Assembly: GCA_963839955.1 (NCBI GenBank)
Contig: CAWIXB010000001.1
Span: 1,887,492-1,951,491, forward strand
Length of the DNA: 64,000 bases
Direction of reading: 5' to 3'
Origin: an uncultured Actinomycetota bacterium
GTDB lineage: Bacteria > Actinomycetota > Actinomycetes > JACCUZ01
Below the pieces are notes generated by a model. That model searched no databases, had not been told where the DNA came from, and saw nothing but the letters and a program-made list of their open reading frames with translations. A program made the translations under genes and the position numbers. Positions within the stretch are counted from its first letter, which is position 1. Every line of letters begins with the position of its first letter. Of the stretch, positions 1 through 64,000 are shown one piece after another.

Positions 1-672
1 CAGGTCATCGACCGTGAGGCCATCGCGTCCAACGTCTACAACGGCTCCGTCGACCCGCTGTACTCCATGGTCCCGCAGGGCCTTGAGGGCCACACCGAGG
101 CCTTCCAGGAGCAGTACGGCGAGCCCGACGCGGCGAAGGCCAAGAAGATCCTCGACGACGCCGGTGTGACCACGCCCGTGAAGACCACGATCTGGTACAC
201 GCCGTCGCGCTACGGCGCCACGTCAGCCGACATGTACGCCGAGATCGAGCGCCAGCTCAACGACAGCAAGCTCTTCCAGGTGTCGCTGAAGTCGGCGGAG
301 TACGAGCAGTACAAGGAGGAGTACCCCAAGGGCACCTACGAGGCGTGGCAGCTCGGCTGGTTCCCGGACTTCCCCGATGGTGACAACTACCTGTCGCCGT
401 TCTTCGACTCGAAGAACAACTTCCTCCAGTACGGCTACAACAACCCCGAGGTGGACAAGAAGCTGGCCGAGCAGAAGGCCAGCACCGACCCGGCGACCCG
501 CGAGGCGGCGTTCGGCGAGATCCAGAAGCTGACCGCCGAGGACGCGCCCATCGTGCCGATCTGGCAGGGCAAGCAGGTTGCCGCCGTTCTGGACGGCGTG
601 AAGGGCGTGGACGAGACCTTCGACCCGTCGTTCACGTTCCGGTTCTGGATGGTCAACGGAGTCGACGTCTAG
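1..672 (+). CDS. ABC transporter substrate-binding protein, family 5 (peptide/nickel, DppA/OppA-like), 3' portion; the 5' end lies outside the window
   Basis: Reading frame is open from base 1 (QVIDREAIASNVYNGS...). Family-5 SBP C-terminal signatures (WQLGWFPDFPDGDNYL) are present. Immediately followed by DppB/C/D/F-like genes. Confidence 0.75.
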   Translation, partial: QVIDREAIASNVYNGSVDPLYSMVPQGLEGHTEAFQEQYGEPDAAKAKKILDDAGVTTPVKTTIWYTPSRYGATSADMYAEIERQLNDSKLFQVSLKSAEYEQYKEEYPKGTYEAWQLGWFPDFPDGDNYLSPFFDSKNNFLQYGYNNPEVDKKLAEQKASTDPATREAAFGEIQKLTAEDAPIVPIWQGKQVAAVLDGVKGVDETFDPSFTFRFWMVNGVDV

Positions 673-832
673 TCAGTCAGGCTCCGTCGAGGCAGATCCC
701 GGGGGCTCCGTCGCCACGTGGCGGCGGGGCCCCCGTCTTCGACCCGGGGCTGTAGCCTCTTGCCGCGCCACAGCAGTTCCCGAGGTCTTGCGCAACGACG
801 CCGCCCCTGCGTCCCGATGAGGTGAGTGAGCC

Positions 833-1861
833 ATGGCCGCCCGAAGCGGGTCCTTGCGCAGGTACATCCTGACCAGGCTGCTGCTCGTCATCCCCAACAT
901 CCTCGTGCTGCTGACGATGGTCTTCCTGCTGATGCGCGTCGCACCGGGCGACCCGGTCAGCGCAGCCCTTGGCGGACGGCTGCCGCCCGACGAGATCGCC
1001 CGCCGCCGCGAGGCCGCGGGGTTCGACCGGCCGCTCATCGTGCAGTACTGGGAGTACGTCTCCGGCGTCCTGCGCCTCGACTTCGGCACCACTCTCACGG
1101 ACAACCGCGATGTCACCGAAATCTTCATCGTCAACGGCGGCGCCACACTGACGCTGACGGTCGCCGCGATGCTCGTCGCGCTCGTCGTCGGGATCCCACT
1201 GGGCCTTTATGCCGGCCGCCGCCGCGACACGGCCTCCGACGTCGGCATCCGGCTCTTCGGCATCCTCACCTACGCCGCGCCGGTCTTCTTCGTCGGTGTG
1301 CTCGCCCAGATGCTCTTCACCACCAAGCTCGGGTGGCTGCCGTCCGGCAAGCAGGCCGGTGCCATCACCCAGGCCACCACCGAGGAAGTCACCCACATCT
1401 TCCTGCTCGACGCTGTGCTCGCAGGCAGCAGCGACGCCTTCATCGACGGGCTCAAGCACCTCGTGATGCCGGCGGTCGTCCTGGGGTTGCTGGTCACCGG
1501 CGTCTTCATCCGGCTGATCCGGGTCAACGTCGCACAGACCATGCGTGACGACTACGTCGAGGCCGCTCAGGCCCGCGGCGTTCCCGAGAAGAAGGTCGTG
1601 CGTCACCACGCCTTCCGCAACGCCCTGGTGCCGTTCATCACCGTGCTCGGACTCCAGGTCGCGCTCCTCTTCGGCGGGGCCATCCTCACCGAACAGACGT
1701 TCAGCTGGCCGGGGGTCGGCAGCCAGCTCATCCGCTACCTCACCAACCGCGACTACGCCGCGGTCCAGGGGATCATCACCGTCTTCGCCCTCATCGTGGT
1801 GCTGATCAGTCTGCTCATCGACATCGTCAACGCGTTGATCGACCCGAGGGTGAGGTACTGA
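833..1861 (+). CDS. ABC peptide transporter permease (DppB/OppB-like)
   Basis: 342 aa. N-terminus RRYILTRLLLVIPNILVLLTMVFLLMRVAPGDP is typical of DppB/OppB. Multiple TM segments. Operon context. Confidence 0.85.
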   Translation: MAARSGSLRRYILTRLLLVIPNILVLLTMVFLLMRVAPGDPVSAALGGRLPPDEIARRREAAGFDRPLIVQYWEYVSGVLRLDFGTTLTDNRDVTEIFIVNGGATLTLTVAAMLVALVVGIPLGLYAGRRRDTASDVGIRLFGILTYAAPVFFVGVLAQMLFTTKLGWLPSGKQAGAITQATTEEVTHIFLLDAVLAGSSDAFIDGLKHLVMPAVVLGLLVTGVFIRLIRVNVAQTMRDDYVEAAQARGVPEKKVVRHHAFRNALVPFITVLGLQVALLFGGAILTEQTFSWPGVGSQLIRYLTNRDYAAVQGIITVFALIVVLISLLIDIVNALIDPRVRY

Positions 1862-1863
1862 CA

Positions 1864-2907
1864 TTGACCACCATCGGCGGCACCCCTCTTCCGACGGCCG
1901 GCGACACCGACAGCGGCCCCCATGGGGACGGCCGGCGGCACAATGTGCTGGCCCGTATCTGGGCAGGCTTCCTCTCGCCCTACCGGCGTTCCAAGGGCGT
2001 GGCCCGCTGGATGCTGGGCATGGGCACTCTGGTCACCGCGCTCATGGCGTTGGTGGCCGTCTTCGCGCCGCAAGTCGCGCCGTACGGCTTCAACCAGGTC
2101 AGCGACGGCGGGCAGCGGTTCCCCAAGCAGGCCGCTCCCTCTGCCGACCACTGGTTCGGCACCAGCGTGCAGACCTACGACGTGTTCAGCCGGGTAGTTT
2201 GGGGCACCCGCACCGCGCTCGAGGTCGTGCTGCTCTCGCTCGTCCTCTCGGTCGCGCTCGGTGTGCTGCTGGGTCTCGTCAGCGGCTACTTCGGCGGCAA
2301 GCTCGACCGCGTGTTGGTGCTGATCATGGACGCGCTGTTCGCGTTCCCGTTCCTGCTCCTCGCGATCGTTATCGCCTTCCTGCTCTCCGACAAGCTCGGC
2401 GGCGGCATCGTCACGGCAGCGATCGCCATCACCGTGGTCTACGTCCCGCAGTACTTCCGGGTGGTGCGCAACAGCACAGTGAGCGCCCGGGAGGCGACGT
2501 ACGTCGAAGCTGCCCGTACCATCGGCGCGCGGCCGGGCACGATCATGTTCCGCTACCTGCTGACCAACGTCGTGCAGAGTGTGCCGGTTATCGCCACCCT
2601 CAACGCCGCCGACGCCATCGGCACCCTCGCGGCCCTCGGCTTCCTCGGCTATGGCGTCCAGCCGACCGAGGCCGCGGAGTGGGGCTACGACCTGTTCCGC
2701 GCGCTGCCCGATGCGACCTCCGGCATCTGGTGGACATCGTTGTTCCCGGGCCTCGCCATCGTCGTGCTGGTCACCGCCCTCACCCTGGTGGGCGAGGGGC
2801 TCAACGAGACGCTCAACCCGACCCTGCGCCAACGGCGGCTGCTCACTGTCCGGCTTCCGGAGCGCACCGGTCACCCGAGTCGAGCGACCGCGGAGGAGGG
2901 CACATGA
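1864..2907 (+). CDS. ABC peptide transporter permease (DppC/OppC-like)
   Basis: 347 aa membrane protein with a binding-protein-dependent transport system inner membrane component pattern. Start codon is probably TTG overlapping the upstream stop. Exact start uncertain. Confidence 0.8.
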
Positions 2908-3968
2908 GCGTGCTGGCCGAGCCAGTCCCCACCCCGGCGCCCGAGAACGGCGAGCCGGTTCTCTCGGTGCGCGATCTGCGGGTCTGGTACGCCACCGAGA
3001 TCGGGCCGGTGCGCGCCGTCGACGGCGTGTCCTTCGACCTCTTCCGGGGCGAGACGCTGGGTCTGGTAGGAGAGTCGGGGTGCGGAAAGTCGACGCTCGG
3101 GCGTGGCGTACTGGGCCTGCTGCCGCCCGGCACCGCAGTGGACGGCGAGGTGCTCTACCGCGGCCAGAACCTGGTCACACTCGGAGACCGGGCGCTGCAG
3201 GAGCTGCGTGGGTCGCACCTCGGGTTGATCTTCCAGGAGCCCATGACGCGGCTCAACCCGCTGATGCGGGTGAGCGAGCACTTCGAGGAGACGCTCAACG
3301 CGCACGAGCCGAACCTGGACAAGAGCGAGCGTCGCCAACGCGCGCTGGTGGCGCTGCGCGAGATGGGCATCCCGCCGAGCCGCTACCGCAGCTACCCACA
3401 TGAGTTCTCGGGCGGCATGCGCCAGCGCATCATGATCGCGCTCGCGCTCGTCCTGCGCCCCGCGTTCGTCGTGGCCGATGAGCCGACGACCGCGCTCGAC
3501 GTCCTCGTCGAGGCCCAGATCGTGCGCATCCTCGCGGAGCTGCGCCGCAGCCACGACACCTCGCTGCTGTTCATCACCCACAACCTCGGCATCGTCGCCG
3601 AGGCGTGCGACCGCATCGCGGTGATGTACGCCGGGCGCATCGTCGAGCAGGGGCCGGCCCGGCAGGTCTTCCGTGACCCACAGCACCCCTACACGCGCGA
3701 GCTGCTGCGGTCCACGATCTCGCTGTCGACCACCGGGCTGCACTACATTCCGGGCGCGCCGCCGGACCTGAGCGACCCGCCGCCGGGGTGCCGCTTCCAC
3801 ACCCGCTGCCCCGACGCGATGCGGGTGTGCGCCTCGAAGCTTCCGGTGCCGGTCCGAAGAGGCGAGGGCGAGGTCGAGTGCTGGCTGCACGGCCCGCAGT
3901 CAGAGGTGCCTGCGGGCGGCGACGCCCCGCTGGACCGAGGGGAGATCGACGTTGCCGACGAAGCCTGA
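2904..3968 (+). CDS. ABC transporter ATP-binding protein (DppD/OppD-like)
   Basis: Walker [13 protein letters not shown] signature FSGGMRQR. Walker [14 protein letters not shown]-terminal oligopeptide-ABC Cys-rich tail (CRFHTRCP). The ATG at 2904 lies inside the longer alternate-frame track ORF 2199..3968. Confidence 0.85.
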
Positions 3969-5316
3969 GACCGCAGCTGCCGCGCACCGCGGTGGCGAGC
4001 CGTCCGCCGAACCGTTCCTCCGCGTGCGCGACCTCGAGGTCCACTTCGCCCTCCGGGGCGGCAACCTCTCGCGGCTGGTCGGTCGCGACACCGGTGCCGT
4101 CAAGGCCGTCGACGGCGTGAGCTTCGACCTGCGCGAGGGTGAGGTCCTCGGCCTCGTGGGGGAGTCGGGATCAGGCAAGTCGACCCTCGGACGCGCCCTG
4201 CTCGGCCTCGTCCCGGCGACCAAGGGCAGCGTCGAGCTGCACGGGGAGCCGATCACCGGCCGCTCGGCGAAGGAGATGCGTCAGCTGCGCAAGACCCTCC
4301 AGATGGTCTTCCAGGACCCCCACGCGTCGCTCAACCCTTCGATGGACATCGAGACGGCGGTGGGGCACCCGCTGCGCATCCACGGCCTGACCAAGGGCAA
4401 GGCGGCCACCCGCCGCAAGGTGGTCGAGGCGCTCGATCGCGTCGGTCTGAGCCCCGTCGAGCGCTATCTCACGAAGTACCCCCGCGACCTGTCCGGTGGC
4501 CAGAAGCAGCGCGCTGTGCTCGCCCGCGCGACCATCCTCGACCCGGCGCTGCTCGTCGCGGACGAACCGATCTCGATGCTCGACATGAGCGTGCGTGCGA
4601 AGATCCTCGAACTGATGCTCGACCTGCGCCGCGAGCTCGACCTGACCTACGTCTACATCACCCACGACCTGGCGACGGCCAAGTTCTTCTGCGACCGGGT
4701 GGCGATCATGTATCTCGGCCGGATCGTCGAGATCGGCCCGGTCGAGGAGATCTTCCGCGACCCGAAGCACCCCTACACCCGGTCGCTGCTCGCAGCCATC
4801 CCCGAGCTCGACCCGACGTCCGAGGGTCCCCGCGACCTGCCGCGCGGCGAGATCCCCGACGCGGCCCGCCCGCCGCTCGGCTGCTCGTTCCACCCGCGCT
4901 GCCCGAAGGCGTTCGAGGTCTGCGGATGGGAGAGTCGCGACCTGCGCGTCCTGCTCGAGCAGCGGTGGCTGACGCTGGACGCCGACGAGTACGACCGCGA
5001 GCAGGCCTACTTCGGCGACCTGTCGGTGCTCGACGAGCCGGGGCACACAGTGAGGCTGACGTCCTCGCGCGGTCACTCCGGCGACGAAATCGCTGCGACC
5101 CTGCGTGCGATCAGGGAGTCCGACCCCGACGAGCCGCTGTGGCGAGGGCTGCGCGAGGTGAAGGTCGAGGCCGGGGCCGTCCGCCTGGAGTTCTTCGACG
5201 GCGTCGATCCGCAGCTGCGGGCGACGGGCGGGGTCGACGTGGCCTGCCACCTGCACGACTCGGCACAGCGGCGCGAGGCGGAGAAGCTCGAGGAACAGCA
5301 AGAGCTCGACGTATGA
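3952..5316 (+). CDS. ABC transporter ATP-binding protein (DppF/OppF-like) with a roughly 120-aa C-terminal extension
   Basis: Walker A GESGSGKST. Signature LSGGQKQR. Walker B LLVADEPISMLD. C-terminal CSFHPRCP motif followed by an unusual acidic extension. 4-nt class overlap with the upstream ATPase. Confidence 0.8.
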   Translation: MPTKPETAAAAHRGGEPSAEPFLRVRDLEVHFALRGGNLSRLVGRDTGAVKAVDGVSFDLREGEVLGLVGESGSGKSTLGRALLGLVPATKGSVELHGEPITGRSAKEMRQLRKTLQMVFQDPHASLNPSMDIETAVGHPLRIHGLTKGKAATRRKVVEALDRVGLSPVERYLTKYPRDLSGGQKQRAVLARATILDPALLVADEPISMLDMSVRAKILELMLDLRRELDLTYVYITHDLATAKFFCDRVAIMYLGRIVEIGPVEEIFRDPKHPYTRSLLAAIPELDPTSEGPRDLPRGEIPDAARPPLGCSFHPRCPKAFEVCGWESRDLRVLLEQRWLTLDADEYDREQAYFGDLSVLDEPGHTVRLTSSRGHSGDEIAATLRAIRESDPDEPLWRGLREVKVEAGAVRLEFFDGVDPQLRATGGVDVACHLHDSAQRREAEKLEEQQELDV

Positions 5317-5978
5317 CGGAGCTGGAAGCCGTCCTGTTCGACATGGACGGCCTGCTCGTCGGCACCGAGGAAACCTGGTTCGAGGTCGAGAGCGAGGTGA
5401 TGGGGCGCCTCGGCGCACCGTGGGGCCCTGAGCACCAGGTGTCGCTGGTCGGCGGCTCCCTCGAACACACCGCCACCTACATGCTGGCCGTCGCCGAACG
5501 CCCGGATCTCGCGCCCGGCGACGTCGCGATCGCGCTGCTCGACGGCATGGAGGACGCCCTGCGCCGTGGCCCGGTGCACTGGATGCCCGGCGCCCGCGAG
5601 CTGCTGGCCGAGGTCGAGCGGGCCGGGCTGCCGGCCGCGCTCGTGTCCTCGTCGGCGCGGCGGCTCGTCGACGCCGTGCTCGATGCCATCGGGCGCGAGC
5701 ACTTCGGCGCCACTGTGTCCTCCGACGACGTCGCGCACACCAAGCCCGACCCGGCGCCCTACCGCCTCGCCGCCGACAAGCTCGCCGTGCGTCCCGAGGC
5801 GTGCCTCGCGCTCGAGGACTCCGCGACAGGTGCGATGTCGGCGCGTGCCGCGGGCTGTGTCACGGTCATCGTGCCGAGCCTGGTCCGAGTCGACGACAGC
5901 GTCGCGGACGCCGTCGTCGACTCGCTGGTCGACATCGACCTCGCCTGGTTGCGCAGACTCGTCGCTACTCGGTCGTGA
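5313..5978 (+). CDS. HAD-superfamily hydrolase (beta-phosphoglucomutase-like, subfamily IA)
   Basis: N-terminal AVLFDMDGLLVGTE (DxDG motif I). C-terminal LALEDSATGAMSARAAG (motif IV). The ATG at 5313 is in frame inside track ORF 4926..5978. Confidence 0.75.
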   Translation: MTELEAVLFDMDGLLVGTEETWFEVESEVMGRLGAPWGPEHQVSLVGGSLEHTATYMLAVAERPDLAPGDVAIALLDGMEDALRRGPVHWMPGARELLAEVERAGLPAALVSSSARRLVDAVLDAIGREHFGATVSSDDVAHTKPDPAPYRLAADKLAVRPEACLALEDSATGAMSARAAGCVTVIVPSLVRVDDSVADAVVDSLVDIDLAWLRRLVATRS

Positions 5979-8508
5979 TCGCACGCAGTACGTCGAGGCG
6001 TGCCGCCCGCCGTGCCGGGAAGATCGCCGCGAGCACCCCGATGAGCCCTCCTACCGCGAGGTAGATCACCAGCTGGGCGTAGGGAACGACAACCTCCTCG
6101 ATGCCGTCGTCGGCGAGAGAGCTCACCATCGAGGTACCGAGAACGATGCCCAGCGCAATGCCCAGCAGTGCGCCGAAGATCGCGATGACGACGGACTCGA
6201 GCCGGATCATCCGGCGGACCTGCCGGCGAGCCATGCCCACGGCCCGCAACAGTCCGATCTCCCTGGTGCGTTCGATCACGGACAGGGCCAGGGTGTTGAC
6301 GATGCCGAGTGCGGCGATCAGCACGGCCAGCGCGAGCAGCACATAGATGAAGCCCAGGAGCTGGTTGATCTGTTTGCGCTGCTCGTCCTTGAACTCGCTC
6401 TGGTCGCGCACCTGCAGGTTCGCGGACGCCCCGGTCGCCGCGGTGATCCCCTTGCGCACCTGTGTGAGGTTGGCGTCGGGCTTGACGGTCATCGCGACCA
6501 CCTGGTCGAGGTGCGCGCTGAAGTTGGCGTTGTAGGTGTCCAGCCCGATCAGGTAGTTCCCGGCGATCTGGTTCTCGGCGTAGGTCCCGCCGAGGGTCAG
6601 GGTCGTCTTGCCCGTCTTGCCGAACTCGACAGTGATCTGGTCGCCGACCTTCCACTTGTTTTCGGTGGCCACGTCCTGGTTGACCAGGATCTCGCCCTGC
6701 CCGAGCGCGGCGATGTCGCCGCCGACCACGTCCAGCTGCAGGGTGCGGTCGACGGTGTCGGCCGTGACGCCCTGGATGGCTGTGACCTTGCCGTCGATCT
6801 GGGCCTGACCGGCCCGGAACGACGTCACCGCGTCGATGCCGTCGACCTTGCCCATGGAGTCGGCCACGCTGGCCGGGATGGGCGAGAAGGTCTTCGTCGC
6901 CACGATGAAGTCGGCACCGACACTGCGGTCGATGGTCGCGTTGGCGCTCTTCGTTATCGAGGAGCCGAGGACGCCTCCGGCCGCAACGAGCGCGAGCCCG
7001 ACCATGAGCGCGGAAGCCGTCGCCGCGGTGCGCCGGGGGTTGCGCCGCGCGTTCTCGCGCGACAGCCGTCCGGTGGTGCCCCAGATCCGCGGCAGGGGCA
7101 CGCCGATGCCGGCCACGGCGGGCCGGCTCGCGAACGGGCTGAGCACGGCGACGCCGAGGAAGACCAGCAGCGCCCCGATGCCGACCCAGAGGATGCCCGC
7201 GTCGGCGAGCAGCCCGGACGCCATGCTGGCGACGCCCAGGCCGAGAACGGCCACCCCGACCAGAGCACGGCGACGCAGGGACGACTCGGGCAAGGCGACG
7301 TCGTCGCGCAGCGCCGCGATCGGCGGAATCTTGGTGGCCCGGCGAGCCGGGCCAATGGCCGCCACGATGGTGACGACCGTGCCGACGAGGAAGGCCCACA
7401 TCACCGTGTTGGCTTGCAGGATCAGACCGCTGCCTGGGATCTCACCGATGAACGCGCTGATGAGAGCGCGCAGGCCGATGGACAGGAGCACACCGAGCCC
7501 GAGGCCGAGTATCGAGCCCAGGAGGCCGACGGCGGCCGCCTCGGCGATGACCGAACCGTTCACCTGGCGGCGGCTCGCCCCCAGTGCGCGCAGCAGGGCG
7601 AGCTCACGGCTGCGCTGGGCCACCAGCATCGAGAACGTGTTGAAGATGATGAACGAGCCGACGAAGATCGAGATGACGGCGAAGACGAGCAGGAAGATGC
7701 TGAAGAACTGCAACTGGTCCTTGATGTTGCCCGACTCAGCGGCCGCGAGTTCCTCGCCCGTGAGTGCTTCGTAGTCGGCCGGTAGGGCCTGCGCGACCCG
7801 GTCGCGCAAAGCTGCGTCGCCGACGCTGCCGTCGCCTAGCGCGAGCACCTCGGAGAAGCTGCCGTCGGTGGAGAGCACGTCCTGCGCTGTGGCGGCATCG
7901 AACAGGGTGATGGTCGCGCCGCCCAGGCTGGCGCCATCGCCGAAACCGACGATGCCGCTGACGGCGGCAGCCTTCGTGCCCGACTCGGTCAGCACCTTGA
8001 TGCGGTCGCCGACCGCAAGCTCGTTGTCCTTGGCCGTGGCCTCGTCGATGGCCACCTGGCCGGCAGCAGCCGGGGCATCCCCGGAGGTGAGCCGGTAGGG
8101 ATTCAGCGGGGAGTCGCCCAACCAGGCGCCGCCCATCGTGGGGGCTCCGCTGGTCTCGACGACCTTCCCGTCAGGCTTGACGATCTGCGCGAAGCCGGTG
8201 AAGTCGCCCTCTGCCTCGCGCACGCCGTCGACCTCGCGCACCTGGTCGAGCACGCTGACGGGAACGGGCGGCCGGGCCTGGGCCGGGTCGCCGCCATCGA
8301 CGACGCTGGCCTCGAAGGCCGCCTTGCCGCGGACGCCGACGTCGGTGCCCGAGTAGGCAGTGGAGAAGAGCTTGTCGAACGTGGAGTTCATGGTGTCGCC
8401 GAGGACCAACGTCCCGGAGACGAAGGCGACACCGAGGACGACCGAGAGGGCCGTCAGGACAAGGCGGAGCTTGCGGGCGAGCAGGTTCTTGACGATGACG
8501 CGAAGCAC
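5965..8508 (-). CDS. ABC exporter permease, FtsX/MacB family with duplicated FtsX domains
   Basis: 847 aa. N-terminal MLRVIVKNLLARKLRLVLTALSVVLGVAFVSGTLVLGDT is typical of MacB-type permeases. Two 4-TM FtsX modules. Directly downstream of its ATPase. Confidence 0.85.
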   Translation of the reverse strand: MLRVIVKNLLARKLRLVLTALSVVLGVAFVSGTLVLGDTMNSTFDKLFSTAYSGTDVGVRGKAAFEASVVDGGDPAQARPPVPVSVLDQVREVDGVREAEGDFTGFAQIVKPDGKVVETSGAPTMGGAWLGDSPLNPYRLTSGDAPAAAGQVAIDEATAKDNELAVGDRIKVLTESGTKAAAVSGIVGFGDGASLGGATITLFDAATAQDVLSTDGSFSEVLALGDGSVGDAALRDRVAQALPADYEALTGEELAAAESGNIKDQLQFFSIFLLVFAVISIFVGSFIIFNTFSMLVAQRSRELALLRALGASRRQVNGSVIAEAAAVGLLGSILGLGLGVLLSIGLRALISAFIGEIPGSGLILQANTVMWAFLVGTVVTIVAAIGPARRATKIPPIAALRDDVALPESSLRRRALVGVAVLGLGVASMASGLLADAGILWVGIGALLVFLGVAVLSPFASRPAVAGIGVPLPRIWGTTGRLSRENARRNPRRTAATASALMVGLALVAAGGVLGSSITKSANATIDRSVGADFIVATKTFSPIPASVADSMGKVDGIDAVTSFRAGQAQIDGKVTAIQGVTADTVDRTLQLDVVGGDIAALGQGEILVNQDVATENKWKVGDQITVEFGKTGKTTLTLGGTYAENQIAGNYLIGLDTYNANFSAHLDQVVAMTVKPDANLTQVRKGITAATGASANLQVRDQSEFKDEQRKQINQLLGFIYVLLALAVLIAALGIVNTLALSVIERTREIGLLRAVGMARRQVRRMIRLESVVIAIFGALLGIALGIVLGTSMVSSLADDGIEEVVVPYAQLVIYLAVGGLIGVLAAIFPARRAARLDVLRAITTE

Positions 8509-8512
8509 GAGG

Positions 8513-9331
8513 TCACGCCCTCCCGGCCGCGTCGGACGACAGGGGGTTGCTGCGCGCCGAGGGGACGGCTGGCTCGTGGCCGGACTCCAGGCGTTTCATC
8601 CGCTCGAGGACCAGCGCCGCAGTCGGGGATGCCATCTCGTCGACGATGCGGCCGTCAGCAAGGAAGAGAACCCGGTCGGCGTACGAAGCGGCGGCCGGGT
8701 CGTGGGTGACCATGACCACGGTCTGGCCCATGGTGCGGACCGAGCTCTGCAGGAACTCGAGCACCTCGACGCCTGACCGTGAGTCGAGGTTGCCGGTCGG
8801 CTCGTCGGCGAACACGATGTCGGGCCGGCCCGCGAGCGCGCGGGCGCAGGCGACCCGCTGCTGCTGGCCACCCGAGAGCTGGTTGGGACGGTGGTGCAGG
8901 CGGTCGCGCAGCCGGACGGTGTCGATCACCGTGTCGAGCCATTCGCGATCGGGTTTGCGCCCGGCGATGTCGAGGGGCAGCGTGATGTTCTCGATGGCCG
9001 TGAGGGTCGGGACCAGGTTGTAGGCCTGGAAGATGAACCCGAGGTTGTCGCGGCGGAGCCGGGTCAGCCGCTTGTCGTCGAGTGACGTCAGCTCGATGTC
9101 GCCAATCATCACCGAGCCCGACGTGGCGCTGTCGAGCCCGGCCATGCAGTGCATCAGTGTCGACTTGCCGGAGCCCGAGGGACCCATGATCGCGGTGAAG
9201 TGACCGCGACGGAACTCCACGCTGACGGCATCGAGCGCGACCACGAGAGTGTCGCCCTCGCCGTAGGTCTTGCTCAGCTCGCGCGTCTGCGCGGCAGTTC
9301 CCGTCGCGGTGGCTGACCCGTTTGTGCTCAC
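8513..9331 (-). CDS. ABC transporter ATP-binding protein (MacB/LolD-type)
   Basis: Walker A GPSGSGKST. Q-loop. Signature LSGGQQQRVACARAL. Walker B IVFADEPTGNLD. AAGGAG RBS 5 nt upstream of the ATG. Confidence 0.9.
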   Translation of the reverse strand: MSTNGSATATGTAAQTRELSKTYGEGDTLVVALDAVSVEFRRGHFTAIMGPSGSGKSTLMHCMAGLDSATSGSVMIGDIELTSLDDKRLTRLRRDNLGFIFQAYNLVPTLTAIENITLPLDIAGRKPDREWLDTVIDTVRLRDRLHHRPNQLSGGQQQRVACARALAGRPDIVFADEPTGNLDSRSGVEVLEFLQSSVRTMGQTVVMVTHDPAAASYADRVLFLADGRIVDEMASPTAALVLERMKRLESGHEPAVPSARSNPLSSDAAGRA

Positions 9332-9352
9332 ATTCGGCTCCTTGGCAGGTGT

Positions 9353-9440
9353 TGTCAGTCACCCACCGTATGGGTGACTGCCAGTGATTTTTCGTGCTCG
9401 CGGGAAATGTCCGGGTGACCTCCGGGTGATCTCCGGGACA
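9353..9440. promoter_or_regulatory. Putative operator/promoter region: perfect 10-bp inverted repeat CAGTCACCCA-ccgta-TGGGTGACTG followed by a T5 run and tandem TCCGGGTGA(C/T) repeats
   Basis: Seen directly in the 125-bp gap upstream of the ABC-exporter ATPase start on the minus strand. The GGGTGAC core recurs 4 times (both hairpin arms plus two direct copies). Confidence 0.35.
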
Positions 9441-9455
9441 CCCTGAGAGCGCTGT

Positions 9456-10397
9456 CTAGACTTCGTCAGCCGGGGTGACCGGGGAGGGCCGCTCGTCGGC
9501 GACCTGTGCGCCGGGAACCTCCGGCACCGGCAGCAGGGGGAGTGGCGGCGGAGTGCCGCCGAAGGCAGGGCAGAGGTCCTGGTGGTCGCACCAGTCGCAG
9601 AGCCGGCTCGGGCTGGGCCGCCAGTCACCGCGCTCCGTGGCGCGCTGGATCGCGGCCCAGACGGCAGCGAGCTTGCGCTCGGTGGCTTGCAGGTCGGCCT
9701 CGTCCGGCTCGTAGCGAAGCACCTCGTCGCTGCCGAGGTAGAGCAGCTGAAGCAGCTTGGGCACCCGGCCGTGCAGACGCCAGAGCACGAGCGCGTAGAA
9801 GCGCATCTGGAACATCGCCTTGGCCTCGAACCCCTCGCGGGGAGCGCGGCCGGTCTTGTAGTCGACCACCCGCAGGTCGCCGGACGGCGCGACGTCGAGC
9901 CGGTCGACGTAGCCGCGCAGCCGCAGCCCGCTGTCGAGCTCGCACTCGACGTAGAGCTCGCGCTCGGCAGGCTCGAGCCGGCGCGGGTCCTCGAGGCCGA
10001 AGTAGGCGTCGAGGAGCTGGTCGGCGCCGTGCAGCCACTCGCCGCACGCCTCGTCGTCGGCGAAGAGCTCGCCCAGCTCTGGCGCCTCGGCGAGCAGTCG
10101 CTCCCACTCGGGGCGCAGCAGCGTGGCAGCCCGCTCCGGCGTGCGCTCACCGGCCGGCAGGTCGAAAAGCCGCTCGAGCACCGCGTGGACGACGGTGCCA
10201 CGGGTGGCGAGCGGGCTGGGATGCTCGGGGAGACGGTCGATGACCCGGAAGCGATAGAGCAGCGGGCAGGTGAGGAAGTCGCTGGCCCGTGAGGGTGACA
10301 GCGACGACGGCGCCACCGGCTGTGGCACGGGCTCCTCGGCGGGCGCCCCCTCGGGCAACAGTTCAGCCTGCGACGAGGCAGCCTGCGACGAGCTCAT
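9456..10397 (-). CDS. PD-(D/E)XK RecB-family nuclease (Cas4-like domain protein)
   Basis: Conserved pattern DYKTGRAP...C-terminal CDWCDHQDLCP cysteine cluster typical of the RecB-family nuclease domain. This neighbour of trmI/proteasome loci is found in actinobacteria. Start taken at the internal ATG (residue 35 of track ORF 9456..10499). Start uncertain. Confidence 0.65.
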   Translation of the reverse strand: MSSSQAASSQAELLPEGAPAEEPVPQPVAPSSLSPSRASDFLTCPLLYRFRVIDRLPEHPSPLATRGTVVHAVLERLFDLPAGERTPERAATLLRPEWERLLAEAPELGELFADDEACGEWLHGADQLLDAYFGLEDPRRLEPAERELYVECELDSGLRLRGYVDRLDVAPSGDLRVVDYKTGRAPREGFEAKAMFQMRFYALVLWRLHGRVPKLLQLLYLGSDEVLRYEPDEADLQATERKLAAVWAAIQRATERGDWRPSPSRLCDWCDHQDLCPAFGGTPPPLPLLPVPEVPGAQVADERPSPVTPADEV

Positions 10398-10512
10398 GCC
10401 CGCGACTCTAGGTGGCCAGTCCGACAATGCCCCGACGACAGGCGGAGCCCCCGACGACAGGCGGAATCCTGACGCGCGGCGGCGGCGCCTCCCGACCACC
10501 TACCATCGGGGG

Positions 10513-11682
10513 GTGGACCCCCGGCCACGCCCCAGCCCCCCGACCGGCCCGCGACAGCGATCTCCCCGGCGCGACGAGTCGGGCGCCATCCTGATCGCCC
10601 GGCCCTTCGGCGTACCCGTCTATCTGGCCCCGAGCTGGTTCCTCGTCGCCGCCCTGATCACCTACGTCTTCGCAGAGAACGTCGAGGAGGCCGTCCCCGA
10701 CCTCGGGCCGTGGCGCTACGCCGTGTCGCTCACCTTCGCGCTGCTGCTCTACCTGTCGGTGCTGGTTCACGAGCTGAGCCACACGGTCGTGGCCCTCCAG
10801 GCCGGCTTGCCGGTGCGGCGCATCAGCCTCTACCTGCTCGGCGGCGTGTCCGAGATCGAGAAGCCCGCGCAGACGCCCGGCCGCGAGGCGGGCATCGCCG
10901 CTGCCGGACCGGCCGTGTCGCTGGTGATCGGCGCCGTGGCCTACGGGGTCTTCGAGGTGCTGGACGAGGGCACGGTCGGCCGGCTGCTCGCCGGTGCCCT
11001 CATGTGGAGCAACCTGGTCGTCGGCGGCTTCAACATGCTGCCCGGACTGCCGCTGGACGGCGGCCGGGTGCTCGCCGCGGCCGTGTGGCGGGCCAGCGGC
11101 CAGCGCCACCACGGCGTCGTGGTGGCCGCGTGGGTCGGGCGGGGCGTGGCCATCGTCGTCCTGCTGCTGCCGAGCCTGGTGGCGAGGCTGGCCGACCGCA
11201 CACCGGACGTCATCGACCTCGTGTGGGGCGCGTTGCTCGGGTCGTTCATCTGGATGGGGGCCTCGCAGTCGCTGCGCGCCGCGCAGATCCAGCGCACCGT
11301 GCCCTCCCTGTCCGCGCGCACACTCACCCGACGCGCGATCCCCGTGGCGGCCGGCGTCCCCTTGGCCGAGGCACTGCGCCAGAGCCAGGAGGCCGGCGCC
11401 CGGGCCATGGTGGTGGTCGGCGGCGACGGGAAGCCCGTCGGCATCGTCAACGAGGAGGCAGTTCGCGCCACACCGGAGCAGCGGCGGCCGTGGGTACCCG
11501 TCGGTGACTTCGCGAGGCGGCTCCAGCCCGAGATGGTCGTGTCCGCGGACGCCACCGGCGAAGACCTGGTCGACGCGATCACCCGACTCCCGTCCGCGGA
11601 GTACCTCGTCGTCGAGGCCAACGGTGACGTCTACGGCGTCCTCAGCGCCGTTGACGTCGAGCGCGCCGTGGCGCAGGTCTAG
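10513..11682 (+). CDS. Site-2 protease family (M50) zinc metalloprotease with C-terminal CBS domain pair
   Basis: HELSHT (HExxH) in a TM helix. Second motif LDGGRVL. C-terminal tandem CBS-like segments. Start uncertain: GTG 10513 is chosen to avoid overlap with the divergent nuclease, an in-frame ATG at 10396 also exists. Confidence 0.7.
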   Translation: MDPRPRPSPPTGPRQRSPRRDESGAILIARPFGVPVYLAPSWFLVAALITYVFAENVEEAVPDLGPWRYAVSLTFALLLYLSVLVHELSHTVVALQAGLPVRRISLYLLGGVSEIEKPAQTPGREAGIAAAGPAVSLVIGAVAYGVFEVLDEGTVGRLLAGALMWSNLVVGGFNMLPGLPLDGGRVLAAAVWRASGQRHHGVVVAAWVGRGVAIVVLLLPSLVARLADRTPDVIDLVWGALLGSFIWMGASQSLRAAQIQRTVPSLSARTLTRRAIPVAAGVPLAEALRQSQEAGARAMVVVGGDGKPVGIVNEEAVRATPEQRRPWVPVGDFARRLQPEMVVSADATGEDLVDAITRLPSAEYLVVEANGDVYGVLSAVDVERAVAQV

Positions 11683-13220
<1,538 letters not shown>

Positions 13221-13377
13221 ATAACGGCGCCGCAACGTGTCCGATGAATGACGCAACGATGACCCATTCGGACCACACGGTTCCTCTCGCGCGTTGAAGG
13301 TCACAACCAGACGTGCCGACGGTAGTGTCAGGATTGACGGCTTCCGACCGGGAGCACCCGCGAGGGGAGGTGACGCC

Positions 13378-15141
13378 GTGCCGACCAGCGGTGGCGAAGG
13401 GCGCGCAGGCGCATCGAGACGTCCACATGATCTGACCCAGCAAGTTGCCGCGTTGCAGGAGGAGGTCGACGCACTCCGTCGACGCCTCACCGAGTCTCCC
13501 CGCCACGTGCGCGCCCTCGAGGACCGCGTGGCGGATCTCCAGGCCAACTTGTCGTCGGTGACCACGCAGAACGACCGGCTCGTCACGACTCTCAAGGAGG
13601 CGCGCGACCAGATCATCGCCCTCAAGGAAGAGGTCGACCGGCTCGCGCAGCCGCCCGCCGGTTTCGGCGTGTTCATCGCGCGCAACGACGACGACACCGT
13701 CGACATCTTCACCGGCGGGCGCAAGCTGCGCGTCGCCGTGAGCCCCGGTGTCGAGCTCGACGATCTGCAGCGCGGCCAAGAGGTCATGCTCAACGAGGCG
13801 ATGAACGTCGTCGCGGCACTCAGGTTCGAAAGCGTCGGCGAAGTCGTCATGCTCAAGGAGCTGCTCGCCGACGGCGAGCGTGCGCTGGTCGTCGGGCACA
13901 CCGACGAGGAGAAGGTCGTCCGCCTCGCCGCGCCGCTGCGCGACGGCGAGCACCTGCGGGTCGGCGAGTCGCTGCTGCTCGAGCCGCGGTCGGGCTACGT
14001 CTACGAGCGGGTGCCCAAGTCCGAGGTCGAGGAGCTCGTCCTCGAAGAGGTTCCCGACATCGACTACACGCTGATCGGCGGCCTGGCCGCGCAGATCGAG
14101 CAGATCCGCGACGCGGTCGAGCTGCCCTACCTGCACCCCGAGCTGTTCCAGGAGCACCAGCTGCGCCCGCCCAAGGGTGTGCTGCTCTACGGCCCGCCCG
14201 GCTGCGGGAAGACCCTCATCGCGAAGGCCGTTGCCAACTCGCTGGCCAAGAAGGTCGCGGAGGTCACCGGCAAGCCCGAGGGCCGGTCGTTCTTCCTCAA
14301 CATCAAGGGCCCCGAGCTGCTCAACAAGTACGTCGGCGAGACCGAGCGACACATCCGGCTGGTGTTCTCCCGGGCTCGCGAGAAGGCGTCCGAGGGCACG
14401 CCGGTCATCGTGTTCTTCGACGAGATGGACTCGCTGTTCCGCACCCGCGGATCGGGTGTCTCCTCCGACGTCGAGAACACCATCGTGCCGCAGCTGCTCT
14501 CCGAGATCGACGGTGTCGAGGGCCTCGAGAACGTCCTCGTCATCGGCGCCTCCAACCGCGAGGACATGATCGACCCGGCGATCCTGCGGCCGGGCCGCCT
14601 CGACGTGAAGATCAAGATCGAGCGACCTGACGCCGAGTCCGCGCGTGACATCTTCTCGAAGTACATCAAGGCCGAGCTGCCGCTGCACCCCGACGACCTC
14701 AAGGAGAACGACGGCAACCGCGAGGCCACCGTCCACGGGATGATCCAGCGGACGGTCGAGCGGATGTACTCCGAGCTCGACGAGAACAAGTTCCTCGAGG
14801 TCACCTACGCCAACGGCGACAAGGAGATCCTCTATTTCAAGGACTTCAACTCCGGCGCGATGATCCAGAACATCGTCGACAGGGCGAAGAAGATGGCCAT
14901 CAAGGACTTCCTCGACCTCGGCCAGAAGGGCCTGCGCATCTCCCACCTGCTCGCCGCATGCGTCGACGAGTTCAAGGAGAACGAGGACCTGCCCAACACG
15001 ACGAACCCCGACGACTGGGCGCGCATCTCCGGCAAGAAGGGCGAGCGCATCGTCTACATCCGCACCCTCGTCCAGGGCAAGCAGGGCACCGAGGCGGGCC
15101 GCTCCATCGACACCGTCGCCAACACCGGCCAATACCTCTAA
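13378..15141 (+). CDS. arc: Proteasome-associated AAA ATPase ARC/Mpa
   Basis: N-terminal coiled coil. AAA Walker A GPPGCGKT. Walker [11 protein letters not shown]-terminal GQYL proteasome-docking motif. GAGGGGAGG RBS 7 nt upstream of the GTG at 13378 (in frame inside track ORF 13294..15141). Confidence 0.9.
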
Positions 15142-15165
15142 CCGCTGGAAGTCGACCACGTTAGG

Positions 15166-15216
15166 TAGGCCCAGCAATGCGACAACAGGCCTAGCAGCAT
15201 GTTGAGGCACTGCTGC
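15166..15216 (+). terminator. Two adjacent 6-bp-stem hairpins (TAGGCC-N16-GGCCTA and GCAGCA-N11-TGCTGC) downstream of arc. Possible factor-independent terminator/attenuator without a U-tract.
   Basis: Inverted repeats seen directly 25 nt after the arc stop codon, in the 183-bp arc-dop gap. Confidence 0.3.
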
Positions 15217-15323
15217 GCCTGTTGCGGCATCGTGTCGGAGTCCACCACCAGGTGCCTGCCGACCCTCGCCCGGTGGCCGGGCTATCGACCCGGACCATCC
15301 CCGCACGACGTACGCTGCCAGTC

Positions 15324-16838
15324 ATGAGCGTGTGGCGGGTCACCGGCACGGAGACCGAGTACGGCATCTCGGTGCCCGGCAACCCGGGCGCGAACGCGAT
15401 GCTCATCTCCTCGCAGGTCGTCAACGCCTACGCGCAGCCCTCGTCGGCTCGCAACCGCCGCGCCCGCTGGGACTTCGAGGAGGAGAGCCCGCTGCGTGAC
15501 GCGCGCGGCTTCGACCTCGCCCGCGACGTCGCCGACCCGTCGCAGCTCACCGACGAGGACGTCGGGCTCGCCAACATCATCCTCACCAACGGGGCACGGT
15601 TCTACGTCGACCACGCACACCCCGAGTACTCCGCGCCCGAGTGCACCAACCCCCGCGACGCCGTCATCTGGGACAAGGCGGGGGAGCTCATCATGGCGGA
15701 GGCGAGCCGGCGGGCCGGCCAGCTCCCCAACACGCCGCCGATCAACCTCTACAAGAACAACACCGACAACAAGGGCGCGTCCTACGGCACGCACGAGAAC
15801 TACCTGATGCCGCGTGAGACGCCGTTCGCCGACATCGTGCGCCACCTCACGCCGTTCTTCGTCTCGCGCCAGGTCGTCTGCGGTTCGGGCCGCGTCGGCA
15901 TCGGCCAGGACGGGCACACGAACGGCTTCCAGATCTCGCAGCGCGCCGACTACTTCGAGGTCGAGGTCGGTCTCGAGACCACGCTGAAGCGCCCGATCAT
16001 CAACACCCGCGACGAGCCGCACGCCGTGGCGGACAAGTACCGCCGGCTGCACGTCATCATCGGCGACGCGAACCTCTCCGAGGTCTCGACCTACCTCAAG
16101 ATCGGCACGACCTCGCTGGTGCTCGCGATGATCGAGGCCGGGTTTTTGTCGGTCGACCTTGTCGTCGACCGTCCTGTCGCGACTCTGCACGCGGTGTCCC
16201 ACGACGCGTCGCTGCGCGAGCTGGTGACGCTGCGCTCGGGCCGCACGCTGACCGCCGTACAGCTGCAGATGGAGTACGCCGAGCAGGCGCGCAAGTATGT
16301 CGAGGACCGCTACGGCGCGGACGCCGACGAGGTGACCACCGACGTCCTCGACCGCTGGGAGTCGGTGCTCACCCGGCTCGAGGCCGACCCGATGTCCTTG
16401 CACCGGGAGCTCGACTGGGTGGCCAAGCTGCAGATCCTCGAGGGCTACCGCTCGCGCGACGGGCTCGACTGGGACTCGCCCAGGCTCGCCGCCGTCGACC
16501 TGCAGTATTCCGACGTGCGTCCCGACAAGGGACTGTTCAACCGGCTGTCGGCGTCCGGGCGGTTCGACCGCATCGTGACCGACGACGAGATCGTCCGCGC
16601 GGTCACCGAGCCGCCGGAGGACACCCGCGCCTACTTCCGCGGCCGCTGCCTCGAGATGTACGCCAACGAGGTCGCCGCCGCGTCCTGGGACTCGGTCATC
16701 TTCGACCTGCCCGGGCACGAGTCGCTGCAGCGGGTGCCCACGCTCGAGCCGTTGCGCGGCACGAAAGAGCACGTCGGCGACCTCCTGGACCGCTGCAAGA
16801 CCGCGGAAGAGCTGGTTCGAGCCATCACCGGCAACTGA
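15324..16838 (+). CDS. dop: Pup deamidase/depupylase Dop
   Basis: N-terminal [29 protein letters not shown] motifs of the Dop/PafA carboxylate-amine ligase fold. Position between arc and pup. About 504 aa. Confidence 0.9.
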
Positions 16839-16848
16839 GCGGTCTCGC

Positions 16849-17886
16849 ATGCACATCGACGAGGCACGCGGGCTCTGGCAACCCGAGCCGGGCTGGCTCA
16901 ACACCGCCAGCTACGGCCTGCCGCCCACACCGGCATGGGACGAGCTGCAGGCGGCCCTGCAGATCTGGCGCGGTGGCATCAGGAGCTGGGAGGAGTGGGG
17001 GGAGTCGACCGAGCGTGCCAGGGCCGCGTTCGCCCGGCTGGTCTCCGTCGATGTCGCCGACGTCGCCACCGGTGCGACCGTGTCCGAGCTGATCGGCCCG
17101 ATCGCCGCATCGGTGCCGGACGGTGCACGCGTGGTGGTGCCCGACATCGAGTTCACCTCCAACCTGTTCCCGTGGCTGGTCCACGCGGACCGGGGAGTCG
17201 ACGTCGTCACCGTGCCGCCGGACAAGGTGGCCGACGCGATCGACGAGCGCACGTACGTCGTTGCGTTCAGCGCGGTGCAGTCGGCCACGGGCGAGGTGGC
17301 CGACCTCGAGGCGGTCAGCGCCGCGGCAGCAGCGGTCGATGCGCTCGTGGTCGTCGACGCGACGCAGGCGATCGGGTGGCTGCCGTTCGACGCGTCCCGC
17401 TTCGACGCGGTCGTCTGCGGCGGCTACAAGTGGCTGATGTCGCCGCGGGGCACCGCCTTCCTCGCCCTCAGCAGCCGCCTGCAGGAACGAGTCCGCCCGC
17501 ACAGCGCCGGGTGGTGCGCCGCCGAGGACGTGCACGGCGGCTACTACGGTCCGCCGTTGCGGCTGGCGGCCAGCGCGCGGCGATTCGACGTGTCACCGGC
17601 GTGGTTCAGCTGGGTGGGCGCCGCGCCGACGCTTGAGCTGGTCGAGTCGATCGGCGTCGCCGCGATCGGGGAGTACGACGTGGCGCTGGCCAACCGGTTC
17701 CGCGCCGGCCTCGGCCTCGAACCCAGCAACAGCGCCATCGTGGCGACCCGGCTCCCAGAGGCGGAGGAACGCCTCACCCGGGCCGGGATCCGGGCGGCGT
17801 CCCGGGCCGGCGGCCTGCGGGCGTCGTTCCACCTCTACACCACGGCCGACGACGTCGACAACGCACTGGAAGCGCTGGTCGGCTGA
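16849..17886 (+). CDS. Aminotransferase class V / cysteine desulfurase-like PLP-dependent enzyme
   Basis: 345 aa, fold-type I PLP enzyme pattern with the SAVQSATGEVADLEAV and GGYKWLMSPRG (Lys in the PLP-binding region) motifs. Inserted between dop and pup. Confidence 0.7.
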   Translation: MHIDEARGLWQPEPGWLNTASYGLPPTPAWDELQAALQIWRGGIRSWEEWGESTERARAAFARLVSVDVADVATGATVSELIGPIAASVPDGARVVVPDIEFTSNLFPWLVHADRGVDVVTVPPDKVADAIDERTYVVAFSAVQSATGEVADLEAVSAAAAAVDALVVVDATQAIGWLPFDASRFDAVVCGGYKWLMSPRGTAFLALSSRLQERVRPHSAGWCAAEDVHGGYYGPPLRLAASARRFDVSPAWFSWVGAAPTLELVESIGVAAIGEYDVALANRFRAGLGLEPSNSAIVATRLPEAEERLTRAGIRAASRAGGLRASFHLYTTADDVDNALEALVG

Positions 17887-17983
17887 GCGTCGGCCGCGCT
17901 TTGGCGGCAGACCGTGGGTGGCGACGACTAGGGTTTGAGAAGCACAGGGGTCCTCCGACGGCCCCACGGGAGGCTGGACCGAG

Positions 17984-18190
17984 ATGGCGAGCAAGGACGG
18001 CGGTCAGAAGCGCGCGTCGAAGGCGACCCAGAGCGCGAAGGAGGTCGAGGCTCAGGAGGCCTCCGACGTCGCCGAGCGCAAGGACAAGCTCGACGAGGAC
18101 ATCGACGCGATTCTCGATGAGATCGACGAGGCCTTAGAAGAGAACAGCGAGGAGTTCGTTCGGGGGTTCGTGCAAAAGGGGGGCGAGTGA
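17984..18190 (+). CDS. pup: Prokaryotic ubiquitin-like protein Pup (C-terminal GGE)
   Basis: 68 aa. Acidic helix [41 protein letters not shown] upstream. Terminal Glu rather than Gln. Confidence 0.9.
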   Translation: MASKDGGQKRASKATQSAKEVEAQEASDVAERKDKLDEDIDAILDEIDEALEENSEEFVRGFVQKGGE

Positions 18191-18945
18191 ATAACGCTGA
18201 CGACGAACCCCAGAAGCAGTGCCCCGACTGCACGGAGACCAAGCCGGTTTCGGAGTTCTGGCGGAATCGCGCGACAGCAGATGGCTTGTATGCCTATTGC
18301 AAGCCGTGCGGGCGTCAGCGAAATCTTGCCGCAGCAGTCAAGCGGCGCGCGGCGAAAGGGGTGGACAGTCCGAGAGCTCGCTCCCGCCCGATCGAGGATC
18401 TCCCGCCAGGGATGAAACGTTGCCTCGACTGCAAAGAGGTCCTGCCATTAGACGATTTCGTTCGTAACCGAAGGTGCGGCGACGGCAGGACTCCTTACTG
18501 CCGGAGATGTCAGTACGCACGGGTGGCAGAAAGTCGGCAGAGGTTGCACGGTGGATCGAGGCATTATCACCTGTCGCGCCGTTATGGCCTCGGCGCCAAA
18601 GATGTGCTCGCCAGGTTGAACCGCCAGGAATGGCGCTGTCCCATCTGTTCCGTTGCGCTGACCGAGAAGACCGCCCATGTCGACCATGACCACAAGACCG
18701 GGCAGGTCCGCGCAGTACTGTGCTTCAACTGCAACGGCGGCCTGGGTCAGTTCAAAGACAACCCGGCGGTGCTGCGCAACGCAGCGGCGTACGTGGAAGG
18801 AGAGGCGTGGCATCCCATCCAGGTGGCACCGGGGGTCTTCCTCGTGCCTTCCTCACCCCGGGCTCTTCCTCCTTCACCGACTTCCTCGGCGATTTTTCGC
18901 CTGAGCTGCTACCGGGACGACGTCGGCCTCCAGCGAGTCCCCTGA
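18187..18945 (+). CDS. Recombination endonuclease VII family protein (two N-terminal CxxC...YCxxC zinc-ribbon repeats plus a C-terminal Endo VII nuclease domain). Compositionally atypical insertion between pup and prcB
   Basis: Motif [24 protein letters not shown] matches the T4 gp49 / Endonuclease_7 family signature. GTG start overlaps the pup stop (GTGA). The 3' 139 nt overlap prcB out of frame. Region 18187-18800 is visibly less GC-rich, with AAT/TAT/ATT/TTA/AGA codons. Confidence 0.7.
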
Positions 18946-19652
18946 CCACCGAGGCGCCCCACGGCACCACCATCGTCGCGCTGACCTTCCCGGGCGGCGT
19001 GGTGATGACCGGCGACCGGCGCGCCACCATGGGCAACTACATCGCCCAGCGCGACATCGAGAAGGTCTTCCACGCCGACGACTTCTCCTGCGTGGGCATC
19101 GCCGGCACCGCCGGGCTCGCCATCGAGATCGTCCGTCTCTTCCAGGTCGAGCTCGAGCACTACGAGAAGATCGAGGGCACCACACTCTCCCTCGAGGGCA
19201 AGGCGAACAGACTCGCGCAGATGATCCGGGGCAACCTCGGCATGGCCATGCAGGGTCTCGCCGTCGTGCCGCTCTTCGCCGGATTCGACCCGGAGATCGA
19301 GGAGGGCCGCATCTTCTCCTACGACGTCACCGGTGGCCGCTACGAGGAACACAAGTTCCACTCCGTCGGATCCGGCTCGCTGTTCGCCCGCGGTGCGCTG
19401 AAGAAGCTCTGGACCGAGGAGATGACCCCGGAGGACGCCGTGCTCTGCAGCGTCCAGTCGCTCTACGACGCGGCCGACGAGGACTCCGCAACCGGCGGGC
19501 CCGACCTGACCCGGCGCATCTACCCGGTGGTGGCGACCGTGACCGACGAGGGTTTCCGCCGCCTCGCCGACGAAGAGGTGGGGGGCATCGTCGACACCGT
19601 GCTCTCCGGCCGGATGGAGAACCCCGGCGGACCCCAGGCACCGCTGCGATGA
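18807..19652 (+). CDS. prcB: Proteasome beta subunit PrcB with N-terminal propeptide
   Basis: Propeptide [16 protein letters not shown]...APHG followed by the catalytic Thr1 in [33 protein letters not shown] before the GTG at 18807. The ATG at 18720 would give an implausibly long propeptide. Confidence 0.85.
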
Positions 19653-19674
19653 CCGAGGAGACCGCACCGTGACG

Positions 19675-20493
19675 ATGCCCTTCGGATACGTCTCGCCCGA
19701 ACAGGTGATGAAGGACCGGGCCGACTACGCCCGGAAGGGCATCGCCCGTGGCCGCAGCGTCGTCGTGCTGGCCTACGACGGCGGCATCCTCTTCGTCGCC
19801 GAGAACCTCTCCCGAGCACTGCACAAGATCAGCGAGATCTACGACCGCATCGCCTTCGCGGCCGTCGGCAAGTACAACGAGTTCGAGAACCTCCGCATCG
19901 CCGGCGTACGCCTCGCTGACCTGCGCGGCTACTCCTACGACCGCCGCGACGTCACCGGCCGCGGCCTCGCCAACGCCTACGCCCAGACCCTGGGCACGAT
20001 CTTCACCCAGGAGTCCAAGCCCTACGAGGTCGAGATCGTCGTCGCCGAGGTGGGGGAGACGGCCGACGAGGACCAGATCTACCGGCTGACGTACGACGGC
20101 TCGGTGGCCGACGAGCACGGGTTCGTCGCCATGGGCGGCAAGTCCGACCAGATCCTGACGGCCCTCGAGGAGCGCTATCGCGACGGCATGACGTTCTCCG
20201 ACGCTCTCGCTCTCGCCGTCGAGCTGCTCGGGCGCGATCCGGTCTCCAACGAGCAGCGCAACCTGACGGCCGGCCAGCTCGAGGTCGCCGTGCTCGAGCG
20301 CGGCCGCCCGCGGCGCAAGTTCCGCCGCATCACCGGCGCGGCGCTCTCGCGGGCGCTCGGGCAACCGCCTGCGCCCGGCAACGGCGACGAGCCGGACAAC
20401 GGCGAGCACGAGAAGTCCCCGCCGACCGCCCTAGCCGGCGGCTCCCACGAGCCGGCCGGACCCGAACCCGGCGAGGACAGCCCGAGCACATGA
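19675..20493 (+). CDS. prcA: Proteasome alpha subunit PrcA
   Basis: N-terminal [32 protein letters not shown] closely resembles known PrcA N-termini. An alternative GTG start lies 6 nt upstream (19669). Confidence 0.9.
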
Positions 20494-21047
20494 CCGCCCC
20501 CGCAGAGCGGGTGGCCGAGCCCTGGGAGCTGCTCTCCGAGCGGCCGCGCACCGGTGGCTGGCTGCCCGTCGTCACCCGCACGTACCGGATGCCGGACGGC
20601 TCCGTCTCCGACTGGGACGTCCACAAGACCCCGTTCACCACCGTCTGCGTGCTCGCCCTGACCACGGAGGGGGACGTCGTGCTGACCCGGCAGTTCCGCC
20701 CCGGCCCGGGCGTCGTCGTCCACGACCTGCCCGGCGGCATCGTCGACGAGGGCGAGAGCCTCACCGAGGCTGCGCTCCGCGAGCTGCGCGAGGAGACGGG
20801 CTGGGCGGCCGAGCGGGCCGAGCTCGTCGGCTCGTCCTGGGCGTTCGGCGCCTCGACCTGGCGGCGCAACGTCGTTGTGGCCTATGACGCCCGGCCGGTC
20901 GGCGACGTCACCTCGTGGGGCGGCGAGGAGTACTGCGAGCCGATCGTGCTGTCCGTGGCCGAGTTCCGTGAGGTGCTGCGCAAGGGCAACACCACCGAGG
21001 CCGATCTCGGCTACCTCGCACTCGACGCCGCCGGACTGCTCTGCTGA
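20490..21047 (+). CDS. NUDIX hydrolase (ADP-ribose pyrophosphatase-like)
   Basis: Nudix box [23 protein letters not shown]. Start ATG overlaps the prcA stop (ATGA). Confidence 0.8.
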
Positions 21048-21090
21048 CGTTTCCGACGCTCAACGGCTTCCGCCCGGTCATGGCAGGCAA

Positions 21091-22470
21091 CCGGCGTACG
21101 GTGTGACGGTGGACCGGCGGATATTCGGGCTCGAGAACGAGTACGGCGTCACCTGCACCTTCCGCGGGCAGCGCCGGCTCTCCCCGGACGAGGTGGCGCG
21201 CTACCTGTTCCGCCGTGTCGTGTCCTGGGGCCGCAGCAGCAACGTGTTCCTGCGCAACGGCGCCCGGCTCTACCTCGACGTCGGCAGCCACCCCGAGTAC
21301 GCCACGCCCGAGTGCGACGACATCCGCGAGCTCGTCGTCCACGACAAGGCGGGGGAGCGCATCCTCGAGGGCCTGCTCGTCGACGCAGAGCGGCGGCTGC
21401 GCGAGGAGGGCATCGCCGGCGACGTCTACCTGTTCAAGAACAACACCGACTCGGCCGGCAACTCCTACGGCTGCCACGAGAACTACCTGGTCGGTCGGCA
21501 CGGTGAGTTCACCCGTCTCGCCGACGTGCTCATCCCGTTCCTGGTGTCGCGCCAGATCATCTGTGGCGCAGGGAAGGTCCTGCAGACACCGCGCGGTGCC
21601 GTCTACTGCGTGAGCCAGCGCGCCGAGCACATCTGGGAGGGCGTCTCCAGCGCCACGACCCGGTCACGGCCCATCATCAACACCCGCGACGAGCCGCACG
21701 CCGACGCCGAGCGCTACCGGCGGCTGCACGTCATCGTCGGCGACTCGAACATGAGCGAGACGACGACCCTGCTCAAGCTCGGCACCACCGACCTGGTGCT
21801 GCGGATGATCGAGGCGAACGTCGTCATGCGCGACCTGACGCTCGAGAACCCCATCCGCGCGATCCGTGAGATCAGTCACGACATCACCGGCCGCCGCAAG
21901 GTGCGCCTCGCCAACGGGCGCGAAGCCAGCGCGCTGGAGATCCAGACCGAGTACTTCACCAAGGCCCGCGACTTCGCGGCGCGTCGCGGTCTCGACGAGG
22001 GCGTCGTCAAGCAGGTGCTGAACCTGTGGGAGCGCACGCTGATCGCCGTCGAGACCGGGGACCTCGACTCCGTGGCGACCGAGATCGACTGGGTGATCAA
22101 GCGCCAGCTCATCGAGCGCTACAGCGCCAAGCACGGCCTGAGCCTGTCGTCGTCGAGGGTCGCCCAGCTCGACCTGGCCTACCACGACATCTCGCGGGAC
22201 CGCGGTCTGTTCTACCTGCTCCAGAAGCGGGGCATGGCCGAGCGAGTGGCCCGTGACCTGGACATATTCCAGGCCAAGTCGGTGCCGCCGCAGACGACCC
22301 GGGCGCGGCTGCGCGGGGAGTTCATCCGCCGTGCTCAGGAGCGCCGCCGGGACTTCACGGTCGACTGGGTGCATCTCAAGCTCAACGACCAGGCGCAGCG
22401 CACGGTGCTCTGCAAGGACCCCTTCCGAGCGGTCGACGAGCGTGTGGAGAAGCTGATCGCGAGCATGTGA
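21091..22470 (+). CDS. pafA: Pup--protein ligase PafA
   Basis: N-terminus [18 protein letters not shown] aligns with the PafA consensus MQRRIxGxExEYG. HENYLV, CGAGKV motifs. About 459 aa. Confidence 0.9.
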
Positions 22471-22565
22471 GCACGGGGCGGGCGCAGCGGGGGAGCCCCT
22501 CGGCGGACGGCGGCATGCCCGAAGCCGGGTTATTGTGGGTGGCTGCCCTCCCCTTCCCCCGATCG

Positions 22566-23516
22566 ATGAGGTCCTCTTCCGTGCGCCGTCCACTCCTGGT
22601 CCTGCTTTGCCCGCTCCTGCTGCTCACGCTGCTGGTCTCTGCCTGCGGCGGTGGTAGCGAGGGCGAGGCCGAGGACAAGGGCCTGCCCAGCGTGTCCGGC
22701 GACTACGGCGACAAGCCGAAGGTGAAGAAGCCGGCCAAGGGCGAGAAGCCGGGCAAGAAGACCACCTCGGAGGTCCTGGAGGAAGGTGACGGCAAGGAGG
22801 TCGCCAAGGGCGACCTGCTCGTCGCCGACTACCTCGGCCAGGTGTACAGCTCGGGCAAGGTCTTCGACAACTCCTACGACCGCGGCACCCCGGCGGCGTT
22901 CCCGATCGGCACCGGCCAGGTCATCCCCGGGTGGGACAAGATCCTGGTCGGCACGAAGGCCGGCAGCCGCGTGCTGATGGTCGTCGCGCCGAAGGACGGC
23001 TACGGCAAGACCGGCAACCCGCAGGCCGGCATCAAGGGCACCGACTCGCTCGTCTTCGTCGTCGACATCATCGCGTCCTACGGCAAGGACACCGCGGGTG
23101 ACGGCAAGGCCGCCGCGGTGAAGGCCCCCAAGGGCCTCCCGACCGTCGCCGGAGAGCCCGGTGCGCGACCCAAGGTCACGGTGCCGAAGGGACTCGCCCC
23201 GCCGAAGAAGAACGCCGTCACCGTCCTCGCGAAGGGCACCGGCGAGCCGGTGGCCGCCAAGAAGCTCGCCGTCGTCCAGTACGACGCGGTCAACTGGGCC
23301 AGCAAGCCGCTGGCGAACAGCTGGGACACCGGCCCGCAGGGTGTGCCGGTCGCCGGCGAGCAGCCGAGCCCGTTCGACCTGCTGAAGGGTGTGCCCGTCG
23401 GCAGCCGGGTGCTGATGACCTTGACCGCCCAGAAGGGTCAGAACGCGAAGAAGGAGAGCGTCGCCGTCGTGGTCGACGTGCTCAGCCAGCACGGCCCGGC
23501 CAAGGAAGCCGAATGA
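22566..23516 (+). CDS. FKBP-type peptidyl-prolyl cis-trans isomerase lipoprotein (two FKBP-like domains)
   Basis: Signal peptide plus lipobox LLVSAC. Lys/Gly-rich linker. Two FKBP_C-like blocks (GDLLVADYLGQVYSSGKVFDNSYDRG... and KKLAVVQYDAVNWASKP...). Confidence 0.75.
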   Translation: MRSSSVRRPLLVLLCPLLLLTLLVSACGGGSEGEAEDKGLPSVSGDYGDKPKVKKPAKGEKPGKKTTSEVLEEGDGKEVAKGDLLVADYLGQVYSSGKVFDNSYDRGTPAAFPIGTGQVIPGWDKILVGTKAGSRVLMVVAPKDGYGKTGNPQAGIKGTDSLVFVVDIIASYGKDTAGDGKAAAVKAPKGLPTVAGEPGARPKVTVPKGLAPPKKNAVTVLAKGTGEPVAAKKLAVVQYDAVNWASKPLANSWDTGPQGVPVAGEQPSPFDLLKGVPVGSRVLMTLTAQKGQNAKKESVAVVVDVLSQHGPAKEAE

Positions 23517-23887
23517 GGGCGAAGAAGCCCGAGGTCGACTTTCCGGACGGCTCGCCGCCGAGCGATCTCGAGGTCATCGACCTGCAGGTGGGCGACGGCG
23601 AGGAGGCGGCGCCCGGGCGTACCGCGGTCGTGCACTACGTCGGGGTCACCTTCTCCAGCGGCGAGGAGTTCGACGCGTCGTGGAACCGCGGGGAGCCCTT
23701 CGCGTTCCCGCTCGGCGCCGGCAACGTGATCGCCGGCTGGGACCGCGGCGTCGCGGGCATGCGCGTGGGTGGCCGGCGCCGCCTCGTCATACCACCCGAG
23801 CTGGGCTACGGCGACCGTGGCGCCGGCGGGGTCATCGGCCCCGGCGAGACCCTCATCTTCGTCGTGGATCTGCTCGACCTGCGCTGA
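23513..23887 (+). CDS. FKBP-type peptidyl-prolyl cis-trans isomerase (cytoplasmic, single domain)
   Basis: Canonical FKBP motifs VVHYVGVTFSSGEEFDASWNRGEPFAFPLGAGNVIAGWDRGVAGMRVGGRRRLVIPPELGYG. Confidence 0.85.
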   Translation: MRAKKPEVDFPDGSPPSDLEVIDLQVGDGEEAAPGRTAVVHYVGVTFSSGEEFDASWNRGEPFAFPLGAGNVIAGWDRGVAGMRVGGRRRLVIPPELGYGDRGAGGVIGPGETLIFVVDLLDLR

Positions 23888-23938
23888 CCCGTCCGCCCCT
23901 CGGCACGGTCACCGCAGCGCTGCAGCGCCAGGGTAGGT

Positions 23939-24913
23939 TTGCACGCTGTGTCGGCGCAGAAGACGGAGCGGTTGCTGAACCTGGTCATCTGCCTGCTCTC
24001 CACCCGGCAGTTCCTTGCCAAGGACCAGATCCGGGCGGCGGTCCCGCAGTACGCCGAGTGCCGCTCCGACGACGCCTTCGAGCGGATGTTCGAGCGGGAC
24101 AAGGAAGAGGTCCGCGAGATGGGCATCCCGCTCGAGACCGGCAGCAACAGCGCGTGGTTCGAGGACGAGGTCGGGTACCGGGTCGACCGTGCGGCCTATG
24201 CACTGCCCGAGGTCCGGTTCGAGCCCGACGAGCTTGCCGTGCTCGGCCTGGCCTCCCGGGTATGGGCGCAGGCGAGCCTGGCCGGCCCGGCCACCAGAGC
24301 CCTGATCAAGCTCAAGGCCGCCGGCGTCGACGCGGACGAGTCGTCCTGGCGTGGCATCGAGCCCCGAGTGAGCACCAGCGAGCCGGCCTTCGAGGCGCTC
24401 TACGCAGCGGTGCGCGATCACCGCCCGGTGTCCTTCCCCTACCGCGCCTCCCGCGCGGGGCAGGCTGTCCAACGACATCTGGAGCCCTGGGGGATCGTCT
24501 CCTGGCACGGCAGGTGGTACGTCGTGGGACACGACCGCGATCGCGATGCCACCCGTGTGTTCCGGCTCTCGAGGGTGGCGGGGGAGGTGGAGACCCTCGG
24601 CGAGCCCGGCGACGTCACGGTGCCCGAGGGTGTCGACATCCGCGGCGCAGTGGCCACTCTTGCCGGCGACGGGACCCGCGCCGAGGCACGCCTCCGGGTC
24701 CGAGTCGGTTCGGGCGTCGCGTTGCGACGGCGAGCGGTCACGCAGACACCGGCGGCCGACGGCTGGGACGAGCTGGTGGTCGGCTTCGGCGACGTCGACA
24801 ACCTGGCCGCCGAGGTCGCGTCCTACGGTCGCGCCGTCGTAGCGGTGGAGCCGGTGGAGCTGCGCGAGGCCGTCGTCGGTCGACTGCGCCGCACGCTGGG
24901 CATGCCGGCGTGA
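23939..24913 (+). CDS. pafB: Proteasome accessory factor PafB (HTH-WYL-WCX transcription regulator)
   Basis: N-terminal wHTH (RLLNLVICLLSTRQFLAKDQI). WYL-type motif GRWYVVGHD. Followed by pafC with a GTGA overlap. Confidence 0.85.
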   Translation: MHAVSAQKTERLLNLVICLLSTRQFLAKDQIRAAVPQYAECRSDDAFERMFERDKEEVREMGIPLETGSNSAWFEDEVGYRVDRAAYALPEVRFEPDELAVLGLASRVWAQASLAGPATRALIKLKAAGVDADESSWRGIEPRVSTSEPAFEALYAAVRDHRPVSFPYRASRAGQAVQRHLEPWGIVSWHGRWYVVGHDRDRDATRVFRLSRVAGEVETLGEPGDVTVPEGVDIRGAVATLAGDGTRAEARLRVRVGSGVALRRRAVTQTPAADGWDELVVGFGDVDNLAAEVASYGRAVVAVEPVELREAVVGRLRRTLGMPA

Positions 24914-25866
24914 GCGGCGGAGCCACCGAGCGGCTCTCGCGTCTGCTCGCGATGGTGCCCTACCTCGTGAGCCGCCAGGGCATTCCGCTCGGCGCCGCGG
25001 CGCGCGAGTTCGCCATCAGCGAGGACCAGCTCGTCAAGGACCTCGAACTGCTGTTCATGTGCGGCACACCGGGCCACATGCCCGACGACCTGATCGACGC
25101 CGAGTGGGAGTCGGGCCACGTCTACCTGAGCAACGCCGACACCATCGCTCGCCCGCTCCGGCTGGGAGTCGACGAGGCGCTGGCGATGATCGTCGGGCTG
25201 CGGACCCTCGCCGAGGTGCCCGGCGGCCACGACCGGGACGCGGTCGAGAGGACGCTGGCCAAGCTGGAGTCCGCCGCCGGAGAGGCGGCGCTCGCCGCCA
25301 CCCAGGTCAGCGTGGAGGTGGAGGGCGAGGCCGAGGTGCTCAGCACGGCGCGACAGGCGCTGACCGGACGACGGCGCGTGCATCTCACCTATTTCGTGCC
25401 TACCCGGGACGAGTCGACGGAGCGGGACGTCGACCCGATGCGGGTCGCGATGGTCGACGGCCGCTGGTACCTGGAGGGCTGGTGTCACCGTGCCGAGGCG
25501 GTGCGCCTGTTCCGGCTGGACCGCGTGGTGACCATCACCGTGCTCGACACCCCCGCCGACCCGCCGCCCCACGCCGTCGAGCGCGACCTCGACGAAGGGG
25601 TGTTTGTCCCCTCGCCCGAGGACACCCTGGTGACCCTCGAGCTCGACCCGCCTGCCCACTGGGTCGTCGACTACTACCCGGTCGAGGATGTCCAGGAAGT
25701 GCCTGGCGGCACGCTGCTCGTGCGCCTGCGGGTGGCCGACGGAAGGTGGCTTCGGGCACTGGCGTTGCGCCTAGGGGGTGCTGCGCGGGTCCTGGAGCCG
25801 GACGCGATCGCGGCGCAGGTGCGCGCGGACGCCGAGGCCGCCCTCCGCGCCTACGCGGCCTCCTGA
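24910..25866 (+). CDS. pafC: Proteasome accessory factor PafC (HTH-WYL-WCX)
   Basis: HTH (ERLSRLLAMVPYLVSRQGIPL). WYL motif GRWYLEGWCH. The GTG at 24910 is in frame inside the artefactual 728-aa track ORF 23680..25866. Confidence 0.85.
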   Translation: MSGGATERLSRLLAMVPYLVSRQGIPLGAAAREFAISEDQLVKDLELLFMCGTPGHMPDDLIDAEWESGHVYLSNADTIARPLRLGVDEALAMIVGLRTLAEVPGGHDRDAVERTLAKLESAAGEAALAATQVSVEVEGEAEVLSTARQALTGRRRVHLTYFVPTRDESTERDVDPMRVAMVDGRWYLEGWCHRAEAVRLFRLDRVVTITVLDTPADPPPHAVERDLDEGVFVPSPEDTLVTLELDPPAHWVVDYYPVEDVQEVPGGTLLVRLRVADGRWLRALALRLGGAARVLEPDAIAAQVRADAEAALRAYAAS

Positions 25867-26029
25867 CGTCGTACGTCGGGACCGGACCGCAATAGGACGA
25901 GTGCCTCTGGCCGTTCGACGTAGCCCGTCGGGGCCTTTGCCTGGCGATCTCTCAAGCCCTTCCACGTCCTTGCCGAACATCTTCGTATCGGGTCAGCAAG
26001 ACGTAGGACCAACGAAGGAGGCGAGAGCG

Positions 26030-26362
26030 ATGACGACAATCAAGACCTCGTGCCCCGTGTGCGGGGACCTCGAGCTCACGCCTGAGCAGATGCGACTTGT
26101 TGTCTGCTCCCGCGCCGACTGGTCCTTCTACGCCTTCACCTGCGGCACCTGCCAGGACGAGATCCGCAAGCACGCCGACCAAGAGGTCGTGGCGCTGCTG
26201 GTCTCCGGTGGCGTGGCGGCCGAGCGCTGGGTCATCCCGGCCGAGGCGCTCGAGCAGCACATGGGCGCAGCGATCACCTACGACGACGTGCTCGACTTCG
26301 CGCTGGGTCTGGACAACTCGGACCTGCTCGCGGCCATGATCACGCCGCGCGTCGGCGCCTGA
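26030..26362 (+). CDS. Small conserved hypothetical protein with CPVC...CGTC zinc-ribbon-like cysteine pairs (110 aa)
   Basis: AAGGAGG RBS 7 nt upstream of the ATG at 26030. Sequence MTTIKTSCPVCGDLELTPEQ...FTCGTCQDEIRKHAD. Confidence 0.55.
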   Translation: MTTIKTSCPVCGDLELTPEQMRLVVCSRADWSFYAFTCGTCQDEIRKHADQEVVALLVSGGVAAERWVIPAEALEQHMGAAITYDDVLDFALGLDNSDLLAAMITPRVGA

Positions 26363-26453
26363 CGGACCGCCTGACCAACCCCCTGACCGACCTCTCGTCC
26401 ACCGCCGTGCCCACCCACCGGCAGGGGCTCTCGACCCGCTAAGGTCGGGCACC

Positions 26454-26639
26454 GTGTTCTGGTTCCTCCTCTGGCTCGTGGTCGCGCTGGCCGGCTTCGC
26501 GGCGCTCGCCCTCGTCGTCCAGCGGCTCTGGCAGCAGGGCAAGGCCCTCGCGATCGAGCTCGGCGCCGCCGCCGAGCGCCTGGAGCGGGCGTCCCAGGAG
26601 CTGAACAGCCTCAGCCAGCCCCCACCGCGAGGTCGCTGA
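26454..26639 (+). CDS. Possible small membrane protein (61 aa, single TM helix then amphipathic helix)
   Basis: ORF with a GTG start, hydrophobic N-terminus FWFLLWLVVALAGFAALALVV. Weak AAGG RBS. Low confidence. Confidence 0.3.
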   Translation: MFWFLLWLVVALAGFAALALVVQRLWQQGKALAIELGAAAERLERASQELNSLSQPPPRGR

Positions 26640-26741
26640 CCGAGACACCAGCGGTTCACCCGCGCTTCTACCTGCGCAGCCGTCGCTCTGACCGGCCTCG
26701 TCGTAGGATGAACCCACCAGCCTCGACATCCTGGAGCAAGC

Positions 26742-27014
26742 ATGTTCGGCAAAGGCATCGGAGCCCCAGAGATCATCCTGATCCTGATCGTCCTGCTCCT
26801 CCTGTTCGGCGCCAAGCGGCTGCCAGACCTGACCCGCAGCGTCGGTCGCTCCATGCGCATCTTCAAGTCCGAGGTCAAGGACATGCGCAACGACGACGAG
26901 CCGGAAGCCCGCGAGCAGACGCCGCGCGAGCTCGAGGCGCAACCGAAGACCGACCCCACCCCCGAAGCCACGTCCCGCGAGCGCGTCCCCGACGCCGAGC
27001 GCCGCGAGCCCTGA
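26742..27014 (+). CDS. tatA: Twin-arginine translocase subunit TatA/E
   Basis: N-terminus [42 protein letters not shown] is the TatA consensus. Confidence 0.9.
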
Positions 27015-27027
27015 CGCGCGGTCCGCA

Positions 27028-27906
27028 TTGGCACTGACCGGCATCCGGCGCAGGCGAGGAGACCGGCCGCCGCGCCGCCCACTCGGTGACCCCGAAGGCC
27101 GGATGCCGCTGGTCGAGCACCTTCGCGAGCTGCGCCGCCGGCTCACCCGCGCAGTCCTCGCAATTCTCGTGGGCGCGGTGATCGCGGGGTTCTTCTACGA
27201 CCAGCTCTTCGACCTCGTCACCGAACCCTTCAACTCGATCCGCGAGGAGTACAGCGCCAAGGGCTACGAGCGCCTCTCGCTGAACTTCGGCGGCATCGGC
27301 GACCCGTTCTCCTACTTCCTCAAGATCTGCGCCATGGCCGGGCTCTTCGTGGCCAGCCCGGTGTGGATGTACCAGCTGTGGGCGTTCGCCTCACCCGGGA
27401 TGCACCGCAACGAGCGGCGCTGGGGCCTGGGTTTCGTGCTCGTCAGCGTGCCGCTCTTCATCGGCGGGGCAGTGCTCGCCTACCACTTCCTCCCCAAGGG
27501 CTTCGACCTGCTCATCGGGTTCAACCCCGACCCCGAGCGGGTCGCGAACATCATCAGCCTGAACAGCTACCTGTCCTTCGTGCTGCGGATGTTCCTGGTG
27601 TTCGGGGTGGCGTTCGTCCTGCCGGTGTTCCTCGTCGCGCTGAACCTCGCCGGCGCCGTGACCGGACGCACCCTGCTCAAGGCATGGCGGCCGGTCATCC
27701 TCGGCTCCTTCGTGTTCGCCGCGGTCGCCACGCCGTCAGGTGACCCGTGGACGATGACGGCGCTCGCCGTCCCGATGCTGCTGCTCTTCTTCCTGGCCTC
27801 GCTGGTCTGCCTCGCGGTCGACCGGCGGCGGGCGCGGCAGGGCGTCGACGGCGTCGACTACACCAACCTCCCCGATGACGAGGCCAGCCCGCTCGAGGAC
27901 CGGTAG
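27028..27906 (+). CDS. tatC: Twin-arginine translocase subunit TatC
   Basis: MPLVEHLRELRRRL motif and six TM helices. The start may be the internal ATG at 27103. Confidence 0.85.
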   Translation: MALTGIRRRRGDRPPRRPLGDPEGRMPLVEHLRELRRRLTRAVLAILVGAVIAGFFYDQLFDLVTEPFNSIREEYSAKGYERLSLNFGGIGDPFSYFLKICAMAGLFVASPVWMYQLWAFASPGMHRNERRWGLGFVLVSVPLFIGGAVLAYHFLPKGFDLLIGFNPDPERVANIISLNSYLSFVLRMFLVFGVAFVLPVFLVALNLAGAVTGRTLLKAWRPVILGSFVFAAVATPSGDPWTMTALAVPMLLLFFLASLVCLAVDRRRARQGVDGVDYTNLPDDEASPLEDR

Positions 27907-27915
27907 CCTCCGCCC

Positions 27916-28791
27916 GTGCCCCGCCGGATCGCGCTGCTCGTCAACCCGACGGCAGGAAAGGGTCGCGGCGCACGGCTCTCCCCACCGGTGGCCGAGCGGC
28001 TGAGCCAGCACGGCATCGACGTCGACCTCGTGCAGGGTCGCGACGCCGACGAGGCGTTCGACGGCGCCCGTCGCCGGGTCGCCGACGGGGTCGACGCGCT
28101 CGTCGTCGTCGGGGGCGACGGCATGGTCAACCTTGCGCTACAGGTCGTCGCGGGGACTGACCTCCCGCTCGGACTCGTGCCCGCCGGCACCGGCAACGAC
28201 GTCGCCCGCGCGCTCGGCGTCCCGCTGCGCGATCCGGTGGCCGCCGTCGACATCGTGGTGCGGGGCACGACGCGCGCGGTCGACGCGGCCCGCGCCTCCG
28301 GCCGCTGGTACGCCGGCGTGCTCGGCTCAGGGTTCGACTCGATGGTCAACGAGCGGGCCAACCGGTTGACCTGGCCGCACGGGCGGGCCCGCTACAACCT
28401 CGCGATCCTCGCGGAGCTGCGGACGTTCAAGCCGATTCCCTACGTGCTCGACCTCGACGGCGAGCGCTGGGAGACCGAGGCCATGCTCGTCGCGGTCGGC
28501 AACGGACCGTCGTACGGCGGTGGCATGCGGGTGTGTCCCGACGCACGCCTCGACGACGGGCTGCTCGATGTCACCGTCGTCGGCCCCATCTCCAAGACGC
28601 GCTTCGTGCGGGTCTTCCCGACCGTCTACCGGGGGACCCACGTGGTCAACCCCGCGGTGACCGTGCGCCGGGCCCGTCGCGTGACATTGGCAGCGGAGGG
28701 TGTCACGGCCTACGCCGACGGCGAACGGGTCGCGGTGCTGCCCGTGACCGTCGACGTCGTCCCGGGCGCCCTGCAGATCTTCGCCCCGTAG
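27916..28791 (+). CDS. Diacylglycerol/lipid kinase catalytic-domain protein (DAGK_cat family)
   Basis: IALLVNPTAGKG. VVVGGDGMVN. GLVPAGTGNDVARALG. NGPSYGGG motifs. Confidence 0.8.
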   Translation: MPRRIALLVNPTAGKGRGARLSPPVAERLSQHGIDVDLVQGRDADEAFDGARRRVADGVDALVVVGGDGMVNLALQVVAGTDLPLGLVPAGTGNDVARALGVPLRDPVAAVDIVVRGTTRAVDAARASGRWYAGVLGSGFDSMVNERANRLTWPHGRARYNLAILAELRTFKPIPYVLDLDGERWETEAMLVAVGNGPSYGGGMRVCPDARLDDGLLDVTVVGPISKTRFVRVFPTVYRGTHVVNPAVTVRRARRVTLAAEGVTAYADGERVAVLPVTVDVVPGALQIFAP

Positions 28792-28800
28792 ATTGGCGGG

Positions 28801-31545
28801 ATGAGCAGCCCCGCCGAGCGGTACGCCGCCGCTCGCCGCCGGCAGAGCGCCGAGAGCTCCCAGCTCGGCCGTTTCACGGCTCTCTACCCCTTCGGGCTCG
28901 ACCCTTTCCAGGTGCGCGCGTGCGAGGCGCTGGAGGGTGGCAACGGCGTGCTGGTCGCGGCGCCGACCGGCTCGGGAAAGACGGTGGTGGGCGAGTACGC
29001 CGTGCACCTGGCCCTCGCCGAGGGACGCAAGTGCTTCTACACGACCCCCATCAAGGCGCTCTCGAACCAGAAGTACGCCGACCTGGTCCGCCGCTACGGC
29101 GCGGAGCGCATCGGTTTGCTCACCGGCGACAACACCATCAACGGCGAGGCACCCGTGGTCGTGATGACGACGGAAGTCCTGCGCAACATGCTCTACGCCG
29201 GCTCACCCACCCTGCGTGGGCTCGGCTACGTCGTCATGGACGAGGTGCACTACCTCTCCGACCGGTTCCGCGGAGCCGTCTGGGAAGAGGTCATCATCCA
29301 TCTGCCGGAGTCAGTACGACTCGTGTCGCTGTCGGCGACCGTGAGCAACGCCGAGGAGTTCGGCGACTGGCTCGTCACCGTGCGCGGGCACACTGTCGTC
29401 ATCGTCGAGGAGCACCGACCCGTCCCGCTCTGGCAGCACGTCCTGGTCGAGCGGCGTCTCTACGACCTCTTCGTCGCCGAGTCGGCGTCGTCCAGCGCGC
29501 CGAAGATCCACCCCGAGCTGTCACGGCTCGCCCGCGAGCAGAACCGTCTGGTGCGCGTCGGCGACCGGCGCCCGCACCGCGGCGGCCACCGACCGCGCCG
29601 CGTCCACGTGCCGAGTCGCGTCGACGTGATCGAACGTCTCGACTCCGAGGGCCTGCTGCCCGCCATCACGTTCATCTTCAGCCGGGCGGGCTGCGACGCG
29701 GCCGTTGCCCAGTGCCTTCGCGCAGGTCTGCGCCTGCTCGACCCGGCCGAGCGTGCACAGGTGCGCCAGCACGTCGAGGCGCAGACGGCCGAGCTCGCCG
29801 AGGAGGACCTGGCGGTCCTCGGCTACCACGAGTGGCTCGAAGGCCTCGAACGCGGCGTGGCGGCGCACCACGCGGGGATGCTCCCGACCTTCAAGGAGGT
29901 CGTCGAGACACTGTTCGTCCGCGGCCTGGTCAAGGCGGTGTTCGCCACCGAGACCCTGGCGCTCGGCATCAACATGCCGGCGCGATCCGTCGTGCTCGAG
30001 AAGCTGTCCAAGTGGAACGGCGAGGCCCACGCGGACGTGACGCCGGGGGAGTACACCCAGCTGACCGGGCGGGCGGGTCGGCGGGGCATCGACGTCGAGG
30101 GCCATGCGGTCGTGCTGTGGCAACCGGGCCTCGACCCGGGCGCGCTGGCCGGCCTCGCCTCCACCCGCACCTATCCGCTGCGGTCGAGCTTCCGCCCGTC
30201 GTACAACATGGCCGTCAACCTGGTCGGCAAGGTGGGGCGCGAGAACGCGCAGCAGATGCTCGAGTCGTCGTTCGCGCAGTTCCAGGCCGACCGTGCCGTC
30301 GTGGGGATCGCGCGGCAGGTGCGACGCAACGAGGAGGGTCTCGAGGGCTACCGCGAGGCGATGACCTGCCACCTCGGCGACTTCGAGGAGTACGCCGGGT
30401 TGCGGCGAGCGATCAGCGATCGTGAGACCGAGCTGTCCCGCTCGGGTGCGGCCAACCGCCGCGCCGCTGCCGCCGCATCGTTGGAGCGGCTGCGTCCCGG
30501 CGACGTTATCCACGTCCCGGCCGGACGGCGCGCCGGGCTCGCGGTGGTGCTCGACCCCGGGCTGGAGAACGGGCCGCAGGAGGCTCGGCCGACCGTGCTC
30601 ACGGCGTCCCGCCAGGTCCGGAAGCTCTCCGTCGCCGACTTCCCGACGCCGGTCGAGTCGCTTCGGCGGTTGCGACTCCCCAAGTCGTTCAACCCCCGCA
30701 ACGCGGCCCAGCGCCGCGACCTCGCGTCGACGCTGCGCAACACCGGCCTCGACGGGGAGCAGCCGCGTCGCGGCCGCACCCGGTCGGCCGCCGCGGACGA
30801 CGAGGAGCTGTCGAGGCTGCGGTCCGCCATGCGTGCGCACCCCTGCCACAGCTGTGCCGAGCGCGAGGACCACGCGCGATGGGCCGAACGCTATTGGCGG
30901 CTGCGCCGTGACACCGAGGCGCTGCAGCGGCGGGTGCGCACCCGCACGCACACCATCTCGCGGATGTTCGACCGCATCTGCGCGCTGCTCGACGAGCTCG
31001 GCTACCTCGACGGCGACCGCGTCACTCCAGCGGGGCAACGACTCGCGGCGGTCTACACCGAGCTCGACCTCGTGGTGGCCGAGTGCCTGCGCGACGGTGT
31101 GTGGGACGGCCTCAGTCCGGCCGAGCTCGCCGCGGTTGTCTCGGCTCTTGTCTACGAGTCGCGACAGCCCGACGACGCCGCGACGCCGCGGGTTCCGGAG
31201 GGCCGCGTCCGCGAGGTGCTCGCCGAGATCGTGCGTATCTGGGCGGGCATCGAGGAGCGCGAGCGTGACCATCGCATCGAGAGCCCCCGCGAGCCCGACC
31301 TGGGCTTCGCCTGGGCCACCCACCGCTGGGCGTCAGGCCACCGGCTCGATCAGGTGCTGCGCGACGCGGACATGCAAGCCGGCGACTTCGTCCGCTGGAC
31401 CAAGCAGGTCATCGACCTGCTCGGCCAGATAGCCGACGCGTCACGCGCCTCCGAGGGAGCCCCCTCCGCTCCGGCCGGGTCGACGGCCAGGGCAGCAGCG
31501 GGCCTGCTGCGGCGCGGTGTGGTCGCCTACTCGTCGGTCGCCTGA
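28801..31545 (+). CDS. helY: ATP-dependent DEAD/DEAH-box RNA helicase, Ski2-like (HelY)
   Basis: Walker A APTGSGKT. DEVH box (VVMDEVHYLSD). SAT. Helicase C motifs. 914 aa with a C-terminal DSHCT-like region. Conserved downstream of tatC in actinobacteria. Confidence 0.9.
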   Translation: MSSPAERYAAARRRQSAESSQLGRFTALYPFGLDPFQVRACEALEGGNGVLVAAPTGSGKTVVGEYAVHLALAEGRKCFYTTPIKALSNQKYADLVRRYGAERIGLLTGDNTINGEAPVVVMTTEVLRNMLYAGSPTLRGLGYVVMDEVHYLSDRFRGAVWEEVIIHLPESVRLVSLSATVSNAEEFGDWLVTVRGHTVVIVEEHRPVPLWQHVLVERRLYDLFVAESASSSAPKIHPELSRLAREQNRLVRVGDRRPHRGGHRPRRVHVPSRVDVIERLDSEGLLPAITFIFSRAGCDAAVAQCLRAGLRLLDPAERAQVRQHVEAQTAELAEEDLAVLGYHEWLEGLERGVAAHHAGMLPTFKEVVETLFVRGLVKAVFATETLALGINMPARSVVLEKLSKWNGEAHADVTPGEYTQLTGRAGRRGIDVEGHAVVLWQPGLDPGALAGLASTRTYPLRSSFRPSYNMAVNLVGKVGRENAQQMLESSFAQFQADRAVVGIARQVRRNEEGLEGYREAMTCHLGDFEEYAGLRRAISDRETELSRSGAANRRAAAAASLERLRPGDVIHVPAGRRAGLAVVLDPGLENGPQEARPTVLTASRQVRKLSVADFPTPVESLRRLRLPKSFNPRNAAQRRDLASTLRNTGLDGEQPRRGRTRSAAADDEELSRLRSAMRAHPCHSCAEREDHARWAERYWRLRRDTEALQRRVRTRTHTISRMFDRICALLDELGYLDGDRVTPAGQRLAAVYTELDLVVAECLRDGVWDGLSPAELAAVVSALVYESRQPDDAATPRVPEGRVREVLAEIVRIWAGIEERERDHRIESPREPDLGFAWATHRWASGHRLDQVLRDADMQAGDFVRWTKQVIDLLGQIADASRASEGAPSAPAGSTARAAAGLLRRGVVAYSSVA

Positions 31546-31584
31546 GCAACCCGATCGTCATCTGGATCCGCTGAATCCGCTTGT

Positions 31585-32019
31585 TTGCGCGGAGCCTGGC
31601 CTCATAGCGTCGGCGCCATGCCCCCCTTGGTCCGTCACCAGCCACGGACCTACGCCGCGCCCCCGGTCCCTGTGCCGTGGTGGGAGACCCTCGTCGCCTA
31701 CGTGCTGGTGGCCCTGGGCGTCGTCATCTGCACCCTCAGCTTCTTCTTCGCCATCTCCCTGCTCGGCTGCGAGGAGTCCGCGACCGGTGAATGCACCGAC
31801 CTGACGGCGAAGATCGACAACGGCACCGTCTCGGCGGTGCGCACCGGAATCTTCGCGCTGCTCGGCCTGGCAGCGCTGCTGTGCATCGGCGTGCACTTCC
31901 TGGCCGGCCGACTGCACTTCGCCCTGGTCTGGGTCATCGCCGCGCTGCCGCCGATCATCGGGGTGGTCACCATCTCGTGGGCGACCGGTGTCACCGCCAG
32001 CCCCTGGGGACATCTCTAG
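31585..32019 (+). CDS. Hypothetical integral membrane protein (3-4 TM helices)
   Basis: Hydrophobic segments VAYVLVALGVVICTLSFFFAISLLG, IFALLGLAALLCIGVHFLA, ALVWVIAALPPIIGVV. The start may be the ATG at 31618. Confidence 0.45.
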   Translation: MRGAWPHSVGAMPPLVRHQPRTYAAPPVPVPWWETLVAYVLVALGVVICTLSFFFAISLLGCEESATGECTDLTAKIDNGTVSAVRTGIFALLGLAALLCIGVHFLAGRLHFALVWVIAALPPIIGVVTISWATGVTASPWGHL

Positions 32020-32939
32020 CCGGCGCCGATAACCGCCTTGAACGCGGTCAGCACCCGGTTGAGCGGGCTGTCCAGCCCCCACCGTTCGCTGAGCTCCACC
32101 AGGCGGTCCGGGTCGCGCGGCGCGGCGGGGATCGTGTCGTCGTACGCCGGCAGCGGCACGTCCTTGGCCACGGCCACCACGACCGGCGCAACCGCGAGGT
32201 AGTCCTTCGCCGCCGCGAGCTTTCCGCGCGCGCCCGCCGGCATCGCGGTGTCGCCCGCCTCGACCGCGGCCAGCAGCGCAGTGAGGGTGCCGTACTTCGT
32301 GATCAGCGCCGCTGCGGTCTTGTCGCCCACGCCAGGCACGCCGGGCAGCCCGTCGCTAGGGTCGCCGCGCAGCGTCGCGAAGTCGGCGTAGGCACGCCCC
32401 GGGATGGCGTACTTGGCCGTCACGGCTGCCTCGTCGAGGATCTCGTGGCGGCCCACCCCGCGGGCGGTGTAGAGCACGCGCACGCCACGGTCGTCGTCGA
32501 CCAGCTGGAAGAGGTCGCGGTCACCCGTCACGACGTCCACCGGTCGCGCTGCGCCGGTGGCGAGCGTGCCGATGACGTCGTCGGCCTCGTAGCCGTCGAC
32601 GCCGACCCGCGCGATGCCGATCGCGTCGAGGACCTCCTCGATCACGGCCACCTGCGGGGTCAGCGCGTCGGGCACCTCCTCCTCGTGGCCGGTCGCGACC
32701 CGATGTGCCTTGTAGGACGGGATCGCGTCGACGCGGAAGGCCGGCCGCCAGTCGTTGTCCATGCAGGCGACGAGGTGGCTCGGCCCACGGTCGGTGACGA
32801 GCCGGGCGATGAAGTCGAGCAGCCCGCGCACGGCGTTCACCGGGCTGCCGTCCGGCGCCGTCACCGTGTCGGGCACGCCGTAGAAGGCCCGGAAGTAGAG
32901 CGACGGCGTGTCGAGGAGCATCAGTCGTTGGGTGGACAC
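32016..32939 (-). CDS. 5'-3' exonuclease (FEN/Pol I N-terminal nuclease family)
   Basis: N-terminus LMLLDTPSLYFRAFYG, acidic catalytic clusters, and the H3TH motif GVPGVGDKTAAALI. Confidence 0.85.
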   Translation of the reverse strand: MSTQRLMLLDTPSLYFRAFYGVPDTVTAPDGSPVNAVRGLLDFIARLVTDRGPSHLVACMDNDWRPAFRVDAIPSYKAHRVATGHEEEVPDALTPQVAVIEEVLDAIGIARVGVDGYEADDVIGTLATGAARPVDVVTGDRDLFQLVDDDRGVRVLYTARGVGRHEILDEAAVTAKYAIPGRAYADFATLRGDPSDGLPGVPGVGDKTAAALITKYGTLTALLAAVEAGDTAMPAGARGKLAAAKDYLAVAPVVVAVAKDVPLPAYDDTIPAAPRDPDRLVELSERWGLDSPLNRVLTAFKAVIGAG

Positions 32940-32971
32940 GGACCGAAGCCTGCCAGAAGCGGGCGACTAGA

Positions 32972-34096
32972 TTGGACGCTATGACCGCCGCTCTCGCCAC
33001 CCGCGACCGCCTGTCACACGCGGCCAAGACCGCAGCCGGCAGCGAGGTCGACGCCCTGCTCATCACTCCCGGCCCCGACCTGCGCTGGTTGATCGGCTAC
33101 GACGCGCGACCGCTCGAGCGGCTCACCTGCCTCGTGCTGCCGGTCGACGGCGAGCCGTTCCTCGTCGCGCCAGGCCTCGAGGTGCCGGCCGCAGAGGCCG
33201 CGGGTGTGCCAGGCCTCGGGGTCGACATCGTCGGCTGGGCCGAGACCGAAAACCCTTACGCGCTGATCGCCGCCCGGTTGCCCGGCAACGTGCGCCGGGT
33301 GGGGCTCACCAACCGGATGTGGGCCGAGCAGGTCATGCGGTTCCGCGCCGCACTTCCCGGCGCCGAGCAGACGCTCGCCACCGCCGTCCTCGGCGACCTG
33401 AGGATGCGCAAGTCGCCCGAGGAGGTCGGCGCCCTGCGCCGCGCGGGTCAGGCGATCGACCGGGTGCACGCGCAGATGGGCGAGTTCCTGCGGCCGGGAC
33501 GCACCGAGGCGGAAGCAGGTCGCGACATCGCCGCCGCCATCCTCGACGAGGGTCACGTCACGGTCGACTTCGTCATCGTCGCCTCGGGACCCAACGGCGC
33601 GTCGCCCCACCACGAGACCGGCAGCCGGGTGATGCAGGCCGGCGACCCGGTCGTCGTCGACATCGGCGGGACCACCGCCGAGGGCTACTGCTCCGACTGC
33701 ACGCGGACCTACGTCCTGGACGAGGCGCCGGCCGACTTCGCGGCGTACTACCAGGTGCTCCACCAGGCGCAGCTCGCCGCCTGCGCTCACGCTCGCCCCG
33801 GGGTCGAGGCCGAGTCGGTCGACGCCGCGGCACGCGAGGTCATCACGGCCGCGGGCTTCGGCGCGGCGTTCATGCACCGCACCGGACACGGCATCGGTGT
33901 GGAGACCCACGAGGAGCCCTACATCGTCGAGGGCAACACGACCCCGCTCGAACCCGGCATGGCCTTCTCGATCGAGCCCGGCATCTACCTGGCCGGCCGC
34001 CACGGCGCTCGCATCGAGGACATCGTCGTCGTCACCGACGACGGTGTCGAACGGCTCAACACCACCGACCGCGACGTCGTACTCCTGGAGACCTGA
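32972..34096 (+). CDS. M24 family metallopeptidase (Xaa-Pro dipeptidase-like, PepE/PepQ)
   Basis: Creatinase_N-like N-terminal domain plus a pita-bread domain with metal ligands in HRTGHGIGVETHEEP and EPGMAFSIEPGIY. Confidence 0.85.
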   Translation: MDAMTAALATRDRLSHAAKTAAGSEVDALLITPGPDLRWLIGYDARPLERLTCLVLPVDGEPFLVAPGLEVPAAEAAGVPGLGVDIVGWAETENPYALIAARLPGNVRRVGLTNRMWAEQVMRFRAALPGAEQTLATAVLGDLRMRKSPEEVGALRRAGQAIDRVHAQMGEFLRPGRTEAEAGRDIAAAILDEGHVTVDFVIVASGPNGASPHHETGSRVMQAGDPVVVDIGGTTAEGYCSDCTRTYVLDEAPADFAAYYQVLHQAQLAACAHARPGVEAESVDAAAREVITAAGFGAAFMHRTGHGIGVETHEEPYIVEGNTTPLEPGMAFSIEPGIYLAGRHGARIEDIVVVTDDGVERLNTTDRDVVLLET

Positions 34097-34101
34097 TCAC
34101 C

Positions 34102-35250
34102 ATGGCCGTCCACCGACACCTGCCCAGCGCCGAGGCCGTCGCCCTCCTCGACCTGACCCGCGAGATCGCGCGCGACGAGCTCGCGCCGAAGGCCGCGGCC
34201 TACGAGGCCGAGAGCCGCTTCCCCCGCGAGGTCTTCCGCACCCTCGGCAAGGCAGGGCTGCTCGGCCTGCCCTATCCCGAGGAGTTCGGCGGCGGCGCCC
34301 AGCCCTACGAGGTCTACCTGCAGGTCGTCGAGGAGCTCGCGACCGTGTGGGGCACGGTCGCCGAAGGCATCAGCGTGCACAGCCTGGCCTGCTACCCGCT
34401 CGCGATGTTCGGCACCGACGAGCAGCGTCAGCGCTGGCTGCCGGACATGGTCGGCGGCGAGCTGCTCGGCGCCTACTGCCTCTCGGAGCCGCAGTCCGGC
34501 TCCGACGCTGCCGCGCTGCGCACCCGCGCCGTGCGCGACGGCGACGACTACGTCCTCGACGGCACCAAGGCCTGGATCACCCACGGGGGAGAGGCAGACT
34601 TCTACGCCGTCTTCTGCCGCACCTCCGACGACGGCTCCCGCGGCATCTCGTGCCTCCTCGTGCCCGGCGACGCAGCCGGCCTGTCGGCCGGCACTCCCGA
34701 GCGCAAGATGGGCTTCAAGGGCTCGACGACCGCGCAGCTGTCCTTCGACGGCGCGCGGGTCGGCGCCGACCGCCTGCTGGCACGCGAAGGTGAAGGGTTC
34801 GGGATCGCGCTGTCGGCTCTGGACGGCGGACGTCTCGGCATCGCGGCGTGCGCCGTCGGCATCGCACAGGCAGCGCTGGACGCGGCGGTGACCTACGCCG
34901 GCCAGCGCGAGCAGTTCGGCCGGCCGATCCTCGAGTTCCAGGGCCTGTCCTTCATGCTGGCCGACATGGCGACGCAGGTGGAGGCGGGACGCGCGCTCTA
35001 CCTGGACGCGGCGCGCCGCCGCGACCGCGGCGAACCGTTCGGCAAGCAGGCCGCGATGGCCAAGCTGTTCTGCACGGACACGGCGATGCGCGTCACCACC
35101 GACGCCGTGCAGGCACTCGGCGGCTACGGCTACGTCGAGGACTACCCGGTCGAGCGCTACATGCGCGAGGCCAAGGCCCTGCAGATCGTCGAGGGCACCA
35201 ACCAGGTCCAGCGCGTCGTCATCGGCCGTCATCTGGCCAAGGGCGGCTGA
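34102..35250 (+). CDS. Acyl-CoA dehydrogenase
   Basis: ACAD N-terminal, middle and C-terminal domain signatures (LSEPQSGSDAAAL, FDGARVGADRLLAREGEGF, YAGQREQFGRPI, catalytic E in QALGGYGYVEDYPVERYMREAK). The ATG at 34102 is in frame in track ORF 33319..35250. Confidence 0.88.
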   Translation: MAVHRHLPSAEAVALLDLTREIARDELAPKAAAYEAESRFPREVFRTLGKAGLLGLPYPEEFGGGAQPYEVYLQVVEELATVWGTVAEGISVHSLACYPLAMFGTDEQRQRWLPDMVGGELLGAYCLSEPQSGSDAAALRTRAVRDGDDYVLDGTKAWITHGGEADFYAVFCRTSDDGSRGISCLLVPGDAAGLSAGTPERKMGFKGSTTAQLSFDGARVGADRLLAREGEGFGIALSALDGGRLGIAACAVGIAQAALDAAVTYAGQREQFGRPILEFQGLSFMLADMATQVEAGRALYLDAARRRDRGEPFGKQAAMAKLFCTDTAMRVTTDAVQALGGYGYVEDYPVERYMREAKALQIVEGTNQVQRVVIGRHLAKGG

Positions 35251-35269
35251 TCCGCCGCCTACCAATACG

Positions 35270-35719
35270 GTGGGAGCCATGGAGGACATCGACCGGTCGA
35301 TCGTGCGACTGCTCGCCGCCGACGGCCGGACGAGCTACACCGACCTCGGCCGCGCGACCGGCCTCTCGACGTCGGCCGTGCACCAGCGGGTGCGTCGCCT
35401 CGAGGAGCGCGGCGTACTCCGCGGCTACGCCGCCGTGGTCGACGCGGAAGCGGTCGGCCTGCCGCTGACAGCGTTCATCTCGATCCGCCCCATCGACCCG
35501 AGCGCACCCGACGACGCGCCCGAGCAGCTGCGGGACATCGAGGAGATCGAGGCGTGCCACTCGGTCGCCGGCGACGAGAGCTACATCCTCAAGGTGCGCG
35601 TGGCGGCCCCGGCCGATCTCGAGGCCCTGCTGACCCGGGTCCGCGCGCAGGCCGGGGTGTCGACGCGCACGACGATCGTGCTGTCCACCCCCTACGAAGC
35701 GCGACCGCCCCGTCTCTGA
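35270..35719 (+). CDS. Lrp/AsnC family transcriptional regulator
   Basis: HTH RTSYTDLGRATGLSTSAVHQRVRRLEERGVL plus a C-terminal RAM domain. Confidence 0.85.
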   Translation: MGAMEDIDRSIVRLLAADGRTSYTDLGRATGLSTSAVHQRVRRLEERGVLRGYAAVVDAEAVGLPLTAFISIRPIDPSAPDDAPEQLRDIEEIEACHSVAGDESYILKVRVAAPADLEALLTRVRAQAGVSTRTTIVLSTPYEARPPRL

Positions 35720-35888
35720 AGCGGGCGCTGCAGTGGCGGCTCCTCCTTTGTGACTACTCACGGTAGTCAATTTGTCACAATGATGAACCGCTCTTGACGG
35801 ACACTTGGGACAGATTGGTGAAATATGCCCCGACATAGAAGTGCGGAGTCAAAGCCGCGATCCGTCACCTGCCGAAGGGTTCGCCGCC

Positions 35889-36338
35889 ATGACACTCGCA
35901 CTGCGCGCCGCCATCCTGTCTCTGCTGACCGCTGCACTGGTCGTCACGACCACCGTGGTGGCCCCGCCCGAGGCATCCGCGGCCACCTACCGCGAGCGGG
36001 TGCTCATCGCCAAGATCAACCAGGCCCGAGCCGCTCACGGCCTGCGCGCCCTCACGCCGCGCGCCGACCTGATGTCCTACGCGCGGGCCCACTCGCGGCG
36101 CATGGCGAGTCGCGGGTACCTCTACCACACGTCGAACTTCCGGGTGATCTGCTGCTGGAGCTCCATCGGCGAGAACGTCGGCTACTCAGGCACCATCCCG
36201 AACGTGCACCGCGCGTTCATGAACTCCAACGGCCACCGCACCAACGTCCTCAGCCGTGGCAAGAGGGGCGTCGGCGTCGGCGTCATCCACTACCGCGGCC
36301 GTCTCTGGGTCACCGAGGTCTTCCGCGCCCCGCGCTAA
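35889..36338 (+). CDS. Secreted CAP/SCP/PR-1 domain protein
   Basis: Signal peptide. CAP motifs HYTQVVW-like (GENVGYSG, HRTNVLS). Preceded by an AT-rich 170-bp intergenic region. Confidence 0.7.
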   Translation: MTLALRAAILSLLTAALVVTTTVVAPPEASAATYRERVLIAKINQARAAHGLRALTPRADLMSYARAHSRRMASRGYLYHTSNFRVICCWSSIGENVGYSGTIPNVHRAFMNSNGHRTNVLSRGKRGVGVGVIHYRGRLWVTEVFRAPR

Positions 36339-36372
36339 CAGTCCTCCTCAACGCTGTCGCGTTGTCCCCTCT

Positions 36373-37854
36373 TTAACCTGCCTGCTCGCGCGCCGCGGTC
36401 CGTGACGCGGCGGCTTGCTCGGCGGCGGCCTCGTGGTCGACCGATGAGCCGTGCTCACGCCACCAGGCCTGGCCGGCCTCCGGGAGCGTGTGGATCGGGT
36501 CGTAGTACTCGTAGCGACGGTCGAGAGCGGCCACGTCGGTGCGCTCGATGCCGGTGCGGTAGTTCTTCGTCCAGTAGGACACGCCGCGCACCTCGTCGTA
36601 CTCCTCGAACTGGTGCACCCAGCGCTTACCGACGAACGGCACGTCGCAGATGATGCGCGGCGTCGCGAAGCCGGGCAGGTAGCCCATGATCGCGTGCTGC
36701 AGCTTGCGTGCCTCACCGACCGAGACTCGCCAGTGCTCCGAAAACGGGATCATGTCGCACATGTAGAAGTAGTAGGGCATGACCCCCGCACCGTCGAGCA
36801 GCGCGAAGCACAGGTCGAGCAGGTCCTCACTCGTTGCGTTGACGCCCTGCATGAGCACGCCCTGGTTGCGGACGTCACGCACACCGGCCTCGAGCATCGC
36901 GCGGGTCGCGTCGGCGACGAGCGGCGTGACCGACGCCGCGTTGTTCACGTGGGTGTGGATCGCCAGGTGTACGCCGCGGGCACGCGCCACCGTCGCCAGT
37001 CGCTCCATGCCCGCGCGGACGTCGTCCTGCAGCCAGTGCTGGGGGAGACCCATCAGCGCCTTGGTCGCCAACCGGATGTCGCGGATGTTCTCGATCTCGA
37101 GCAGGCGGGCGACGAACGCCTCGAGGTTCTTGAACGGCATGTTGGCGACGTCACCACCGGAAACGACGACATCGCGGACACCGGGAGTGCGACGCAGATA
37201 GTCGAGCATCGCGTCGTAGCGGTCGACCGGCTTGAGGTCGAACTTCAGCTTGTCGATCATTGGCGTCGAGTTGCCGACGAGGTCCATGCGCGTGCAGTGG
37301 CCGCAGTACTGCGGACACGTCGGCAGCAGCTCGGCCAGCACTTTGGTGGGATAGCGGTGGGTGAGACCTTCCGCGACCCACATGTCGTGCTCGTGCAGCG
37401 AGTCGCGGGTGGCGTGCGGGTGCGACGGCCAGTCGGTACGCCGGTCGGAGAACACCGGCAGCATGTAGCGGCGTACCGGGTCGGCGTAGAACGCGTCAGT
37501 CCACGACTGCCCATCAGCCGGCCCGGCGGGCACAACCGTGTTCATCATCTGCGGCGGCATGAGCATCGACATCGTGGCCCGCTCGGCCTGGTCGCGCTCG
37601 AGGTCGGCGTAGAGCCGGTCCTCCAGCAGGTCGCCCATGAGGGCCCGCAGCTGCTTGACGTTCTTGACGCAGTGCGCGCGCTGCCACTGCACGGACGCCC
37701 ACTCCTGGGGGGTGACCTCCCGGTAGCCGGGCAGCCGGGTCCAGTCGGGCTCGACCAGCTCGCGGCGGCGGTAGGCGTAGGGCTGGAGGAGGTCGGCCGG
37801 CTCGTCGGCAACCGGGTCGAGCGGGCTCACGAGCCGCGGCGTGGGTGCTGACAC
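36373..37854 (-). CDS. kamA: L-lysine 2,3-aminomutase (KamA family radical SAM/PLP enzyme)
   Basis: Radical SAM cluster CPQYCGHCTR (CxxxCxxC). Conserved KamA blocks (RYPTKVLAELLPTCPQYC, VVVSGGDVANMP). 493 aa. Confidence 0.85.
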   Translation of the reverse strand: MSAPTPRLVSPLDPVADEPADLLQPYAYRRRELVEPDWTRLPGYREVTPQEWASVQWQRAHCVKNVKQLRALMGDLLEDRLYADLERDQAERATMSMLMPPQMMNTVVPAGPADGQSWTDAFYADPVRRYMLPVFSDRRTDWPSHPHATRDSLHEHDMWVAEGLTHRYPTKVLAELLPTCPQYCGHCTRMDLVGNSTPMIDKLKFDLKPVDRYDAMLDYLRRTPGVRDVVVSGGDVANMPFKNLEAFVARLLEIENIRDIRLATKALMGLPQHWLQDDVRAGMERLATVARARGVHLAIHTHVNNAASVTPLVADATRAMLEAGVRDVRNQGVLMQGVNATSEDLLDLCFALLDGAGVMPYYFYMCDMIPFSEHWRVSVGEARKLQHAIMGYLPGFATPRIICDVPFVGKRWVHQFEEYDEVRGVSYWTKNYRTGIERTDVAALDRRYEYYDPIHTLPEAGQAWWREHGSSVDHEAAAEQAAASRTAAREQAG

Positions 37855-37912
37855 AACGTCGCTCCTCGGGGTCTCGAAGGCTCGGTGACGCCCCTTGCGA
37901 CGTCAAGGCGAG

Positions 37913-37931
37913 GGAGAACGGGATGTTCTCC
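37913..37931. promoter_or_regulatory. Inverted repeat GGAGAAC-N5-GTTCTCC in the divergent kamA/kdd intergenic region
   Basis: Seen directly. Sits about 60 nt upstream of kamA on the minus strand and about 140 nt upstream of kdd. Candidate operator. Confidence 0.3.
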
Positions 37932-38068
37932 GGTGTGGCCTGCAGACTACGGGAAGAAGTTCGGCCAATCCACCCGCACGCCGTAGGATCTCCCTCACAC
38001 CGCCACCCCCAGCGGTGATCGTGCAGTTGTGCGGCTTATCGCCACCCGTTTGCCGGAAGGATGGTCGC

Positions 38069-39130
38069 GTGACGACTGGCCCGCGCTCCTCGCCCGTCGG
38101 CCTGCACCGCGTGGTCGAGCCTCCCGGCGCGCTGCCCCAGGCCGCCACCACACTGGACGCCGACCCCGCGATCCGGGCCGACGAGGTCCGGCTGCGGCTG
38201 GAGCGGCTCAACCTGGACGCCGCGTCATTCCGTCAGCTCACCACCAAGCATCACGGCGACGGCGAGGCCGTGCGCGCCGAGGTGCTCGCGATCGTCGCAG
38301 CGCGCGGCAAGATGCAGAACCCCGTCACCGGCTCCGGCGGGATGCTCGTCGGCGTGGTCGAGGAGGTCGGTCCGGACTCACCGCTCGGGCTGGCCGTCGG
38401 CGACCGCGTCGCGACCCTTGTCTCCCTCTCGCTCACCCCGCTGATGCTGAGCGACGGGCTGCGCGAGTGGGACGGTCGGTCCGAGCAGGTGCCGGCCGAG
38501 GGTCACGCGATCCTGTTCGCGCGCTCGATCGCCGCGGTCGTGCCCGACGATTTGCCGGCGGGACTGGCGATGGCGGTGCTCGACGTGTGCGGCGCGCCGG
38601 CGCTGACCGCGCGGGTGGTCCGCGGGTACGCCGAGCGCGGCGGTCGGCCGAAGGTCGCTGTCGTCGGGGGAGCGGGCAAGAGCGGCTCGATGTCCCTTGC
38701 CGCAGCCCGTTCCGCCGGTGCGACGCGCACTGCCGGTGTGGTGCCCGTCGAGTCCGAAGCCGATCTCCTTCGCGAGTCGGGCCTCGCCGACGCGGTCGCT
38801 CTCGCCGATGCTCGCGACCCCGTCGCACTCGCCGCGGCGGTCGAGAGCGCACTCGACGGCCCCGCCGACGTCACGGTGGTCTGCGTCGACGTACCAGGCT
38901 GCGAGCACGGAGCGATTCTCGCGACCGCCGAGGGCGGCACGGTCGTGTTCTTCTCGATGGCGACGTCATTCTCGGCCGCGGCACTGGGCGCAGAGGGACT
39001 CGCCGCCGACGTGACGATGCTCATCGGCAACGGGTACGTCCCCGGCCACGCTGACCTCGCACTCGAGTTGCTCCGCAGCGAGCCCGCCCTGCGCGCGCTC
39101 TTCGAGCATCGCCTCGCCACCGAGCACTGA
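38069..39130 (+). CDS. kdd: L-erythro-3,5-diaminohexanoate dehydrogenase-like (Kdd)
   Basis: N-terminal GLHRVVEPPGALPQAA...LNLDAASFRQL pattern typical of Kdd. Divergent from kamA. GGAAGG RBS before the GTG at 38069. Assignment is by recollection of family motifs. Confidence 0.7.
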   Translation: MTTGPRSSPVGLHRVVEPPGALPQAATTLDADPAIRADEVRLRLERLNLDAASFRQLTTKHHGDGEAVRAEVLAIVAARGKMQNPVTGSGGMLVGVVEEVGPDSPLGLAVGDRVATLVSLSLTPLMLSDGLREWDGRSEQVPAEGHAILFARSIAAVVPDDLPAGLAMAVLDVCGAPALTARVVRGYAERGGRPKVAVVGGAGKSGSMSLAAARSAGATRTAGVVPVESEADLLRESGLADAVALADARDPVALAAAVESALDGPADVTVVCVDVPGCEHGAILATAEGGTVVFFSMATSFSAAALGAEGLAADVTMLIGNGYVPGHADLALELLRSEPALRALFEHRLATEH

Positions 39131-39339
39131 CGCGCCCGGGATACTTACGAACTGACGCCCCCTCGTGCGTACGAACTGACCCCCCAACGTGGTGAAGATC
39201 GCAACGCAACCCCACAAAGGTCGACGGCACAGTCAGCTCCACGCGTGGCCACCGGGCCGACACACCCGCATCGCTGCCCGTTGCGGGGCCTGGTTGCGAT
39301 CACCGCGGGTGGGCATCCGGGTCGAGAACCTCACGGCCG

Positions 39340-40884
39340 GTGGGCGAGACTCCTCGGGTGACCCGCACCCTCTATCGCAACGGCCACGTCCTGACCCCCG
39401 AGTCGCCGGACGCGACGGCATTCATGGTCGAAGGTGAGGCGCTCGCGTGGCTCGGTGCCGACCGCGACGCGCCGCAGGACGCCGACGCCGTCGTCGACCT
39501 CGACGGCGCGCTCGTGACCCCCGCGTTCGTCGACGCCCACGTGCACGCCACCTCGACAGGGATAGCCCTGGTCGGCCTCGACCTGGTCGGCACCGCGAGT
39601 CTCGCCGAGTGCCTCGACCGGGTGGCGGCCTACGCCCGCCGGCGCCGGGGTGGCGTCGTGCTCGGCCACGGCTGGGACGAGACCGCTTGGCCGGAGCACC
39701 GGCCGCCGACCCGCGAGGAGCTCGACCGCGCGTCGTACGGCGGAGTCGTCTACCTCTCGCGGGTCGACGTCCACTCGGCCGCCGTGTCGTCGGCGCTGCT
39801 GGCCGCGGCTCCGGAGGCGCGCGCCGCGGACGGGTTCGCCGAGAGCGGCCACCTCACCACCGAGGCCCATCACGTCGTACGCCGGGTGGCGCGCGAGTCG
39901 GTGACCCCCGCGCAGCGACGGGAAGCACAGCAGGCCACGCGGCGCCGGGCAAGCGAGCTCGGCATCGGGTGCATCCACGAGCTCTCCGGGCCGGACATCT
40001 CCGACGCCGACGACCTGCGCGCCCTCATCGCTCTGAGCGCTGCCGAGCCCGGTCCGGACCTCGTCCCCTACTGGGGCGAGCTGGGGCCGGCCGGCATCGA
40101 CGCCGCCCGCAAGCTCGGCGCGCGCGGGGCAGCCGGAGACCTGTTCGCCGACGGCGCGATCGGCTCGCGCACTGCCAGTCTGCGCGAAATCTACGTCGAC
40201 GCGGACCACGCGGGGCACGCCTACCTGACCGCAGCCCAGGTGCGCGACCACGTCGAGGCCTGCACGCGCGCGGGGATGCAGGCGGGCTTCCACGCCATCG
40301 GCGACGGCGCGGTCGACACCGTCGTCGCGGGCTTCAACGAGGCGGCGGAGCGGCTCGGCGACGACGCAGTGCGCGCCGCGCGCCACCGCCTCGAGCACGT
40401 CGAGATGGTCTCCGCCGAAGCCGTCGCGGTGCTTGCCCGGCTCGGCGTCGTGGCGTCGGTGCAGCCGGCCTTCGACCGGCTCTGGGGCGGCGCCGCGGGA
40501 ATGTACGCCGAGCGGCTGGGCACCGAGCGCGCGGCCGGTCTCAACCCGTTCGCCGCGATGGCAGCGGCCGGCGTGATCCTGGCGCTCGGGTCCGACTCAC
40601 CGGTCACGCCGCTGGACCCTTGGGGGAGTGTGCGGGCTGCGGCGCACCACCAGACCGTGGGCTCGAGCCTTGACGTCCGCGCCGCTTTCGACGCACACAC
40701 CCGCGGCGGCTGGCGCGCGGCAGGCGTCGACGACGGCGGACTGCTCGTCACCGGGGCACCGGCAACCTTCGCGTCCTGGGACACCGGTGGCGGGTCCGGC
40801 CTGCCGCGACTGGACGTGGCCGAACCGCTGCCGACGTGTCAGCGCACGGTGGTCCGCGGCGTAACCGTCTACCCGGCGGGCTGA
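39340..40884 (+). CDS. Metal-dependent amidohydrolase (Amidohydro_3 family)
   Basis: HxH motif FVDAHVHATSTG near the N-terminus. Later GFHAIGDGA and LALGSDSPV metal-ligand motifs. The start may be the GTG at 39358. Confidence 0.75.
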   Translation: MGETPRVTRTLYRNGHVLTPESPDATAFMVEGEALAWLGADRDAPQDADAVVDLDGALVTPAFVDAHVHATSTGIALVGLDLVGTASLAECLDRVAAYARRRRGGVVLGHGWDETAWPEHRPPTREELDRASYGGVVYLSRVDVHSAAVSSALLAAAPEARAADGFAESGHLTTEAHHVVRRVARESVTPAQRREAQQATRRRASELGIGCIHELSGPDISDADDLRALIALSAAEPGPDLVPYWGELGPAGIDAARKLGARGAAGDLFADGAIGSRTASLREIYVDADHAGHAYLTAAQVRDHVEACTRAGMQAGFHAIGDGAVDTVVAGFNEAAERLGDDAVRAARHRLEHVEMVSAEAVAVLARLGVVASVQPAFDRLWGGAAGMYAERLGTERAAGLNPFAAMAAAGVILALGSDSPVTPLDPWGSVRAAAHHQTVGSSLDVRAAFDAHTRGGWRAAGVDDGGLLVTGAPATFASWDTGGGSGLPRLDVAEPLPTCQRTVVRGVTVYPAG

Positions 40885-41540
40885 GCCGGCGGCTCGTTGT
40901 AGGTCGTGGCCCGTTCCTGCTCACTGAGCGCGGCGATGCGGCTCATCACCTCGTCGGTGATCTCGCGGCGGGCCCGGCCCGGCGGCAGTCCGCCGTAGTC
41001 CGCGGGGTCGACCGGCTCACCGAAGCGGATCTGCACCCGGCGTACCCGCGGGAAGCGCGCGCCGACCGGCTGCACGCGGTCGGTCCCGATCAGCCCCACT
41101 GGCACCACCGGCGCCCCGCTCGCCAGCGCCAGCCAGCCGACACCGGTGCGGCCGCGGTACAGCCGTCCGTCGCGCGAGCGAGTGCCCTCGGGGTAGATGC
41201 CGAACGCGTAGCCGCGTCGTAGGACGCCGAGCGCCAGGTCGAGCGAGGCCTGCGCGTCGCGCTGCTGCTCGCGCTGCACGGGCACCGCATCGAAGGAACG
41301 GAAGAACGCCCGCCGCGGCAGGCTGGCCAGCGACCGACCCTCCCAGTATTCCGCCTTGGCCAGGAACGCCACCCGCCGCGGCACCACGAGCGGGATCGCG
41401 ATGCTGTCGATGAAGGACCGGTGGTTGCTCGCGACGATGAGCGGGCCGGTCGGCGGGATCTTGTCCCGACCCTCCACGACGGGTCGCCAGACCACGCGCA
41501 TCAGCACCAGGCAGAGGAAACGCGTGATCGGATAGAGCAT
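40869..41540 (-). CDS. 1-acyl-sn-glycerol-3-phosphate acyltransferase-like (LPLAT/PlsC family)
   Basis: NHRSFIDS (HxxxxD) and YPEGTRS motifs. Confidence 0.8.
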   Translation of the reverse strand: MLYPITRFLCLVLMRVVWRPVVEGRDKIPPTGPLIVASNHRSFIDSIAIPLVVPRRVAFLAKAEYWEGRSLASLPRRAFFRSFDAVPVQREQQRDAQASLDLALGVLRRGYAFGIYPEGTRSRDGRLYRGRTGVGWLALASGAPVVPVGLIGTDRVQPVGARFPRVRRVQIRFGEPVDPADYGGLPPGRARREITDEVMSRIAALSEQERATTYNEPPAQPAG

Positions 41541-41750
41541 CCAGCGGCTCCCGGGGGCAGGGCGGTCGCGACGACGCTATCCGCACGCCTGGCGACCGCC
41601 CTCGCCGCCCGTCGCCAGGCGCCGCGTTCGCCACTGAGGTGCGGCCCGAGCCCCTGGTCGGGCACGATGGGGACGAACAGATCCTCCGGCGCACCGTTGT
41701 GCAGACCGGAGGTCCTGCGGCCACAGGCCGCCCAACCCGCAAGGAGTCCG

Positions 41751-43337
41751 GTGGCCACCCGTCGAGTCCAGGGTCGTCTCGACCTCGACCCGGCGACAGT
41801 ACGCCGAGCCCGCGCGCTGGCGCGGAAGGCCGGCCGCCCCGTGGTGCGGCTGGCGCGCACCCATACGACGGTGTCCGTCGAACGGGCGGTGCTGCGACTG
41901 GCCGGTGTGTCCGGCGCCGACCCGGACGGCATCCCGTGGGTCAACCGGCTCGTGGACGCGGTGCGCGAGGAGGTGGGACTCGAGCACGGCGTCGCCCTGC
42001 CGGTGTGGGACGCCATGCTCCGTGACGGGCACGCCGACCTCACCGAGCTCGCGCAGAAGGCCTCGACCGGGGGAGTGCGCTTCCGGGTGCCGGAGGGGCG
42101 GGACGGCGAGCGAGCCCGACGGCTGGCCACGAAGCAGGTCGGAGGCGGGATCCAGGCGATCGACCGCCGTCGCGCCGAACGGGACAAGCTCGTACGACGC
42201 GTCGGCGACGCCCCCCGCCAGCCCTGGATCTATCTCATCGTCGCCACCGGCGACATCTACGAAGACATCCCGCAGGCGCAGGCGGCCGCCCGCGAGGGCG
42301 CCGACGTGATCGCGGTGATCCGCTCGACCGGGCAGTCGCTGCTCGACTACGTGCCCGAGGGAGCGACCCGCGAGGGCTATGCCGGGACCTACGCGACCCA
42401 GGAGAACTTCCGGCTGATGCGGGCCGCCCTCGACGACGTGTCCCGCGAGCTCGGCCGCTATGTGCGACTGACGAATTACGCATCCGGCCTGTGCATGCCG
42501 GAGATCGCGACGCTGGCCGGGCTCGAGCGCCTCGACATGATGCTCAACGACTCGATGTACGGCATCCTCTTCCGCGACATCAACCCGGTGCGGACCTTCG
42601 TCGACCAGCGCTTCTCGCGCCAGGTGCACGCGCGGGCGGGCATCATCATCAACACCGGCGAGGACAACTATCTCACCACCGCCGACGCGGTCGACGAGGC
42701 GCACACGGTGACGGTGAGCCAGCTGCTCAACGAGTACTTCGCCAAGGAGGCCGGGCTCGAGGACTGGCAGCTCGGGCTGGGTCACGCCTTCGAGATCAAC
42801 CCGGACGTGCCCGACTCGTTCCGCCTCGAGCTCGCCCACGCGCTGCTGGCCCGCGAGCTGTTCCCCAAGGCACCGCTGAAGTGGATGCCGCCGACCAAGC
42901 ACATGACCGGCGACGTCTTCCGCGGCTACCTGCTCGACGGTTTCTTCAACCTGGTGGGCGCGATGACCGGGCAGGGCATCCTGCTCGTCGGGATGATGAC
43001 CGAAGCCGTCGTGACCCCGTTCCTCTCCGACCGCGACCTCGCGCTGCAGAACGTGCGCTACGTGATGAACGCGGCCGGCAACCTGCACGAGGACTTCCAC
43101 CCGCGGCCCGGCGGCTTCATCCAGCAGCGCGCCCAGCAAGTGCTCACCGAGGCGGTCGAGCTGCTCGAGCGCATCGTCGACGAGCCGGGCCCGGCGCCCC
43201 TGCTCGACGCGATCGCCGACGGCACGTTCGGGCTGATGCGACGGCCGGCCGACAAGGGCAAGGGCTACGACGGCGTCGTGGCCTGCGCCCCGGCGTACGT
43301 GAATCCGGCGACGGACCTGCTGGAGGCGGACTCATGA
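41751..43337 (+). CDS. kamD: Beta-lysine (D-lysine/L-beta-lysine) 5,6-aminomutase alpha subunit (KamD)
   Basis: 528 aa, TIM-barrel alpha-subunit pattern of lysine/ornithine aminomutases. AAGGAG RBS 5 nt before the GTG at 41751. Immediately followed, with an ATGA overlap, by the B12-binding beta subunit. Confidence 0.8.
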   Translation: MATRRVQGRLDLDPATVRRARALARKAGRPVVRLARTHTTVSVERAVLRLAGVSGADPDGIPWVNRLVDAVREEVGLEHGVALPVWDAMLRDGHADLTELAQKASTGGVRFRVPEGRDGERARRLATKQVGGGIQAIDRRRAERDKLVRRVGDAPRQPWIYLIVATGDIYEDIPQAQAAAREGADVIAVIRSTGQSLLDYVPEGATREGYAGTYATQENFRLMRAALDDVSRELGRYVRLTNYASGLCMPEIATLAGLERLDMMLNDSMYGILFRDINPVRTFVDQRFSRQVHARAGIIINTGEDNYLTTADAVDEAHTVTVSQLLNEYFAKEAGLEDWQLGLGHAFEINPDVPDSFRLELAHALLARELFPKAPLKWMPPTKHMTGDVFRGYLLDGFFNLVGAMTGQGILLVGMMTEAVVTPFLSDRDLALQNVRYVMNAAGNLHEDFHPRPGGFIQQRAQQVLTEAVELLERIVDEPGPAPLLDAIADGTFGLMRRPADKGKGYDGVVACAPAYVNPATDLLEADS

Positions 43338-44173
43338 CCAGGCCTGCACAACTGCATGATCACCGCGAAGGGAAGGGGGGCGGGAAGGGGAAGCGAAAGG
43401 GACAGGGGGTGCTGCGGCCGTACGGCGACACGACGGGCGACGGCATGGTCCAGGTGTCGTTCACCCTGCCGATGCCCCACGACAAGCTCGCCGAGGGCGC
43501 CGCGCTCCAGCTGGCCACCAAGATGGGCATGGACCCGGCCATGCTCGTGCACGCGAAGGCGATGGGCCCCGACTTCACGTTCTTCGTCGTCTACGGGTCG
43601 GTGACCCACCTGGTCGACCTGGGCAAGGTGGCGATCGTCGAGCGCGAGTACCCGCTGTTGAATGCCAAGGAGGTCAACGCGGCGATCAAGCGCCGGCTGC
43701 GGCGCAAGCTGGTCGTCCTCGGCGCCTGCATCGGCACCGACGCGCACACCGTGGGCATCGACGCGATCCTCAACATCAAGGGCTTCGCGGGAGAGAAGGG
43801 GCTCGAGTACTACCGGGAAATCAAGGTGGTGAACCTCGGCGCCCAGGTCCTGGTGCCCGAGCTGGTGGCCCGGGCGCGTGCGGAGAAGGCCGACGCCGTG
43901 CTCGTCTCCCAGGTCGTGACCCAACGCGACGCGCACCTGCAGAACACCCGCGACATGTCGGCGGCGTTCCGCGAGTCCTACCCGGCGGAGCGCCGGCCGC
44001 TGCTGGTGGTCGGTGGGCCGCGCTTCGACGAGGCTGCTGCGGCGACGCTGGGCGTCGACCGCATCTTCGGTCGCGGCACAACGCCGGGAGAGGTCGCGAG
44101 CTATCTCGTGCACGCGATCGATCACGGCGACGAACCAGGTCTGCACCACGGAGCCGAGCGGACGAGCGCATGA
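43334..44173 (+). CDS. kamE: Beta-lysine 5,6-aminomutase beta subunit (KamE). Cobalamin- and PLP-binding
   Basis: B12-binding DxHxxG motif (GTDAHTVG) in a Rossmann-like domain. ATG inside track ORF 42491..44173. Confidence 0.8.
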   Translation: MTRPAQLHDHREGKGGGKGKRKGQGVLRPYGDTTGDGMVQVSFTLPMPHDKLAEGAALQLATKMGMDPAMLVHAKAMGPDFTFFVVYGSVTHLVDLGKVAIVEREYPLLNAKEVNAAIKRRLRRKLVVLGACIGTDAHTVGIDAILNIKGFAGEKGLEYYREIKVVNLGAQVLVPELVARARAEKADAVLVSQVVTQRDAHLQNTRDMSAAFRESYPAERRPLLVVGGPRFDEAAAATLGVDRIFGRGTTPGEVASYLVHAIDHGDEPGLHHGAERTSA

Positions 44174-44583
44174 GTGACCACGCTGTGTCAGCGCGCGACC
44201 CGCGATCGGGAGTGACGGTCACGCACCGTCGCTACGTGCCCTACTCGCACGCGCACTACGCCGGCGGTCTGGTCGACGGCGCCTACGTGCTCGGTCTGTT
44301 CGGCGACGTCGCCACCGAGGTCTGCATCCGCACCGACGGCGACGAGGGACTGTTCGCGGCCTACTCCGAGGTGGTGTTCCACTCACCGGTGCAGGCCGGC
44401 GACGTCGTCGAGGTCGAGGCCACGGTGACCCGCGTCGGGACGCGTAGCCGCGAGCTCGCGTTCGTTGCACGTGTCGTGGCGCGCGGGCGTCCCGACCGCT
44501 CGACGTCTGCCGCCGAGGCACTTTCCGATCCGGTGGTCGCGGTGACCGCGCGGGGCACGGTGGTCGTGCCGTCGGGGACGTGA
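44170..44583 (+). CDS. Hotdog-fold protein, possible 3-aminobutyryl-CoA ammonia-lyase (Kal)-like
   Basis: 137 aa. Start overlaps the kamE stop. Size and position after kamDE match the kal gene of lysine-fermentation clusters. No motif-level confirmation possible by eye. Confidence 0.55.
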   Translation: MSDHAVSARDPRSGVTVTHRRYVPYSHAHYAGGLVDGAYVLGLFGDVATEVCIRTDGDEGLFAAYSEVVFHSPVQAGDVVEVEATVTRVGTRSRELAFVARVVARGRPDRSTSAAEALSDPVVAVTARGTVVVPSGT

Positions 44584-45129
44584 CCCGCTCGTGCCACGGG
44601 GATCCTCCGAACGGAGGACGTCGAGAGTGCGTGTCGACGCGACACGCCGAGAACCCTTGCAAATACTCGGGAAACGTCGGGTGTCCGGACGGTGCCGCCC
44701 ACCTGCGGCTTTGCGCATACACGCAGGTCAGGCGACGGTTGACATACGTGGCTGCGACGACAAGGGTGGCATGCGTCCACCACAGGACACCCGCAGGGGA
44801 TCCCCCTCGGCGACACCACCAAGGAACCGGCTACGGGCCCAGGGACGGCGCAATGCGCAAGCGCCGTTCGGGTGCCAGGCCCGACCGCCGGAGTCGCACC
44901 GAGACGGGCAGGGGGATCACCCAACGGGGGTGGGACGCGGGAAGGGCTCGACCGCCCAGTAGACAACGCCTCCTGGAACCGGCTCCCAGCCGGACAGGGT
45001 CGGTCCGAAGGGCGGTCCGGGCCCTGACCCGTCTCTGCACCCCTCCTTGGCCAGTTCTGCTCCGCCCCGCAGGGTCACGCTCTGTTGCCGGGCACCCAGC
45101 GATCATGGCGTCCGTTGGTTTCCTAGTAC

Positions 45130-45219
45130 CTTCGGCGACAGCCGAAAGAGGCATTGCACCGTCGGCGACAGCCGAAAGAGGCATGGCACCGTCGGCGACA
45201 GCCGAGATGGGTACGTCGG
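45130..45219. repeat. Tandem direct repeat, about 2.7 copies of a 30-bp unit CGTCGGCGACAGCCGAAAGAGGCAT(T/G)GCAC, in the 690-nt leader upstream of lnt
   Basis: Seen directly. Copies at 45130-45159, 45160-45189, and a partial degenerate copy at 45190-45219. Confidence 0.6.
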
Positions 45220-45271
45220 AGTCGGCGTCGGCATCGGCGGCACTCGTGATCAGCGGGAGAGGACCCACCAC

Positions 45272-46855
45272 GTGAGCAGTGCGGCAACGGGCACCCGCCC
45301 GCACTGGACCCTCGGCCGCGCGCTCGCCCAACAGGCGGCCGCCGGCGAGGCGTCGGGGCCGCTCGCACCGCGACTGCTGGGTGCTGCGGTCGCCGGACTG
45401 CTCGCCACCGCGACGTTCCCGCCGTACGACCTCTGGCCGCTCGCCGTGCCGTCCGTTGCGCTGCTGGTCCTGGTCTGCCGCGGTCAGCGACCGCGCCGCG
45501 GTGCGCTGCTCGGCCTGGTGTTCGGGCTGGCCATGTTCCTGCCGTTGCTCGGGTGGATGCGGGTGATCGGGGTCGACGCCTGGGTCGCGCTCTCGCTGCT
45601 GGAGGCGGCGTTCTTCGCGGTGATGGCGGCGCTGCTGCCCCTCGTCCTTCGGTTGCCGGCCTGGCCCCTGTGGGTCGCCTGCCTGTGGGTGGCGCAGGAG
45701 CTGGGCCGGGCGACGGTGCCCTTCGGCGGGTTCCCCTGGGGTCGGCTGGCGTTCGGACAGACCACCTCGCCCTTCACGCCGTATGCCGCACTCGGCGGCG
45801 CACCGCTGGTCAGCTTCGCCGCCGCGCTGAGCGGCGCCCTGCTCGCGTACGTCGTGATCGCGCGCACCCGACTCGTCCTGGCCGGCGTCGCCCTCGCCGG
45901 GGCGGTGCTGGTGCCTGCGGTCGCCTTCGCGGTCCCGCTGCCGACCGATGGCACGCCGGCGACGGCCGCCGTCGTTCAGGGCAGCGTGCCGGGGGAGGGG
46001 CTGGACTTCCTCGGGGAGCGCGAGGAGGTCCTGCGCCGTCACGTTGCGGCCACCCAGCGCCTGTCGCAAGACATCACGGCCGGCCGGGTCGCGTCACCCG
46101 ACCTCGTGGTCTGGCCGGAGAACGCCTCCGACATCGACCCGTTCCGCGATCCCGCGGCCCGGGCGTTGATCGACGACGCGGTGCGGTCGGTCGGCGTCCC
46201 GGTCCTCGTCGGCGCGGTGCTCGACGGGCCGGGCGCGGACTACGTCAGCAACGCCGGCATCGTGTGGGATCCCGCGAGCGGGGCCGGCGCCCGGTACGTC
46301 AAGCGTCACCCGGTGCCCTTCGGCGAGTACATCCCGTTCCGCGACCAGCTCGCCGGGCTGTTCGAGCGGCTCGACCAGATCCCGCGCGACTTCTACGCCG
46401 GCGACAAGCCGGGGTTGCTCGACGTCGGCCCGGCCCGGGTCGGTGACGTCATCTGCTTCGAGATCGCCTACGACGGGCTGGTGCGCGACGTCGTCGACGG
46501 TGGCGCGGACGTCCTGGTCGTCCAGACGAACAACGCGACCTACAACGGCACCGCTCAGCCCGCCCAGCAGCTCGCGATGTCGCGGCTGCGGGCCACCGAG
46601 TTCGGCCGGTCCGTGCTCATCGCCTCGACCAGTGGGCTCAGCGCGGTCGTGGCGCCGGACGGCCGGGTGCTTGCGCAGACTGAGGAGCGGGAGGCTCGCA
46701 CGCTGGTGCGCGAGGTGCCGCTGCGCGAGGGGCGGACCGTGGCAGCGCGCCTCGGACCCTCGGTGGAGTGGCTGCTCGCCGGGCTCGGCCTGGCAGCAGC
46801 CGTGGCCGGCGGCCTGGCCGCACGACATACCCGTGCGGCCCGGGGCACGCGGTGA
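45272..46855 (+). CDS. lnt: Apolipoprotein N-acyltransferase Lnt
   Basis: Multi-TM N-terminal domain plus a C-terminal nitrilase-type CN-hydrolase domain with catalytic E...K...C (VICFEIAYD). GGGAGAGGA RBS before the GTG at 45272. Confidence 0.85.
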   Translation: MSSAATGTRPHWTLGRALAQQAAAGEASGPLAPRLLGAAVAGLLATATFPPYDLWPLAVPSVALLVLVCRGQRPRRGALLGLVFGLAMFLPLLGWMRVIGVDAWVALSLLEAAFFAVMAALLPLVLRLPAWPLWVACLWVAQELGRATVPFGGFPWGRLAFGQTTSPFTPYAALGGAPLVSFAAALSGALLAYVVIARTRLVLAGVALAGAVLVPAVAFAVPLPTDGTPATAAVVQGSVPGEGLDFLGEREEVLRRHVAATQRLSQDITAGRVASPDLVVWPENASDIDPFRDPAARALIDDAVRSVGVPVLVGAVLDGPGADYVSNAGIVWDPASGAGARYVKRHPVPFGEYIPFRDQLAGLFERLDQIPRDFYAGDKPGLLDVGPARVGDVICFEIAYDGLVRDVVDGGADVLVVQTNNATYNGTAQPAQQLAMSRLRATEFGRSVLIASTSGLSAVVAPDGRVLAQTEEREARTLVREVPLREGRTVAARLGPSVEWLLAGLGLAAAVAGGLAARHTRAARGTR

Positions 46856-47619
46856 GCGCGCCCAACGAGTCGCAGTCCGACGGCGTCCTGGTCGTGGTGC
46901 CCACGTTCAACGAGCGGGCTGCCCTGGCCGACGTCGTGTCGCGGCTGCGCGTCGCCGCGCCGTGCGCCGACGTGCTGGTCGTCGACGACGCGAGCCCGGA
47001 CGGCACCGGCACCATCGCTGACGGTCTCGCGGCAGCGGACCCCCGCGTGCACGTGCTGCACCGGCCCGACAAGCAGGGGCTGGGCCGGGCCTACGTGGCC
47101 GGGTTCCGTTGGGCGCTGGCCGGTGACTACCGCATCGTCGTCGAGATGGACGCCGACGGCTCGCACCAGCCCGAGGAGCTACCGCGACTGCTCGATGCCC
47201 TGGACGACGCCGACGTCGTGCTGGGCTCGCGGTACGTGCCGGGCGGCAGCGTTCGGCGGTGGCCGATGACCCGGCTGCTGCTCTCGCGCGGCGGCAACGC
47301 GTACGTCCGGGTCGCGCTCGGTCTCGACCTGCGCGACTCGACCGGCGGCTTTCGCGCGTTCCGGCGCGAGACCCTCGAGGAGGTCGACCTCGACGAGGTG
47401 GCGAGCGAGGGCTACTGCTTCCAGGTGGACATGGCGTGGCGGGCGGTGCGCGGCGGCCGACGGGTCGTCGAGGTGCCCATCACGTTCGTGGAACGCGAGA
47501 CCGGGGTCAGCAAGATGAGCAGGGCGATCGTGGTGGAGTCCCTGTGGCGCGTGACGTTGTGGGCACTGGCGCACCGCAGCGCACCGCTGCGGGCGCGTCT
47601 CGTCGGCGAGAGGAGCTGA
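46852..47619 (+). CDS. ppm1: Polyprenol-phosphate mannosyltransferase Ppm1 (GT2 family)
   Basis: GT2 motifs VVVPTFNE, LVVDDASPDGT, DADGSH. GTG start overlaps the lnt stop (GTGA). Confidence 0.85.
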   Translation: MSAPNESQSDGVLVVVPTFNERAALADVVSRLRVAAPCADVLVVDDASPDGTGTIADGLAAADPRVHVLHRPDKQGLGRAYVAGFRWALAGDYRIVVEMDADGSHQPEELPRLLDALDDADVVLGSRYVPGGSVRRWPMTRLLLSRGGNAYVRVALGLDLRDSTGGFRAFRRETLEEVDLDEVASEGYCFQVDMAWRAVRGGRRVVEVPITFVERETGVSKMSRAIVVESLWRVTLWALAHRSAPLRARLVGERS

Positions 47620-47625
47620 GCAGGC

Positions 47626-48114
47626 GTGGTCGGTCTACTGGTGCTGTTGTTCCTGGTCGTGCCGGTCGTGGAGATCTACGTGATCATCCAGGTCGGCGAG
47701 CAGATCGGTGCGCTGCCCACGGTTCTCCTGCTCGTCATCGAGGGCCTGCTTGGCGCGTGGGTGGTGAAGCGTGAGGGCCGACGGGCCTGGGAGGCGCTTC
47801 GCGGTGCGGTGGGCACCGGGCGGGTCCCCAGCGGTGAGCTGGCCGATGCGGCGTTGGTGCTCGTCGGCGGGACGCTGCTGCTCACACCGGGATTCGTCAC
47901 CGACATCGCCGGGTGGTTGCTGGTGCTCCCGATCACCCGGCCGCTCCCACGTCGCATTCTGCGCTGGTTCGCGGCCCGACGGGCGGGCGCGGTCTTCTTC
48001 GGTACGAGCGCCTACAACGCCCGGCAGCGCGGGCGGGTGGTGCCGGGGGAGGTCATCCAGGACCGGCCGGGACGCCGGCCTACCGGAGAGAGTGGCAGCG
48101 GTCCTGACACGTAG
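47626..48114 (+). CDS. fxsA: FxsA family cytoplasmic membrane protein
   Basis: N-terminal LLVLLFLVVPVVEIYVIIQVGEQIGALPTVLLLVIEGLLGAWV matches the FxsA consensus. Confidence 0.75.
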   Translation: MVGLLVLLFLVVPVVEIYVIIQVGEQIGALPTVLLLVIEGLLGAWVVKREGRRAWEALRGAVGTGRVPSGELADAALVLVGGTLLLTPGFVTDIAGWLLVLPITRPLPRRILRWFAARRAGAVFFGTSAYNARQRGRVVPGEVIQDRPGRRPTGESGSGPDT

Positions 48115-48342
48115 CGCGGCACGAGCTCCTGGGGCATGGCGCGGGAGGCGCTCCAACGGACTGGCGGCGGGACGTGAGCAAGACATCGCAGGCGGGGGCA
48201 CCTAGGGGGAGGCCCGGGCCGCGCCGCCGGGGGGTAACGACGCGACCCGGGGTCTCTCCGCCCTACTCACCGGTCGCACGGGGGTAGGCCCCGGACGTGG
48301 TTGTGAGGTTGGGCGCGCTTGTGATCAAGGGCGCTCTTGTGC

Positions 48343-48720
48343 TCAGGCGCTCTTGCGATGGCTTCTGCTGGTACCCCCCTTGACCGCCCCTCTACCCGCT
48401 CGCAGGTGCTCCAGCCGCTCGGCCAGCAACACCTCGAGCTCCTTCACACTACGCCGTTCGAGCAGCATGTCCCAGTGGGTACGGGCAGCCTTACCCTTCT
48501 TTGGTTCCGGTCGGGTGCCGTCAACCCGCAGCGACTCAGCACCGCAGGTCGGGCATTCCCAGACCTCTGGGACATCTGCCTCCAGGGAGAACGGCATGGC
48601 GAATCGGTGCCCTGAGGCACAGTCGTACGTGACACTCTGGCGCGGCGCCATCTCGACGCCCGCGTCGGTCTCGTAACTCTGGGCGCCTAGACGCGAGCCA
48701 CGCAGTGCTCGCTCAGCCAT
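48343..48720 (-). CDS. rbpA: RNA polymerase-binding protein RbpA
   Basis: SVTYDCASGH...WECPTCGAESL zinc-ribbon-like core and a C-terminal sigma-interaction helix with RTHWDMLLERR. Confidence 0.85.
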   Translation of the reverse strand: MAERALRGSRLGAQSYETDAGVEMAPRQSVTYDCASGHRFAMPFSLEADVPEVWECPTCGAESLRVDGTRPEPKKGKAARTHWDMLLERRSVKELEVLLAERLEHLRAGRGAVKGGTSRSHRKSA

Positions 48721-48871
48721 AGGGTTCCTCCTGCGGATCGTGGTCCCCGTGTCAGACGGGCAGACCCCCGCCTTGTCCTGCCTCTGTAACGTCCGGAGGC
48801 CACCTCAGGATTCCCGTTCGGAGGCCTGCTGAACCCCTCCGGGCAGGTTGGCTATGCGCTTGAGCGTGGTC

Positions 48872-49669
48872 TCACGCGGGCCAGGCGCCGCGGGCCATCA
48901 GCACGGCCCGCAGGGTCTCGATCCGGTCGGTCATCAGGCCGTCCACCCCGAGATCGAGCAGGCGGGACATTTCGTCAGCGTCGTCGACGGTCCAGACATG
49001 AACCCGCAGGCCACGCTCGTGCGCCAGGTCGAGTAGGCCAGGCGTGACGACCCGCAGGCCGGGCACCCGGTCGGGCACCTGCACGCAGGGGTGCCGCCGG
49101 GGCGCGAGCCCGTGGAGGCGCCGGTGCAGCGACGCGGCTCGCAGGGTGGCGACCCCGCGCGGGCCCAGCGCGGTGCACAGGCGCGGCCCGACGGCCCGGC
49201 GTACGGCCTCCAGGCGGCGGCCCGAGAAGGACGCCACGCAGACCCGGTCGACGGCGCCGGTGCGGCGCAGCACCTCGATGAGCGGGTCGATGGCGAGGAC
49301 ACCCTTGACGTCGACGTTGACCCGCACGTCCGGCCAGGTGCCGAGGAGCTCCTCGAGAGTGGGGATCGGCTCCCGACCCCCGATGCGGGCTCGCCGCACC
49401 TGCGCGTAGGGGAGTGCGGCGACGCGGCCGCGCTGGTCGGTGACCCGGTCGAGGGTGCTGTCGTGGAAGGCCAGCAGCACGCCGTCCGCGGTCGCGTGGA
49501 CATCGGTCTCGAGGTAGCGGTAGCCGAGGTCCACGGCGCGGGCGAACGCCTTGAGTGAGTTCTCCAGGCCGCCGGCCGCGCCACCGCGGTGCGCGAACGC
49601 CAGCGGACCGTCGTGGTCGAGGAAGGGGAACGGGGGCAGCGCCGGTGGGCGCGCGCCCCAACGCCTCAT
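48872..49669 (-). CDS. Glycerophosphodiester phosphodiesterase (GDPD)
   Basis: N-terminal AHRGGA...ENSLKAF. ETDVHATADG. FHD motifs. Start taken at the internal ATG (residue 57 of track ORF 48872..49837). Confidence 0.8.
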   Translation of the reverse strand: MRRWGARPPALPPFPFLDHDGPLAFAHRGGAAGGLENSLKAFARAVDLGYRYLETDVHATADGVLLAFHDSTLDRVTDQRGRVAALPYAQVRRARIGGREPIPTLEELLGTWPDVRVNVDVKGVLAIDPLIEVLRRTGAVDRVCVASFSGRRLEAVRRAVGPRLCTALGPRGVATLRAASLHRRLHGLAPRRHPCVQVPDRVPGLRVVTPGLLDLAHERGLRVHVWTVDDADEMSRLLDLGVDGLMTDRIETLRAVLMARGAWPA

Positions 49670-49697
49670 GTCGCAAGCGTAGGCGGTGCAGGGTGGG

Positions 49698-50960
49698 TCA
49701 GACGCCCGCGAACTCCCAGTGCCAGGGCTCGGGCTTGCTGCCACCGGCCTGCGCCCAGCTCGGGTGGAACCAGCCGAAGCGGGGTCCGTTCTGCTGGAGC
49801 CAGTGGTGGGTGGGGGAGCTGAAGGACTGCGCGCCACCGCCGAGGTCGACCGCGGTGCCCCAGCCGTGGTTGGAGGTCCCGGGGTCGGCGCAGAGATTGC
49901 CCTTGGCCTTGCGGCACGCGACCTGGGCCTCGTAGCTGCGGTAGGAGTCGGTGACGAGGATCGGCTTGCTGAACTCGCGGGCGTAGGCCTTGCTCATCTC
50001 GCTGAACGCGTGCGCGGCATCGGCGCGCAGGACGTGCCACTCCGCGCCCCAGAGCGAGCACAGCGCCTGGCGGGGGATCTTGCCGTTGGGGTATGCGGAG
50101 ATGTCGGCGCCCTGGCAGGCACCGGGCGGCACCGTGATCTGGATCTGCACGACCTCGTTGCGACGGATGGCCTTGGCGCGGGCAATCGCGGCCGCGCGAG
50201 CCCGCTCCGCGGCGACCTGACGTGCCTTGGCCATCCGCACCGCCTCGTCCTCGGCGCGGCGGGCAGCGGCCTTGGTGTTGGCGGCTTCCTGCACGAGTCG
50301 CGCGACGAGGTCGCGCTGCTCGGCGACGAGCCGGTCGGCCTCGAGCTTGGCCTCTTCGGCCTGCCGCTGCATCCTCTCGGCGCGCTCACTGGCGGCGGCG
50401 GAGGCTTCCGCGGCGGCGTCGGCGCGGCGCTGCGCGGCAGCGAGGCGGTCGACAGAGAAGCTCTGCTGGTCTCCGACCCACTTCAGGTCGGCGGCCATCC
50501 TGCCCATCTCGGTCACGTCGCGGGCCTCGGCGAGCGAGCCGAGCATGGTGAGCTGCTCGCTGGACCCGTTGTTGCGGTAGGCCTCTGAGGCGAACCGGCC
50601 CATCGTGGCGCGCTCCTCGGCGGCGACGCGGCGCGCCTCGACGTACCTGGCCTCGCTGGCGATCGCCTCGGCACGCGCGTCACGAGCGGCGTCGCGGGCG
50701 GTGACATAGACGTCCAGGGCGGCACCCGCGCGCTGCGCGAGGTCACCGAGGCGGGTCTGGGCGACCTCAGACTTCTCGACCTGGTCGCCCGCGAGCTCCT
50801 TGAGCTGGGCGGCGGCCTGGCGCTGCTGGCGCAGCTGGGCGGCGGTGGGCGTCTCGTCGGCGGCGATCGCAGCGGGTGCGAGGCCGGCGCCCAGGCTGAA
50901 GATCACGGCGCCGGCCAGTGCGGCTCGCGTGAGGAAGGACGAAACAGGCAGGAGACGCAC
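49698..50960 (-). CDS. Secreted peptidoglycan hydrolase, M15 (VanY/D-Ala-D-Ala carboxypeptidase-like) domain with a long N-terminal coiled coil
   Basis: Signal peptide VRLLPVSSFLTRAALAGAVIFSLGAGLAPAAIAA. About 230-aa Ala/Arg/Glu-rich coiled coil. C-terminal SxHxxGxAxD zinc-binding M15 motif (GTSNHGWGTAVDL). GTG start is the in-frame codon inside track ORF 49698..51899. Confidence 0.7.
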   Translation of the reverse strand: MRLLPVSSFLTRAALAGAVIFSLGAGLAPAAIAADETPTAAQLRQQRQAAAQLKELAGDQVEKSEVAQTRLGDLAQRAGAALDVYVTARDAARDARAEAIASEARYVEARRVAAEERATMGRFASEAYRNNGSSEQLTMLGSLAEARDVTEMGRMAADLKWVGDQQSFSVDRLAAAQRRADAAAEASAAASERAERMQRQAEEAKLEADRLVAEQRDLVARLVQEAANTKAAARRAEDEAVRMAKARQVAAERARAAAIARAKAIRRNEVVQIQITVPPGACQGADISAYPNGKIPRQALCSLWGAEWHVLRADAAHAFSEMSKAYAREFSKPILVTDSYRSYEAQVACRKAKGNLCADPGTSNHGWGTAVDLGGGAQSFSSPTHHWLQQNGPRFGWFHPSWAQAGGSKPEPWHWEFAGV

Positions 50961-51185
50961 GAAGATGAACCCCGGGGAAGTCGGAATGATCTCACTGACG
51001 ACGCTACCTGAACCTCGGCTGATGCGCGCCCTCGCTTGAGCGTGACTAGTCCGTTCGGCCACGCCGGTGGTTCGGGCCACTTCCCGGTCGAGATTGGCGC
51101 CTCGGGCATGTCCCTTCCCGGACTGCCCGAACGTTTCAATGGTGAGGGTCCAAGGTGGGCTCTGCGAACGACGAGGAGGAGCCCT

Positions 51186-51533
51186 ATGCCCCAGTACCTG
51201 GCCCTGACCTACACCGCGGACGTGGACTGGTGGGCGCCCGAGCAGGCCAGCGAGCTCGCCGAGTACCGCCAGTTCGCGGTGGACCACGCGGGCAGCATCC
51301 TGTCCAGCGTCGTGCTGCACCCGACCGGCACGGCCACGGTCGTGCGGGTGCAGGGTGCCCGCGGGGGAGAGGTGATCACCACGGACGGGCCCTACGCGGA
51401 GACGAAGGAGGCGCTGACCGGCTACTACCTCATCGAGGCGGCAGACCTGGACGAAGCAGTAGCGATCGCCGCCGAGCTCCCCGCGGCCTGGGGTGGTGCG
51501 GTCGAGGTGCGCCCGGTCATCGCGTCCAAGTGA
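51186..51533 (+). CDS. YciI-like (DGPF domain) protein
   Basis: 115 aa. GAGGAGGAG RBS. Dimeric alpha+beta barrel family pattern DGPYAETKEALTGYYLIEA. Confidence 0.75.
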   Translation: MPQYLALTYTADVDWWAPEQASELAEYRQFAVDHAGSILSSVVLHPTGTATVVRVQGARGGEVITTDGPYAETKEALTGYYLIEAADLDEAVAIAAELPAAWGGAVEVRPVIASK

Positions 51534-51539
51534 GCGGGC

Positions 51540-52820
51540 ATGGTCGCTAGGCAAGCCAGCGCGCAGGACAGGGTCGCCGAGACGGTCCGGGTCGAGGGCG
51601 CGGTCATCCTCGCGACTCTGATCAGGACCGTCGGCGACGTCCAGGTCGCCGAGGACGCCGTGCAGGAGGCGACCCTGGCGGCGCTCGGCGCATGGCCGGT
51701 CACGGGGGTGCCGCCGCAGCCCCGTGCGTGGCTCACGCTCACCGCGCGACGGAAGGCCATCGACATCCTGCGGCGCGAGCGGGCCCGCCCGGGCAAGGAG
51801 CGCGACGGGCTGCAGATGATCGAGCTCACCAGGTCCGACCTGCCGACGGACGACGTCGTCCACGACGACCTGCTGCGACTGGTGTTCACCTGCTGCCATC
51901 CGGCCTTGTCACCGCCGACCAGGGTCGCCCTCGCCCTGCGGACCCTGTGTGGTCTCTCGCCGGCGCAGATCGCGGGAGTGCTCCTCACCAGCGAGGCCGC
52001 CACGACGAAGCGCCTGACCCGGGCTCGGCAGAAGATCGCGGCCGCGCACATTCCCTACCGGGTGCCGGCCGAGGATGAGCTGGGCGACCGGCTGCCGGCG
52101 GTGTGCGCCGTGATCCACAGCCTCTACACGGCGGGTCACGCGCCCGTCGACGGCGTTGTCGCGTACGACGTGGACGCGTGTGCCGAGGCGGTCCGGCTCG
52201 CCGAGCTCCTGCACGGGCTGCTGCCGGATGAGCCGATGCCTGCCGCCGTCCTGGCGCTGCTGCTGCTCACCGAGGCCCGCAGACCCGCGAGGCTCGACGT
52301 GCACGGACAGGTCGTGACCCTCGACCAGCAGGATCGCGGCCGGTGGGACGCCGCGGCCATCGGCCGCGGCATCGCGCTTCTCAATGACTCACTATTCCGC
52401 TCCGGCGGGCAGGCGGACGCCTATCAACTACAGGCTGCCATCGCGGCGGAGCACGCCCGTGCCGCCAGCTATGCGGACACCGACTGGACCGAGATCCTGC
52501 GGCTCTACGACCTGCTCGTGTCCATCGCGCCGAGTGACGCCGCCGGCCTGGGCCGGGCCGTTGCGGCAGCGGAGGCGACCGGCCCCGCGACGGCGCTGGC
52601 CATGCTGGCCGAGATCCCGCCGGGCCCGCGCTGGCATGCGGTGCGCGCCGAGCTGCTGGCGCGGGAGGGCCAATTCGCCGAGGCGGCCCGGGAACTCACT
52701 GAATCGCTGGCTGGACCGGCAACGCAACCGGAACGCGAGCACCGCACGCGACGCCGGGACGCATTTCTCGAGCGCGCCGAGCCGACCGAGCCGGTGAGGG
52801 ACGAGCCGGTCGAGCCGTGA
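51540..52820 (+). CDS. ECF-type RNA polymerase sigma-70 factor with a roughly 230-aa C-terminal extension
   Basis: Sigma region 2 (DAVQEATLAA). Region 4 HTH (LSPAQIAGVLLTSEAATTKRLTRARQKI). The YciI-sigma gene pair arrangement is common in actinobacteria. Confidence 0.8.
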   Translation: MVARQASAQDRVAETVRVEGAVILATLIRTVGDVQVAEDAVQEATLAALGAWPVTGVPPQPRAWLTLTARRKAIDILRRERARPGKERDGLQMIELTRSDLPTDDVVHDDLLRLVFTCCHPALSPPTRVALALRTLCGLSPAQIAGVLLTSEAATTKRLTRARQKIAAAHIPYRVPAEDELGDRLPAVCAVIHSLYTAGHAPVDGVVAYDVDACAEAVRLAELLHGLLPDEPMPAAVLALLLLTEARRPARLDVHGQVVTLDQQDRGRWDAAAIGRGIALLNDSLFRSGGQADAYQLQAAIAAEHARAASYADTDWTEILRLYDLLVSIAPSDAAGLGRAVAAAEATGPATALAMLAEIPPGPRWHAVRAELLAREGQFAEAARELTESLAGPATQPEREHRTRRRDAFLERAEPTEPVRDEPVEP

Positions 52821-52968
52821 CGGTGAGGGGCGCCAGGCACCCCTTCCACGGCTTCTTCGCCTCGTGCACTTAGTGCCGATAAGCGACATTATGTCAATCT
52901 GTTCGGCTTCCGGCCTGCAGAGGTTGACTCGGGGGCTCCCCTGACCTGCGCGTGATCCGTCGCCCGGG

Positions 52969-53535
52969 TCACTGCCCCGTTGCTGCCGCATACCGCAGGT
53001 AGACGACCCCGTTGCCGAATCGCCGCTGTTCCAACAGCTCGAGGTCGACGCGGACGCCGTCCGGAAAGAACCGGTTGCCGCCCCCGACGATGGCCGGTCC
53101 GATGAAGAGCTGGTACTCGTCGACCAGCCCGGCGCGCATCACCTGCGCCGCCAGGTGTGGCCCGTCGACGGTGAGGTCGTGGTCGGACCCGGCCTTCATC
53201 TCGCGCACCGTCTCCGGGTCGAAGGTCCGCTCGATCCGGGTCCGCTGACTGGAGACGTGGTTCAGCGTCGAGGAGTAGACGATCTTGTCGGTGCCCTGCC
53301 AGACCCGCGCGTACTCGAGGATGAACGGGTCCTGATCCGGCTCCGTGTGCGCGGTCTCCCAATAGACCATCGTCTCGTACATCCGGCGGCCGTACAGGTA
53401 CGTGCCGACCGATCGGAACCGTTCGTTGACGAACTCGTGCACCTCTCGTTCCGGAGTCCCCCAGCCGAAGTTGCCGTCGGCGTCACTGACGTATCCGTCG
53501 AGCGACGTCGCCATCGAGTAGATCAGCCTGCCCAT
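52969..53535 (-). CDS. Dihydrofolate reductase family protein (RibD C-terminal domain type)
   Basis: LIYSMATSLDGY, DELVVFIAPAIVGGG-like motif (DEYQLFIGPAIVGGG). Confidence 0.8.
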   Translation of the reverse strand: MGRLIYSMATSLDGYVSDADGNFGWGTPEREVHEFVNERFRSVGTYLYGRRMYETMVYWETAHTEPDQDPFILEYARVWQGTDKIVYSSTLNHVSSQRTRIERTFDPETVREMKAGSDHDLTVDGPHLAAQVMRAGLVDEYQLFIGPAIVGGGNRFFPDGVRVDLELLEQRRFGNGVVYLRYAAATGQ

Positions 53536-54758
53536 TCGGTGTCTCCATCCGTGAACGAGAGCGAGGCCGAGACCGCTGGTCCGGTCGGCGCGGCCCGGCC
53601 AAGCGACGAGCGCCGGAGGCCGGGAGTCAGGGCCAGCGTCACGAGCACCGACAACACGCCGAGCACGCCCATCGCGGTCGCGGTCTCCAGCCGGGTGGCC
53701 AGCAGGCCCCCGAGCAGCGCCCCTAGTGCCTGGCCGACCATCATCCCGTTCATCGCGAGCCCGAGGGTCTGCCCCCGGGACGCATCGTCGGAGGTGCGCA
53801 CGAGCCGGTCCTGCAGCGGCAGCGAGGCGGTGTAGCCGATCGCCGAGCAGAACGCGACGACCAGCACCACGCCGATCGGCGGCGACAGGAGCAGGACCAG
53901 CCAGGGCACGGCCAGCAGCAGTCGCAGCGGCTCGACCAGCCGGTCGCGGAGCCTGGGTGGGACGAAGCGCCCCATGACGATGTCGCCAAGCAGCATCCCG
54001 CCTGCGGTCACAGCGAACACGTAGCCCGCGTGCTCGGTCAGCGGCACGAAGAGCGCCTCACAGCCGACGATGATGCCGTTGGGCACCCACAGGCACAGGT
54101 AGATCGGCCGGGTCACCGGCGAGCGCAGCAGCGTCGCGTTCAGGACGCGGGTCCGGCGCACCAGGCCGGCCTCGGACGGTACGGCCGGCCGGTCCGCGAT
54201 CCCCCGCCAGATGGCCACCACGAGCAGCAGGTCGACGGCTGTCGCGATCAGGAACAGCTCGCCGGCGGCGAACCAGGCGAGCAGCAGCCCGCCGGCGCCG
54301 TACCCGACGATCTGGAACACGCCCACGGCCGCATTGAGCGTGGACCGGCCGAGCAGGAAGCCGTCCTCCCCCACGATCTGGGCGAGCAGCTTCAACGCGC
54401 TGCCGCCTGTCGCGGAGTTGACCACGTAGGGAATGGCGAGGATCGCGAACCGGGCCTGCCACGACAGCCCCGGGAGCGCCTGGAGCCCGTGCGCAGCCAG
54501 CCCTCCCCCGGCCGTGAGCAGGAGGGCGGTGCGGGGGCGCAAGCTGTCCGAGGCGCCGAGAATCGTGGCGGAGCCGATCAGGGTGATCAGCGGCCCGCCG
54601 AACAGACTGAGCGCGGTCAGCACGGTCGAGCCGGTCTCGGCGTACGTGATGGTGCCGAGTGCGAGCGAGGCGATCGACATCGAACCGACGGTCAGGCAAC
54701 GGGTCAGGAACAGCGTCCGGAACTCGGGCAGCGAGAACAACTCACGGTAGGTGCGCAC
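53523..54758 (-). CDS. MFS transporter
   Basis: 12 predicted TM helices. N-terminal YRELFSLPEFRTLFLTR pattern of actinobacterial MFS_3. Start placed at GTG (residue 54 of track ORF 53523..54917). Start uncertain. Confidence 0.7.
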   Translation of the reverse strand: MRTYRELFSLPEFRTLFLTRCLTVGSMSIASLALGTITYAETGSTVLTALSLFGGPLITLIGSATILGASDSLRPRTALLLTAGGGLAAHGLQALPGLSWQARFAILAIPYVVNSATGGSALKLLAQIVGEDGFLLGRSTLNAAVGVFQIVGYGAGGLLLAWFAAGELFLIATAVDLLLVVAIWRGIADRPAVPSEAGLVRRTRVLNATLLRSPVTRPIYLCLWVPNGIIVGCEALFVPLTEHAGYVFAVTAGGMLLGDIVMGRFVPPRLRDRLVEPLRLLLAVPWLVLLLSPPIGVVLVVAFCSAIGYTASLPLQDRLVRTSDDASRGQTLGLAMNGMMVGQALGALLGGLLATRLETATAMGVLGVLSVLVTLALTPGLRRSSLGRAAPTGPAVSASLSFTDGDTEWAG

Positions 54759-54816
54759 GGAGCAGAGCCTTACGCCGGTTGACCGACCGGCATAATGATT
54801 CGCGAGGAGGCGAAAC

Positions 54817-55803
54817 ATGGGCACCTGGTTGGTCTCCGCCGATCTGCTCGCGCGGAGCCGGTTCACGGTGTCGCCGTGGCAGGAGACTGTCGGCGCTCTC
54901 GCTCTGCTCGGCGGCACGCGCGGGCTGCACCTGCAGCCGTGGGAACGCAGCTTCCGCGCCGGTCACGTCGAGTCGTTCGGCCAGATGCTGGATGCGTACC
55001 CGGTACGCCGAGAGCTGCTGCCGTGGTTCAGCCGTCCGCGGCGGCCCGGGCGACCCGGCTGGGTCGCCGACTTCCTTACCCATGCTCCACCGGGTGTCGA
55101 CCCGACGTTCGAGGACGAGCTCGCGCTCCTCGACACCTGGAGCGACGCCGCGATCCGCCGCGAGCTCGAGTGGGTGCAAGAGCGAGAGCTGCCCGGCCGA
55201 CTGCGGCGTGCACCGCTGGGCGACGAGGTGGGCGGGCTCATGGAGTGGGTGTGGACGGCCGCGGTCAGCGCGGACTGGCCGCGTCGCAGGAGGGTGCTCC
55301 AGGCCGACATCGTGTCCCGCACCGCACGGCTGGCGACCAAGGGATGGGCGGCCGTTCTCGACGGCCTGTCCGCGAAGTCGCGCTGGGAGGGCAACGGCGA
55401 ACTCCGGATCAACGACTACGACCTTCCGACGCGCGACCTGACGACCGCGACGGATCTCTACTTCGTGCCGACCACGAGCGCCACCAACACCAGCGGGTGG
55501 ACCAAGCCAGCGAGCTACGCCGTCATCTACCCGGTCACGGGCATGCTCGCGCCGACCGGCAGCGATGCAAGCGGCGGGCTGGCCCGCCTGGTCGGCGGCA
55601 ACCGCGCCACCCTGCTGCGCGCGCTGGACGTTCCGCACAGCACGACCCAGCTGGCGACCCTCACCGGCCTGCCGCTGGGTTCGGTCGGCAACCACCTGCG
55701 GGTGCTGCTGGACTCCGGCGCCGTGCTGCGCCGGCGGTCCGGCCGCGAGGTGCTCTATTGGCGGACCGCACTCGGCGACGCCCTCTGCGCCAGCGGCGGC
55801 TGA
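54817..55803 (+). CDS. Transcriptional regulator with a C-terminal ArsR-type winged HTH (DUF5937-like N-terminal domain)
   Basis: C-terminal LLRALDVPHSTTQLATLTGLPLGSVGNHLRVLLDSGAVL. Divergent from the MFS gene. Confidence 0.65.
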   Translation: MGTWLVSADLLARSRFTVSPWQETVGALALLGGTRGLHLQPWERSFRAGHVESFGQMLDAYPVRRELLPWFSRPRRPGRPGWVADFLTHAPPGVDPTFEDELALLDTWSDAAIRRELEWVQERELPGRLRRAPLGDEVGGLMEWVWTAAVSADWPRRRRVLQADIVSRTARLATKGWAAVLDGLSAKSRWEGNGELRINDYDLPTRDLTTATDLYFVPTTSATNTSGWTKPASYAVIYPVTGMLAPTGSDASGGLARLVGGNRATLLRALDVPHSTTQLATLTGLPLGSVGNHLRVLLDSGAVLRRRSGREVLYWRTALGDALCASGG

Positions 55804-55821
55804 CCCGTCATCCGGACGTCG

Positions 55822-56663
55822 TCAGCGCGGCTGGTACTCGGTGATCAGGACCGAGATGGTGACCGGCCCGAGACAGGGGCGGGAGGGAGCCGTCGCGCGG
55901 TCCAGGTGGCGTGCGGTTGGGCTCATGTCCAGCAGGTCCTGTGACTGTTGGCCGGTCAAGGGCGCGGAGTACTCGACACGCTCGGTGGCCGCCGCGTCGA
56001 AGAACGGGCTCAGCGCTTGATGCAGCCGCTGTTCCTTCGCCGGGTCGACGGACACCATCTCGGGCACCTGGTCACGAAGCTCGGCGAGGTGCCGGTCCGT
56101 TGGGCGTACGACGATCAAGCGACCTGCCGGCCGGAGAATCCGAAGTAACTCGGCAGGGTTGCGTGGTGCGAACACGTCGAGGACGAGGTCGGCGACCGCG
56201 CTCGCCAGCGGCAGCGGACGAAAGATGTCCCAGGTTGCCGCTGCGGCACGCTCGTGTGCCCGAACCGCTGCGCGCAGCGCGGGCGCGGAGGTGTCCAGGC
56301 CCAGCCCCAGGAATCCGGGCAGGCGGTTGAGCACGCCGGCCAGGTAGTAGCCGGTTCCGCACCCGCATCCACCAGAGCGCCGCGCTCCGGAGCGGTTGCG
56401 GCCGCCCTGTCGGCGACCGCCACACGCACCGGTTCGTAGCAGCCGGTGCTGAGGAACCGGCCGCGTGCCGCGACCATGGCGGCGTCGTCTCCACTGGTGG
56501 GTCGCCTGCCTGCGAGCAGGCCGACGTAGCCCTGGCGGGCGACGTCGAAGGTGTGACGCTGCGGGCACTGAACCGCGCCCTCGCCCGCGTGCAGCCGACC
56601 GCCGCACGTGGGGCAGCGCAGCAGACGCAGGAGATGCTCGCCGAGTGCCGGAGGAAGTGACAC
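55822..56663 (-). pseudogene. rlmA-like 23S rRNA (guanine-N1) methyltransferase interrupted by a -1 frameshift (or sequencing error) near 56365
   Basis: N-terminal Zn-ribbon LRCPTCGGRL...CPQRHTFDVARQGYVGLL in one frame (track ORF 56115..56663). SAM motif GCGTGYY and the remaining methyltransferase domain in the -1 frame (track ORF 55822..56700). The D-x-G-C-G motif is split by one missing nucleotide. Confidence 0.55.
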
Positions 56664-56714
56664 GGGACCGGGATCGTAGCGCCCGTCCAGGCGTCCACAC
56701 CCCCCATCATCTCG

Positions 56715-57551
56715 CTAGCCGGGCGTCGCGTCGCGTTCGCTTCTTTCAGCGACGCTTCGGGCTTGCCCTTCGTGTATGTCGCTCACCCATTCCCAGCCGG
56801 GCTTGGCCGATGGGCCGATCCGCGGGTCGTCCTGACCGCCGCCGTCACGCAGGGCTTGCACGTACGCGCGGTCCTGTTCGATCCGTGCGCGTACCTGATC
56901 AGCTCCGCCGACTGACCCGTGACCCGGGATGACGACATCGACGTCGTCCGCCACGCCCTCCAGCAGCCTCAGCCCTGCGAGGTAGTCCTCGATCGGGTCA
57001 TTGGTGCCGTTGAAGTTGTCGAGCATCGGGATGAAGACATCCGAGAGCATGTCGCCGGCGACGAGAACCCCGCGATCCTCGATCAACAGTGCCGCATGTC
57101 CCGGGGAATGTGCCGGATGCTCGATGATCCGGACTTGAGGACCATCCCAAGGAATCTGTGCGGTTCCGGCGGGCAGACCGGTGATGAGGCCAAACAGGTC
57201 CAGCGGTGTCTCGTCGGCGATCTCTGGCGGTAACCCCTCGGCGACGCGGGCCTCCCAGTCCGCGTTCGACCGCACGTCTCGCATGAAGGCTGCGCAGCGG
57301 GCTGTGCCGTAACGGGGTACTTCGCCGAGCTCGGTGTGCCAGAGCACGTGATCCCAGTCAGGATGCGTCGCGAAGCCTGCCACAACGGGCTGGCCCAACT
57401 CGCGAACGTCGTTCGCGAGGCAGGCCATTTCGGAGCCTTCTATCCCGGGGTCGACGAGCAACACGCCGGCCCGGCCTTGCACGACCGCTGTGTTGTTCGC
57501 GAGTAGCTCGCTCTGGTGGACCAGCACACCTTCCGCGACCTGCGTCAGCAT
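56715..57551 (-). CDS. MBL-fold metallo-hydrolase
   Basis: HxHxDH motif (ATHPDWDHV) and downstream His/Asp ligands. Start at the internal ATG (residue 26 of track ORF 56715..57626). Confidence 0.75.
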   Translation of the reverse strand: MLTQVAEGVLVHQSELLANNTAVVQGRAGVLLVDPGIEGSEMACLANDVRELGQPVVAGFATHPDWDHVLWHTELGEVPRYGTARCAAFMRDVRSNADWEARVAEGLPPEIADETPLDLFGLITGLPAGTAQIPWDGPQVRIIEHPAHSPGHAALLIEDRGVLVAGDMLSDVFIPMLDNFNGTNDPIEDYLAGLRLLEGVADDVDVVIPGHGSVGGADQVRARIEQDRAYVQALRDGGGQDDPRIGPSAKPGWEWVSDIHEGQARSVAERSERDATPG

Positions 57552-57681
57552 GGGGCTCCTTCCGCGTGTGGCTTGCGTCTCGGCCGGCACCGGATCGGCT
57601 CGTGCTCGAGATCGAACCCCTGTCACGGATCCGCGCCCCGAAACCCTGTCAGAAAGGCGTGACGCTCACCACACGAACGAC

Positions 57682-57697
57682 TCGAACATATGTTCTA
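57682..57697. promoter_or_regulatory. LexA-type SOS box (Cheo box) TCGAACATATGTTCTA, perfect GAAC-N4-GTTC palindrome, immediately upstream of the radical SAM gene start
   Basis: Seen directly at 57684-57695 (GAACATATGTTC). Matches the Gram-positive/mycobacterial LexA operator consensus TCGAAC-N4-GTTCGA in 14 of 16 positions. Confidence 0.55.
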
Positions 57698-59251
57698 ATG
57701 GAAGCCGTGCGGTGGGACGAGCTCCGACTGGACGGACCGGCCGACGACGGCGCTGCGGCGGGTCCGGTGCCGCTGCTCCCCCGCGGCTCGGTGACCCGCA
57801 CCTTCGACACGCCGGGGTTCCGCGGCATCACGTTCCACGAGGTCACGGCGCGGTCGGCGCTCAACAAGGTCCCCGAGGCCTCACACATGCCGTTCCGCTG
57901 GACCATCAACCCCTATCGCGGCTGCAGCCATGCGTGTGTCTACTGCCTGAGCGGCGACACCCTCATTCTCATGGGTGACGGCCGGGCCAAGCCGTTGTCC
58001 GCCGTACGAGCGGGAGACGTCGTCTACGGCGCCGAGGTGCGCGGCCGCTACCCGCGCTACGTCCGGACGGACGTCCTCGCGCACTGGGAGACCACCAAGC
58101 CGGCCTACCGCGTCACCCTCGCCGACGGGACACAACTCGTCGCAAGCGGCGACCACCGGTTCCTGACCGAGCGCGGCTGGAAGCACGTCTGCTCCGACCA
58201 CGACGCTCTCGCGACCGACGACTCCTTGTTGGGCTTCGGGGACAGTAGCCCGCCGCCTCTCGGGACGGCGATCAAGAGCACCGCAGCCCTTTTCGTCGTC
58301 TCGGTGGTGCCGCTCGGGATCGAGATGCCGATGTTCGACATCACCACCGGCACCGGTGACTTCATCGCCAACGGCGTGGTGAGCCACAACTGCTTTGCGC
58401 GCAAGACGCACGAGTACCTCGAGCTCGACGCCGGCCACGACTTCGACTCGCAGATCGTCGTCAAGACCAATGTCGGCGAGGTGCTGCGCCGCGAGCTGGC
58501 CCGACCGTCCTGGCAGGGCGAGCACGTCGCGATGGGCACCAACGTGGACTGCTACCAGCGTGCCGAGGGGCGCTACCGGCTGATGCCCGAGATCCTCAGC
58601 GCGCTCTCGGACGCCGCAAACCCGTTCTCCATCCTCACCAAGGGCGCGCTGCTCCTGCGCGACCTCGACCTGCTCGTCGCCGCGGCCGAGCGCACCGATG
58701 TCTCCACCGCGGTCTCGGTCGGCTTCCTCGACGAGGACGTGTGGCGCTCGGTGGAGCCGGGGACGCCGTCGCCCCGGCGCCGGCTCGAGGTGTGCCGGTC
58801 ACTCAACGAGGCGGGCATCCCGTGCGGGGTCCTGCTCGCGCCGGTGCTGCCCTTCCTCGCCGACTCCGACGCCGCGCTCGACGCAGCGGTGGCCGCCGCC
58901 GCCGAGGCCGGCGCGGGCTACGTCTCGCCGATCGCCCTGCACCTACGTCCGGGCGCCCGCGAGTGGTGGCAGGCGTGGCTGCGCCGCGAGCGCCCCGACC
59001 TGCTCCCCCGCTACGCCGACCTCTACGGCACCCGCTCCTACGCGCCCAAGAGCTACCAGCGCGACATCACCGAGCGAGTGCGCGCCGCAGCCGCCCGCCA
59101 CGGCGTCGGCCGCAATTCGGTACGCCGTGGCCGGCTCGTCCCGCAACGGTCACGGTTGCGTGGCGCCGACCCGACCGTCGCGGCCTCACCCGCAGCGGCC
59201 GGACAGGTGAGCCAGGCGGACCGTTCGGCCGCCCAGCTCACCCTGCTCTGA
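57698..59251 (+). CDS. SplB-like radical SAM protein (COG1533 DNA repair photolyase family) whose CxxxCxxC motif is interrupted by a mini-intein
   Basis: Extein sequence WTINPYRGCSHACVY | intein | CFARKTHEYLELD reconstitutes CSHACVYC. ATG at 57698 (residue 45 of track ORF 57566..59251). Confidence 0.8.
   Translation: MEAVRWDELRLDGPADDGAAAGPVPLLPRGSVTRTFDTPGFRGITFHEVTARSALNKVPEASHMPFRWTINPYRGCSHACVYCLSGDTLILMGDGRAKPLSAVRAGDVVYGAEVRGRYPRYVRTDVLAHWETTKPAYRVTLADGTQLVASGDHRFLTERGWKHVCSDHDALATDDSLLGFGDSSPPPLGTAIKSTAALFVVSVVPLGIEMPMFDITTGTGDFIANGVVSHNCFARKTHEYLELDAGHDFDSQIVVKTNVGEVLRRELARPSWQGEHVAMGTNVDCYQRAEGRYRLMPEILSALSDAANPFSILTKGALLLRDLDLLVAAAERTDVSTAVSVGFLDEDVWRSVEPGTPSPRRRLEVCRSLNEAGIPCGVLLAPVLPFLADSDAALDAAVAAAAEAGAGYVSPIALHLRPGAREWWQAWLRRERPDLLPRYADLYGTRSYAPKSYQRDITERVRAAAARHGVGRNSVRRGRLVPQRSRLRGADPTVAASPAAAGQVSQADRSAAQLTLL
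57944..58390 (+). mobile_element. Mini-intein (149 aa, no homing endonuclease domain) inserted at the third Cys of the radical SAM motif
   Basis: Block A CLSGDTLIL. Block B GDHRFLT. Block F/G DFIANGVVSHN followed by the +1 Cys. In frame with the host protein. Confidence 0.75.
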
Positions 59252-59263
59252 TCCCCGCGACGA

Positions 59264-59716
59264 TCAGCCCTCGCCGTCGGCCAGCTTGGCAAAGGCCGCG
59301 AGCACGCTCGGCCAACCCTGCTCGTAGCTCGAGCGGTACTCCTGCGCCTGCTTCGCCCAGGCGTCCCAGCCGTGGTGGACGAGATCCACCCTCGTGCCGT
59401 CGCCCTCGGCGGTGAACGTCACCTCGACGGTCGTGTGCGTGTCCGCGTCACCGCCGGGGTGCCAGGTCATCGCCATCCCGTCGGGCGGGTCCCACCGGGT
59501 GACCGTGCCCCATACGTCCTGCTCCCCCGCCGTCGAGCGCTCCACCAGGCGGTTGTCCTCGAACGCGAGGCCCGCGGTCGACTTCATGTAGACGCCGAAC
59601 TCCTGCAACGGCCACCAGGAGCCGATCTGCTCGGTGAAGACGCGGAACGCGTCCTGTGCGCCTCGCTTGACGTGCACGGTTCGCACGACGGGCGCGACGG
59701 TCTCTGACGTAGTCAT
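59264..59716 (-). CDS. SRPBCC / AHSA1 (activator of Hsp90 ATPase homolog) domain protein
   Basis: 150 aa. Start/RVFTEQIGSWWP pattern typical of the AHSA1/polyketide_cyc2 superfamily. Cotranscribed with an ArsR regulator. Confidence 0.75.
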   Translation of the reverse strand: MTTSETVAPVVRTVHVKRGAQDAFRVFTEQIGSWWPLQEFGVYMKSTAGLAFEDNRLVERSTAGEQDVWGTVTRWDPPDGMAMTWHPGGDADTHTTVEVTFTAEGDGTRVDLVHHGWDAWAKQAQEYRSSYEQGWPSVLAAFAKLADGEG

Positions 59717-60030
59717 GTGCTCTCCCTTTCAGCGAAATCCTTGAATGAAGCGAGTGCCACATCCCAGAAGCCGTCCACGAAGGCCCGCAGCTCGCCGAGC
59801 CCCCCGAGGTCGACCCGATAGAGCCGCCGGGTCCCCTCCCCCCGTCTCGTCACCAACCCTGCCTCGCGCAGCACCTTCAGGTGCTGCGACACCGCCGACT
59901 GCGACACCGGCAGGCGGGCTGCGAGGTCTCCGACCGAGCGTGGCCCGGCGCGGAGTCCCTCGAAGACGGCCCGCCGCGTCGGGTCGCCGAGTGCGGCCAG
60001 AGCGGCATGTGCATTAGCCATGACTAACAT
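59713..60030 (-). CDS. ArsR/SmtB family transcriptional regulator
   Basis: ALGDPTRRAVFEGL...SVGDLAARLPVSQSAVSQHLKVLREAGLV HTH. Confidence 0.8.
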   Translation of the reverse strand: MLVMANAHAALAALGDPTRRAVFEGLRAGPRSVGDLAARLPVSQSAVSQHLKVLREAGLVTRRGEGTRRLYRVDLGGLGELRAFVDGFWDVALASFKDFAEREST

Positions 60031-60105
60031 TAGTAGCGGCTAATAGATGGCGCGTCAACCCCCACGTCCCTCGAAGCCGGCCGTCGGCGGGCGGCTAGGG
60101 TCCCG

Positions 60106-61176
60106 GTGATGCCAGCCGCCGAGTCACCCACCGCTCCCGGACCCGCCGCCACGGAGGACACCGTGGTCCTCCGTTACGCCGACCCGGACAAGCGGATGGC
60201 AGGCGTGCGGTTGCAGCTCGACGTCCCCCTTTCGGGCCAGCGCCTCGACTTCGCCAAGGCCGCGGGTGGCTGGCTGCTACGCCTGGCCCGGCCCCCGGTG
60301 GACCGCCTCGAGTACCTGTTCGAGCTCACCCATGCGGACGGCGGGACGGAGACGACGACCGACCCGGCCAACCCCCTGCGCGCCCCCGGGGCGTTCGGCG
60401 ACAAGTCGGCGCTGGAGCTGCCCGGCTACGTCCGCCCGAGCTGGCTGGAGGGGCCGTCGCCGCCCGGACGCCGCAGAGCCCTACCCGTCCCGGCGCGCGC
60501 GGTGCGCGACGAGGTCGAGGTCACCCTGTGGTCGCCGGACGGCGTCGAGGACGACGAGCCGCTGCCGCTGCTGGTCGCCCACGACGGCCCGGAGTACGAC
60601 GAGCTGTCCGGGCTCACGACGTACCTCTCCGCACTCGTCGCGGCGGGCACGCTGCCCCCGGTGCGCGCGGCGCTGCTCGCGCCTGGGGACCGGGACGAGC
60701 GCTACTCCGCCAACGGCGCCTACACGCGCGCGCTGACCCTCGCTGTGCTGCCCCGGCTGCGGGCCCACCTGGCGACGACGGCCGTGGTCGGCATGGGGGC
60801 CAGCCTCGGTGCGCTCGCACTGCTGCACGCGCAGCGGCGCCACGGTGACGCATTCGACGCGCTGTTCCTGCAGTCAGGCAGTTTCTTCCACCCTCGCTAC
60901 GACGAGCACGAGCGTCGCTTCCCCCACTACGACCGCATCGTGCGCACCGTCGACGGCGTGCTGCGGGCCGGCGGGCACCACTCCCCCGTGCCGGTGGTCC
61001 TGACCTGCGGCGGCATCGAGGAGAACATCGCAAACAACAGGGTGATGGCCCGCGCGCTGGCTGCGCAGGGGTACGACGCGGTGCTGCACGAGGTGCGCGA
61101 CACCCACAACTACGTGGCCTGGCGCGATGCGTTCCACCCGCATCTCACCGGCCTGCTGCGCGAGGTGGCCGCGTGA
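60106..61176 (+). CDS. Putative esterase (enterochelin esterase-like alpha/beta hydrolase, PF00756 type)
   Basis: N-terminal beta-sandwich-like region plus a hydrolase domain with GMGASLG (GxSxG). Confidence 0.65.
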   Translation: MMPAAESPTAPGPAATEDTVVLRYADPDKRMAGVRLQLDVPLSGQRLDFAKAAGGWLLRLARPPVDRLEYLFELTHADGGTETTTDPANPLRAPGAFGDKSALELPGYVRPSWLEGPSPPGRRRALPVPARAVRDEVEVTLWSPDGVEDDEPLPLLVAHDGPEYDELSGLTTYLSALVAAGTLPPVRAALLAPGDRDERYSANGAYTRALTLAVLPRLRAHLATTAVVGMGASLGALALLHAQRRHGDAFDALFLQSGSFFHPRYDEHERRFPHYDRIVRTVDGVLRAGGHHSPVPVVLTCGGIEENIANNRVMARALAAQGYDAVLHEVRDTHNYVAWRDAFHPHLTGLLREVAA

Positions 61177-61913
61177 GAGCCGTCGAGATCACCTCGTCCG
61201 AGAGCGGCTTCCGCGGCCACGTCGTCGCCCACGGCCACTACGGCAAGCCGGTCCTCGTCTTCCCGTCGGAGTCGGGCCGGGCGTGGGACTTCGAGAACAA
61301 CGGCATGGTCGACGCCGTCCGCTGGATGCTCGACGCGGGGCGGGTGAAGCTCTACTGCGTGGACTCGGCCGACCCGGCCACCTGGTCGGACCGGTCGCTG
61401 CCGCTGGAGGAGCGCGCCCGGCGCCACGACTTCTACGAGCGCTGGATCCTCGACCAGGTCGTGCCGTACGTGCACGACGACTGCGGCGGCCTCACCGACA
61501 TCATCACGGCGGGCTGCAGCCTGGGCGCCTTCCACGCCGCCAACATCGCCCTGCGCCATGCCCACGTGTTCCCGCGGGCACTGTGCTTCTCCGGCTCCTA
61601 CGACCCGGCCGAGTGGCATGCCTGGGGCGAGGGCGGCGAAGCGGCGTACTTCCACAACCCGATGCAGTTCGTGGCGAACCTGCACGGTCATCACCTCGAC
61701 TGGCTTCGCTCGCAGGTCTTCCTGCTGCTCGTGGTCGGTCAGGGCTCGTGGGAGGTCGACCCGACCCAGGCGCTGCCGAGCACCCACCGGTTCGCCGCGC
61801 GGCTGGCCGAGAAGGGCATCCCCCACGAGCTCGACGTGTGGGGGCACGACGTCCCGCACGACTGGCCGTCCTGGCAACGGCAGCTCGCCCACCACCTGCC
61901 ACGCTTCGCCTAG
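61173..61913 (+). CDS. Putative esterase family protein (PF00756-like)
   Basis: GCSLGAFHAANIALRH (GxSxG). Start overlaps the upstream stop. Confidence 0.7.
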   Translation: MRAVEITSSESGFRGHVVAHGHYGKPVLVFPSESGRAWDFENNGMVDAVRWMLDAGRVKLYCVDSADPATWSDRSLPLEERARRHDFYERWILDQVVPYVHDDCGGLTDIITAGCSLGAFHAANIALRHAHVFPRALCFSGSYDPAEWHAWGEGGEAAYFHNPMQFVANLHGHHLDWLRSQVFLLLVVGQGSWEVDPTQALPSTHRFAARLAEKGIPHELDVWGHDVPHDWPSWQRQLAHHLPRFA

Positions 61914-61956
61914 GCGGCAGGCACTAGCGTGCGCGCATCGGGAGAGAGGACGGACG

Positions 61957-63207
61957 ATGACCGACACCCGCCACCTGCTCGGCCTGCTGCTCGGCACTGA
62001 GACCGACTGGCCGAGCGTCTTCGAGGCCCTGGTGCGCCGGCTCGGACCCGTCACCGACGGTTCGGGCGCGCAGCACACCTACGACGTCGAGCGCATCACG
62101 ATCGAACCCTTCGACCTGCGCGACACCCCGTCCTACGACCTGGTGATCGACCGGCTCGCCTACTGGTACTACGTCCCGCGCGAGTGGCTGAAGAAAGTCG
62201 CGCTGATGGACGGCGTCTACCTGCTCAACTCGCCGTTCACGTTCCAGGCCATGGAGAAGCACGCCGCCTACTGCGCGATGATGCGCCTCGGCCTCAAGGT
62301 CCCCGAGACCGTCCTGGTGCCCTACAAGAACCCGGTCGACCACGCGAAGTACGCCTACACCGCCGAGCGCTACAACCGGCCCTTCGATCTCGACGCGCTG
62401 GCCGACAAGGTCGGCTACCCGCTCTTCATGAAGCCCTACGACGGCGGCGCCTGGGTGGGCGTCTCACGCATCCGCGACGCCGACGAGCTGCACCGTGCCT
62501 ACGACGAGTCCGGCGAGATGCTGATGCACCTGCAGGCCTCGGTCGAGGGCTACGACGTCTTCGCGCGCTCGCTGTCGATCGGCGCCGAGACGATGGTGAT
62601 GAAGTTCGACCCTGAGCAGCCGATGCACGCGCGCTACTCGGTGTCCCACGACTTCCTCACTCCCGAGGTGGGCGCCGAGGTGCTCTCGATCGGTCGCATC
62701 GTCAATGCCTTCTTCAGGTGGGAGTTCAACTCCTGCGAGACGCTGGTCCGTGACACCAACGTCCACCCCATCGACTACGCGAACGCCTGCCCCGATGTCG
62801 CCATCACGTCGCTTCACTACTACTTCCCGTGGGCGATGAAGGCGCTGGTCAAGTGGGCCGTGTTCTGCACGGCCACCGGGCGGGTGCCCACACCGCATGT
62901 CGATCCCGCGCCGTGGTTCACCGTCGCCGACCGCGACGACCTGTCGTACGACGAGAAGCTGGCCGCCTACCGCGAGCTGGCCGACGGCTACTTCGAGACC
63001 GAGCGCTACCAGGACTTCTGCGCCTCGCGGCTGGCCGAGATCGACGAGGTGACGCACGCCTACGTCGAGAGCGCCGACTTCGACAAGGTGCTGGTCGACA
63101 CGGTCACGGCGATGTTCCCGGCGCATGAACGCGACCAGTTCATCGCGCACTTCCGGGGCCTGCTGAAGCTGTGGGCCGACGACGAGCGGGCCCGGCTCTC
63201 CGCCTGA
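61957..63207 (+). CDS. Conserved hypothetical protein, possible ATP-grasp-fold ligase-like
   Basis: 416 aa. GGGAGAGAGGA RBS. Central region (LNSPFTFQAMEKHAAY...VGYPLFMKPYDGGAWVGVSRIRDADEL) resembles the ATP-grasp central/C-terminal domain. Function not established. Confidence 0.5.
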   Translation: MTDTRHLLGLLLGTETDWPSVFEALVRRLGPVTDGSGAQHTYDVERITIEPFDLRDTPSYDLVIDRLAYWYYVPREWLKKVALMDGVYLLNSPFTFQAMEKHAAYCAMMRLGLKVPETVLVPYKNPVDHAKYAYTAERYNRPFDLDALADKVGYPLFMKPYDGGAWVGVSRIRDADELHRAYDESGEMLMHLQASVEGYDVFARSLSIGAETMVMKFDPEQPMHARYSVSHDFLTPEVGAEVLSIGRIVNAFFRWEFNSCETLVRDTNVHPIDYANACPDVAITSLHYYFPWAMKALVKWAVFCTATGRVPTPHVDPAPWFTVADRDDLSYDEKLAAYRELADGYFETERYQDFCASRLAEIDEVTHAYVESADFDKVLVDTVTAMFPAHERDQFIAHFRGLLKLWADDERARLSA

Positions 63208-63219
63208 CGCCGGCAAGCC

Positions 63220-64000
63220 CTAGACCGCGTCGAGAGCGGCGGCAGCCATGCCCACCGCGCGCGACGTCGGGTCGAGGTGCTCGTAGTGGCCCTCCCCGGC
63301 CATCTCGTGCAGGTCGACCTGCATGCCGGCCCGCTCCGCGGCCGCGTGGTAGATGCGGCTCTGCTCGACGGGCACGTCGCGGTCCGCGTCGCCGTGGACG
63401 AGCACGACCCGCACGTCCGGCACCGGCAGCAGCGCCAACGGCGAGCCGACGGCGTACCTCTCCGGCTGCTCGTCCGGACCGCCTCCCATCAGTGCCTGCA
63501 CCGCCCCGCCACCGACGCCCTGCCGTGCCGCGGTGACCAGGTCGGTCACCGGCGCCTGCGCCACCACAAGCGCGACCTTGACCCGCGGACCGGCGCCCAC
63601 CGCACCCGCCGGAAGCCGCGACCGCGACGCCGACCAGAGGGCGAGATGGCCGCCCGCGGAATGGCCGACTACCGCGACCCTCGCGAGATCGAGCCGGTCG
63701 GTGTGCCGGCTCGTCGTCAGGTGGTCGACAGCGGCGCTCATGTCTGAGAACGTCGCGGGCCACGGCGCGTCCTTGCCGCGGTAGTCGATGTTCCAGACAG
63801 CGAGGCCCCGGCCGGCGAGCATCTCCGCGAGCGGATCCTCGAGGTGGCGGTCGTAGCGCGCGGACCAGAAGCCGCCGTGCACCAGGACGACGACGGGCAG
63901 CTCGCGACCGTCGCGCGGCAGCAGCCATGCGCCGCGGTTGAGCCGGCGCCGGCCGTAGGACTCCTTCGACCGGTCGACCGCGCCGCGGTGAGTCAACGCG
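63220..64000 (-). CDS. Alpha/beta hydrolase (esterase/lipase, Abhydrolase_3-like). N-terminus may extend beyond the window end
   Basis: VVLVHGGFW oxyanion region. GHSAGG nucleophile elbow. C-terminal Asp/His. The ORF remains open to the window edge. Confidence 0.7.
   Translation of the reverse strand, partial: ALTHRGAVDRSKESYGRRRLNRGAWLLPRDGRELPVVVLVHGGFWSARYDRHLEDPLAEMLAGRGLAVWNIDYRGKDAPWPATFSDMSAAVDHLTTSRHTDRLDLARVAVVGHSAGGHLALWSASRSRLPAGAVGAGPRVKVALVVAQAPVTDLVTAARQGVGGGAVQALMGGGPDEQPERYAVGSPLALLPVPDVRVVLVHGDADRDVPVEQSRIYHAAAERAGMQVDLHEMAGEGHYEHLDPTSRAVGMAAAALDAV

Follow-up and report, generated by a model that had tools for sequence, protein, structure and literature searches.

A predicted endonuclease VII/Hpy99I-type nuclease gene as a probable old cistron between pup and prcB in Actinomycetota

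Comparative sequence analysis indicates that the gene located between pup and prcB in a 64-kb stretch of DNA from an uncultured member of the Actinomycetota (the whole stretch is hereafter called the window) is not a recent insertion, but has long been a fixed cistron of the pup-prcBA operon across a large subset of this phylum. Its predicted product belongs to the endonuclease VII / Hpy99I family: it appears to be an intact His-Me finger DNA endonuclease that depends on zinc, composed of two N-terminal Cys4 zinc-ribbon-plus-helix modules and a catalytic domain. The joint best explanation, to which we assign a probability of about 0.5, is that of an old resident nuclease cistron of a persistent free-standing type, with selfish or conflict-like dynamics.

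Endonuclease_7 genes that follow the Pup gene and precede the gene for the proteasome beta subunit were reported by Jablonska et al. 2017 (NAR 45:11479, group 13; PMC5714182) in one sentence and a supplementary figure, and a role in the Pup-proteasome system was suggested there. The nuclease of the window is a member of this group, with which it shares the family, the neighbourhood and the actinobacterial affiliation. The same paper gives no function and does not deal with the prcB overlap, codon usage, gene losses or variation of the modules, and neither Iyer 2008 nor the 2021 review mentions a nuclease. The reviews of the Pup-proteasome system that were consulted omit a nuclease cistron that contains the ribosome-binding site and start of prcB, though many actinomycetes have one.

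Organization of the pup/prcB junction

The earlier note on this DNA had described a 252-codon gene whose GTG overlaps the stop codon of pup (GTGA), and its coordinates were confirmed (Table 1). Indeed, the start codon (18187-18189) overlaps the pup stop codon TGA (18188-18190), and it is the sole start codon 5' of the first cysteine pair in the open reading frame. Across the family, the nuclease starts at the pup stop or within a few bases of it, and a pup homologue is found directly 5' of the nuclease in 80/80 genome loci. A Shine-Dalgarno-like stretch formed by the Lys-Gly-Gly codons in the 3' end of pup (AAGGGGGG) is a putative ribosome-binding site for the nuclease; the same three codons read AAAGGAGGT or AAAGGGGGT in the Micromonospora loci. 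A promoter and terminator scan of positions 16700-20700 gave nothing above chance, and Rfam and tRNA scans of the 64-kb window returned no matches.

Table 1. Features of the pup-nuclease-prcBA region, with positions in the window
Feature	Position	Strand	Remarks
pup	17984-18190	+	68 aa, C-terminus ...QKGGE; Pfam PF05639, E 1.4e-24; cistron upstream of the nuclease
AAGGGGGG	18176-18183	+	Lys-Gly-Gly codons of pup; Shine-Dalgarno-like, 3 nt 5' of the nuclease GTG; read from the sequence
Endonuclease VII / Hpy99I-type His-Me finger nuclease ORF (predicted)	18187-18945	+	252 codons, 252 aa; stop TGA 18943-18945
Zinc ribbon 1 and following helix	18220-18309	+	C12, C15, C38, C41; cysteines at least 90% conserved; strands 9-38 and helix 39-56 in the model
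Zinc ribbon 2 and following helix	18421-18510	+	C79, C82, C105, C108; C79, C82 and C108 invariant; aligns with the first Hpy99I zinc site
Catalytic beta-beta-alpha-metal domain (aa 129-204; predicted)	18571-18798	+	Zinc ligands C151, C154, C179, C182; active-site D166, H167, H169, N183; Pfam
prcB ribosome-binding site GGAAGGAGAGG (18795-18805) and GTG start (18807)	18795-18809	+	Embedded in the nuclease motif Y-V-E-G-E-A-W
prcB	18807-19652	+	281 aa including propeptide, mature N-terminus TTIVAL; Pfam PF00227, E 1.3e-39; start backed by conservation
Lost ancestral nuclease stop	18853-18855	+	TCA here, TGA in Streptomycetaceae and L008; two-frame junction comparison
Remainder of the read-through tail	18856-18945	+	aa 224-252 and stop; 30 codons with Ser223 (18853-18855)
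prcA	19669-20493	+	Pfam PF00227

Domain architecture and related enzymes

The assignment to the Endonuclease VII family made in the earlier note was borne out by Pfam PF02945 (Endonuclease_7), which matches the nuclease with 73.3 bits (E 1.5e-20; aa 129-204 aligned with positions 4-81 of the 82 of the profile), the curated gathering cut-off being 23.6 bits. The 24-residue Endonuclease VII signature occupies aa 164-187, and the two CxxC...YCxxC repeats also recognized in that note are C12/C15/C38/C41 and C79/C82/C105/C108. In an alignment of 25 sequences, the residues C151, C154, D166, H167, H169, C179, C182 and N183 are all invariant; when 91 sequences are aligned, C154, H167, H169, C179, C182 and N183 remain so, while conservation is 90% or more at C151 and D166. 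The catalytic motif is intact in 80/80 orthologues, a proportion biased by the choice of these genome loci, which were picked by similarity to an intact query. Furthermore, the four zinc-ligand cysteines align with those of T4 endonuclease VII and Hpy99I.

The AlphaFold2 model of the nuclease (mean pLDDT 90.4) comprises two strands (163-167 and 174-179) followed by a helix, and a Foldseek search with this predicted structure retrieved Hpy99I (3fc3, E 4e-6 over 142 columns) and T4 endonuclease VII (1en7, E 5e-3); a beta-beta-alpha-metal fold is thereby predicted. The N-terminal module has no Pfam match over threshold, the best one being Stc1 (22.6 bits for a cut-off of 24.8), and NCBIfam has no model for the nuclease. 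The number of zinc ribbons per protein varies from one to three among the homologues.

Hpy99I is the best solved relative, with a profile match at E 2e-13 between aa 72-198 of the nuclease and residues 74-196 of Hpy99I, at approximately 28% identity. Both proteins have a Cys4 ribbon and then a Cys4-stabilised His-Me core, in the same order, and share the motif DH.H..G..R...C..CN.GLG.FKD.P. Residues 1-73 of Hpy99I are unmatched, and a second zinc ribbon takes that place in the nuclease. Unlike Hpy99I-type restriction, the nuclease is not accompanied by an adjoining methyltransferase and its context is a housekeeping operon: no methyltransferase appears among the called genes of six loci (L001, L004, L005, L086, L088 and L089), and the nuclease is flanked by pup and prcB both in the window and in 80/80 genome loci. 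An anti-phage or anti-plasmid defence nuclease, restriction-like and possibly modification-dependent, lodged in the proteasome operon, therefore appears improbable. Such a role would agree with the proximity of the Hpy99I structure, with a PADLOC match to REase_II (E 1e-9), and with the patchy distribution, low GC3 and balancing-type diversification of the recognition module described below, which are typical of defence genes. However, no methyltransferase or other defence partner adjoins the gene, which always lies between pup and prcB and in no variable island; its site is fixed across classes, unlike the turnover of defence islands, and the PADLOC match covers the generic catalytic core only.

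T4 endonuclease VII (gp49; 1en7, 1e7d, 2qnc), a Holliday-junction and mismatch-cleaving enzyme, belongs to the same Pfam family, and its N-terminal helix, zinc site and H-N-H core align with the nuclease (T4 residues 10-87, E 3e-11). We take residues D166, H167, H169 and N183 of the nuclease to correspond to D40, H41, H43 and N62 of T4, respectively. The helical, domain-swapped dimerisation domain at the C-terminus of the T4 enzyme (approximately residues 90-157) has no counterpart in the nuclease, where the catalytic core is followed by about 20 residues, encoded by the prcB initiation region, and then by a read-through tail. Conversely, T4 endonuclease VII has no N-terminal zinc ribbons, and structure-specific cleavage is not to be assumed for the nuclease.

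Outside the locus, the closest relatives are a restriction enzyme and free-standing endonuclease VII/HNH genes of actinophages and other phages (phrog_2633, phrog_2914, phrog_1035; e.g. the Streptomyces phage PumpkinSpice group), and the latter have the same architecture of ribbon(s) plus core. Indeed, phrog_2633 matches aa 73-206 of the nuclease with E 1.5e-42, and the phage matches obtained by tblastn are full-length (87% of the query) with 32-34% identity. Unlike these free-standing phage genes, the nuclease lineage of the operon is locus-specific and mostly inherited vertically with the host genes.

The start of prcB within the nuclease gene

The ribosome-binding site and GTG of prcB (18807) had been placed inside the nuclease gene, with an overlap of 139 nt, and this arrangement holds, since the position of the start is conserved in other families. 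Indeed, the GTG of prcB consists of the last base of nuclease codon 207 and the first two bases of Trp208; the Shine-Dalgarno sequence and GTG are found at the homologous position in Streptomycetaceae, Micromonosporaceae, metagenome-assembled genomes (MAGs) and the window; and the DNA that encodes the conserved C-terminal motif of the nuclease, Y-[LV]-E-G-x-x-W, doubles as the ribosome-binding site and GTG of prcB. In contrast, the proposal of the earlier note that insertion of the nuclease gene created the overlap was not retained. An overlap of 49 nt, common to several families, is ancestral, and a substitution at 18854 that is synonymous in prcB (Leu CTG>CTC) removed the nuclease stop codon, so that the overlap grew by 90 nt to its present length. 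The resulting tail is propeptide DNA of prcB read in a different frame, and prcB determines both its sequence and its GC3. It is missing from the forms of 201-228 aa, is common only to the closest clade (P0002, P0003, P0007, P0034, P0060 and P0102) and is probably not functional.

The lost stop codon and the 30-codon tail, together with the GC3 of 0.66 of the N-terminal module, could also be expected of a decaying pseudogene that is kept only for the prcB start in its 3' end, and exactly such remnants exist in two related loci (L092 and L098). This is nevertheless very unlikely for the window copy: its frame is open over the full length, all 12 zinc cysteines as well as D166, H167, H169 and N183 are intact, the structural model is confident, and the tail is common to several intact relatives.

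As the nuclease gene supplies the translation start of the downstream prcB, it cannot be excised cleanly, and a deletion that does not spare its final ~50 nt (the ancestral overlap) and the upstream Shine-Dalgarno sequence will disrupt the translation of prcB. Public gene calls shorten prcB to avoid the overlap with the nuclease, which matters for gene annotation, and the presence of an additional cistron bears on models of pup/prcBA stoichiometry.

Distribution, synteny and loss

In total, 325 nuclease homologues were found. Streptacidiphilus, Spirillospora and MAGs have the gene between pup and prcB, as do 80/80 genome loci from Streptomycetaceae, Micromonosporaceae, Geodermatophilaceae, Thermomonosporaceae and MAGs of Frankiales/Mycobacteriales; the same pup-nuclease-prcB order was found in one Acidimicrobiia MAG, in one Streptomyces and in the nearest relative. 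The best non-self protein, among 5.8 billion proteins, is 64% identical and syntenic, and the best match among the genome representatives returned has 56% identity. On the basis of dop and prcBA, the nearest loci are L009 and L011 (MAGs of Actinomycetes/Actinomycetota). All the closest relatives with enough sequence carry the nuclease at the same site (L089/L090, L004, L091 and L093) or remnants of it (L092 and L098).

The loci anchored on PrcB in metagenomes bear out, for most junctions, the premise of the earlier note that prcB comes directly after pup in the canonical locus: 47 of the 54 informative junctions are empty and seven contain the nuclease. Two of these seven are degenerate, one being a deletion remnant (L092) and the other a frameshifted pseudogene (L098), and at least two of the 47 empty loci are scarred, with traces of the nuclease 3' end (L122 and L125). 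Intact, degenerate and empty pup/prcB sites co-occur among related hosts, and the nuclease is presumably dispensable for the proteasome system.

Base composition and codon usage

The nuclease gene has a GC content of 0.625 and a GC3 of 0.71, for GC3 values of 0.87-0.95 in its neighbours (arc, dop, aminotransferase, pup, prcB, prcA, NUDIX and pafA); it is the lowest best-phase GC stretch of the window (0.64) and contains one in-frame TTA codon, at 18448. The lower GC and GC3 and the A/T-ending codons pointed out in the earlier note are thus real. That note had, however, taken them as consistent with recent horizontal acquisition, and here the comparison with other genomes leads elsewhere. Low GC3 is a constant feature of the family and carries no transfer signal: the mean GC3 of the nuclease is 0.788, for 0.93-0.95 in the flanking genes, and it is lower than in these genes in 79/80 genome loci. 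TTA codons are approximately 67-fold enriched. A core gene of the same window, rbpA, has a GC3 of 0.73.

The view that a foreign selfish nuclease recently entered the pup/prcB junction of this particular genome by horizontal transfer is therefore largely refuted and extremely unlikely. It had in its favour the contrast in GC3 with the neighbours (around 0.9), the A/T-ending codons including TTA, the existence of phage homologues and the fact that most junctions have no nuclease. Against it, (i) the nuclease occupies the same site in the closest relatives (L089, L004 and L091, and L093, with remnants in L092 and L098), across families and in the Acidimicrobiia MAG, (ii) low GC3 is found family-wide, also in vertically inherited parts, and similarly in rbpA, (iii) the embedded prcB initiation region is common to several families, and (iv) the best phage match is only about 33% identical, for 64% in the best, syntenic, non-self protein. 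An ancient resident had been expected by the earlier note to show up as the same gene at the same position in close relatives, with host-like codon usage. The first part was found, and since relatives carry the gene at this position the expectation of that note for an ancient resident largely holds; the second was not, as the codon usage of the relatives' nucleases is likewise not host-like, which makes low GC3 a family trait and not a signal of transfer. More generally, recent transfer should not be read from low GC3 and A/T-ending codons alone when the host is a high-GC actinomycete, because the same signature is seen in same-site orthologues across families and in core genes such as rbpA.

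We also considered whether only the exchangeable N-terminal module has low GC3 and rejected this, since this module and the catalytic half have values of 0.78 and 0.79, respectively, in the family and of 0.79 and 0.81 in Micromonospora; in the window's own nuclease, the value is lower in the N-terminal module than in the catalytic half (0.80).

Vertical inheritance, selection and module exchange

Nuclease distances track those of dop, prcB and prcA (r = 0.88; Mantel 0/999), and the catalytic domain tracks PrcB with r = 0.91 over 89 loci. Within its host clade the window copy groups with the majority cluster, and sister hosts of the window have a second allele lineage of the nuclease. The dN/dS ratio is 0.26-0.28 overall, 0.17 in the catalytic half and 0.14-0.15 in the N-terminal module, and the nuclease is under purifying selection where it is intact.

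Among 47 species of Micromonospora, two classes of N-terminal module are distributed at random relative to the flank phylogeny (flank distance 0.0892 vs 0.0896; 23 runs vs 24.4 at random), the host tree being built from approximately 3 kb of flanks only. The boundaries of the exchanged module are sharp and lie at the pup stop and around codon 115. Within a module type, dS reaches 1.1-1.4, values near saturation for which a locally raised mutation rate is possible. These data suggest that the zinc-ribbon module of Micromonospora exists as two ancient forms that have been shuffled among species. This dimorphism makes recognition by the nuclease experimentally approachable. In the 3' end of pup, neither module type was associated with synonymous 'immunity' substitutions of its own.

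A recent sweep was considered for the high nucleotide identity of the catalytic half among Micromonospora and was rejected, because dS in this half is 0.38 and equals that of the flanking genes; its GC3 is 0.81.

Possible role of the nuclease

Free-standing homing endonucleases, e.g. those encoded by the seg and mob genes of T-even phages, lodge between conserved genes. Similarly, the nuclease is encoded by a small gene between two highly conserved ones, is sporadic and is partly incongruent with the host phylogeny. Unlike simple homing elements, its catalytic half has been inherited vertically over long periods under purifying selection, and homing itself is proposed here by analogy. Patchiness, decay and module exchange somewhat favour a selfish free-standing nuclease, whether as a deep origin or as a continuing lifestyle.

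As a resident cistron of this persistent free-standing type, the nuclease would be translated at a low level through coupling to pup and through rare codons including TTA, so that a potentially toxic nuclease would be kept scarce; low expression may also be the cause of the low GC3. The zinc-ribbon module would set target recognition and the catalytic domain would cut DNA, which could result in homing or allele exclusion at the pup/prcB junction, the nuclease not being a core component of the proteasome. The gene is lost or decays time and again, but purifying selection acts on the copies that remain, and different species exchange its recognition module.

A host-beneficial accessory of the Pup-proteasome system is a possible, if rather unlikely, alternative. 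The nuclease would then be a DNA repair or recombination enzyme, cutting junctions, mismatches or branched DNA, co-expressed with pup-prcBA and tying degradation to the DNA-damage response. The operon conservation with tight coupling at both junctions, the purifying selection and the vertical inheritance of the catalytic half are in agreement with such a function, as are the kinship with the structure-specific T4 endonuclease VII and the role suggested in PMC5714182. Furthermore, PafBC and the locus are tightly linked to the DNA-damage response according to a review (PMC8223512), and pafC is present in the window. However, the nuclease is absent from 47/54 pup-prcB junctions and from the model mycobacterial locus of the reviews, and it has repeatedly decayed or been deleted in close relatives. 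In addition, one would not usually expect a housekeeping repair enzyme to have a hypervariable recognition module that is shuffled horizontally. The nuclease also has no T4-type C-terminal dimerisation domain, and among solved structures its closest relative, a restriction enzyme, is sequence-specific.

Returning to the old resident cistron with selfish or conflict-like dynamics, a more specific version of it can be put forward tentatively, and we regard it as unlikely in its full form. The gene would be a locus-specific endonuclease persisting across Actinomycetota, with a vertically inherited catalytic core and interchangeable ribbon modules kept as ancient, species-shuffled alleles; it would act as an operon-embedded homing or allele-exclusion element, or as a conflict system, that is hard to delete owing to the prcB start. 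If this is true, nuclease activity may affect gene flow or recombination, either at the proteasome locus or beyond it.

Against the selfish or conflict-like reading, the long vertical retention of the catalytic half in Micromonospora and the purifying selection on it are not expected of a fixed element under a simple homing cycle, and a benefit at the host level fits them equally well.

Organization of the locus and properties of the nuclease

This region of the window is a Pup-proteasome locus in which an endonuclease VII-type gene, referred to below as the nuclease, lies between pup and prcB. The position, the overlapping start, the family and the low GC content reported for this open reading frame in the earlier note were all confirmed.

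Features of the Pup-proteasome locus and two further genes of the window
Feature	Position	Strand	Remark
arc/mpa	13294-15141
dop	15222-16838
Class-V aminotransferase gene	16849-17886		between dop and pup
pup	17984-18190	+
TTA codon of pup	18134-18136		codon 51
Shine-Dalgarno-like element in pup	18176-18183		AAGGGGGG, Lys-Gly-Gly codons, 3 nt before the nuclease GTG
Nuclease ORF	18187-18945	+	252 codons
Nuclease start codon	18187-18189		GTG
pup stop codon	18188-18190		TGA
TTA codon of the nuclease	18448-18450		Leu88
prcB Shine-Dalgarno region	18795-18805		GGAAGGAGAGG
prcB	18807-19652	+	GTG start
Nuclease stop codon	18943-18945		TGA
prcA	19669-20493	+
NUDIX hydrolase gene	20490-21047		ATG overlaps the prcA stop
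pafA	end at 22470
FKBP gene			after pafA
PafC-type regulator gene			further along, after the FKBP gene
rbpA	48343-48720	-	RNA polymerase-binding protein, Pfam E 1.4e-44
Metallo-beta-lactamase-fold gene	56715-57626	-

The protein matches PF02945 (Endonuclease_7) over aa 129-204 with 73.3 bits (E 1.5e-20; Pfam cut-off 23.6). In an alignment of 91 homologues, C79, C82, C108, C154, H167, H169, C179, C182 and N183 are invariant, and C12, C15, C38, C105, C151 and D166 are at least 90% conserved. The catalytic motif CxxC...DHxH...RxxxCxxCN is intact in all 80 orthologues from named genomes, a count conditioned on the choice of these loci by likeness to an intact query. The AlphaFold2 model (mean pLDDT 90.4) comprises two beta-ribbon plus helix repeats (aa 9-56 and 76-121) followed by a beta-beta-alpha core. 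The closest solved structures are the restriction enzyme Hpy99I, which covers zinc ribbon 2 and the core (aa 72-198; profile E 2e-13, Foldseek E 4e-6), and T4 endonuclease VII, which covers the core only (profile E 3e-11, Foldseek 5e-3) and whose C-terminal dimerisation domain has no counterpart here. The phage 'endonuclease VII' family phrog_2633 (PHROGs) also takes in ribbon 2 and the core (E 1.5e-42); full-length phage matches share only 32-34% identity. NCBIfam contains no model for the nuclease, and the PADLOC match is to the generic REase_II core only.

The number of zinc ribbons is variable: there are three in locus L093 and one in forms of 138-158 aa (among proteins P0070, P0081, P0082 and P0120) from a Streptomyces sp., an Actinomycetes MAG and an Acidimicrobiia MAG, this minimal unit having the architecture of phrog_2633. 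In Thermomonosporaceae-type loci (L005, L068, L069, L078, L079, L081 and L084, from Spirillospora, Actinomadura, Actinoallomurus and a MAG) the gene encodes 370-412 aa, with a tandem second endonuclease VII domain and no overlap with prcB; L069 and L081 carry an extra 1.8-2.8 kb of DNA between the two genes.

Jablonska et al. 2017 (PMC5714182) noted that uncharacterised Endonuclease_7 genes of actinobacteria often follow the Pup gene or precede the gene of the proteasome beta subunit, and proposed a role for them in the Pup-proteasome system. The window gene is a new member of this known but unstudied group. A literature search found no experimental work, and a nuclease is mentioned neither in a 2021 review of the Pup-proteasome system nor in Iyer et al. 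2008.

Age and composition of the nuclease gene

It is firmly established (probability about 0.9) that the nuclease gene is an old, syntenic and intact cistron of the operon, whose composition and overlap with prcB are inherited features. Among 5.8 billion proteins, 325 homologues were found, the best non-self match being 64% identical, and the order pup-nuclease-prcB was present in every homologue whose context was retrieved individually (Streptacidiphilus carbonis, a MAG, Spirillospora, an Acidimicrobiia MAG, a Streptomyces and the 64%-identical relative). In this nearest relative, too, the nuclease start and the pup stop overlap by four bases and a NUDIX gene follows prcA. A scan with one genome per species yielded at least 547 genomes with a nuclease relative; in the best 80, from Streptomycetaceae, Micromonosporaceae, Geodermatophilaceae, Thermomonosporaceae and Frankiales/Mycobacteriales MAGs, pup lies directly upstream in 80/80 and prcB downstream in 79/80, the remaining locus being broken by a contig end. 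Furthermore, nuclease distances track those of dop, prcB and prcA (Pearson 0.88, Mantel 0/999), at about two to three times their rate, and over 89 loci the distances of the catalytic domain correlate with those of mature PrcB (r 0.91), the window copy grouping with the nuclease cluster that predominates in its host clade. Recent horizontal insertion into the window genome, which the earlier note had proposed, is very improbable given this conserved order across families.

The compositional argument for transfer rested on a correct observation. Indeed, GC3 of the nuclease is 0.71 against 0.87-0.95 in each neighbouring gene, and the gene holds the lowest best-phase GC in the 64 kb (0.64; 450-nt sliding window). 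Low GC3 is however a family trait and not a sign of foreign origin: means over the 80 loci are 0.788 for the nuclease, 0.950 for dop, 0.930 for prcB and 0.941 for prcA, and the nuclease lies below its neighbours in 79 of them; the one exception is a frameshifted locus. The catalytic half in Micromonospora combines a GC3 of 0.81 with a dS of 0.38, equal to that of the flanking genes (0.37-0.45), and was therefore inherited together with them while staying low in GC3. Within the window, the core gene rbpA (GC3 0.73) and a metallo-beta-lactamase-fold gene (0.75) indicate that low GC3 is not confined to foreign genes.

TTA codons are about 67 times as frequent in the nuclease as in dop, prcB and prcA; they occur in 16/80 nuclease genes (16 of 19,199 codons versus 1 of 80,937 in neighbouring genes). 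In the window there is one in the nuclease and one in pup, and none in frame in arc, dop, prcB, prcA, the NUDIX gene or pafA. Reading of TTA codons in Streptomyces requires the bldA tRNA. The low GC3 and the TTA codons may reflect weak selection on codon usage, or else selection to keep the translation of a possibly harmful nuclease low.

Junctions with pup and prcB

The nuclease GTG, the sole start codon 5' of its first cysteine pair, overlaps the pup stop as GTGA. In nuclease-less loci the prcB start often overlaps the pup stop as ATGA or TGATG; the nuclease has taken over this pup-coupled start position. The codons for the C-terminal Lys-Gly-Gly of Pup, which in Micromonospora read AAAGGAGGT (many loci) or AAAGGGGGT, spell a Shine-Dalgarno-like sequence that would serve whatever cistron comes next. 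The last pup codons (final 15 nt in Micromonospora loci) show an unusually A/T-rich codon choice.

Comparison of the junctions in both reading frames placed the prcB Shine-Dalgarno sequence and GTG, correctly located inside the nuclease gene by the earlier note, within the nuclease motif Y-[LV]-[EKR]-G-x-x-W, at a position that is homologous between the window, Streptomycetaceae, Micromonosporaceae and MAGs. In the window the GTG straddles two nuclease codons: its first G is the third base of codon 207, and its TG opens the conserved Trp208 codon. The nuclease of Streptomycetaceae and locus L008 ends in ...APGVYRLPS*, with its TGA within the prcB codons TTC CTG ACx, giving a 49-nt overlap. The window has CTC in place of CTG (18852-18854), a change synonymous for prcB that turns the nuclease TGA into TCA, so that the nuclease runs 30 codons further. 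The 139-nt overlap thus comprises 49 ancestral nt and 90 nt of read-through, and was not created in this genome by an insertion as first supposed. The resulting tail (aa 223-252), common only to the nearest clade, is prcB propeptide DNA read in another frame.

Public prcB calls in nuclease-carrying loci are 215-232 aa long, start after the nuclease stop and lack part of the propeptide (L004, 4822-5469; L089, 1218-1916); this shortening, apparently made to avoid the overlap, is a systematic annotation artefact.

Loss, module shuffling and possible role

In 54 metagenome loci sampled by PrcB, and not by the nuclease, in which 900 bp or more precede prcB, pup abuts prcB in 47/54, in agreement with the arrangement regarded as canonical in the earlier note, and a nuclease match is present in 7/54. 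Four states occur among the loci nearest to the window by PrcB (79-82% identity over the full length): (i) an intact, very divergent copy (L091), (ii) the three-ribbon form (L093, 1-800), (iii) a deletion remnant reduced to the final ~60 codons, where the prcB start lies, and bearing a degenerate HNH motif (L092, 1877-2200), and (iv) a frameshifted pseudogene without the catalytic motif (L098, 570-1060). Around the prcB start of two 'empty' loci, scars of the nuclease 3' end are still present (L125, LVEGNVWKPTLVAQGVCRLPS*; L122, YLEG). These remnants and scars show that the nuclease can be lost, the piece needed for prcB translation remaining; the gene is probably dispensable and has been lost repeatedly.

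The zinc-ribbon part (N-module) has a separate history. The nucleases of 47 Micromonospora species fall into two classes (23 and 24 species) whose proteins diverge by about 35%; the polymorphism resides in the N-module (~4490-4850 in locus coordinates, loci L013-L085). Pairwise nucleotide identity is 90-100% across dop, pup, the catalytic half and prcB, but only 22-60% over the ~350 nt coding for both ribbons; the recombination boundaries are sharp and fall at the pup stop and close to codon 115. The classes are scattered at random over the phylogeny of the flanking dop/pup/prcBA genes (host trees from ~3 kb flanks): flank distances are 0.0892 for same-class and 0.0896 for different-class pairs, 23 class runs were observed along the host tree versus 24.4 expected at random, and the nearest host neighbour is of the same class in 32/47. 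Within classes, the N-module has a dS of 1.1-1.4 (near saturation) and a dN/dS of 0.14-0.15, against 0.38 and 0.17 for the catalytic half, whose distances are independent of module class. It follows that the module alleles greatly predate the flanks of the species that carry them, have been kept functional and pass between species by recombination. A type-3-like module allele occurs in Winogradskya (L064). Something related is seen in the clade of the window: hosts whose mature PrcB is 84-87% identical have either of two nuclease kinds, the catalytic half being 72-74% identical to that of the window in L089 and L004 and 49% in L091 and L093.

The patchy distribution, the presence side by side of empty, degenerate and intact sites, the constant position between two genes of high conservation, the relatives in phages and in a restriction enzyme, and the shuffled, anciently polymorphic module lead us to favour a free-standing, persistent nuclease whose dynamics are of a selfish or conflict type, in which the zinc ribbons would serve as the recognition module. 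A host-beneficial role in DNA repair, tied to the proteasome system, is a serious rival, albeit a less likely one; the operon context agrees with it, as does a catalytic core kept vertically for long under purifying selection. Where the nuclease is present it is under selection, its dN/dS in 57 Micromonosporaceae being 0.26-0.28 (neighbours, 0.10-0.25).

Other features of the locus

Two genes of the locus, encoding the class-V aminotransferase and the NUDIX hydrolase, lie beyond the textbook arrangement. The near relatives L004 and L089/L090 likewise carry the NUDIX gene behind prcA; the aminotransferase gene was seen in none of the other loci inspected. The longest ORF of pafA (531 aa, from TTG 20875) and the NUDIX gene have ~170 nt in common; the Pup_ligase domain starts only at residue 82, and the real start is probably downstream of this TTG.

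Follow-up and report, generated by a model that had tools for sequence, protein, structure and literature searches.

The question raised by this locus is whether a gene cluster that resembles the module for anaerobic lysine fermentation, but that holds an amidohydrolase gene and no recognisable kce (a gene of the BKACE/DUF849 family whose product cleaves 3-keto-5-aminohexanoate), serves the breakdown of L-lysine, a variant route or a biosynthetic purpose. The window, by which we mean the whole stretch of 64,000 nucleotides (64 kb) that was analysed, carries this cluster at positions 36373-44583, in the order kamA (minus strand), kdd, Amidohydro_3, a plsC-like gene (minus strand), kamD, kamE and kal. 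The sequence-only reading had described a divergent kamA/kdd pair followed by an amidohydrolase, a PlsC-like gene on the opposite strand, kamD, kamE and a hotdog protein, and the coordinates and strands of the ORFs confirm this layout. The features of the cluster and its upstream neighbours are as follows.

34102..35250, plus strand: acyl-CoA dehydrogenase (ACAD) of the short-chain type, by its Pfam ACAD domains; syntenic with the Lrp and acylase genes, role in the pathway uncertain
35270..35719, plus strand: transcriptional regulator of the Lrp/AsnC family (PF13404, PF01037); likely, by inference, a lysine-responsive regulator of the cluster
36373..37854, minus strand: KamA-family radical SAM aminomutase of 493 aa (TIGR00238, 2A5H alignment); probable L-lysine 2,3-aminomutase (lysine to beta-lysine)
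37945..37995, plus strand: conserved non-coding block in the kamA-kdd spacer (11-locus alignment); putative kdd promoter (TTCGGC, 18 nt, TAGGAT) and operator
38069..39130, plus strand: Kdd, L-erythro-3,5-diaminohexanoate dehydrogenase (NF052381, 256 bits, cut-off 200; PF26370 KDD_N)
39126..39191, no strand assigned: 24-bp tandem repeat (some 2.5 copies; repeat search) in the kdd-acylase spacer, which is unusually long here
39340..40884, plus strand: epsilon-lysine acylase ortholog, YtcJ-like Amidohydro_3 (PF07969, 258 bits); predicted to convert N6-acyl-L-lysine to L-lysine and a carboxylate
40869..41540, minus strand: PlsC-like acyltransferase (PF01553, 91 bits)
41751..43337, plus strand: KamD, alpha subunit of lysine 5,6-aminomutase (NF052384, 701 bits, cut-off 600; PF09043, 819 bits)
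43334..44173, plus strand: KamE, beta subunit of lysine 5,6-aminomutase (NF052385, 343 bits, cut-off 280)
44170..44583, plus strand: Kal, hotdog-fold 3-aminobutyryl-CoA ammonia-lyase (NF052388, 187 bits, cut-off 160)

The seven ORFs of the cluster are real genes because they have the expected codon-position GC pattern, with GC3 = 0.86-0.93 in every one of them. The public annotation of this contig contains all seven as well, with the acylase starting at 39358 and not at 39340 as here. Kdd, KamD, KamE and Kal pass the NCBIfam equivalog cut-offs, and in the profile searches neither Kdd, KamD nor the hotdog protein matched an unrelated family best. The KamA-like ORF scored below every NCBIfam cut-off (TIGR00238, 147 bits against 199; TIGR03820, 146 bits against 525), but it aligned to Clostridium KamA (2A5H) with an E value of 8e-36 and it keeps the CxxxCxxC motif, the CTR arginine (the equivalent of Arg134 of 2A5H) and both Asp residues that bind the epsilon-amine of lysine (the equivalents of Asp293 and Asp330 of 2A5H). 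A Lys follows the end of this alignment. The identities that had been proposed for kdd, kamDE and kal were borne out and that of kamA is probable, and with these identities the genes would make up a module leading from lysine through beta-lysine to 3,5-diaminohexanoate. By family-based assignment, KamA would convert L-lysine to beta-lysine, KamDE, which depends on B12 and PLP, would convert beta-lysine to 3,5-diaminohexanoate, and Kdd would oxidise the latter to 5-amino-3-oxohexanoate with release of ammonia. The connecting step, in which 5-amino-3-oxohexanoate and acetyl-CoA would give 3-aminobutyryl-CoA and acetoacetate, has no gene in the cluster. We propose, with a probability of about 0.7, that the cluster represents, in its actinomycete form, the module for L-lysine catabolism that lysine fermenters use, with the acylase as an upstream feeder and with the cleavage step unlinked; the proposal is built on homology and gene order.

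The likeness to the fermentation of Fusobacterium nucleatum and Clostridium sticklandii (kamA, kamDE, kdd, kce and kal) is that the same equivalog models recognise KamDE, Kdd and Kal of the window, that KamA is of the same family with its lysine-binding residues kept, and that the chemistry, as inferred, agrees as far as 5-amino-3-oxohexanoate and once more after 3-aminobutyryl-CoA has been formed. Unlike in these fermenters, there is no kce or acetoacetate CoA-transferase gene in or near the cluster, the actinomycete hosts are mostly aerobic soil organisms, and the operon has an embedded acylase and comes with a regulator of the Lrp type, at a constant place in the chromosomal core. Of the enzymes for butyrate formation (butyryl-CoA:acetoacetate CoA-transferase, Bcd-Etf), a Pfam scan of 37 ORFs of the window showed no CoA-transferase and no Etf; it showed one ACAD, which Streptomyces retains in the absence of kam genes. 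The gene list of lysine fermentation and a Kat variant of the pathway in Cloacamonas have been published (PMC3149608). The only mention of the actinomycete cluster that was found in the literature is a single sentence in Vital et al. 2014.

The module is widespread. When species-representative genomes were scanned with a Kdd pattern, at least 590 matches were confirmed, and the best 80 of these loci were all from actinomycetes. Gene content and order were compared in 73 related kam loci, among which the order kamA (minus strand) / kdd, acylase, kamD, kamE, kal is conserved: kamA is divergent to kdd in 72 of the 73, and the acylase gene lies between kdd and kamD in 61, mostly with gaps of less than 30 nt. 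On the chromosome the cluster has its place in a conserved core region, with Pup-proteasome/tat/helY genes on one side and lnt/ppm1/fxsA/rbpA on the other. A gene of the GlmL family follows kal in 24 Micromonosporaceae-type loci, and tblastn gave no signal for a remnant of such a gene in the 691-bp kal-lnt spacer of the window. The genes had been taken to be all translationally coupled, and this holds for kamD/kamE and kamE/kal, in each of which the stop codon of the one gene overlaps the start codon of the next in ATGA, but it does not hold for kdd and the amidohydrolase gene or for the plsC-like gene and kamD, which are 209 and 210 nt apart, respectively. The corresponding kdd-acylase spacer is shorter than 30 nt in most other loci.

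Of the 73 loci, 60 have an Lrp gene upstream of kamA, and the adjacent Lrp/AsnC regulator of the window would control the promoters of kamA and kdd, which are divergent. The conserved block between these two genes aligns across 11 loci, with flanks that diverge, and it may function as a kdd promoter/operator. A sigma-70 promoter scan found nothing, terminator-like sites were no more frequent than expected by chance, and an Rfam scan of the whole window for lysine and cobalamin riboswitches gave no match at gathering score. About half of the related loci have the ACAD gene. The PlsC-like gene, which occurs in only five of the 73, is probably a lineage-specific insertion unrelated to the pathway. 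PlsC as a lysine-lipid enzyme of the OlsA type was considered and rejected because of its score (26 bits against a cut-off of 300) and its rarity in these loci.

The absence of kce was confirmed over the whole 64 kb. A tblastn search in which the BKACE part of a Kal-BKACE fusion was the query gave no match at E<=10, a BKACE HMM run against all six-frame ORFs gave a best E value of 0.41, and PF05853 was absent among the 37 ORFs scanned with Pfam. A BKACE gene lies within 10 kb in only one of the 80 best related loci. When the unmatched ORFs of the 80 loci were screened for a recurrent kce substitute, none was consistently linked to the cluster; those that recurred were only GlmL-like proteins, a histidine phosphatase, transporters, a P450 and ABC components. 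In Sphaerisporangium and Acrocarpospora, a gene for a Kce-like BKACE divergently adjoins an orthologous kdd-kamD-kamE(-kal) set whose products are 71-76% identical to the window proteins. Over the three Streptosporangiaceae clusters of this kind (L051, L087 and L088), Kdd, KamD, KamE and Kal are orthologous to those of the window at 67-76% identity; unlike the window, these clusters have the linked BKACE gene, have no acylase gene, and kamA is not adjacent. Stand-alone BKACE proteins of Actinoallomurus, Actinomadura and Thermomonospora are 75-80% identical to the kam-linked Streptosporangiaceae BKACE. The Streptosporangiales BKACE proteins scored 259-286 bits with NF052387, below the Kce cut-off of 382. 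The stand-alone copies are paired with an Asparaginase_II gene and may therefore serve another pathway. The NetSyn BKACE preprint has nothing on lysine. Because a Kce-like BKACE is kam-linked in Streptosporangiaceae and stand-alone elsewhere in Streptosporangiales, the cleavage step is most likely encoded elsewhere in the genome, and its source is probably an unlinked Kce of the BKACE type.

The main alternative to an unlinked Kce is a generic 3-oxoacid CoA-transferase together with a thiolase. According to it, a 3-oxoacid CoA-transferase or ligase would activate 5-amino-3-oxohexanoate, a thiolase would then give acetyl-CoA and 3-aminobutyryl-CoA, and Kal would deaminate the latter, all without a BKACE. 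The five pathway genes are tightly clustered and yet 79 of the 80 loci, from several actinomycete families, have no kce within 10 kb, whereas in canonical lysine fermenters kce is said, after Kreimeyer in 2007, to lie within the operon. A Kal that scores as an equivalog is retained, which implies that 3-aminobutyryl-CoA is still made, and aerobic actinomycetes are rich in thiolases and CoA-transferases. However, neither a CoA-transferase nor a thiolase gene is linked to the cluster of the window, the orthologous module does have a linked Kce-like BKACE in Streptosporangiaceae, and BKACE genes abound in actinomycetes (each of 8000 candidates had E<1e-10). On balance we regard a pathway free of BKACE as rather unlikely. 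The other use that had been suggested, in which beta-lysine or 3,5-diaminohexanoate would be a building block or a compatible solute, found no support. KamA homologs do make beta-lysine for antibiotics and for N-epsilon-acetyl-beta-lysine in other organisms, and kce is missing locally, but genes for an acetyltransferase, NRPS, ligase or exporter are absent from the cluster, the operon has conserved both Kdd and Kal, which are catabolic enzymes that deaminate, and the location in the housekeeping core with at least 590 genome matches is unlike that of specialised-metabolite clusters. A biosynthetic or osmolyte function is thus very improbable.

The amidohydrolase had been taken as a sign of a variant route for beta-lysine or 3,5-diaminohexanoate, and this is not what the comparison points to. 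Epsilon-lysine acylases (EC 3.5.1.17; YtcJ-like, MEROPS M38) have been studied as biocatalysts for N-epsilon-acyl-lysine surfactants. With the enzyme of Streptomyces griseus, SgELA, the window protein shares 54% identity along its full length (533 aligned residues, E value 4e-166). That SgELA hydrolyses N-epsilon-acetyl-L-lysine has been published together with its specificity (PMC10699109), and the embedded acylases of 65 kam clusters have 46-62% identity to SgELA. The metal ligands H76, H78, H330, H365 and D431 (SgELA numbering, PMC10699109) show no variation in the window protein or in 10 orthologs embedded in kam clusters, and they are identical in the Streptomyces enzymes SmELA, ScELA, SamELA and SgELA. 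The SgELA locus of S. griseus, ACAD-Lrp-ELA-ppm1-fxsA-rbpA-GDPD, matches the flanks of the window at 58-77% identity without any kam genes, with Lrp upstream (77% identical) and ppm1, fxsA and rbpA downstream of the acylase gene, and with an ACAD (71% identical) adjoining Lrp-SgELA. A PDB sequence search with the window acylase gave only uncharacterised hydrolases, 3ICJ and 3IGH. The characterised acylases are all from Streptomyces and are more than 80% identical to one another (PMC11511702). Unlike them, the window acylase is more distant, lacks H177, and is inside a lysine catabolic operon that is absent from the Streptomyces locus. The residue at the H177 position is Ala in the window protein; among the other embedded orthologs it is Asp, Ser, Glu or Arg. 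H177 has been proposed as the oxyanion-hole histidine of SgELA, an assignment that rests on templates of about 21% identity (PMC10699109). Since H177 is not conserved in the embedded acylases, their substrate could differ and could be, for example, an acylated beta-lysine, and the transfer of N-epsilon-acyl-lysine specificity from SgELA at 54% identity is plausible but not safe.

Could this enzyme then take the place of Kce, or act on an intermediate, by hydrolytic C-C cleavage of 5-amino-3-oxohexanoate or by opening of its lactam? No other extra enzyme is embedded in the operon (61 of the 73 loci have this one), Kce and the amidohydrolases are both metal-dependent TIM barrels, and H177 is not conserved in the embedded copies. 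Against this, the protein is a full-length homolog and the positional ortholog of an amide hydrolase that is specific for N-epsilon-acetyl-lysine, Streptomyces keeps the same ortholog without kdd, kamDE or kal, and the other characterised Amidohydro_3 members that were considered are amide hydrolases too. Moreover, 12 of the 73 related kam clusters, from several lineages, have no acylase gene and nothing in its place. We therefore consider a replacement of Kce by the amidohydrolase to be highly unlikely. Because of the homology to SgELA in the same chromosomal slot, its presence without kam genes in Streptomyces and its absence from the 12 kam clusters, the amidohydrolase is predicted to be a feeder that releases lysine rather than a substitute for kce. 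As a feeder, the acylase would act before the pathway and supply free lysine by hydrolysis of N-epsilon-acyl-L-lysine; its substrate could be N-epsilon-acetyl-lysine from protein turnover or from the environment. Other types of deacylase, a Hist_deacetyl protein and a Peptidase_M20, are found beside the module in L087 and L088, one locus each, and these fit a feeder role. A less likely joint reading is that most actinomycetes use the 3,5-diaminohexanoate route without any BKACE and have a non-orthologous solution for the cleavage of 5-amino-3-oxohexanoate, and that the acylase couples the salvage of N-epsilon-modified lysine to catabolism. Possible substrates would then be acetyl-lysine or isopeptide remnants from the turnover of acetylated or pupylated proteins.

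None of these results alters known chemistry and their significance is therefore moderate. They show that the genes known as those of lysine fermentation are a common, vertically inherited module in the core genome of mostly aerobic soil actinomycetes. As one step is not encoded locally, calls of pathway completeness, such as kce-based predictions of butyrate producers, would misjudge these actinomycetes. The phrases 'physiological role' and 'natural function' do not occur in the review of the acylases (PMC11511702), and if the coupling of salvage to catabolism is true, it would be the first physiological role for the long-known epsilon-lysine acylase. In 61 of the 73 related actinomycete loci an acylase ortholog lies within an operon for lysine degradation, and this gives these enzymes a testable role, namely, the freeing of lysine from N-epsilon-acyl-lysine for catabolism.

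At a G+C content of about 70% the window has many long spurious ORFs, and real genes were told from these by codon-position GC. One coherent gene set resulted, and it agrees with the genes called on the public contig of the same sequence (ENA metagenome assembly). Within 36373-44583 it contains the following:

KamA-family radical SAM protein, minus strand
Kdd, above the NCBIfam equivalog cut-off
Amidohydro_3 protein, 39340-40884, plus strand
PlsC-like acyltransferase, minus strand
KamD and KamE, each above the NCBIfam equivalog cut-off
Kal, the hotdog protein of 137 aa, above the NCBIfam equivalog cut-off

The cut-offs exceeded by Kdd, KamD, KamE, and Kal are those of curated equivalogs for lysine fermentation enzymes. 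The gene assignments of the sequence-only reading are correct. The KamA-like protein falls under every NCBIfam cut-off, and its alignment with Clostridium KamA (2A5H) shows that the CxxxCxxC cluster motif, the carboxylate-binding Arg, and both Asp residues that bind the lysine epsilon-amine are kept. The genes had also been described as all translationally coupled; this holds for kamD/kamE and kamE/kal, which have ATGA overlaps, and not for the remaining junctions. The public record also calls an ORF at 44580-45275 (231 aa) that has no Pfam match and fails the codon-position GC filter, and it is probably not a gene. Like this ORF, a 30-bp tandem repeat (45128-45205; 2.6 copies, 95% match) lies in the 691-bp kal-lnt spacer.

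On the 5' side of the cluster is the full Pup-proteasome set (13453-25866; arc/mpa, dop, a class-V aminotransferase gene, pup, prcB, prcA, pafA, an FKBP isomerase gene, pafB, and pafC), after which come tatA, tatC, and helY. Also on this side are genes for diacylglycerol kinase, a 5'-3' exonuclease, an M24 peptidase, an acyl-CoA dehydrogenase (ACAD), an Lrp/AsnC regulator, and a CAP-domain protein, while lnt, ppm1, fxsA, rbpA, and a GDPD gene lie on the 3' side. The Pup-proteasome set together with tatA, tatC, and helY marks the window as a conserved part of the actinobacterial core chromosome and not an island. The small CAP/SCP-domain protein (35889-36338) has a hydrophobic N-terminal segment. 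Its gene, an insertion between Lrp and kamA, is restricted to closer relatives of the window (loci L002, L005, L015, L022, L033, L055, and L075 of the 80 described next).

A pattern scan based on a Kdd alignment, with one genome per species, yielded at least 590 confirmed matches. The best 80 of these are from actinomycetes throughout, including Micromonospora, Salinispora, Kribbella, Nocardioidaceae, Longispora, and Actinoallomurus. When these 80 loci were searched by tblastn with the window proteins, the order Lrp ... kamA(-), kdd, amidohydrolase, kamD, kamE, kal ... lnt, ppm1 was found to be kept. Among the 73 loci that span both kdd and kamD, the amidohydrolase lies between these two genes in 61, with gaps mostly under 30 nt, and kdd directly abuts kamD in the other 12; kamA is present in 72 and kal in 69. 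Since PlsC is found in only 5/73 loci, it is a lineage-specific insertion. The kdd-acylase spacer is 209 nt in the window as against less than 30 nt in most related loci, and it is filled by a 24-bp tandem repeat (39126-39191, about 2.5 copies) that may have accompanied a local rearrangement which also brought plsC. The kamA-kdd spacer has a block conserved across divergent loci (TTCGGC, 18 nt, TAGGAT), about 80 nt 5' of the kdd start, which is plausibly the kdd promoter and an operator for the neighboring Lrp regulator; no riboswitch was detected in the window. In 24 Micromonosporaceae-type clusters (L004, L006, L010, L019, L026, L034, L038-L079) kal is directly followed by a gene of the GlmL family of B12-mutase accessory proteins (444 aa; TIGR01319, 249 bits against a cut-off of 204), presumably a reactivase or chaperone for B12-dependent KamDE. 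Neither this gene nor a remnant of it follows kal in the window.

In profile libraries and the PDB the amidohydrolase matched nothing more specific than "YtcJ-like amidohydrolase". The Streptomyces epsilon-lysine acylases (EC 3.5.1.17) are members of this family, and the S. griseus enzyme, SgELA, was purified and found to be specific for N-epsilon-acetyl-L-lysine (PMC10699109, sequence in the supplement). SgELA is 54% identical to the window protein over 533 aligned residues (E 4e-166). With the amidohydrolases that lie inside 65 kam clusters it shares 46-62% identity, similar to the 47-78% between the window protein and these amidohydrolases. The five published metal ligands of SgELA are invariant in the compared proteins, and H177, its proposed oxyanion histidine, is not conserved. 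The S. griseus locus reads ACAD, small ORF, Lrp, ELA, ppm1, fxsA, rbpA, MFS, GDPD, and its flanking proteins are 71% (ACAD), 77% (Lrp), 62% (Ppm), 61% (RbpA), and 58% (GDPD) identical to those of the window; kamA, kdd, kamDE, and kal are all absent within 10 kb of SgELA. Based on the identity, the metal ligands, and the shared flanking genes, we assign the window amidohydrolase as the positional ortholog of this characterized acylase.

The sequence-only reading had suggested that the amidohydrolase marks a variant chemical route or a biosynthetic use of the intermediates. Neither is supported, the former because the enzyme is the SgELA ortholog and is separable from the kam genes. The acylase occurs without kam genes in Streptomyces and the kam genes without the acylase in 12 loci, and therefore it cannot be the missing Kce. 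Its simplest role would be upstream of the pathway, where it would release free L-lysine from N-epsilon-acyl-lysine to feed the kam module. In two loci of Streptosporangiaceae other hydrolases lie beside the cluster of Kce and kdd-kamDE: in Sphaerisporangium (L087, 10838-19922), an S9 peptidase, an Opp-type peptide ABC transporter, and a Hist_deacetyl-family protein, and in Acrocarpospora (L088, 11194-12372), a Peptidase_M20. These hydrolases, of other types, could likewise supply lysine, and the Hist_deacetyl protein with the transporter, and the M20 peptidase, fit the feeder role weakly.

The claim that kce is lacking was borne out for the 64-kb window, where no match was obtained by tblastn, with the BKACE part of a Kal-BKACE fusion (from an exhaustive Kal search) as the query, or by a BKACE HMM run against every six-frame ORF. 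Among the 80 loci only one, L051 (Sphaerisporangium), has a BKACE gene within 10 kb, divergent from and adjacent to kdd-kamD-kamE; of the NCBIfam models it matches the Kce equivalog best (259 bits, under the cut-off of 382), and its closest relatives are without exception from Streptosporangiales. The counterpart again adjoins kdd-kamD-kamE in Sphaerisporangium sp. B11E5 and Acrocarpospora catenulata (with kal in the latter), whose Kdd, KamD, KamE, and, where present, Kal are 67-76% identical to the window proteins. In Actinoallomurus, Actinomadura, and Thermomonospora (L082, L085, and L086, 10001-11870) a 75-80% identical BKACE stands alone, between dtd (D-Tyr-tRNA deacylase) and an Asparaginase_II gene (PF06089) with which it forms a conserved pair; this BKACE is a possible Kce for the kam module. 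Actinoallomurus vinaceus has a kam cluster without the acylase (L043). Thus, among actinomycetes a Kce-like BKACE may lie next to the kam module or apart from it, which favors an unlinked kce in the genome of the window; from these comparisons we put its probability at about 0.55. A generic CoA-transferase plus thiolase route instead of Kce ranks second and is rather unlikely.

The chemistry is common to the lysine fermentation pathway and this cluster. Unlike that pathway, the hosts are mostly aerobic actinomycetes, and the cluster has a fixed position in the chromosomal core, carries an embedded epsilon-lysine acylase, and has neither a linked kce nor a CoA-transferase. In our literature search the sole published remark on the pathway in actinomycetes was one sentence stating that "several members of Actinobacteria" contain it (PMC3994512). 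The described epsilon-lysine acylases are all Streptomyces enzymes with more than 80% mutual identity (PMC11511702), and the phrases "physiological role" and "natural function" are not found in the text of that aminoacylase review. The cluster is a variant, common among actinomycetes, of a catabolic module that is already known. One of its steps is left to a gene elsewhere or to general enzymes, and the acylase, in its simplest role, would be an added enzyme that feeds the module from N-epsilon-acyl-lysine.

What the first reader, a model, noticed from the sequence alone, without database searches (positions are those of the whole stretch)
57944..58390. Mini-intein splitting the CxxxCxxC motif of an SplB-like radical SAM DNA-repair protein
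The host protein carries NPYRGCSHACVY, then CLSGDTLIL (intein block A), then GDHRFLT (block B), then DFIANGVVSHN (blocks F/G), then CFARKTHEYLELD. Removing the 149 residues restores CSHACVYC, so the intein sits exactly at the third iron-sulfur-cluster cysteine of a COG1533 radical SAM protein. The mini-intein lacks a homing-endonuclease domain, suggesting an old, degenerated insertion. Inteins at cluster-ligating cysteines couple protein maturation to splicing. I am not aware of this insertion site being catalogued.
Basis: seen in the sequence. Interest (0 to 1): 0.8.

Follow-up and report, generated by a model that had tools for sequence, protein, structure and literature searches.

The report
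Known mini-intein in radical-SAM cysteine motif
A 149-residue self-splicing protein insert (mini-intein) really does interrupt the iron-sulfur-binding cysteine motif of an SOS-box-preceded radical SAM gene, but this insertion site is already catalogued and common in Actinobacteria, so the finding is correct yet ordinary.

Summary
Window 57944-58390 encodes a 149-aa class-1 mini-intein (Cys1, Ser68-x-x-His71, Asp132, His148-Asn149, Cys+1). It lies between Tyr82 and the third cysteine of the CX3CX2C motif of an Rv2578c-family (COG1533, "SplB-like") radical SAM protein. Removing it gives an extein that matches the intein-less family model end to end. It also aligns without a gap across the junction to 80/80 intein-less genomic homologs. 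An AlphaFold model (pLDDT 95.8) has the HINT fold of solved DnaB and RecA mini-inteins.

The site is not new. NCBIfam has a dedicated model, NF038136 "intein-containing Rv2578c family radical SAM protein"; this protein scores 764 against a cut-off of 700. Novikova et al. 2016 list SplB/COG1533 with 48 inteins in Actinobacteria. In this search, 119 of the 120 best database homologs carry an intein at the same site. Most of those inteins are about 340 aa with a LAGLIDADG endonuclease, and 29 are minis. The window copy lost the endonuclease, but its splicing residues are intact.

Side observations:
- A conserved LexA/SOS box abuts the start codon.
- The protein ends in a clamp-binding-like QLTLL tail.
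- Related inteins occupy the same motif in DUF5131 and B12-binding radical SAM proteins.

Redox- or cluster-gated splicing is plausible but untested.

The parts
57682..57697 (.). LexA/SOS-box-like palindrome TCGAACatatGTTCta, ending 1 nt before ATG 57698
   Evidence: One mismatch to TCGAAC-N4-GTTCGA. GAAC-N4-GT[TA]C is found upstream of 57/80 intein-less homologs, mostly at the same -16 offset. COG1533 splB is reported as LexA-regulated in Actinobacteria (PMC4951493).
57698..57943 (+). N-extein (82 aa, M1..Y82). An alternative start is GTG 57707, corresponding to the MRWD... start of homologs.
   Evidence: The database protein P0001 is identical and uses ATG 57698.
57923..57937 (+). First two cluster cysteines, C76-S-H-A-C80. 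C80 is at position -3 relative to intein Cys1.
   Evidence: C76, C80 and the +1 Cys are invariant in the extein alignments.
57944..58390 (+). 149-aa class-1 mini-intein (HINT domain only, no endonuclease)
   Evidence: AF2 gives pLDDT 95.8, pTM 0.89, all-beta. Foldseek finds the Npu DnaB, Ssp DnaB and Mtu RecA mini-inteins. There is no LAGLIDADG hit.
57944..57982 (+). Block A: C1-LSGDTLILMGDG (Cys1 nucleophile)
   Evidence: Cys1 is present in 119/119 family inteins.
58127..58168 (+). Block B: GTQLVASGDHRFLT (S68-x-x-H71)
   Evidence: His is present in 119/119. The family has Ser, not Thr, in 115/119.
58256..58261 (+). Point (P105|L106) where relatives carry a ~195-aa LAGLIDADG endonuclease domain that is absent here
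   Evidence: Alignment with P0002, whose intein is 345 aa. There is a 250-column insertion after residue 105 in the family alignment. Relatives hit PF14528.
58325..58372 (+). Block F: MPMFDITTGTGDFIAN (D132)
   Evidence: D132 and D139 are present in 119/119.
58373..58390 (+). Block G: GVVSHN (H148, N149)
   Evidence: S147, H148 and N149 are present in 119/119.
58391..58393 (+). +1 Cys. It is the C-extein nucleophile and, after splicing, the third Cys of CX3CX2C.
   Evidence: Every one of 119 homologs has ...HN|C[FY]AR.
58391..59251 (+). C-extein (286 aa plus stop): the remainder of the radical SAM barrel and a disordered tail
   Evidence: NF038135 scores 511 bits on the spliced protein. The AF2 extein model has pLDDT above 90 over most of residues 110-330.
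59234..59248 (+). C-terminal QLTLL pentapeptide (beta-clamp-binding-like motif)
   Evidence: Q[LP]xL[LWFM] lies at the extreme C-terminus in 85/119 intein-containing and 58/77 intein-less homologs. The clamp-motif interpretation comes from memory and was not tested.

Best explanation
Window 57944-58390 is a canonical class-1 mini-intein. It sits in an Rv2578c-family (COG1533) radical SAM protein whose gene is preceded by an SOS box, between Tyr82 and the third cysteine of the CX3CX2C [4Fe-4S]-binding motif.

Inferred mechanism, from the standard class-1 pathway:
1. The 56.1-kDa precursor undergoes an N-S acyl shift at Cys1.
2. Trans-thioesterification transfers the N-extein to the +1 Cys.
3. 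Asn149 cyclises, which releases the 15.9-kDa intein.
4. An S-N shift leaves a 40.2-kDa enzyme in which the +1 Cys becomes the third cluster ligand.

The enzyme therefore cannot bind its catalytic cluster in the native geometry until it has spliced.

The intein is one allele of a widespread, already catalogued actinobacterial intein. The usual form is about 340 aa and carries a LAGLIDADG homing endonuclease. This lineage deleted the endonuclease (about 195 aa after residue 105) and kept a fully conserved splicing domain.

Shown here: the anatomy, homology, fold, collinearity of the extein, and distribution. Inferred: actual splicing, cluster binding, and the DNA-repair function.
For: - Family models: NF038136 'intein-containing Rv2578c family radical SAM protein' scores 764.1 bits (cut-off 700). 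The spliced extein scores 511.1 bits on NF038135 (cut-off 430), matching in one stretch over profile positions 2-316 of 317.
- Same site in homologs: 119 of the 120 best homologs have an intein at the identical site. Lengths are bimodal, 149-178 and 272-362 aa.
- Catalytic residues C1, H71, D132, H148, N149 and C+1 are invariant in 119/119.
- Collinearity: 80/80 intein-less loci (Nonomuraea, Microbispora, Streptomyces and others) align gap-free across CxHxCxYCFAR.
- Fold: the AF2 intein model has pLDDT 95.8. The best PDB matches are solved mini-inteins, with 4o1r at TM 0.78/0.82. Sequence-level hits to 4o1r, 2imz and 1mi8 agree.
- Endonuclease loss: the alignment to P0002 shows two LAGLIDADG-like motifs missing here. 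Many minis have a full-length nearest neighbour at 83-91% identity, which indicates recurrent endonuclease loss.
- Long residence: intein GC3 is 0.906 against 0.89-0.92 for the exteins. Intein identity to the nearest relative is 72%, against 75% for the extein.
- Prior cataloguing: PMC4760082, Table 1.
Against: - No experiment shows that this particular copy splices.
- Generic intein HMMs are partly sub-threshold: PF14890 scores 26.5 against 35.8, and TIGR01443 scores 13.5 against 15.6.
- Block B has Ser instead of the canonical Thr, although this is the family norm.
- This copy has two lineage-specific features. One is a 6-aa deletion after block B. The other is an extra Cys83 where relatives mostly have Thr. 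Their effect on splicing is unknown.
- The extein AF2 model is unconfident exactly at the cluster loop and junction (residues 77-96, pLDDT below 50).
Confidence: 0.93

Rival explanations
1. Conditional splicing. This extends the main explanation and is not exclusive of it. In the precursor, N-extein Cys76 and Cys80 together with intein Cys1 form a look-alike CX3CX2C. Cys80 lies at position -3 from Cys1. A Cys(-3)-Cys1 disulfide, or metal/cluster ligation of Cys1, would block the first splicing step. An oxygen-sensitive enzyme whose gene carries an SOS box would then mature only under reducing conditions.
For: The geometry C80-V-Y-C1 is read directly from the sequence. There is a precedent: the Pyrococcus abyssi MoaA intein has a native Cys-3/Cys1 disulfide that controls splicing of an oxygen-labile enzyme (reviews PMC3922620 and PMC10663303, citing Callahan 2011). 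MoaA being a radical SAM enzyme is from memory, not from those reviews. The SOS box is conserved upstream of the family.
Against: It is entirely untested for this family. Cys-3 is dictated by the host motif, so its presence needs no regulatory explanation. Most family members are intein-less (80 of the 80 best genomic loci), so the intein is dispensable for regulation. I could not verify that the MoaA site is the equivalent motif position, because the primary paper is not held.
Confidence: 0.25
2. Splicing-dead relic. The insert is a decayed intein that no longer excises, so the host gene is a pseudogene or makes an inactive protein.
For: The endonuclease is gone. At 149 aa this copy ties for the shortest among the 119 Rv2578c-family inteins compared, and it has an extra 6-aa deletion after block B. 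Generic intein HMM scores are weak.
Against: All catalytic residues are retained and are invariant family-wide. The model is a confident, compact HINT fold with no low-confidence segment. The reading frame is open through 517 codons, and the extein scores above the curated cut-off. The splicing domain is conserved about as well as the host.
Confidence: 0.04
3. The insert is a bacterial intein-like (BIL) or other Hint autoprocessing domain that cleaves rather than ligates. In that case it would not be a true intein.
For: Foldseek also finds BIL domains (6y75, 2lwy) and hedgehog Hint (1at0) with TM around 0.7-0.79.
Against: It has the terminal His-Asn followed by a +1 Cys. It interrupts an invariant catalytic motif. 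It is absent from otherwise collinear orthologs. Its sister alleles carry LAGLIDADG homing endonucleases. All of these define inteins, not BILs. The top fold and sequence matches are true inteins.
Confidence: 0.01

Closest known systems
Intein-containing Rv2578c family radical SAM proteins (NCBIfam NF038136; 'SplB' COG1533 inteins of Novikova et al. 2016)
   Same: Same host family, same insertion point (…C-x-Y | C…SHN | CFAR…) and same intein lineage, with 58-72% identity over the splicing domain. The window protein passes the model's curated cut-off.
   Different: The typical member has a ~340-aa intein with a LAGLIDADG endonuclease (70 of 119 fall in the 340-349 aa bin). The window copy is a 149-aa mini, one of 29 minis among the 119 and tied for shortest there.
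Pyrococcus abyssi MoaA intein (Callahan et al. 2011, as summarised in PMC3922620 and PMC10663303)
   Same: An intein in an oxygen-labile enzyme, with an N-extein Cys at -3 and a catalytic Cys1. The disulfide between them gates splicing. The window has the same Cys(-3)-x-x-Cys1 arrangement. That MoaA is a radical SAM enzyme is from memory.
   Different: It is archaeal, and MoaA is a different host family. Whether the MoaA site is the same motif cysteine could not be checked. Redox control is untested for the Rv2578c family.
Solved mini-inteins: Npu DnaB (4o1r), Ssp DnaB (1mi8, 6frh), Mtu RecA splicing domain (2imz, 3ifj)
   Same: HINT fold, length of about 140-160 aa, Cys1 and terminal HN, and no endonuclease. 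TM scores are 0.72-0.82. Sequence E-values reach 2.4e-5.
   Different: Only 20-26% identity. The hosts are different (replicative helicase, recombinase). Several of the solved minis are engineered deletions according to their PDB titles; this one is a natural mini.
Spore photoproduct lyase SplB (TIGR04070, PDB 4fhc/4k9r), as a comparison for the host
   Same: Radical SAM barrel with an N-terminal CX3CX2C motif. It is the best solved fold match to the spliced extein, with TM 0.55-0.59. Both carry the COG1533 label.
   Different: 14% identity. The extein scores 14 bits against a cut-off of 400 on the SPL model. The substrate is unknown. The host belongs to the Rv2578c family, not to the SPL equivalog.
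Related inteins found here in DUF5131 (PF07505) and B12-binding class-B radical SAM proteins
   Same: The same intein clade, with blocks …DITTGT.DFIANGVVSHN. Identity to the window intein is 44-60% (DUF5131 hosts) and 42-46% (class B hosts). All are inserted at a cysteine of the host's CX3CX2C motif.
   Different: The hosts are non-orthologous; only about 20 aa around the motif are alignable. In one class-B host the +1 Cys is the second cysteine of the motif, not the third.

Membership tests
Intein (class 1) | N-terminal nucleophile (Cys/Ser1) | tested here: met
   Cys1 is at 57944-57946 and is present in 119/119 homologous inteins.
Intein (class 1) | Block B TxxH with a conserved His | tested here: met
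   S68-G-D-H71. His is present in 119/119. Ser replaces Thr in 115/119 of this family.
Intein (class 1) | Block F Asp and block G penultimate His plus terminal Asn | tested here: met
   D132, H148 and N149 are all present in 119/119.
Intein (class 1) | +1 Cys/Ser/Thr on the C-extein | tested here: met
   Cys at 58391-58393. The junction HN|C[FY]AR is seen in all 119 homologs.
Intein (class 1) | HINT fold | tested here: met
   AF2 pLDDT 95.8. Foldseek matches 4o1r at E 3.7e-10, TM 0.78/0.82, and 60 PDB matches at E <= 0.001; the top 50 listed are inteins or related Hint-fold (BIL, hedgehog) domains.
Intein (class 1) | Host orthologs without the insert are collinear across the junction | tested here: met
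   80/80 genomic loci have no gap in residues 68-98. NF038135 matches in a single stretch.
Intein (class 1) | Generic intein HMMs reach their curated cut-offs | tested here: inconclusive
   On the excised segment, TIGR01445 scores 27.1 against a cut-off of 24.5 (pass). TIGR01443 scores 13.5 against 15.6 (fail), and PF14890 scores 26.5 against 35.8 (fail).
Intein (class 1) | Demonstrated protein splicing (ligated exteins plus free intein) | not testable with these tools
   This needs expression and mass analysis. The predicted sizes are 56.1 kDa going to 40.2 + 15.9 kDa.
Intein-containing Rv2578c family radical SAM protein (NF038136) | Whole-protein score at or above the curated cut-off of 700 bits | tested here: met
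   764.1 bits, E 1.1e-229. Roughly profile positions 163-291 (the endonuclease region) are unmatched.
Rv2578c family radical SAM protein (NF038135) | Score at or above 430 bits, and CX3CX2C present | tested here: met
   The spliced extein scores 511.1 bits. C76, C80 and C83 (extein numbering) are invariant.
Spore photoproduct lyase (TIGR04070 / PF20903) | Equivalog score at or above 400 bits (Pfam SPL at or above 27) | tested here: not met
   14.2 bits on TIGR04070 and 13.2 bits on PF20903. There is only distant fold similarity: TM 0.55-0.59, 14% identity.
Bifunctional (homing-endonuclease-containing) intein | LAGLIDADG/HNH endonuclease domain between blocks B and F | tested here: not met
   There is no PF14528 hit. 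The 149-aa model is a single compact domain. Relatives do have PF14528.
LexA (SOS) regulon member | Actinobacterial SOS box TCGAAC-N4-GTTCGA in the promoter region | tested here: met
   57682-57697 matches with one mismatch. The box is conserved in 57/80 homologous loci. LexA binding itself is not testable here.

The most novel reading that the evidence does not exclude
The window intein belongs to a single intein clade that has colonised the CX3CX2C cluster-binding motif of several non-orthologous radical-SAM families: Rv2578c/COG1533, a divergent PA0069-like relative, DUF5131, and B12-binding class B. This would make the motif an intein 'hot spot' comparable to the ATPase P-loop. In these precursors the intein Cys1, together with the two upstream motif cysteines, could act as a built-in redox or Fe-S sensor. 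That sensor would delay maturation of oxygen-sensitive enzymes, here one with an SOS box. The cross-family distribution is shown here. The sensing role is speculation. I found no paper in the held library that describes either.
Probability: 0.25. Interest if true: 0.55.

Novelty: already known. Interest (0 to 1): 0.2.

Why it matters
As submitted, the finding adds one more mini-intein allele to a known and curated intein site. NCBIfam NF038136, a model NCBI uses to name proteins in its genome annotation, matches it above its cut-off.

The remaining value is as a lead. The Rv2578c/COG1533 intein is tabulated in the literature (48 copies in 2015), but I found no experimental study of it in the held library. 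It splits the catalytic Fe-S motif of a protein family reported as LexA-regulated in several phyla, whose substrate is still unknown.

If splicing proves to be redox- or cluster-gated, it would be a bacterial counterpart of the archaeal MoaA redox trap. If the motif-hopping clade holds up, it would extend the idea that inteins cluster at cofactor-binding motifs from P-loops to radical-SAM motifs.

Tried and rejected
- Organism identification failed. The look-up of encoding contigs found no record for P0001. The listing of cluster members gave no name or accession, only NCBI/ENA as sources and a longest contig of 3.75 Mb. The single genome-contig scan ranked only intein-less loci, so the window's own genome was not returned.
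- Several papers and files are not held: Callahan 2011 (PMC3087850), Callahan 2013 (PMC3718494), Topilina 2015 (PMC4547236) and the Novikova supplementary tables. I therefore could not verify the exact MoaA insertion site or the published list of SplB inteins.
- Searches for 'SplB intein', 'radical SAM intein', and intein together with DUF5131 or CX3CX2C found nothing relevant.
- Generic Pfam intein models are sub-threshold. Taken alone they would have been inconclusive.
- The extein AF2 model is unconfident at residues 77-96, so it says nothing about the junction geometry.
- There is no solved structure of the host family; the best PDB sequence hit is SPL at E 0.04.
- The sigma-70 promoter and terminator scan around the gene, Rfam and tRNA scans of the window all found nothing.
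- I considered and rejected a BIL domain, a dead relic, and recent horizontal acquisition. Recent acquisition is unlikely because the intein's GC3 equals that of the exteins.
Full report
**1. Observation**

ORF 57566..59251 (+) is listed. Its probable start is ATG 57698, giving 517 aa, and this is identical to database protein P0001. The ORF reads ...NPYRGCSHACVY | CLSGDTLILMGDG ... VASGDHRFLT ... MFDITTGTGDFIANGVVSHN | CFARKTHEYLELD. The insert is exactly 57944..58390 (447 nt, 149 aa), and the following TGC at 58391-58393 is the +1 Cys. Deleting it gives CSHACVYCFAR, an intact CX3CX2C motif.

**2. Is it an intein?**

- NCBIfam matches. The whole protein matches NF038136, 'intein-containing Rv2578c family radical SAM protein', at 764.1 bits (curated cut-off 700, E 1.1e-229). 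The excised segment alone matches that model at E 3.6e-53. It also passes TIGR01445 intein_Nterm (27.1 against 24.5). TIGR01443 falls just short (13.5 against 15.6).
- Pfam matches. The generic models are sub-threshold; PF14890 scores 26.5 against 35.8.
- Solved structures by sequence. Residues 2-149 align with the Npu DnaB mini-intein 4o1r (E 2.4e-5). The Mtu RecA and Ssp DnaB mini-inteins follow.
- Fold. An AlphaFold2 model built on 24 mini-intein sequences is very confident (pLDDT 95.8, pTM 0.89, all-beta, no weak segment). Foldseek places it among solved inteins: 4o1r at E 3.7e-10 and TM 0.78/0.82, then Ssp DnaB, gp41-1 and Mtu RecA.
- Catalytic residues. In an alignment of 119 homologous inteins, Cys1, His71 (block B), Asp132 (block F), His148 and Asn149 are invariant, and the +1 Cys follows in all 119 junctions. 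The block B 'Thr' position is Ser in 115/119, so Ser68 is the family norm.

This is a class-1 intein by every sequence and fold criterion. Only splicing itself remains untested.

**3. Seamless junction**

The spliced 368-aa extein matches the intein-less family model NF038135 (Rv2578c family radical SAM protein) at 511.1 bits (cut-off 430). The match is a single stretch covering profile positions 2-316 of 317.

A genome scan with an extein alignment returned 80 loci from Nonomuraea, Microbispora, Sphaerisporangium, Actinomadura, Streptomyces, Micromonospora and MAGs. These encode uninterrupted homologs at 58-70% identity. All 80 align to extein residues 68-98 without a gap, reading CxHxCxYCFAR.

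**4. Already known**

- The existence of NF038136 shows that NCBI curators modelled exactly this intein-interrupted family.
- Database relatives are already named 'intein-containing Rv2578c family radical SAM protein', for example in Actinomadura barringtoniae, A. miaoliensis and Streptosporangiaceae MAGs.
- Novikova et al. [quoted passage not shown]
- Of the 120 best homologs, 119 carry an intein at the identical site.

The statement that the site is uncatalogued is wrong. I found no paper in the held library that studies this intein experimentally or comments on its position in the Fe-S motif.

**5. Mini-intein origin**

Intein lengths in the family are bimodal. There are 29 minis of 149-178 aa and 90 longer ones of 272-362 aa. 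Seventy of the longer ones fall in the 340-349 aa bin, and many of them hit LAGLIDADG_3 (PF14528).

Aligned to its nearest relative P0002 (345-aa intein), the window copy lacks about 195 residues after Pro105. The missing stretch includes two LAGLIDADG-like motifs (YLTGMIRGDA and LGFLAGIFDAEGS). It also lacks 6 residues after block B.

Many minis have a full-length intein as nearest neighbour at 83-91% identity: P0024/P0026, P0039/P0079 and P0053/P0113. The endonuclease has therefore been lost repeatedly, which is the expected late stage of the homing cycle.

'Degenerated' is true only of the endonuclease. The window's splicing domain is 72% identical to P0002, while the exteins are 75% identical. 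Intein GC3 (0.906) matches that of the exteins (0.89-0.92). The element is a long-resident, vertically inherited intein under purifying selection.

**6. The host**

'SplB-like' holds only at the COG level.
- The extein scores 14 bits on the spore-photoproduct-lyase equivalog TIGR04070, whose cut-off is 400.
- Its best PDB sequence match is SPL at E 0.04.
- The AF2 extein model (pLDDT 76.9) has SPL as its best fold match, but with TM 0.55-0.59 and 14% identity. The model is confident in the barrel and unconfident in residues 77-96 around the cluster loop.

The substrate is unknown.

A near-perfect actinobacterial SOS box (TCGAACatatGTTCta, 57682-57697) abuts the start codon. GAAC-N4-GT[TA]C is found upstream of 57/80 homologs, mostly at the same offset. 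Erill and co-workers note that COG1533 splB genes are LexA-regulated in Actinobacteria and several other phyla (PMC4951493). This supports a DNA-damage role without defining it.

**7. Mechanism**

Inferred from the anatomy, the pathway is standard class-1 splicing:
1. Cys1 undergoes an N-S acyl shift.
2. Trans-thioesterification passes the N-extein to the +1 Cys.
3. Asn149 cyclises.
4. An S-N shift completes the ligation.

This converts a 56.1-kDa precursor into a 40.2-kDa enzyme and a 15.9-kDa intein. The +1 Cys is both the splicing nucleophile and the future third cluster ligand. Native cluster assembly must therefore follow splicing.

One extension is plausible but untested. In the precursor, C76-x3-C80-x2-Cys1 mimics the motif, and Cys80 sits at position -3. 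This is the geometry of the Cys-3/Cys1 disulfide 'redox trap' reported for the P. abyssi MoaA intein (reviews PMC3922620 and PMC10663303). I could not read the primary paper. I give this extension about 25%.

**8. Beyond the finding**

A profile of the mini-inteins was searched against 1.84 billion representative proteins. It gave 6028 hits at E <= 1e-3 and 198 at E <= 1e-30. Most of the top hits are Rv2578c-type.

Clearly related inteins, with the same …DITTGT.DFIANGVVSHN terminus, also sit at a motif cysteine in other hosts.

| Host | Proteins | Junction | Identity to window intein |
|---|---|---|---|
| DUF5131/PF07505 | P0149, P0160, P0166, P0186, P0245 | …NPVTGCxHxCPY\|C…HN\|CYARD | 44-60% (four compared; P0160 not aligned) |
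| B12-binding class-B radical SAM | P0208, P0214 | third Cys in P0208, second Cys in P0214 | 42-46% |
| Divergent PA0069-like protein | P0247 | CTHGCPY\|C…HN\|CYVP | not computed |

The exteins of these proteins share only about 20 residues around the motif with the window protein. This points to one intein clade that has moved between the CX3CX2C motifs of different radical-SAM families. NCBIfam has no dedicated models for these other hosts, and I found no paper describing this.

**9. Verdict**

The novelty claim is refuted: this is an already known, curated intein site, and this copy is one of its endonuclease-less alleles. Interest in the finding as stated is low. The conditional-splicing idea and the cross-family intein clade are the only parts worth following up.

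Noticed in passing
window 57682-57697: An actinobacterial LexA/SOS box, TCGAACATATGTTCTA, ends 1 nt before ATG 57698. This leaves no room for a Shine-Dalgarno sequence, so the mRNA is either leaderless or the true start is GTG 57707, matching the MRWD... start of homologs. The box is conserved at the same offset in 57/80 homologous loci.
   Followed up: partly
window 59234-59248: The host protein ends in QLTLL after a disordered tail. A Q[LP]xL[LWFM] pentapeptide lies at the extreme C-terminus in 85/119 intein-containing and 58/77 intein-less homologs. It resembles a beta-sliding-clamp-binding motif; that resemblance is from memory and was not tested.
   Followed up: partly
proteins P0149, P0160, P0166, P0186, P0245, P0208, P0214, P0247: Inteins of the same clade (42-60% identity to the window intein for the six aligned) are inserted at a cysteine of the CX3CX2C motif in non-orthologous hosts: DUF5131 (one with a ParB_N fusion), B12-binding class-B radical SAM proteins, and a divergent PA0069-like protein. 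The exteins share only about 20 aa around the motif. This suggests motif-directed host hopping.
   Followed up: partly
window 55822-56663, minus strand (shift near 56355-56369): An RlmA-like methyltransferase appears to be frameshifted. The Zn-ribbon N-terminus (PF21302) lies in ORF 56115..56663, and the SAM-binding motif GCGTGYYLAG continues in another frame in ORF 55822..56700. This is either a pseudogene or a 1-nt sequencing error in a G run.
   Followed up: partly
window 58190-58192 (intein residue Cys83): This copy has a lineage-specific extra cysteine in the loop after block B, where 93/119 relatives have Thr. It also has a 6-aa deletion there. Both could affect splicing or redox behaviour.
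   Followed up: no
window 56715-57626 (-), 59264-60030 (-), 60106-61176 (+): The neighbouring genes are a metallo-beta-lactamase-fold hydrolase (divergent from the rSAM gene), an ArsR-family regulator with an AHSA1/SRPBCC protein, and a putative esterase. None has an evident functional link to the intein host.
   Followed up: no
spliced extein; DUF5131 hosts P0149, P0166, P0186, P0245: The spliced extein gives a sub-threshold hit to TIGR04470 'radical SAM mobile pair protein B'. The DUF5131 hosts of the related inteins give sub-threshold hits to TIGR04471 'mobile pair protein A'. The two intein-bearing host families therefore resemble the two partners of a described mobile gene pair.
   Followed up: no
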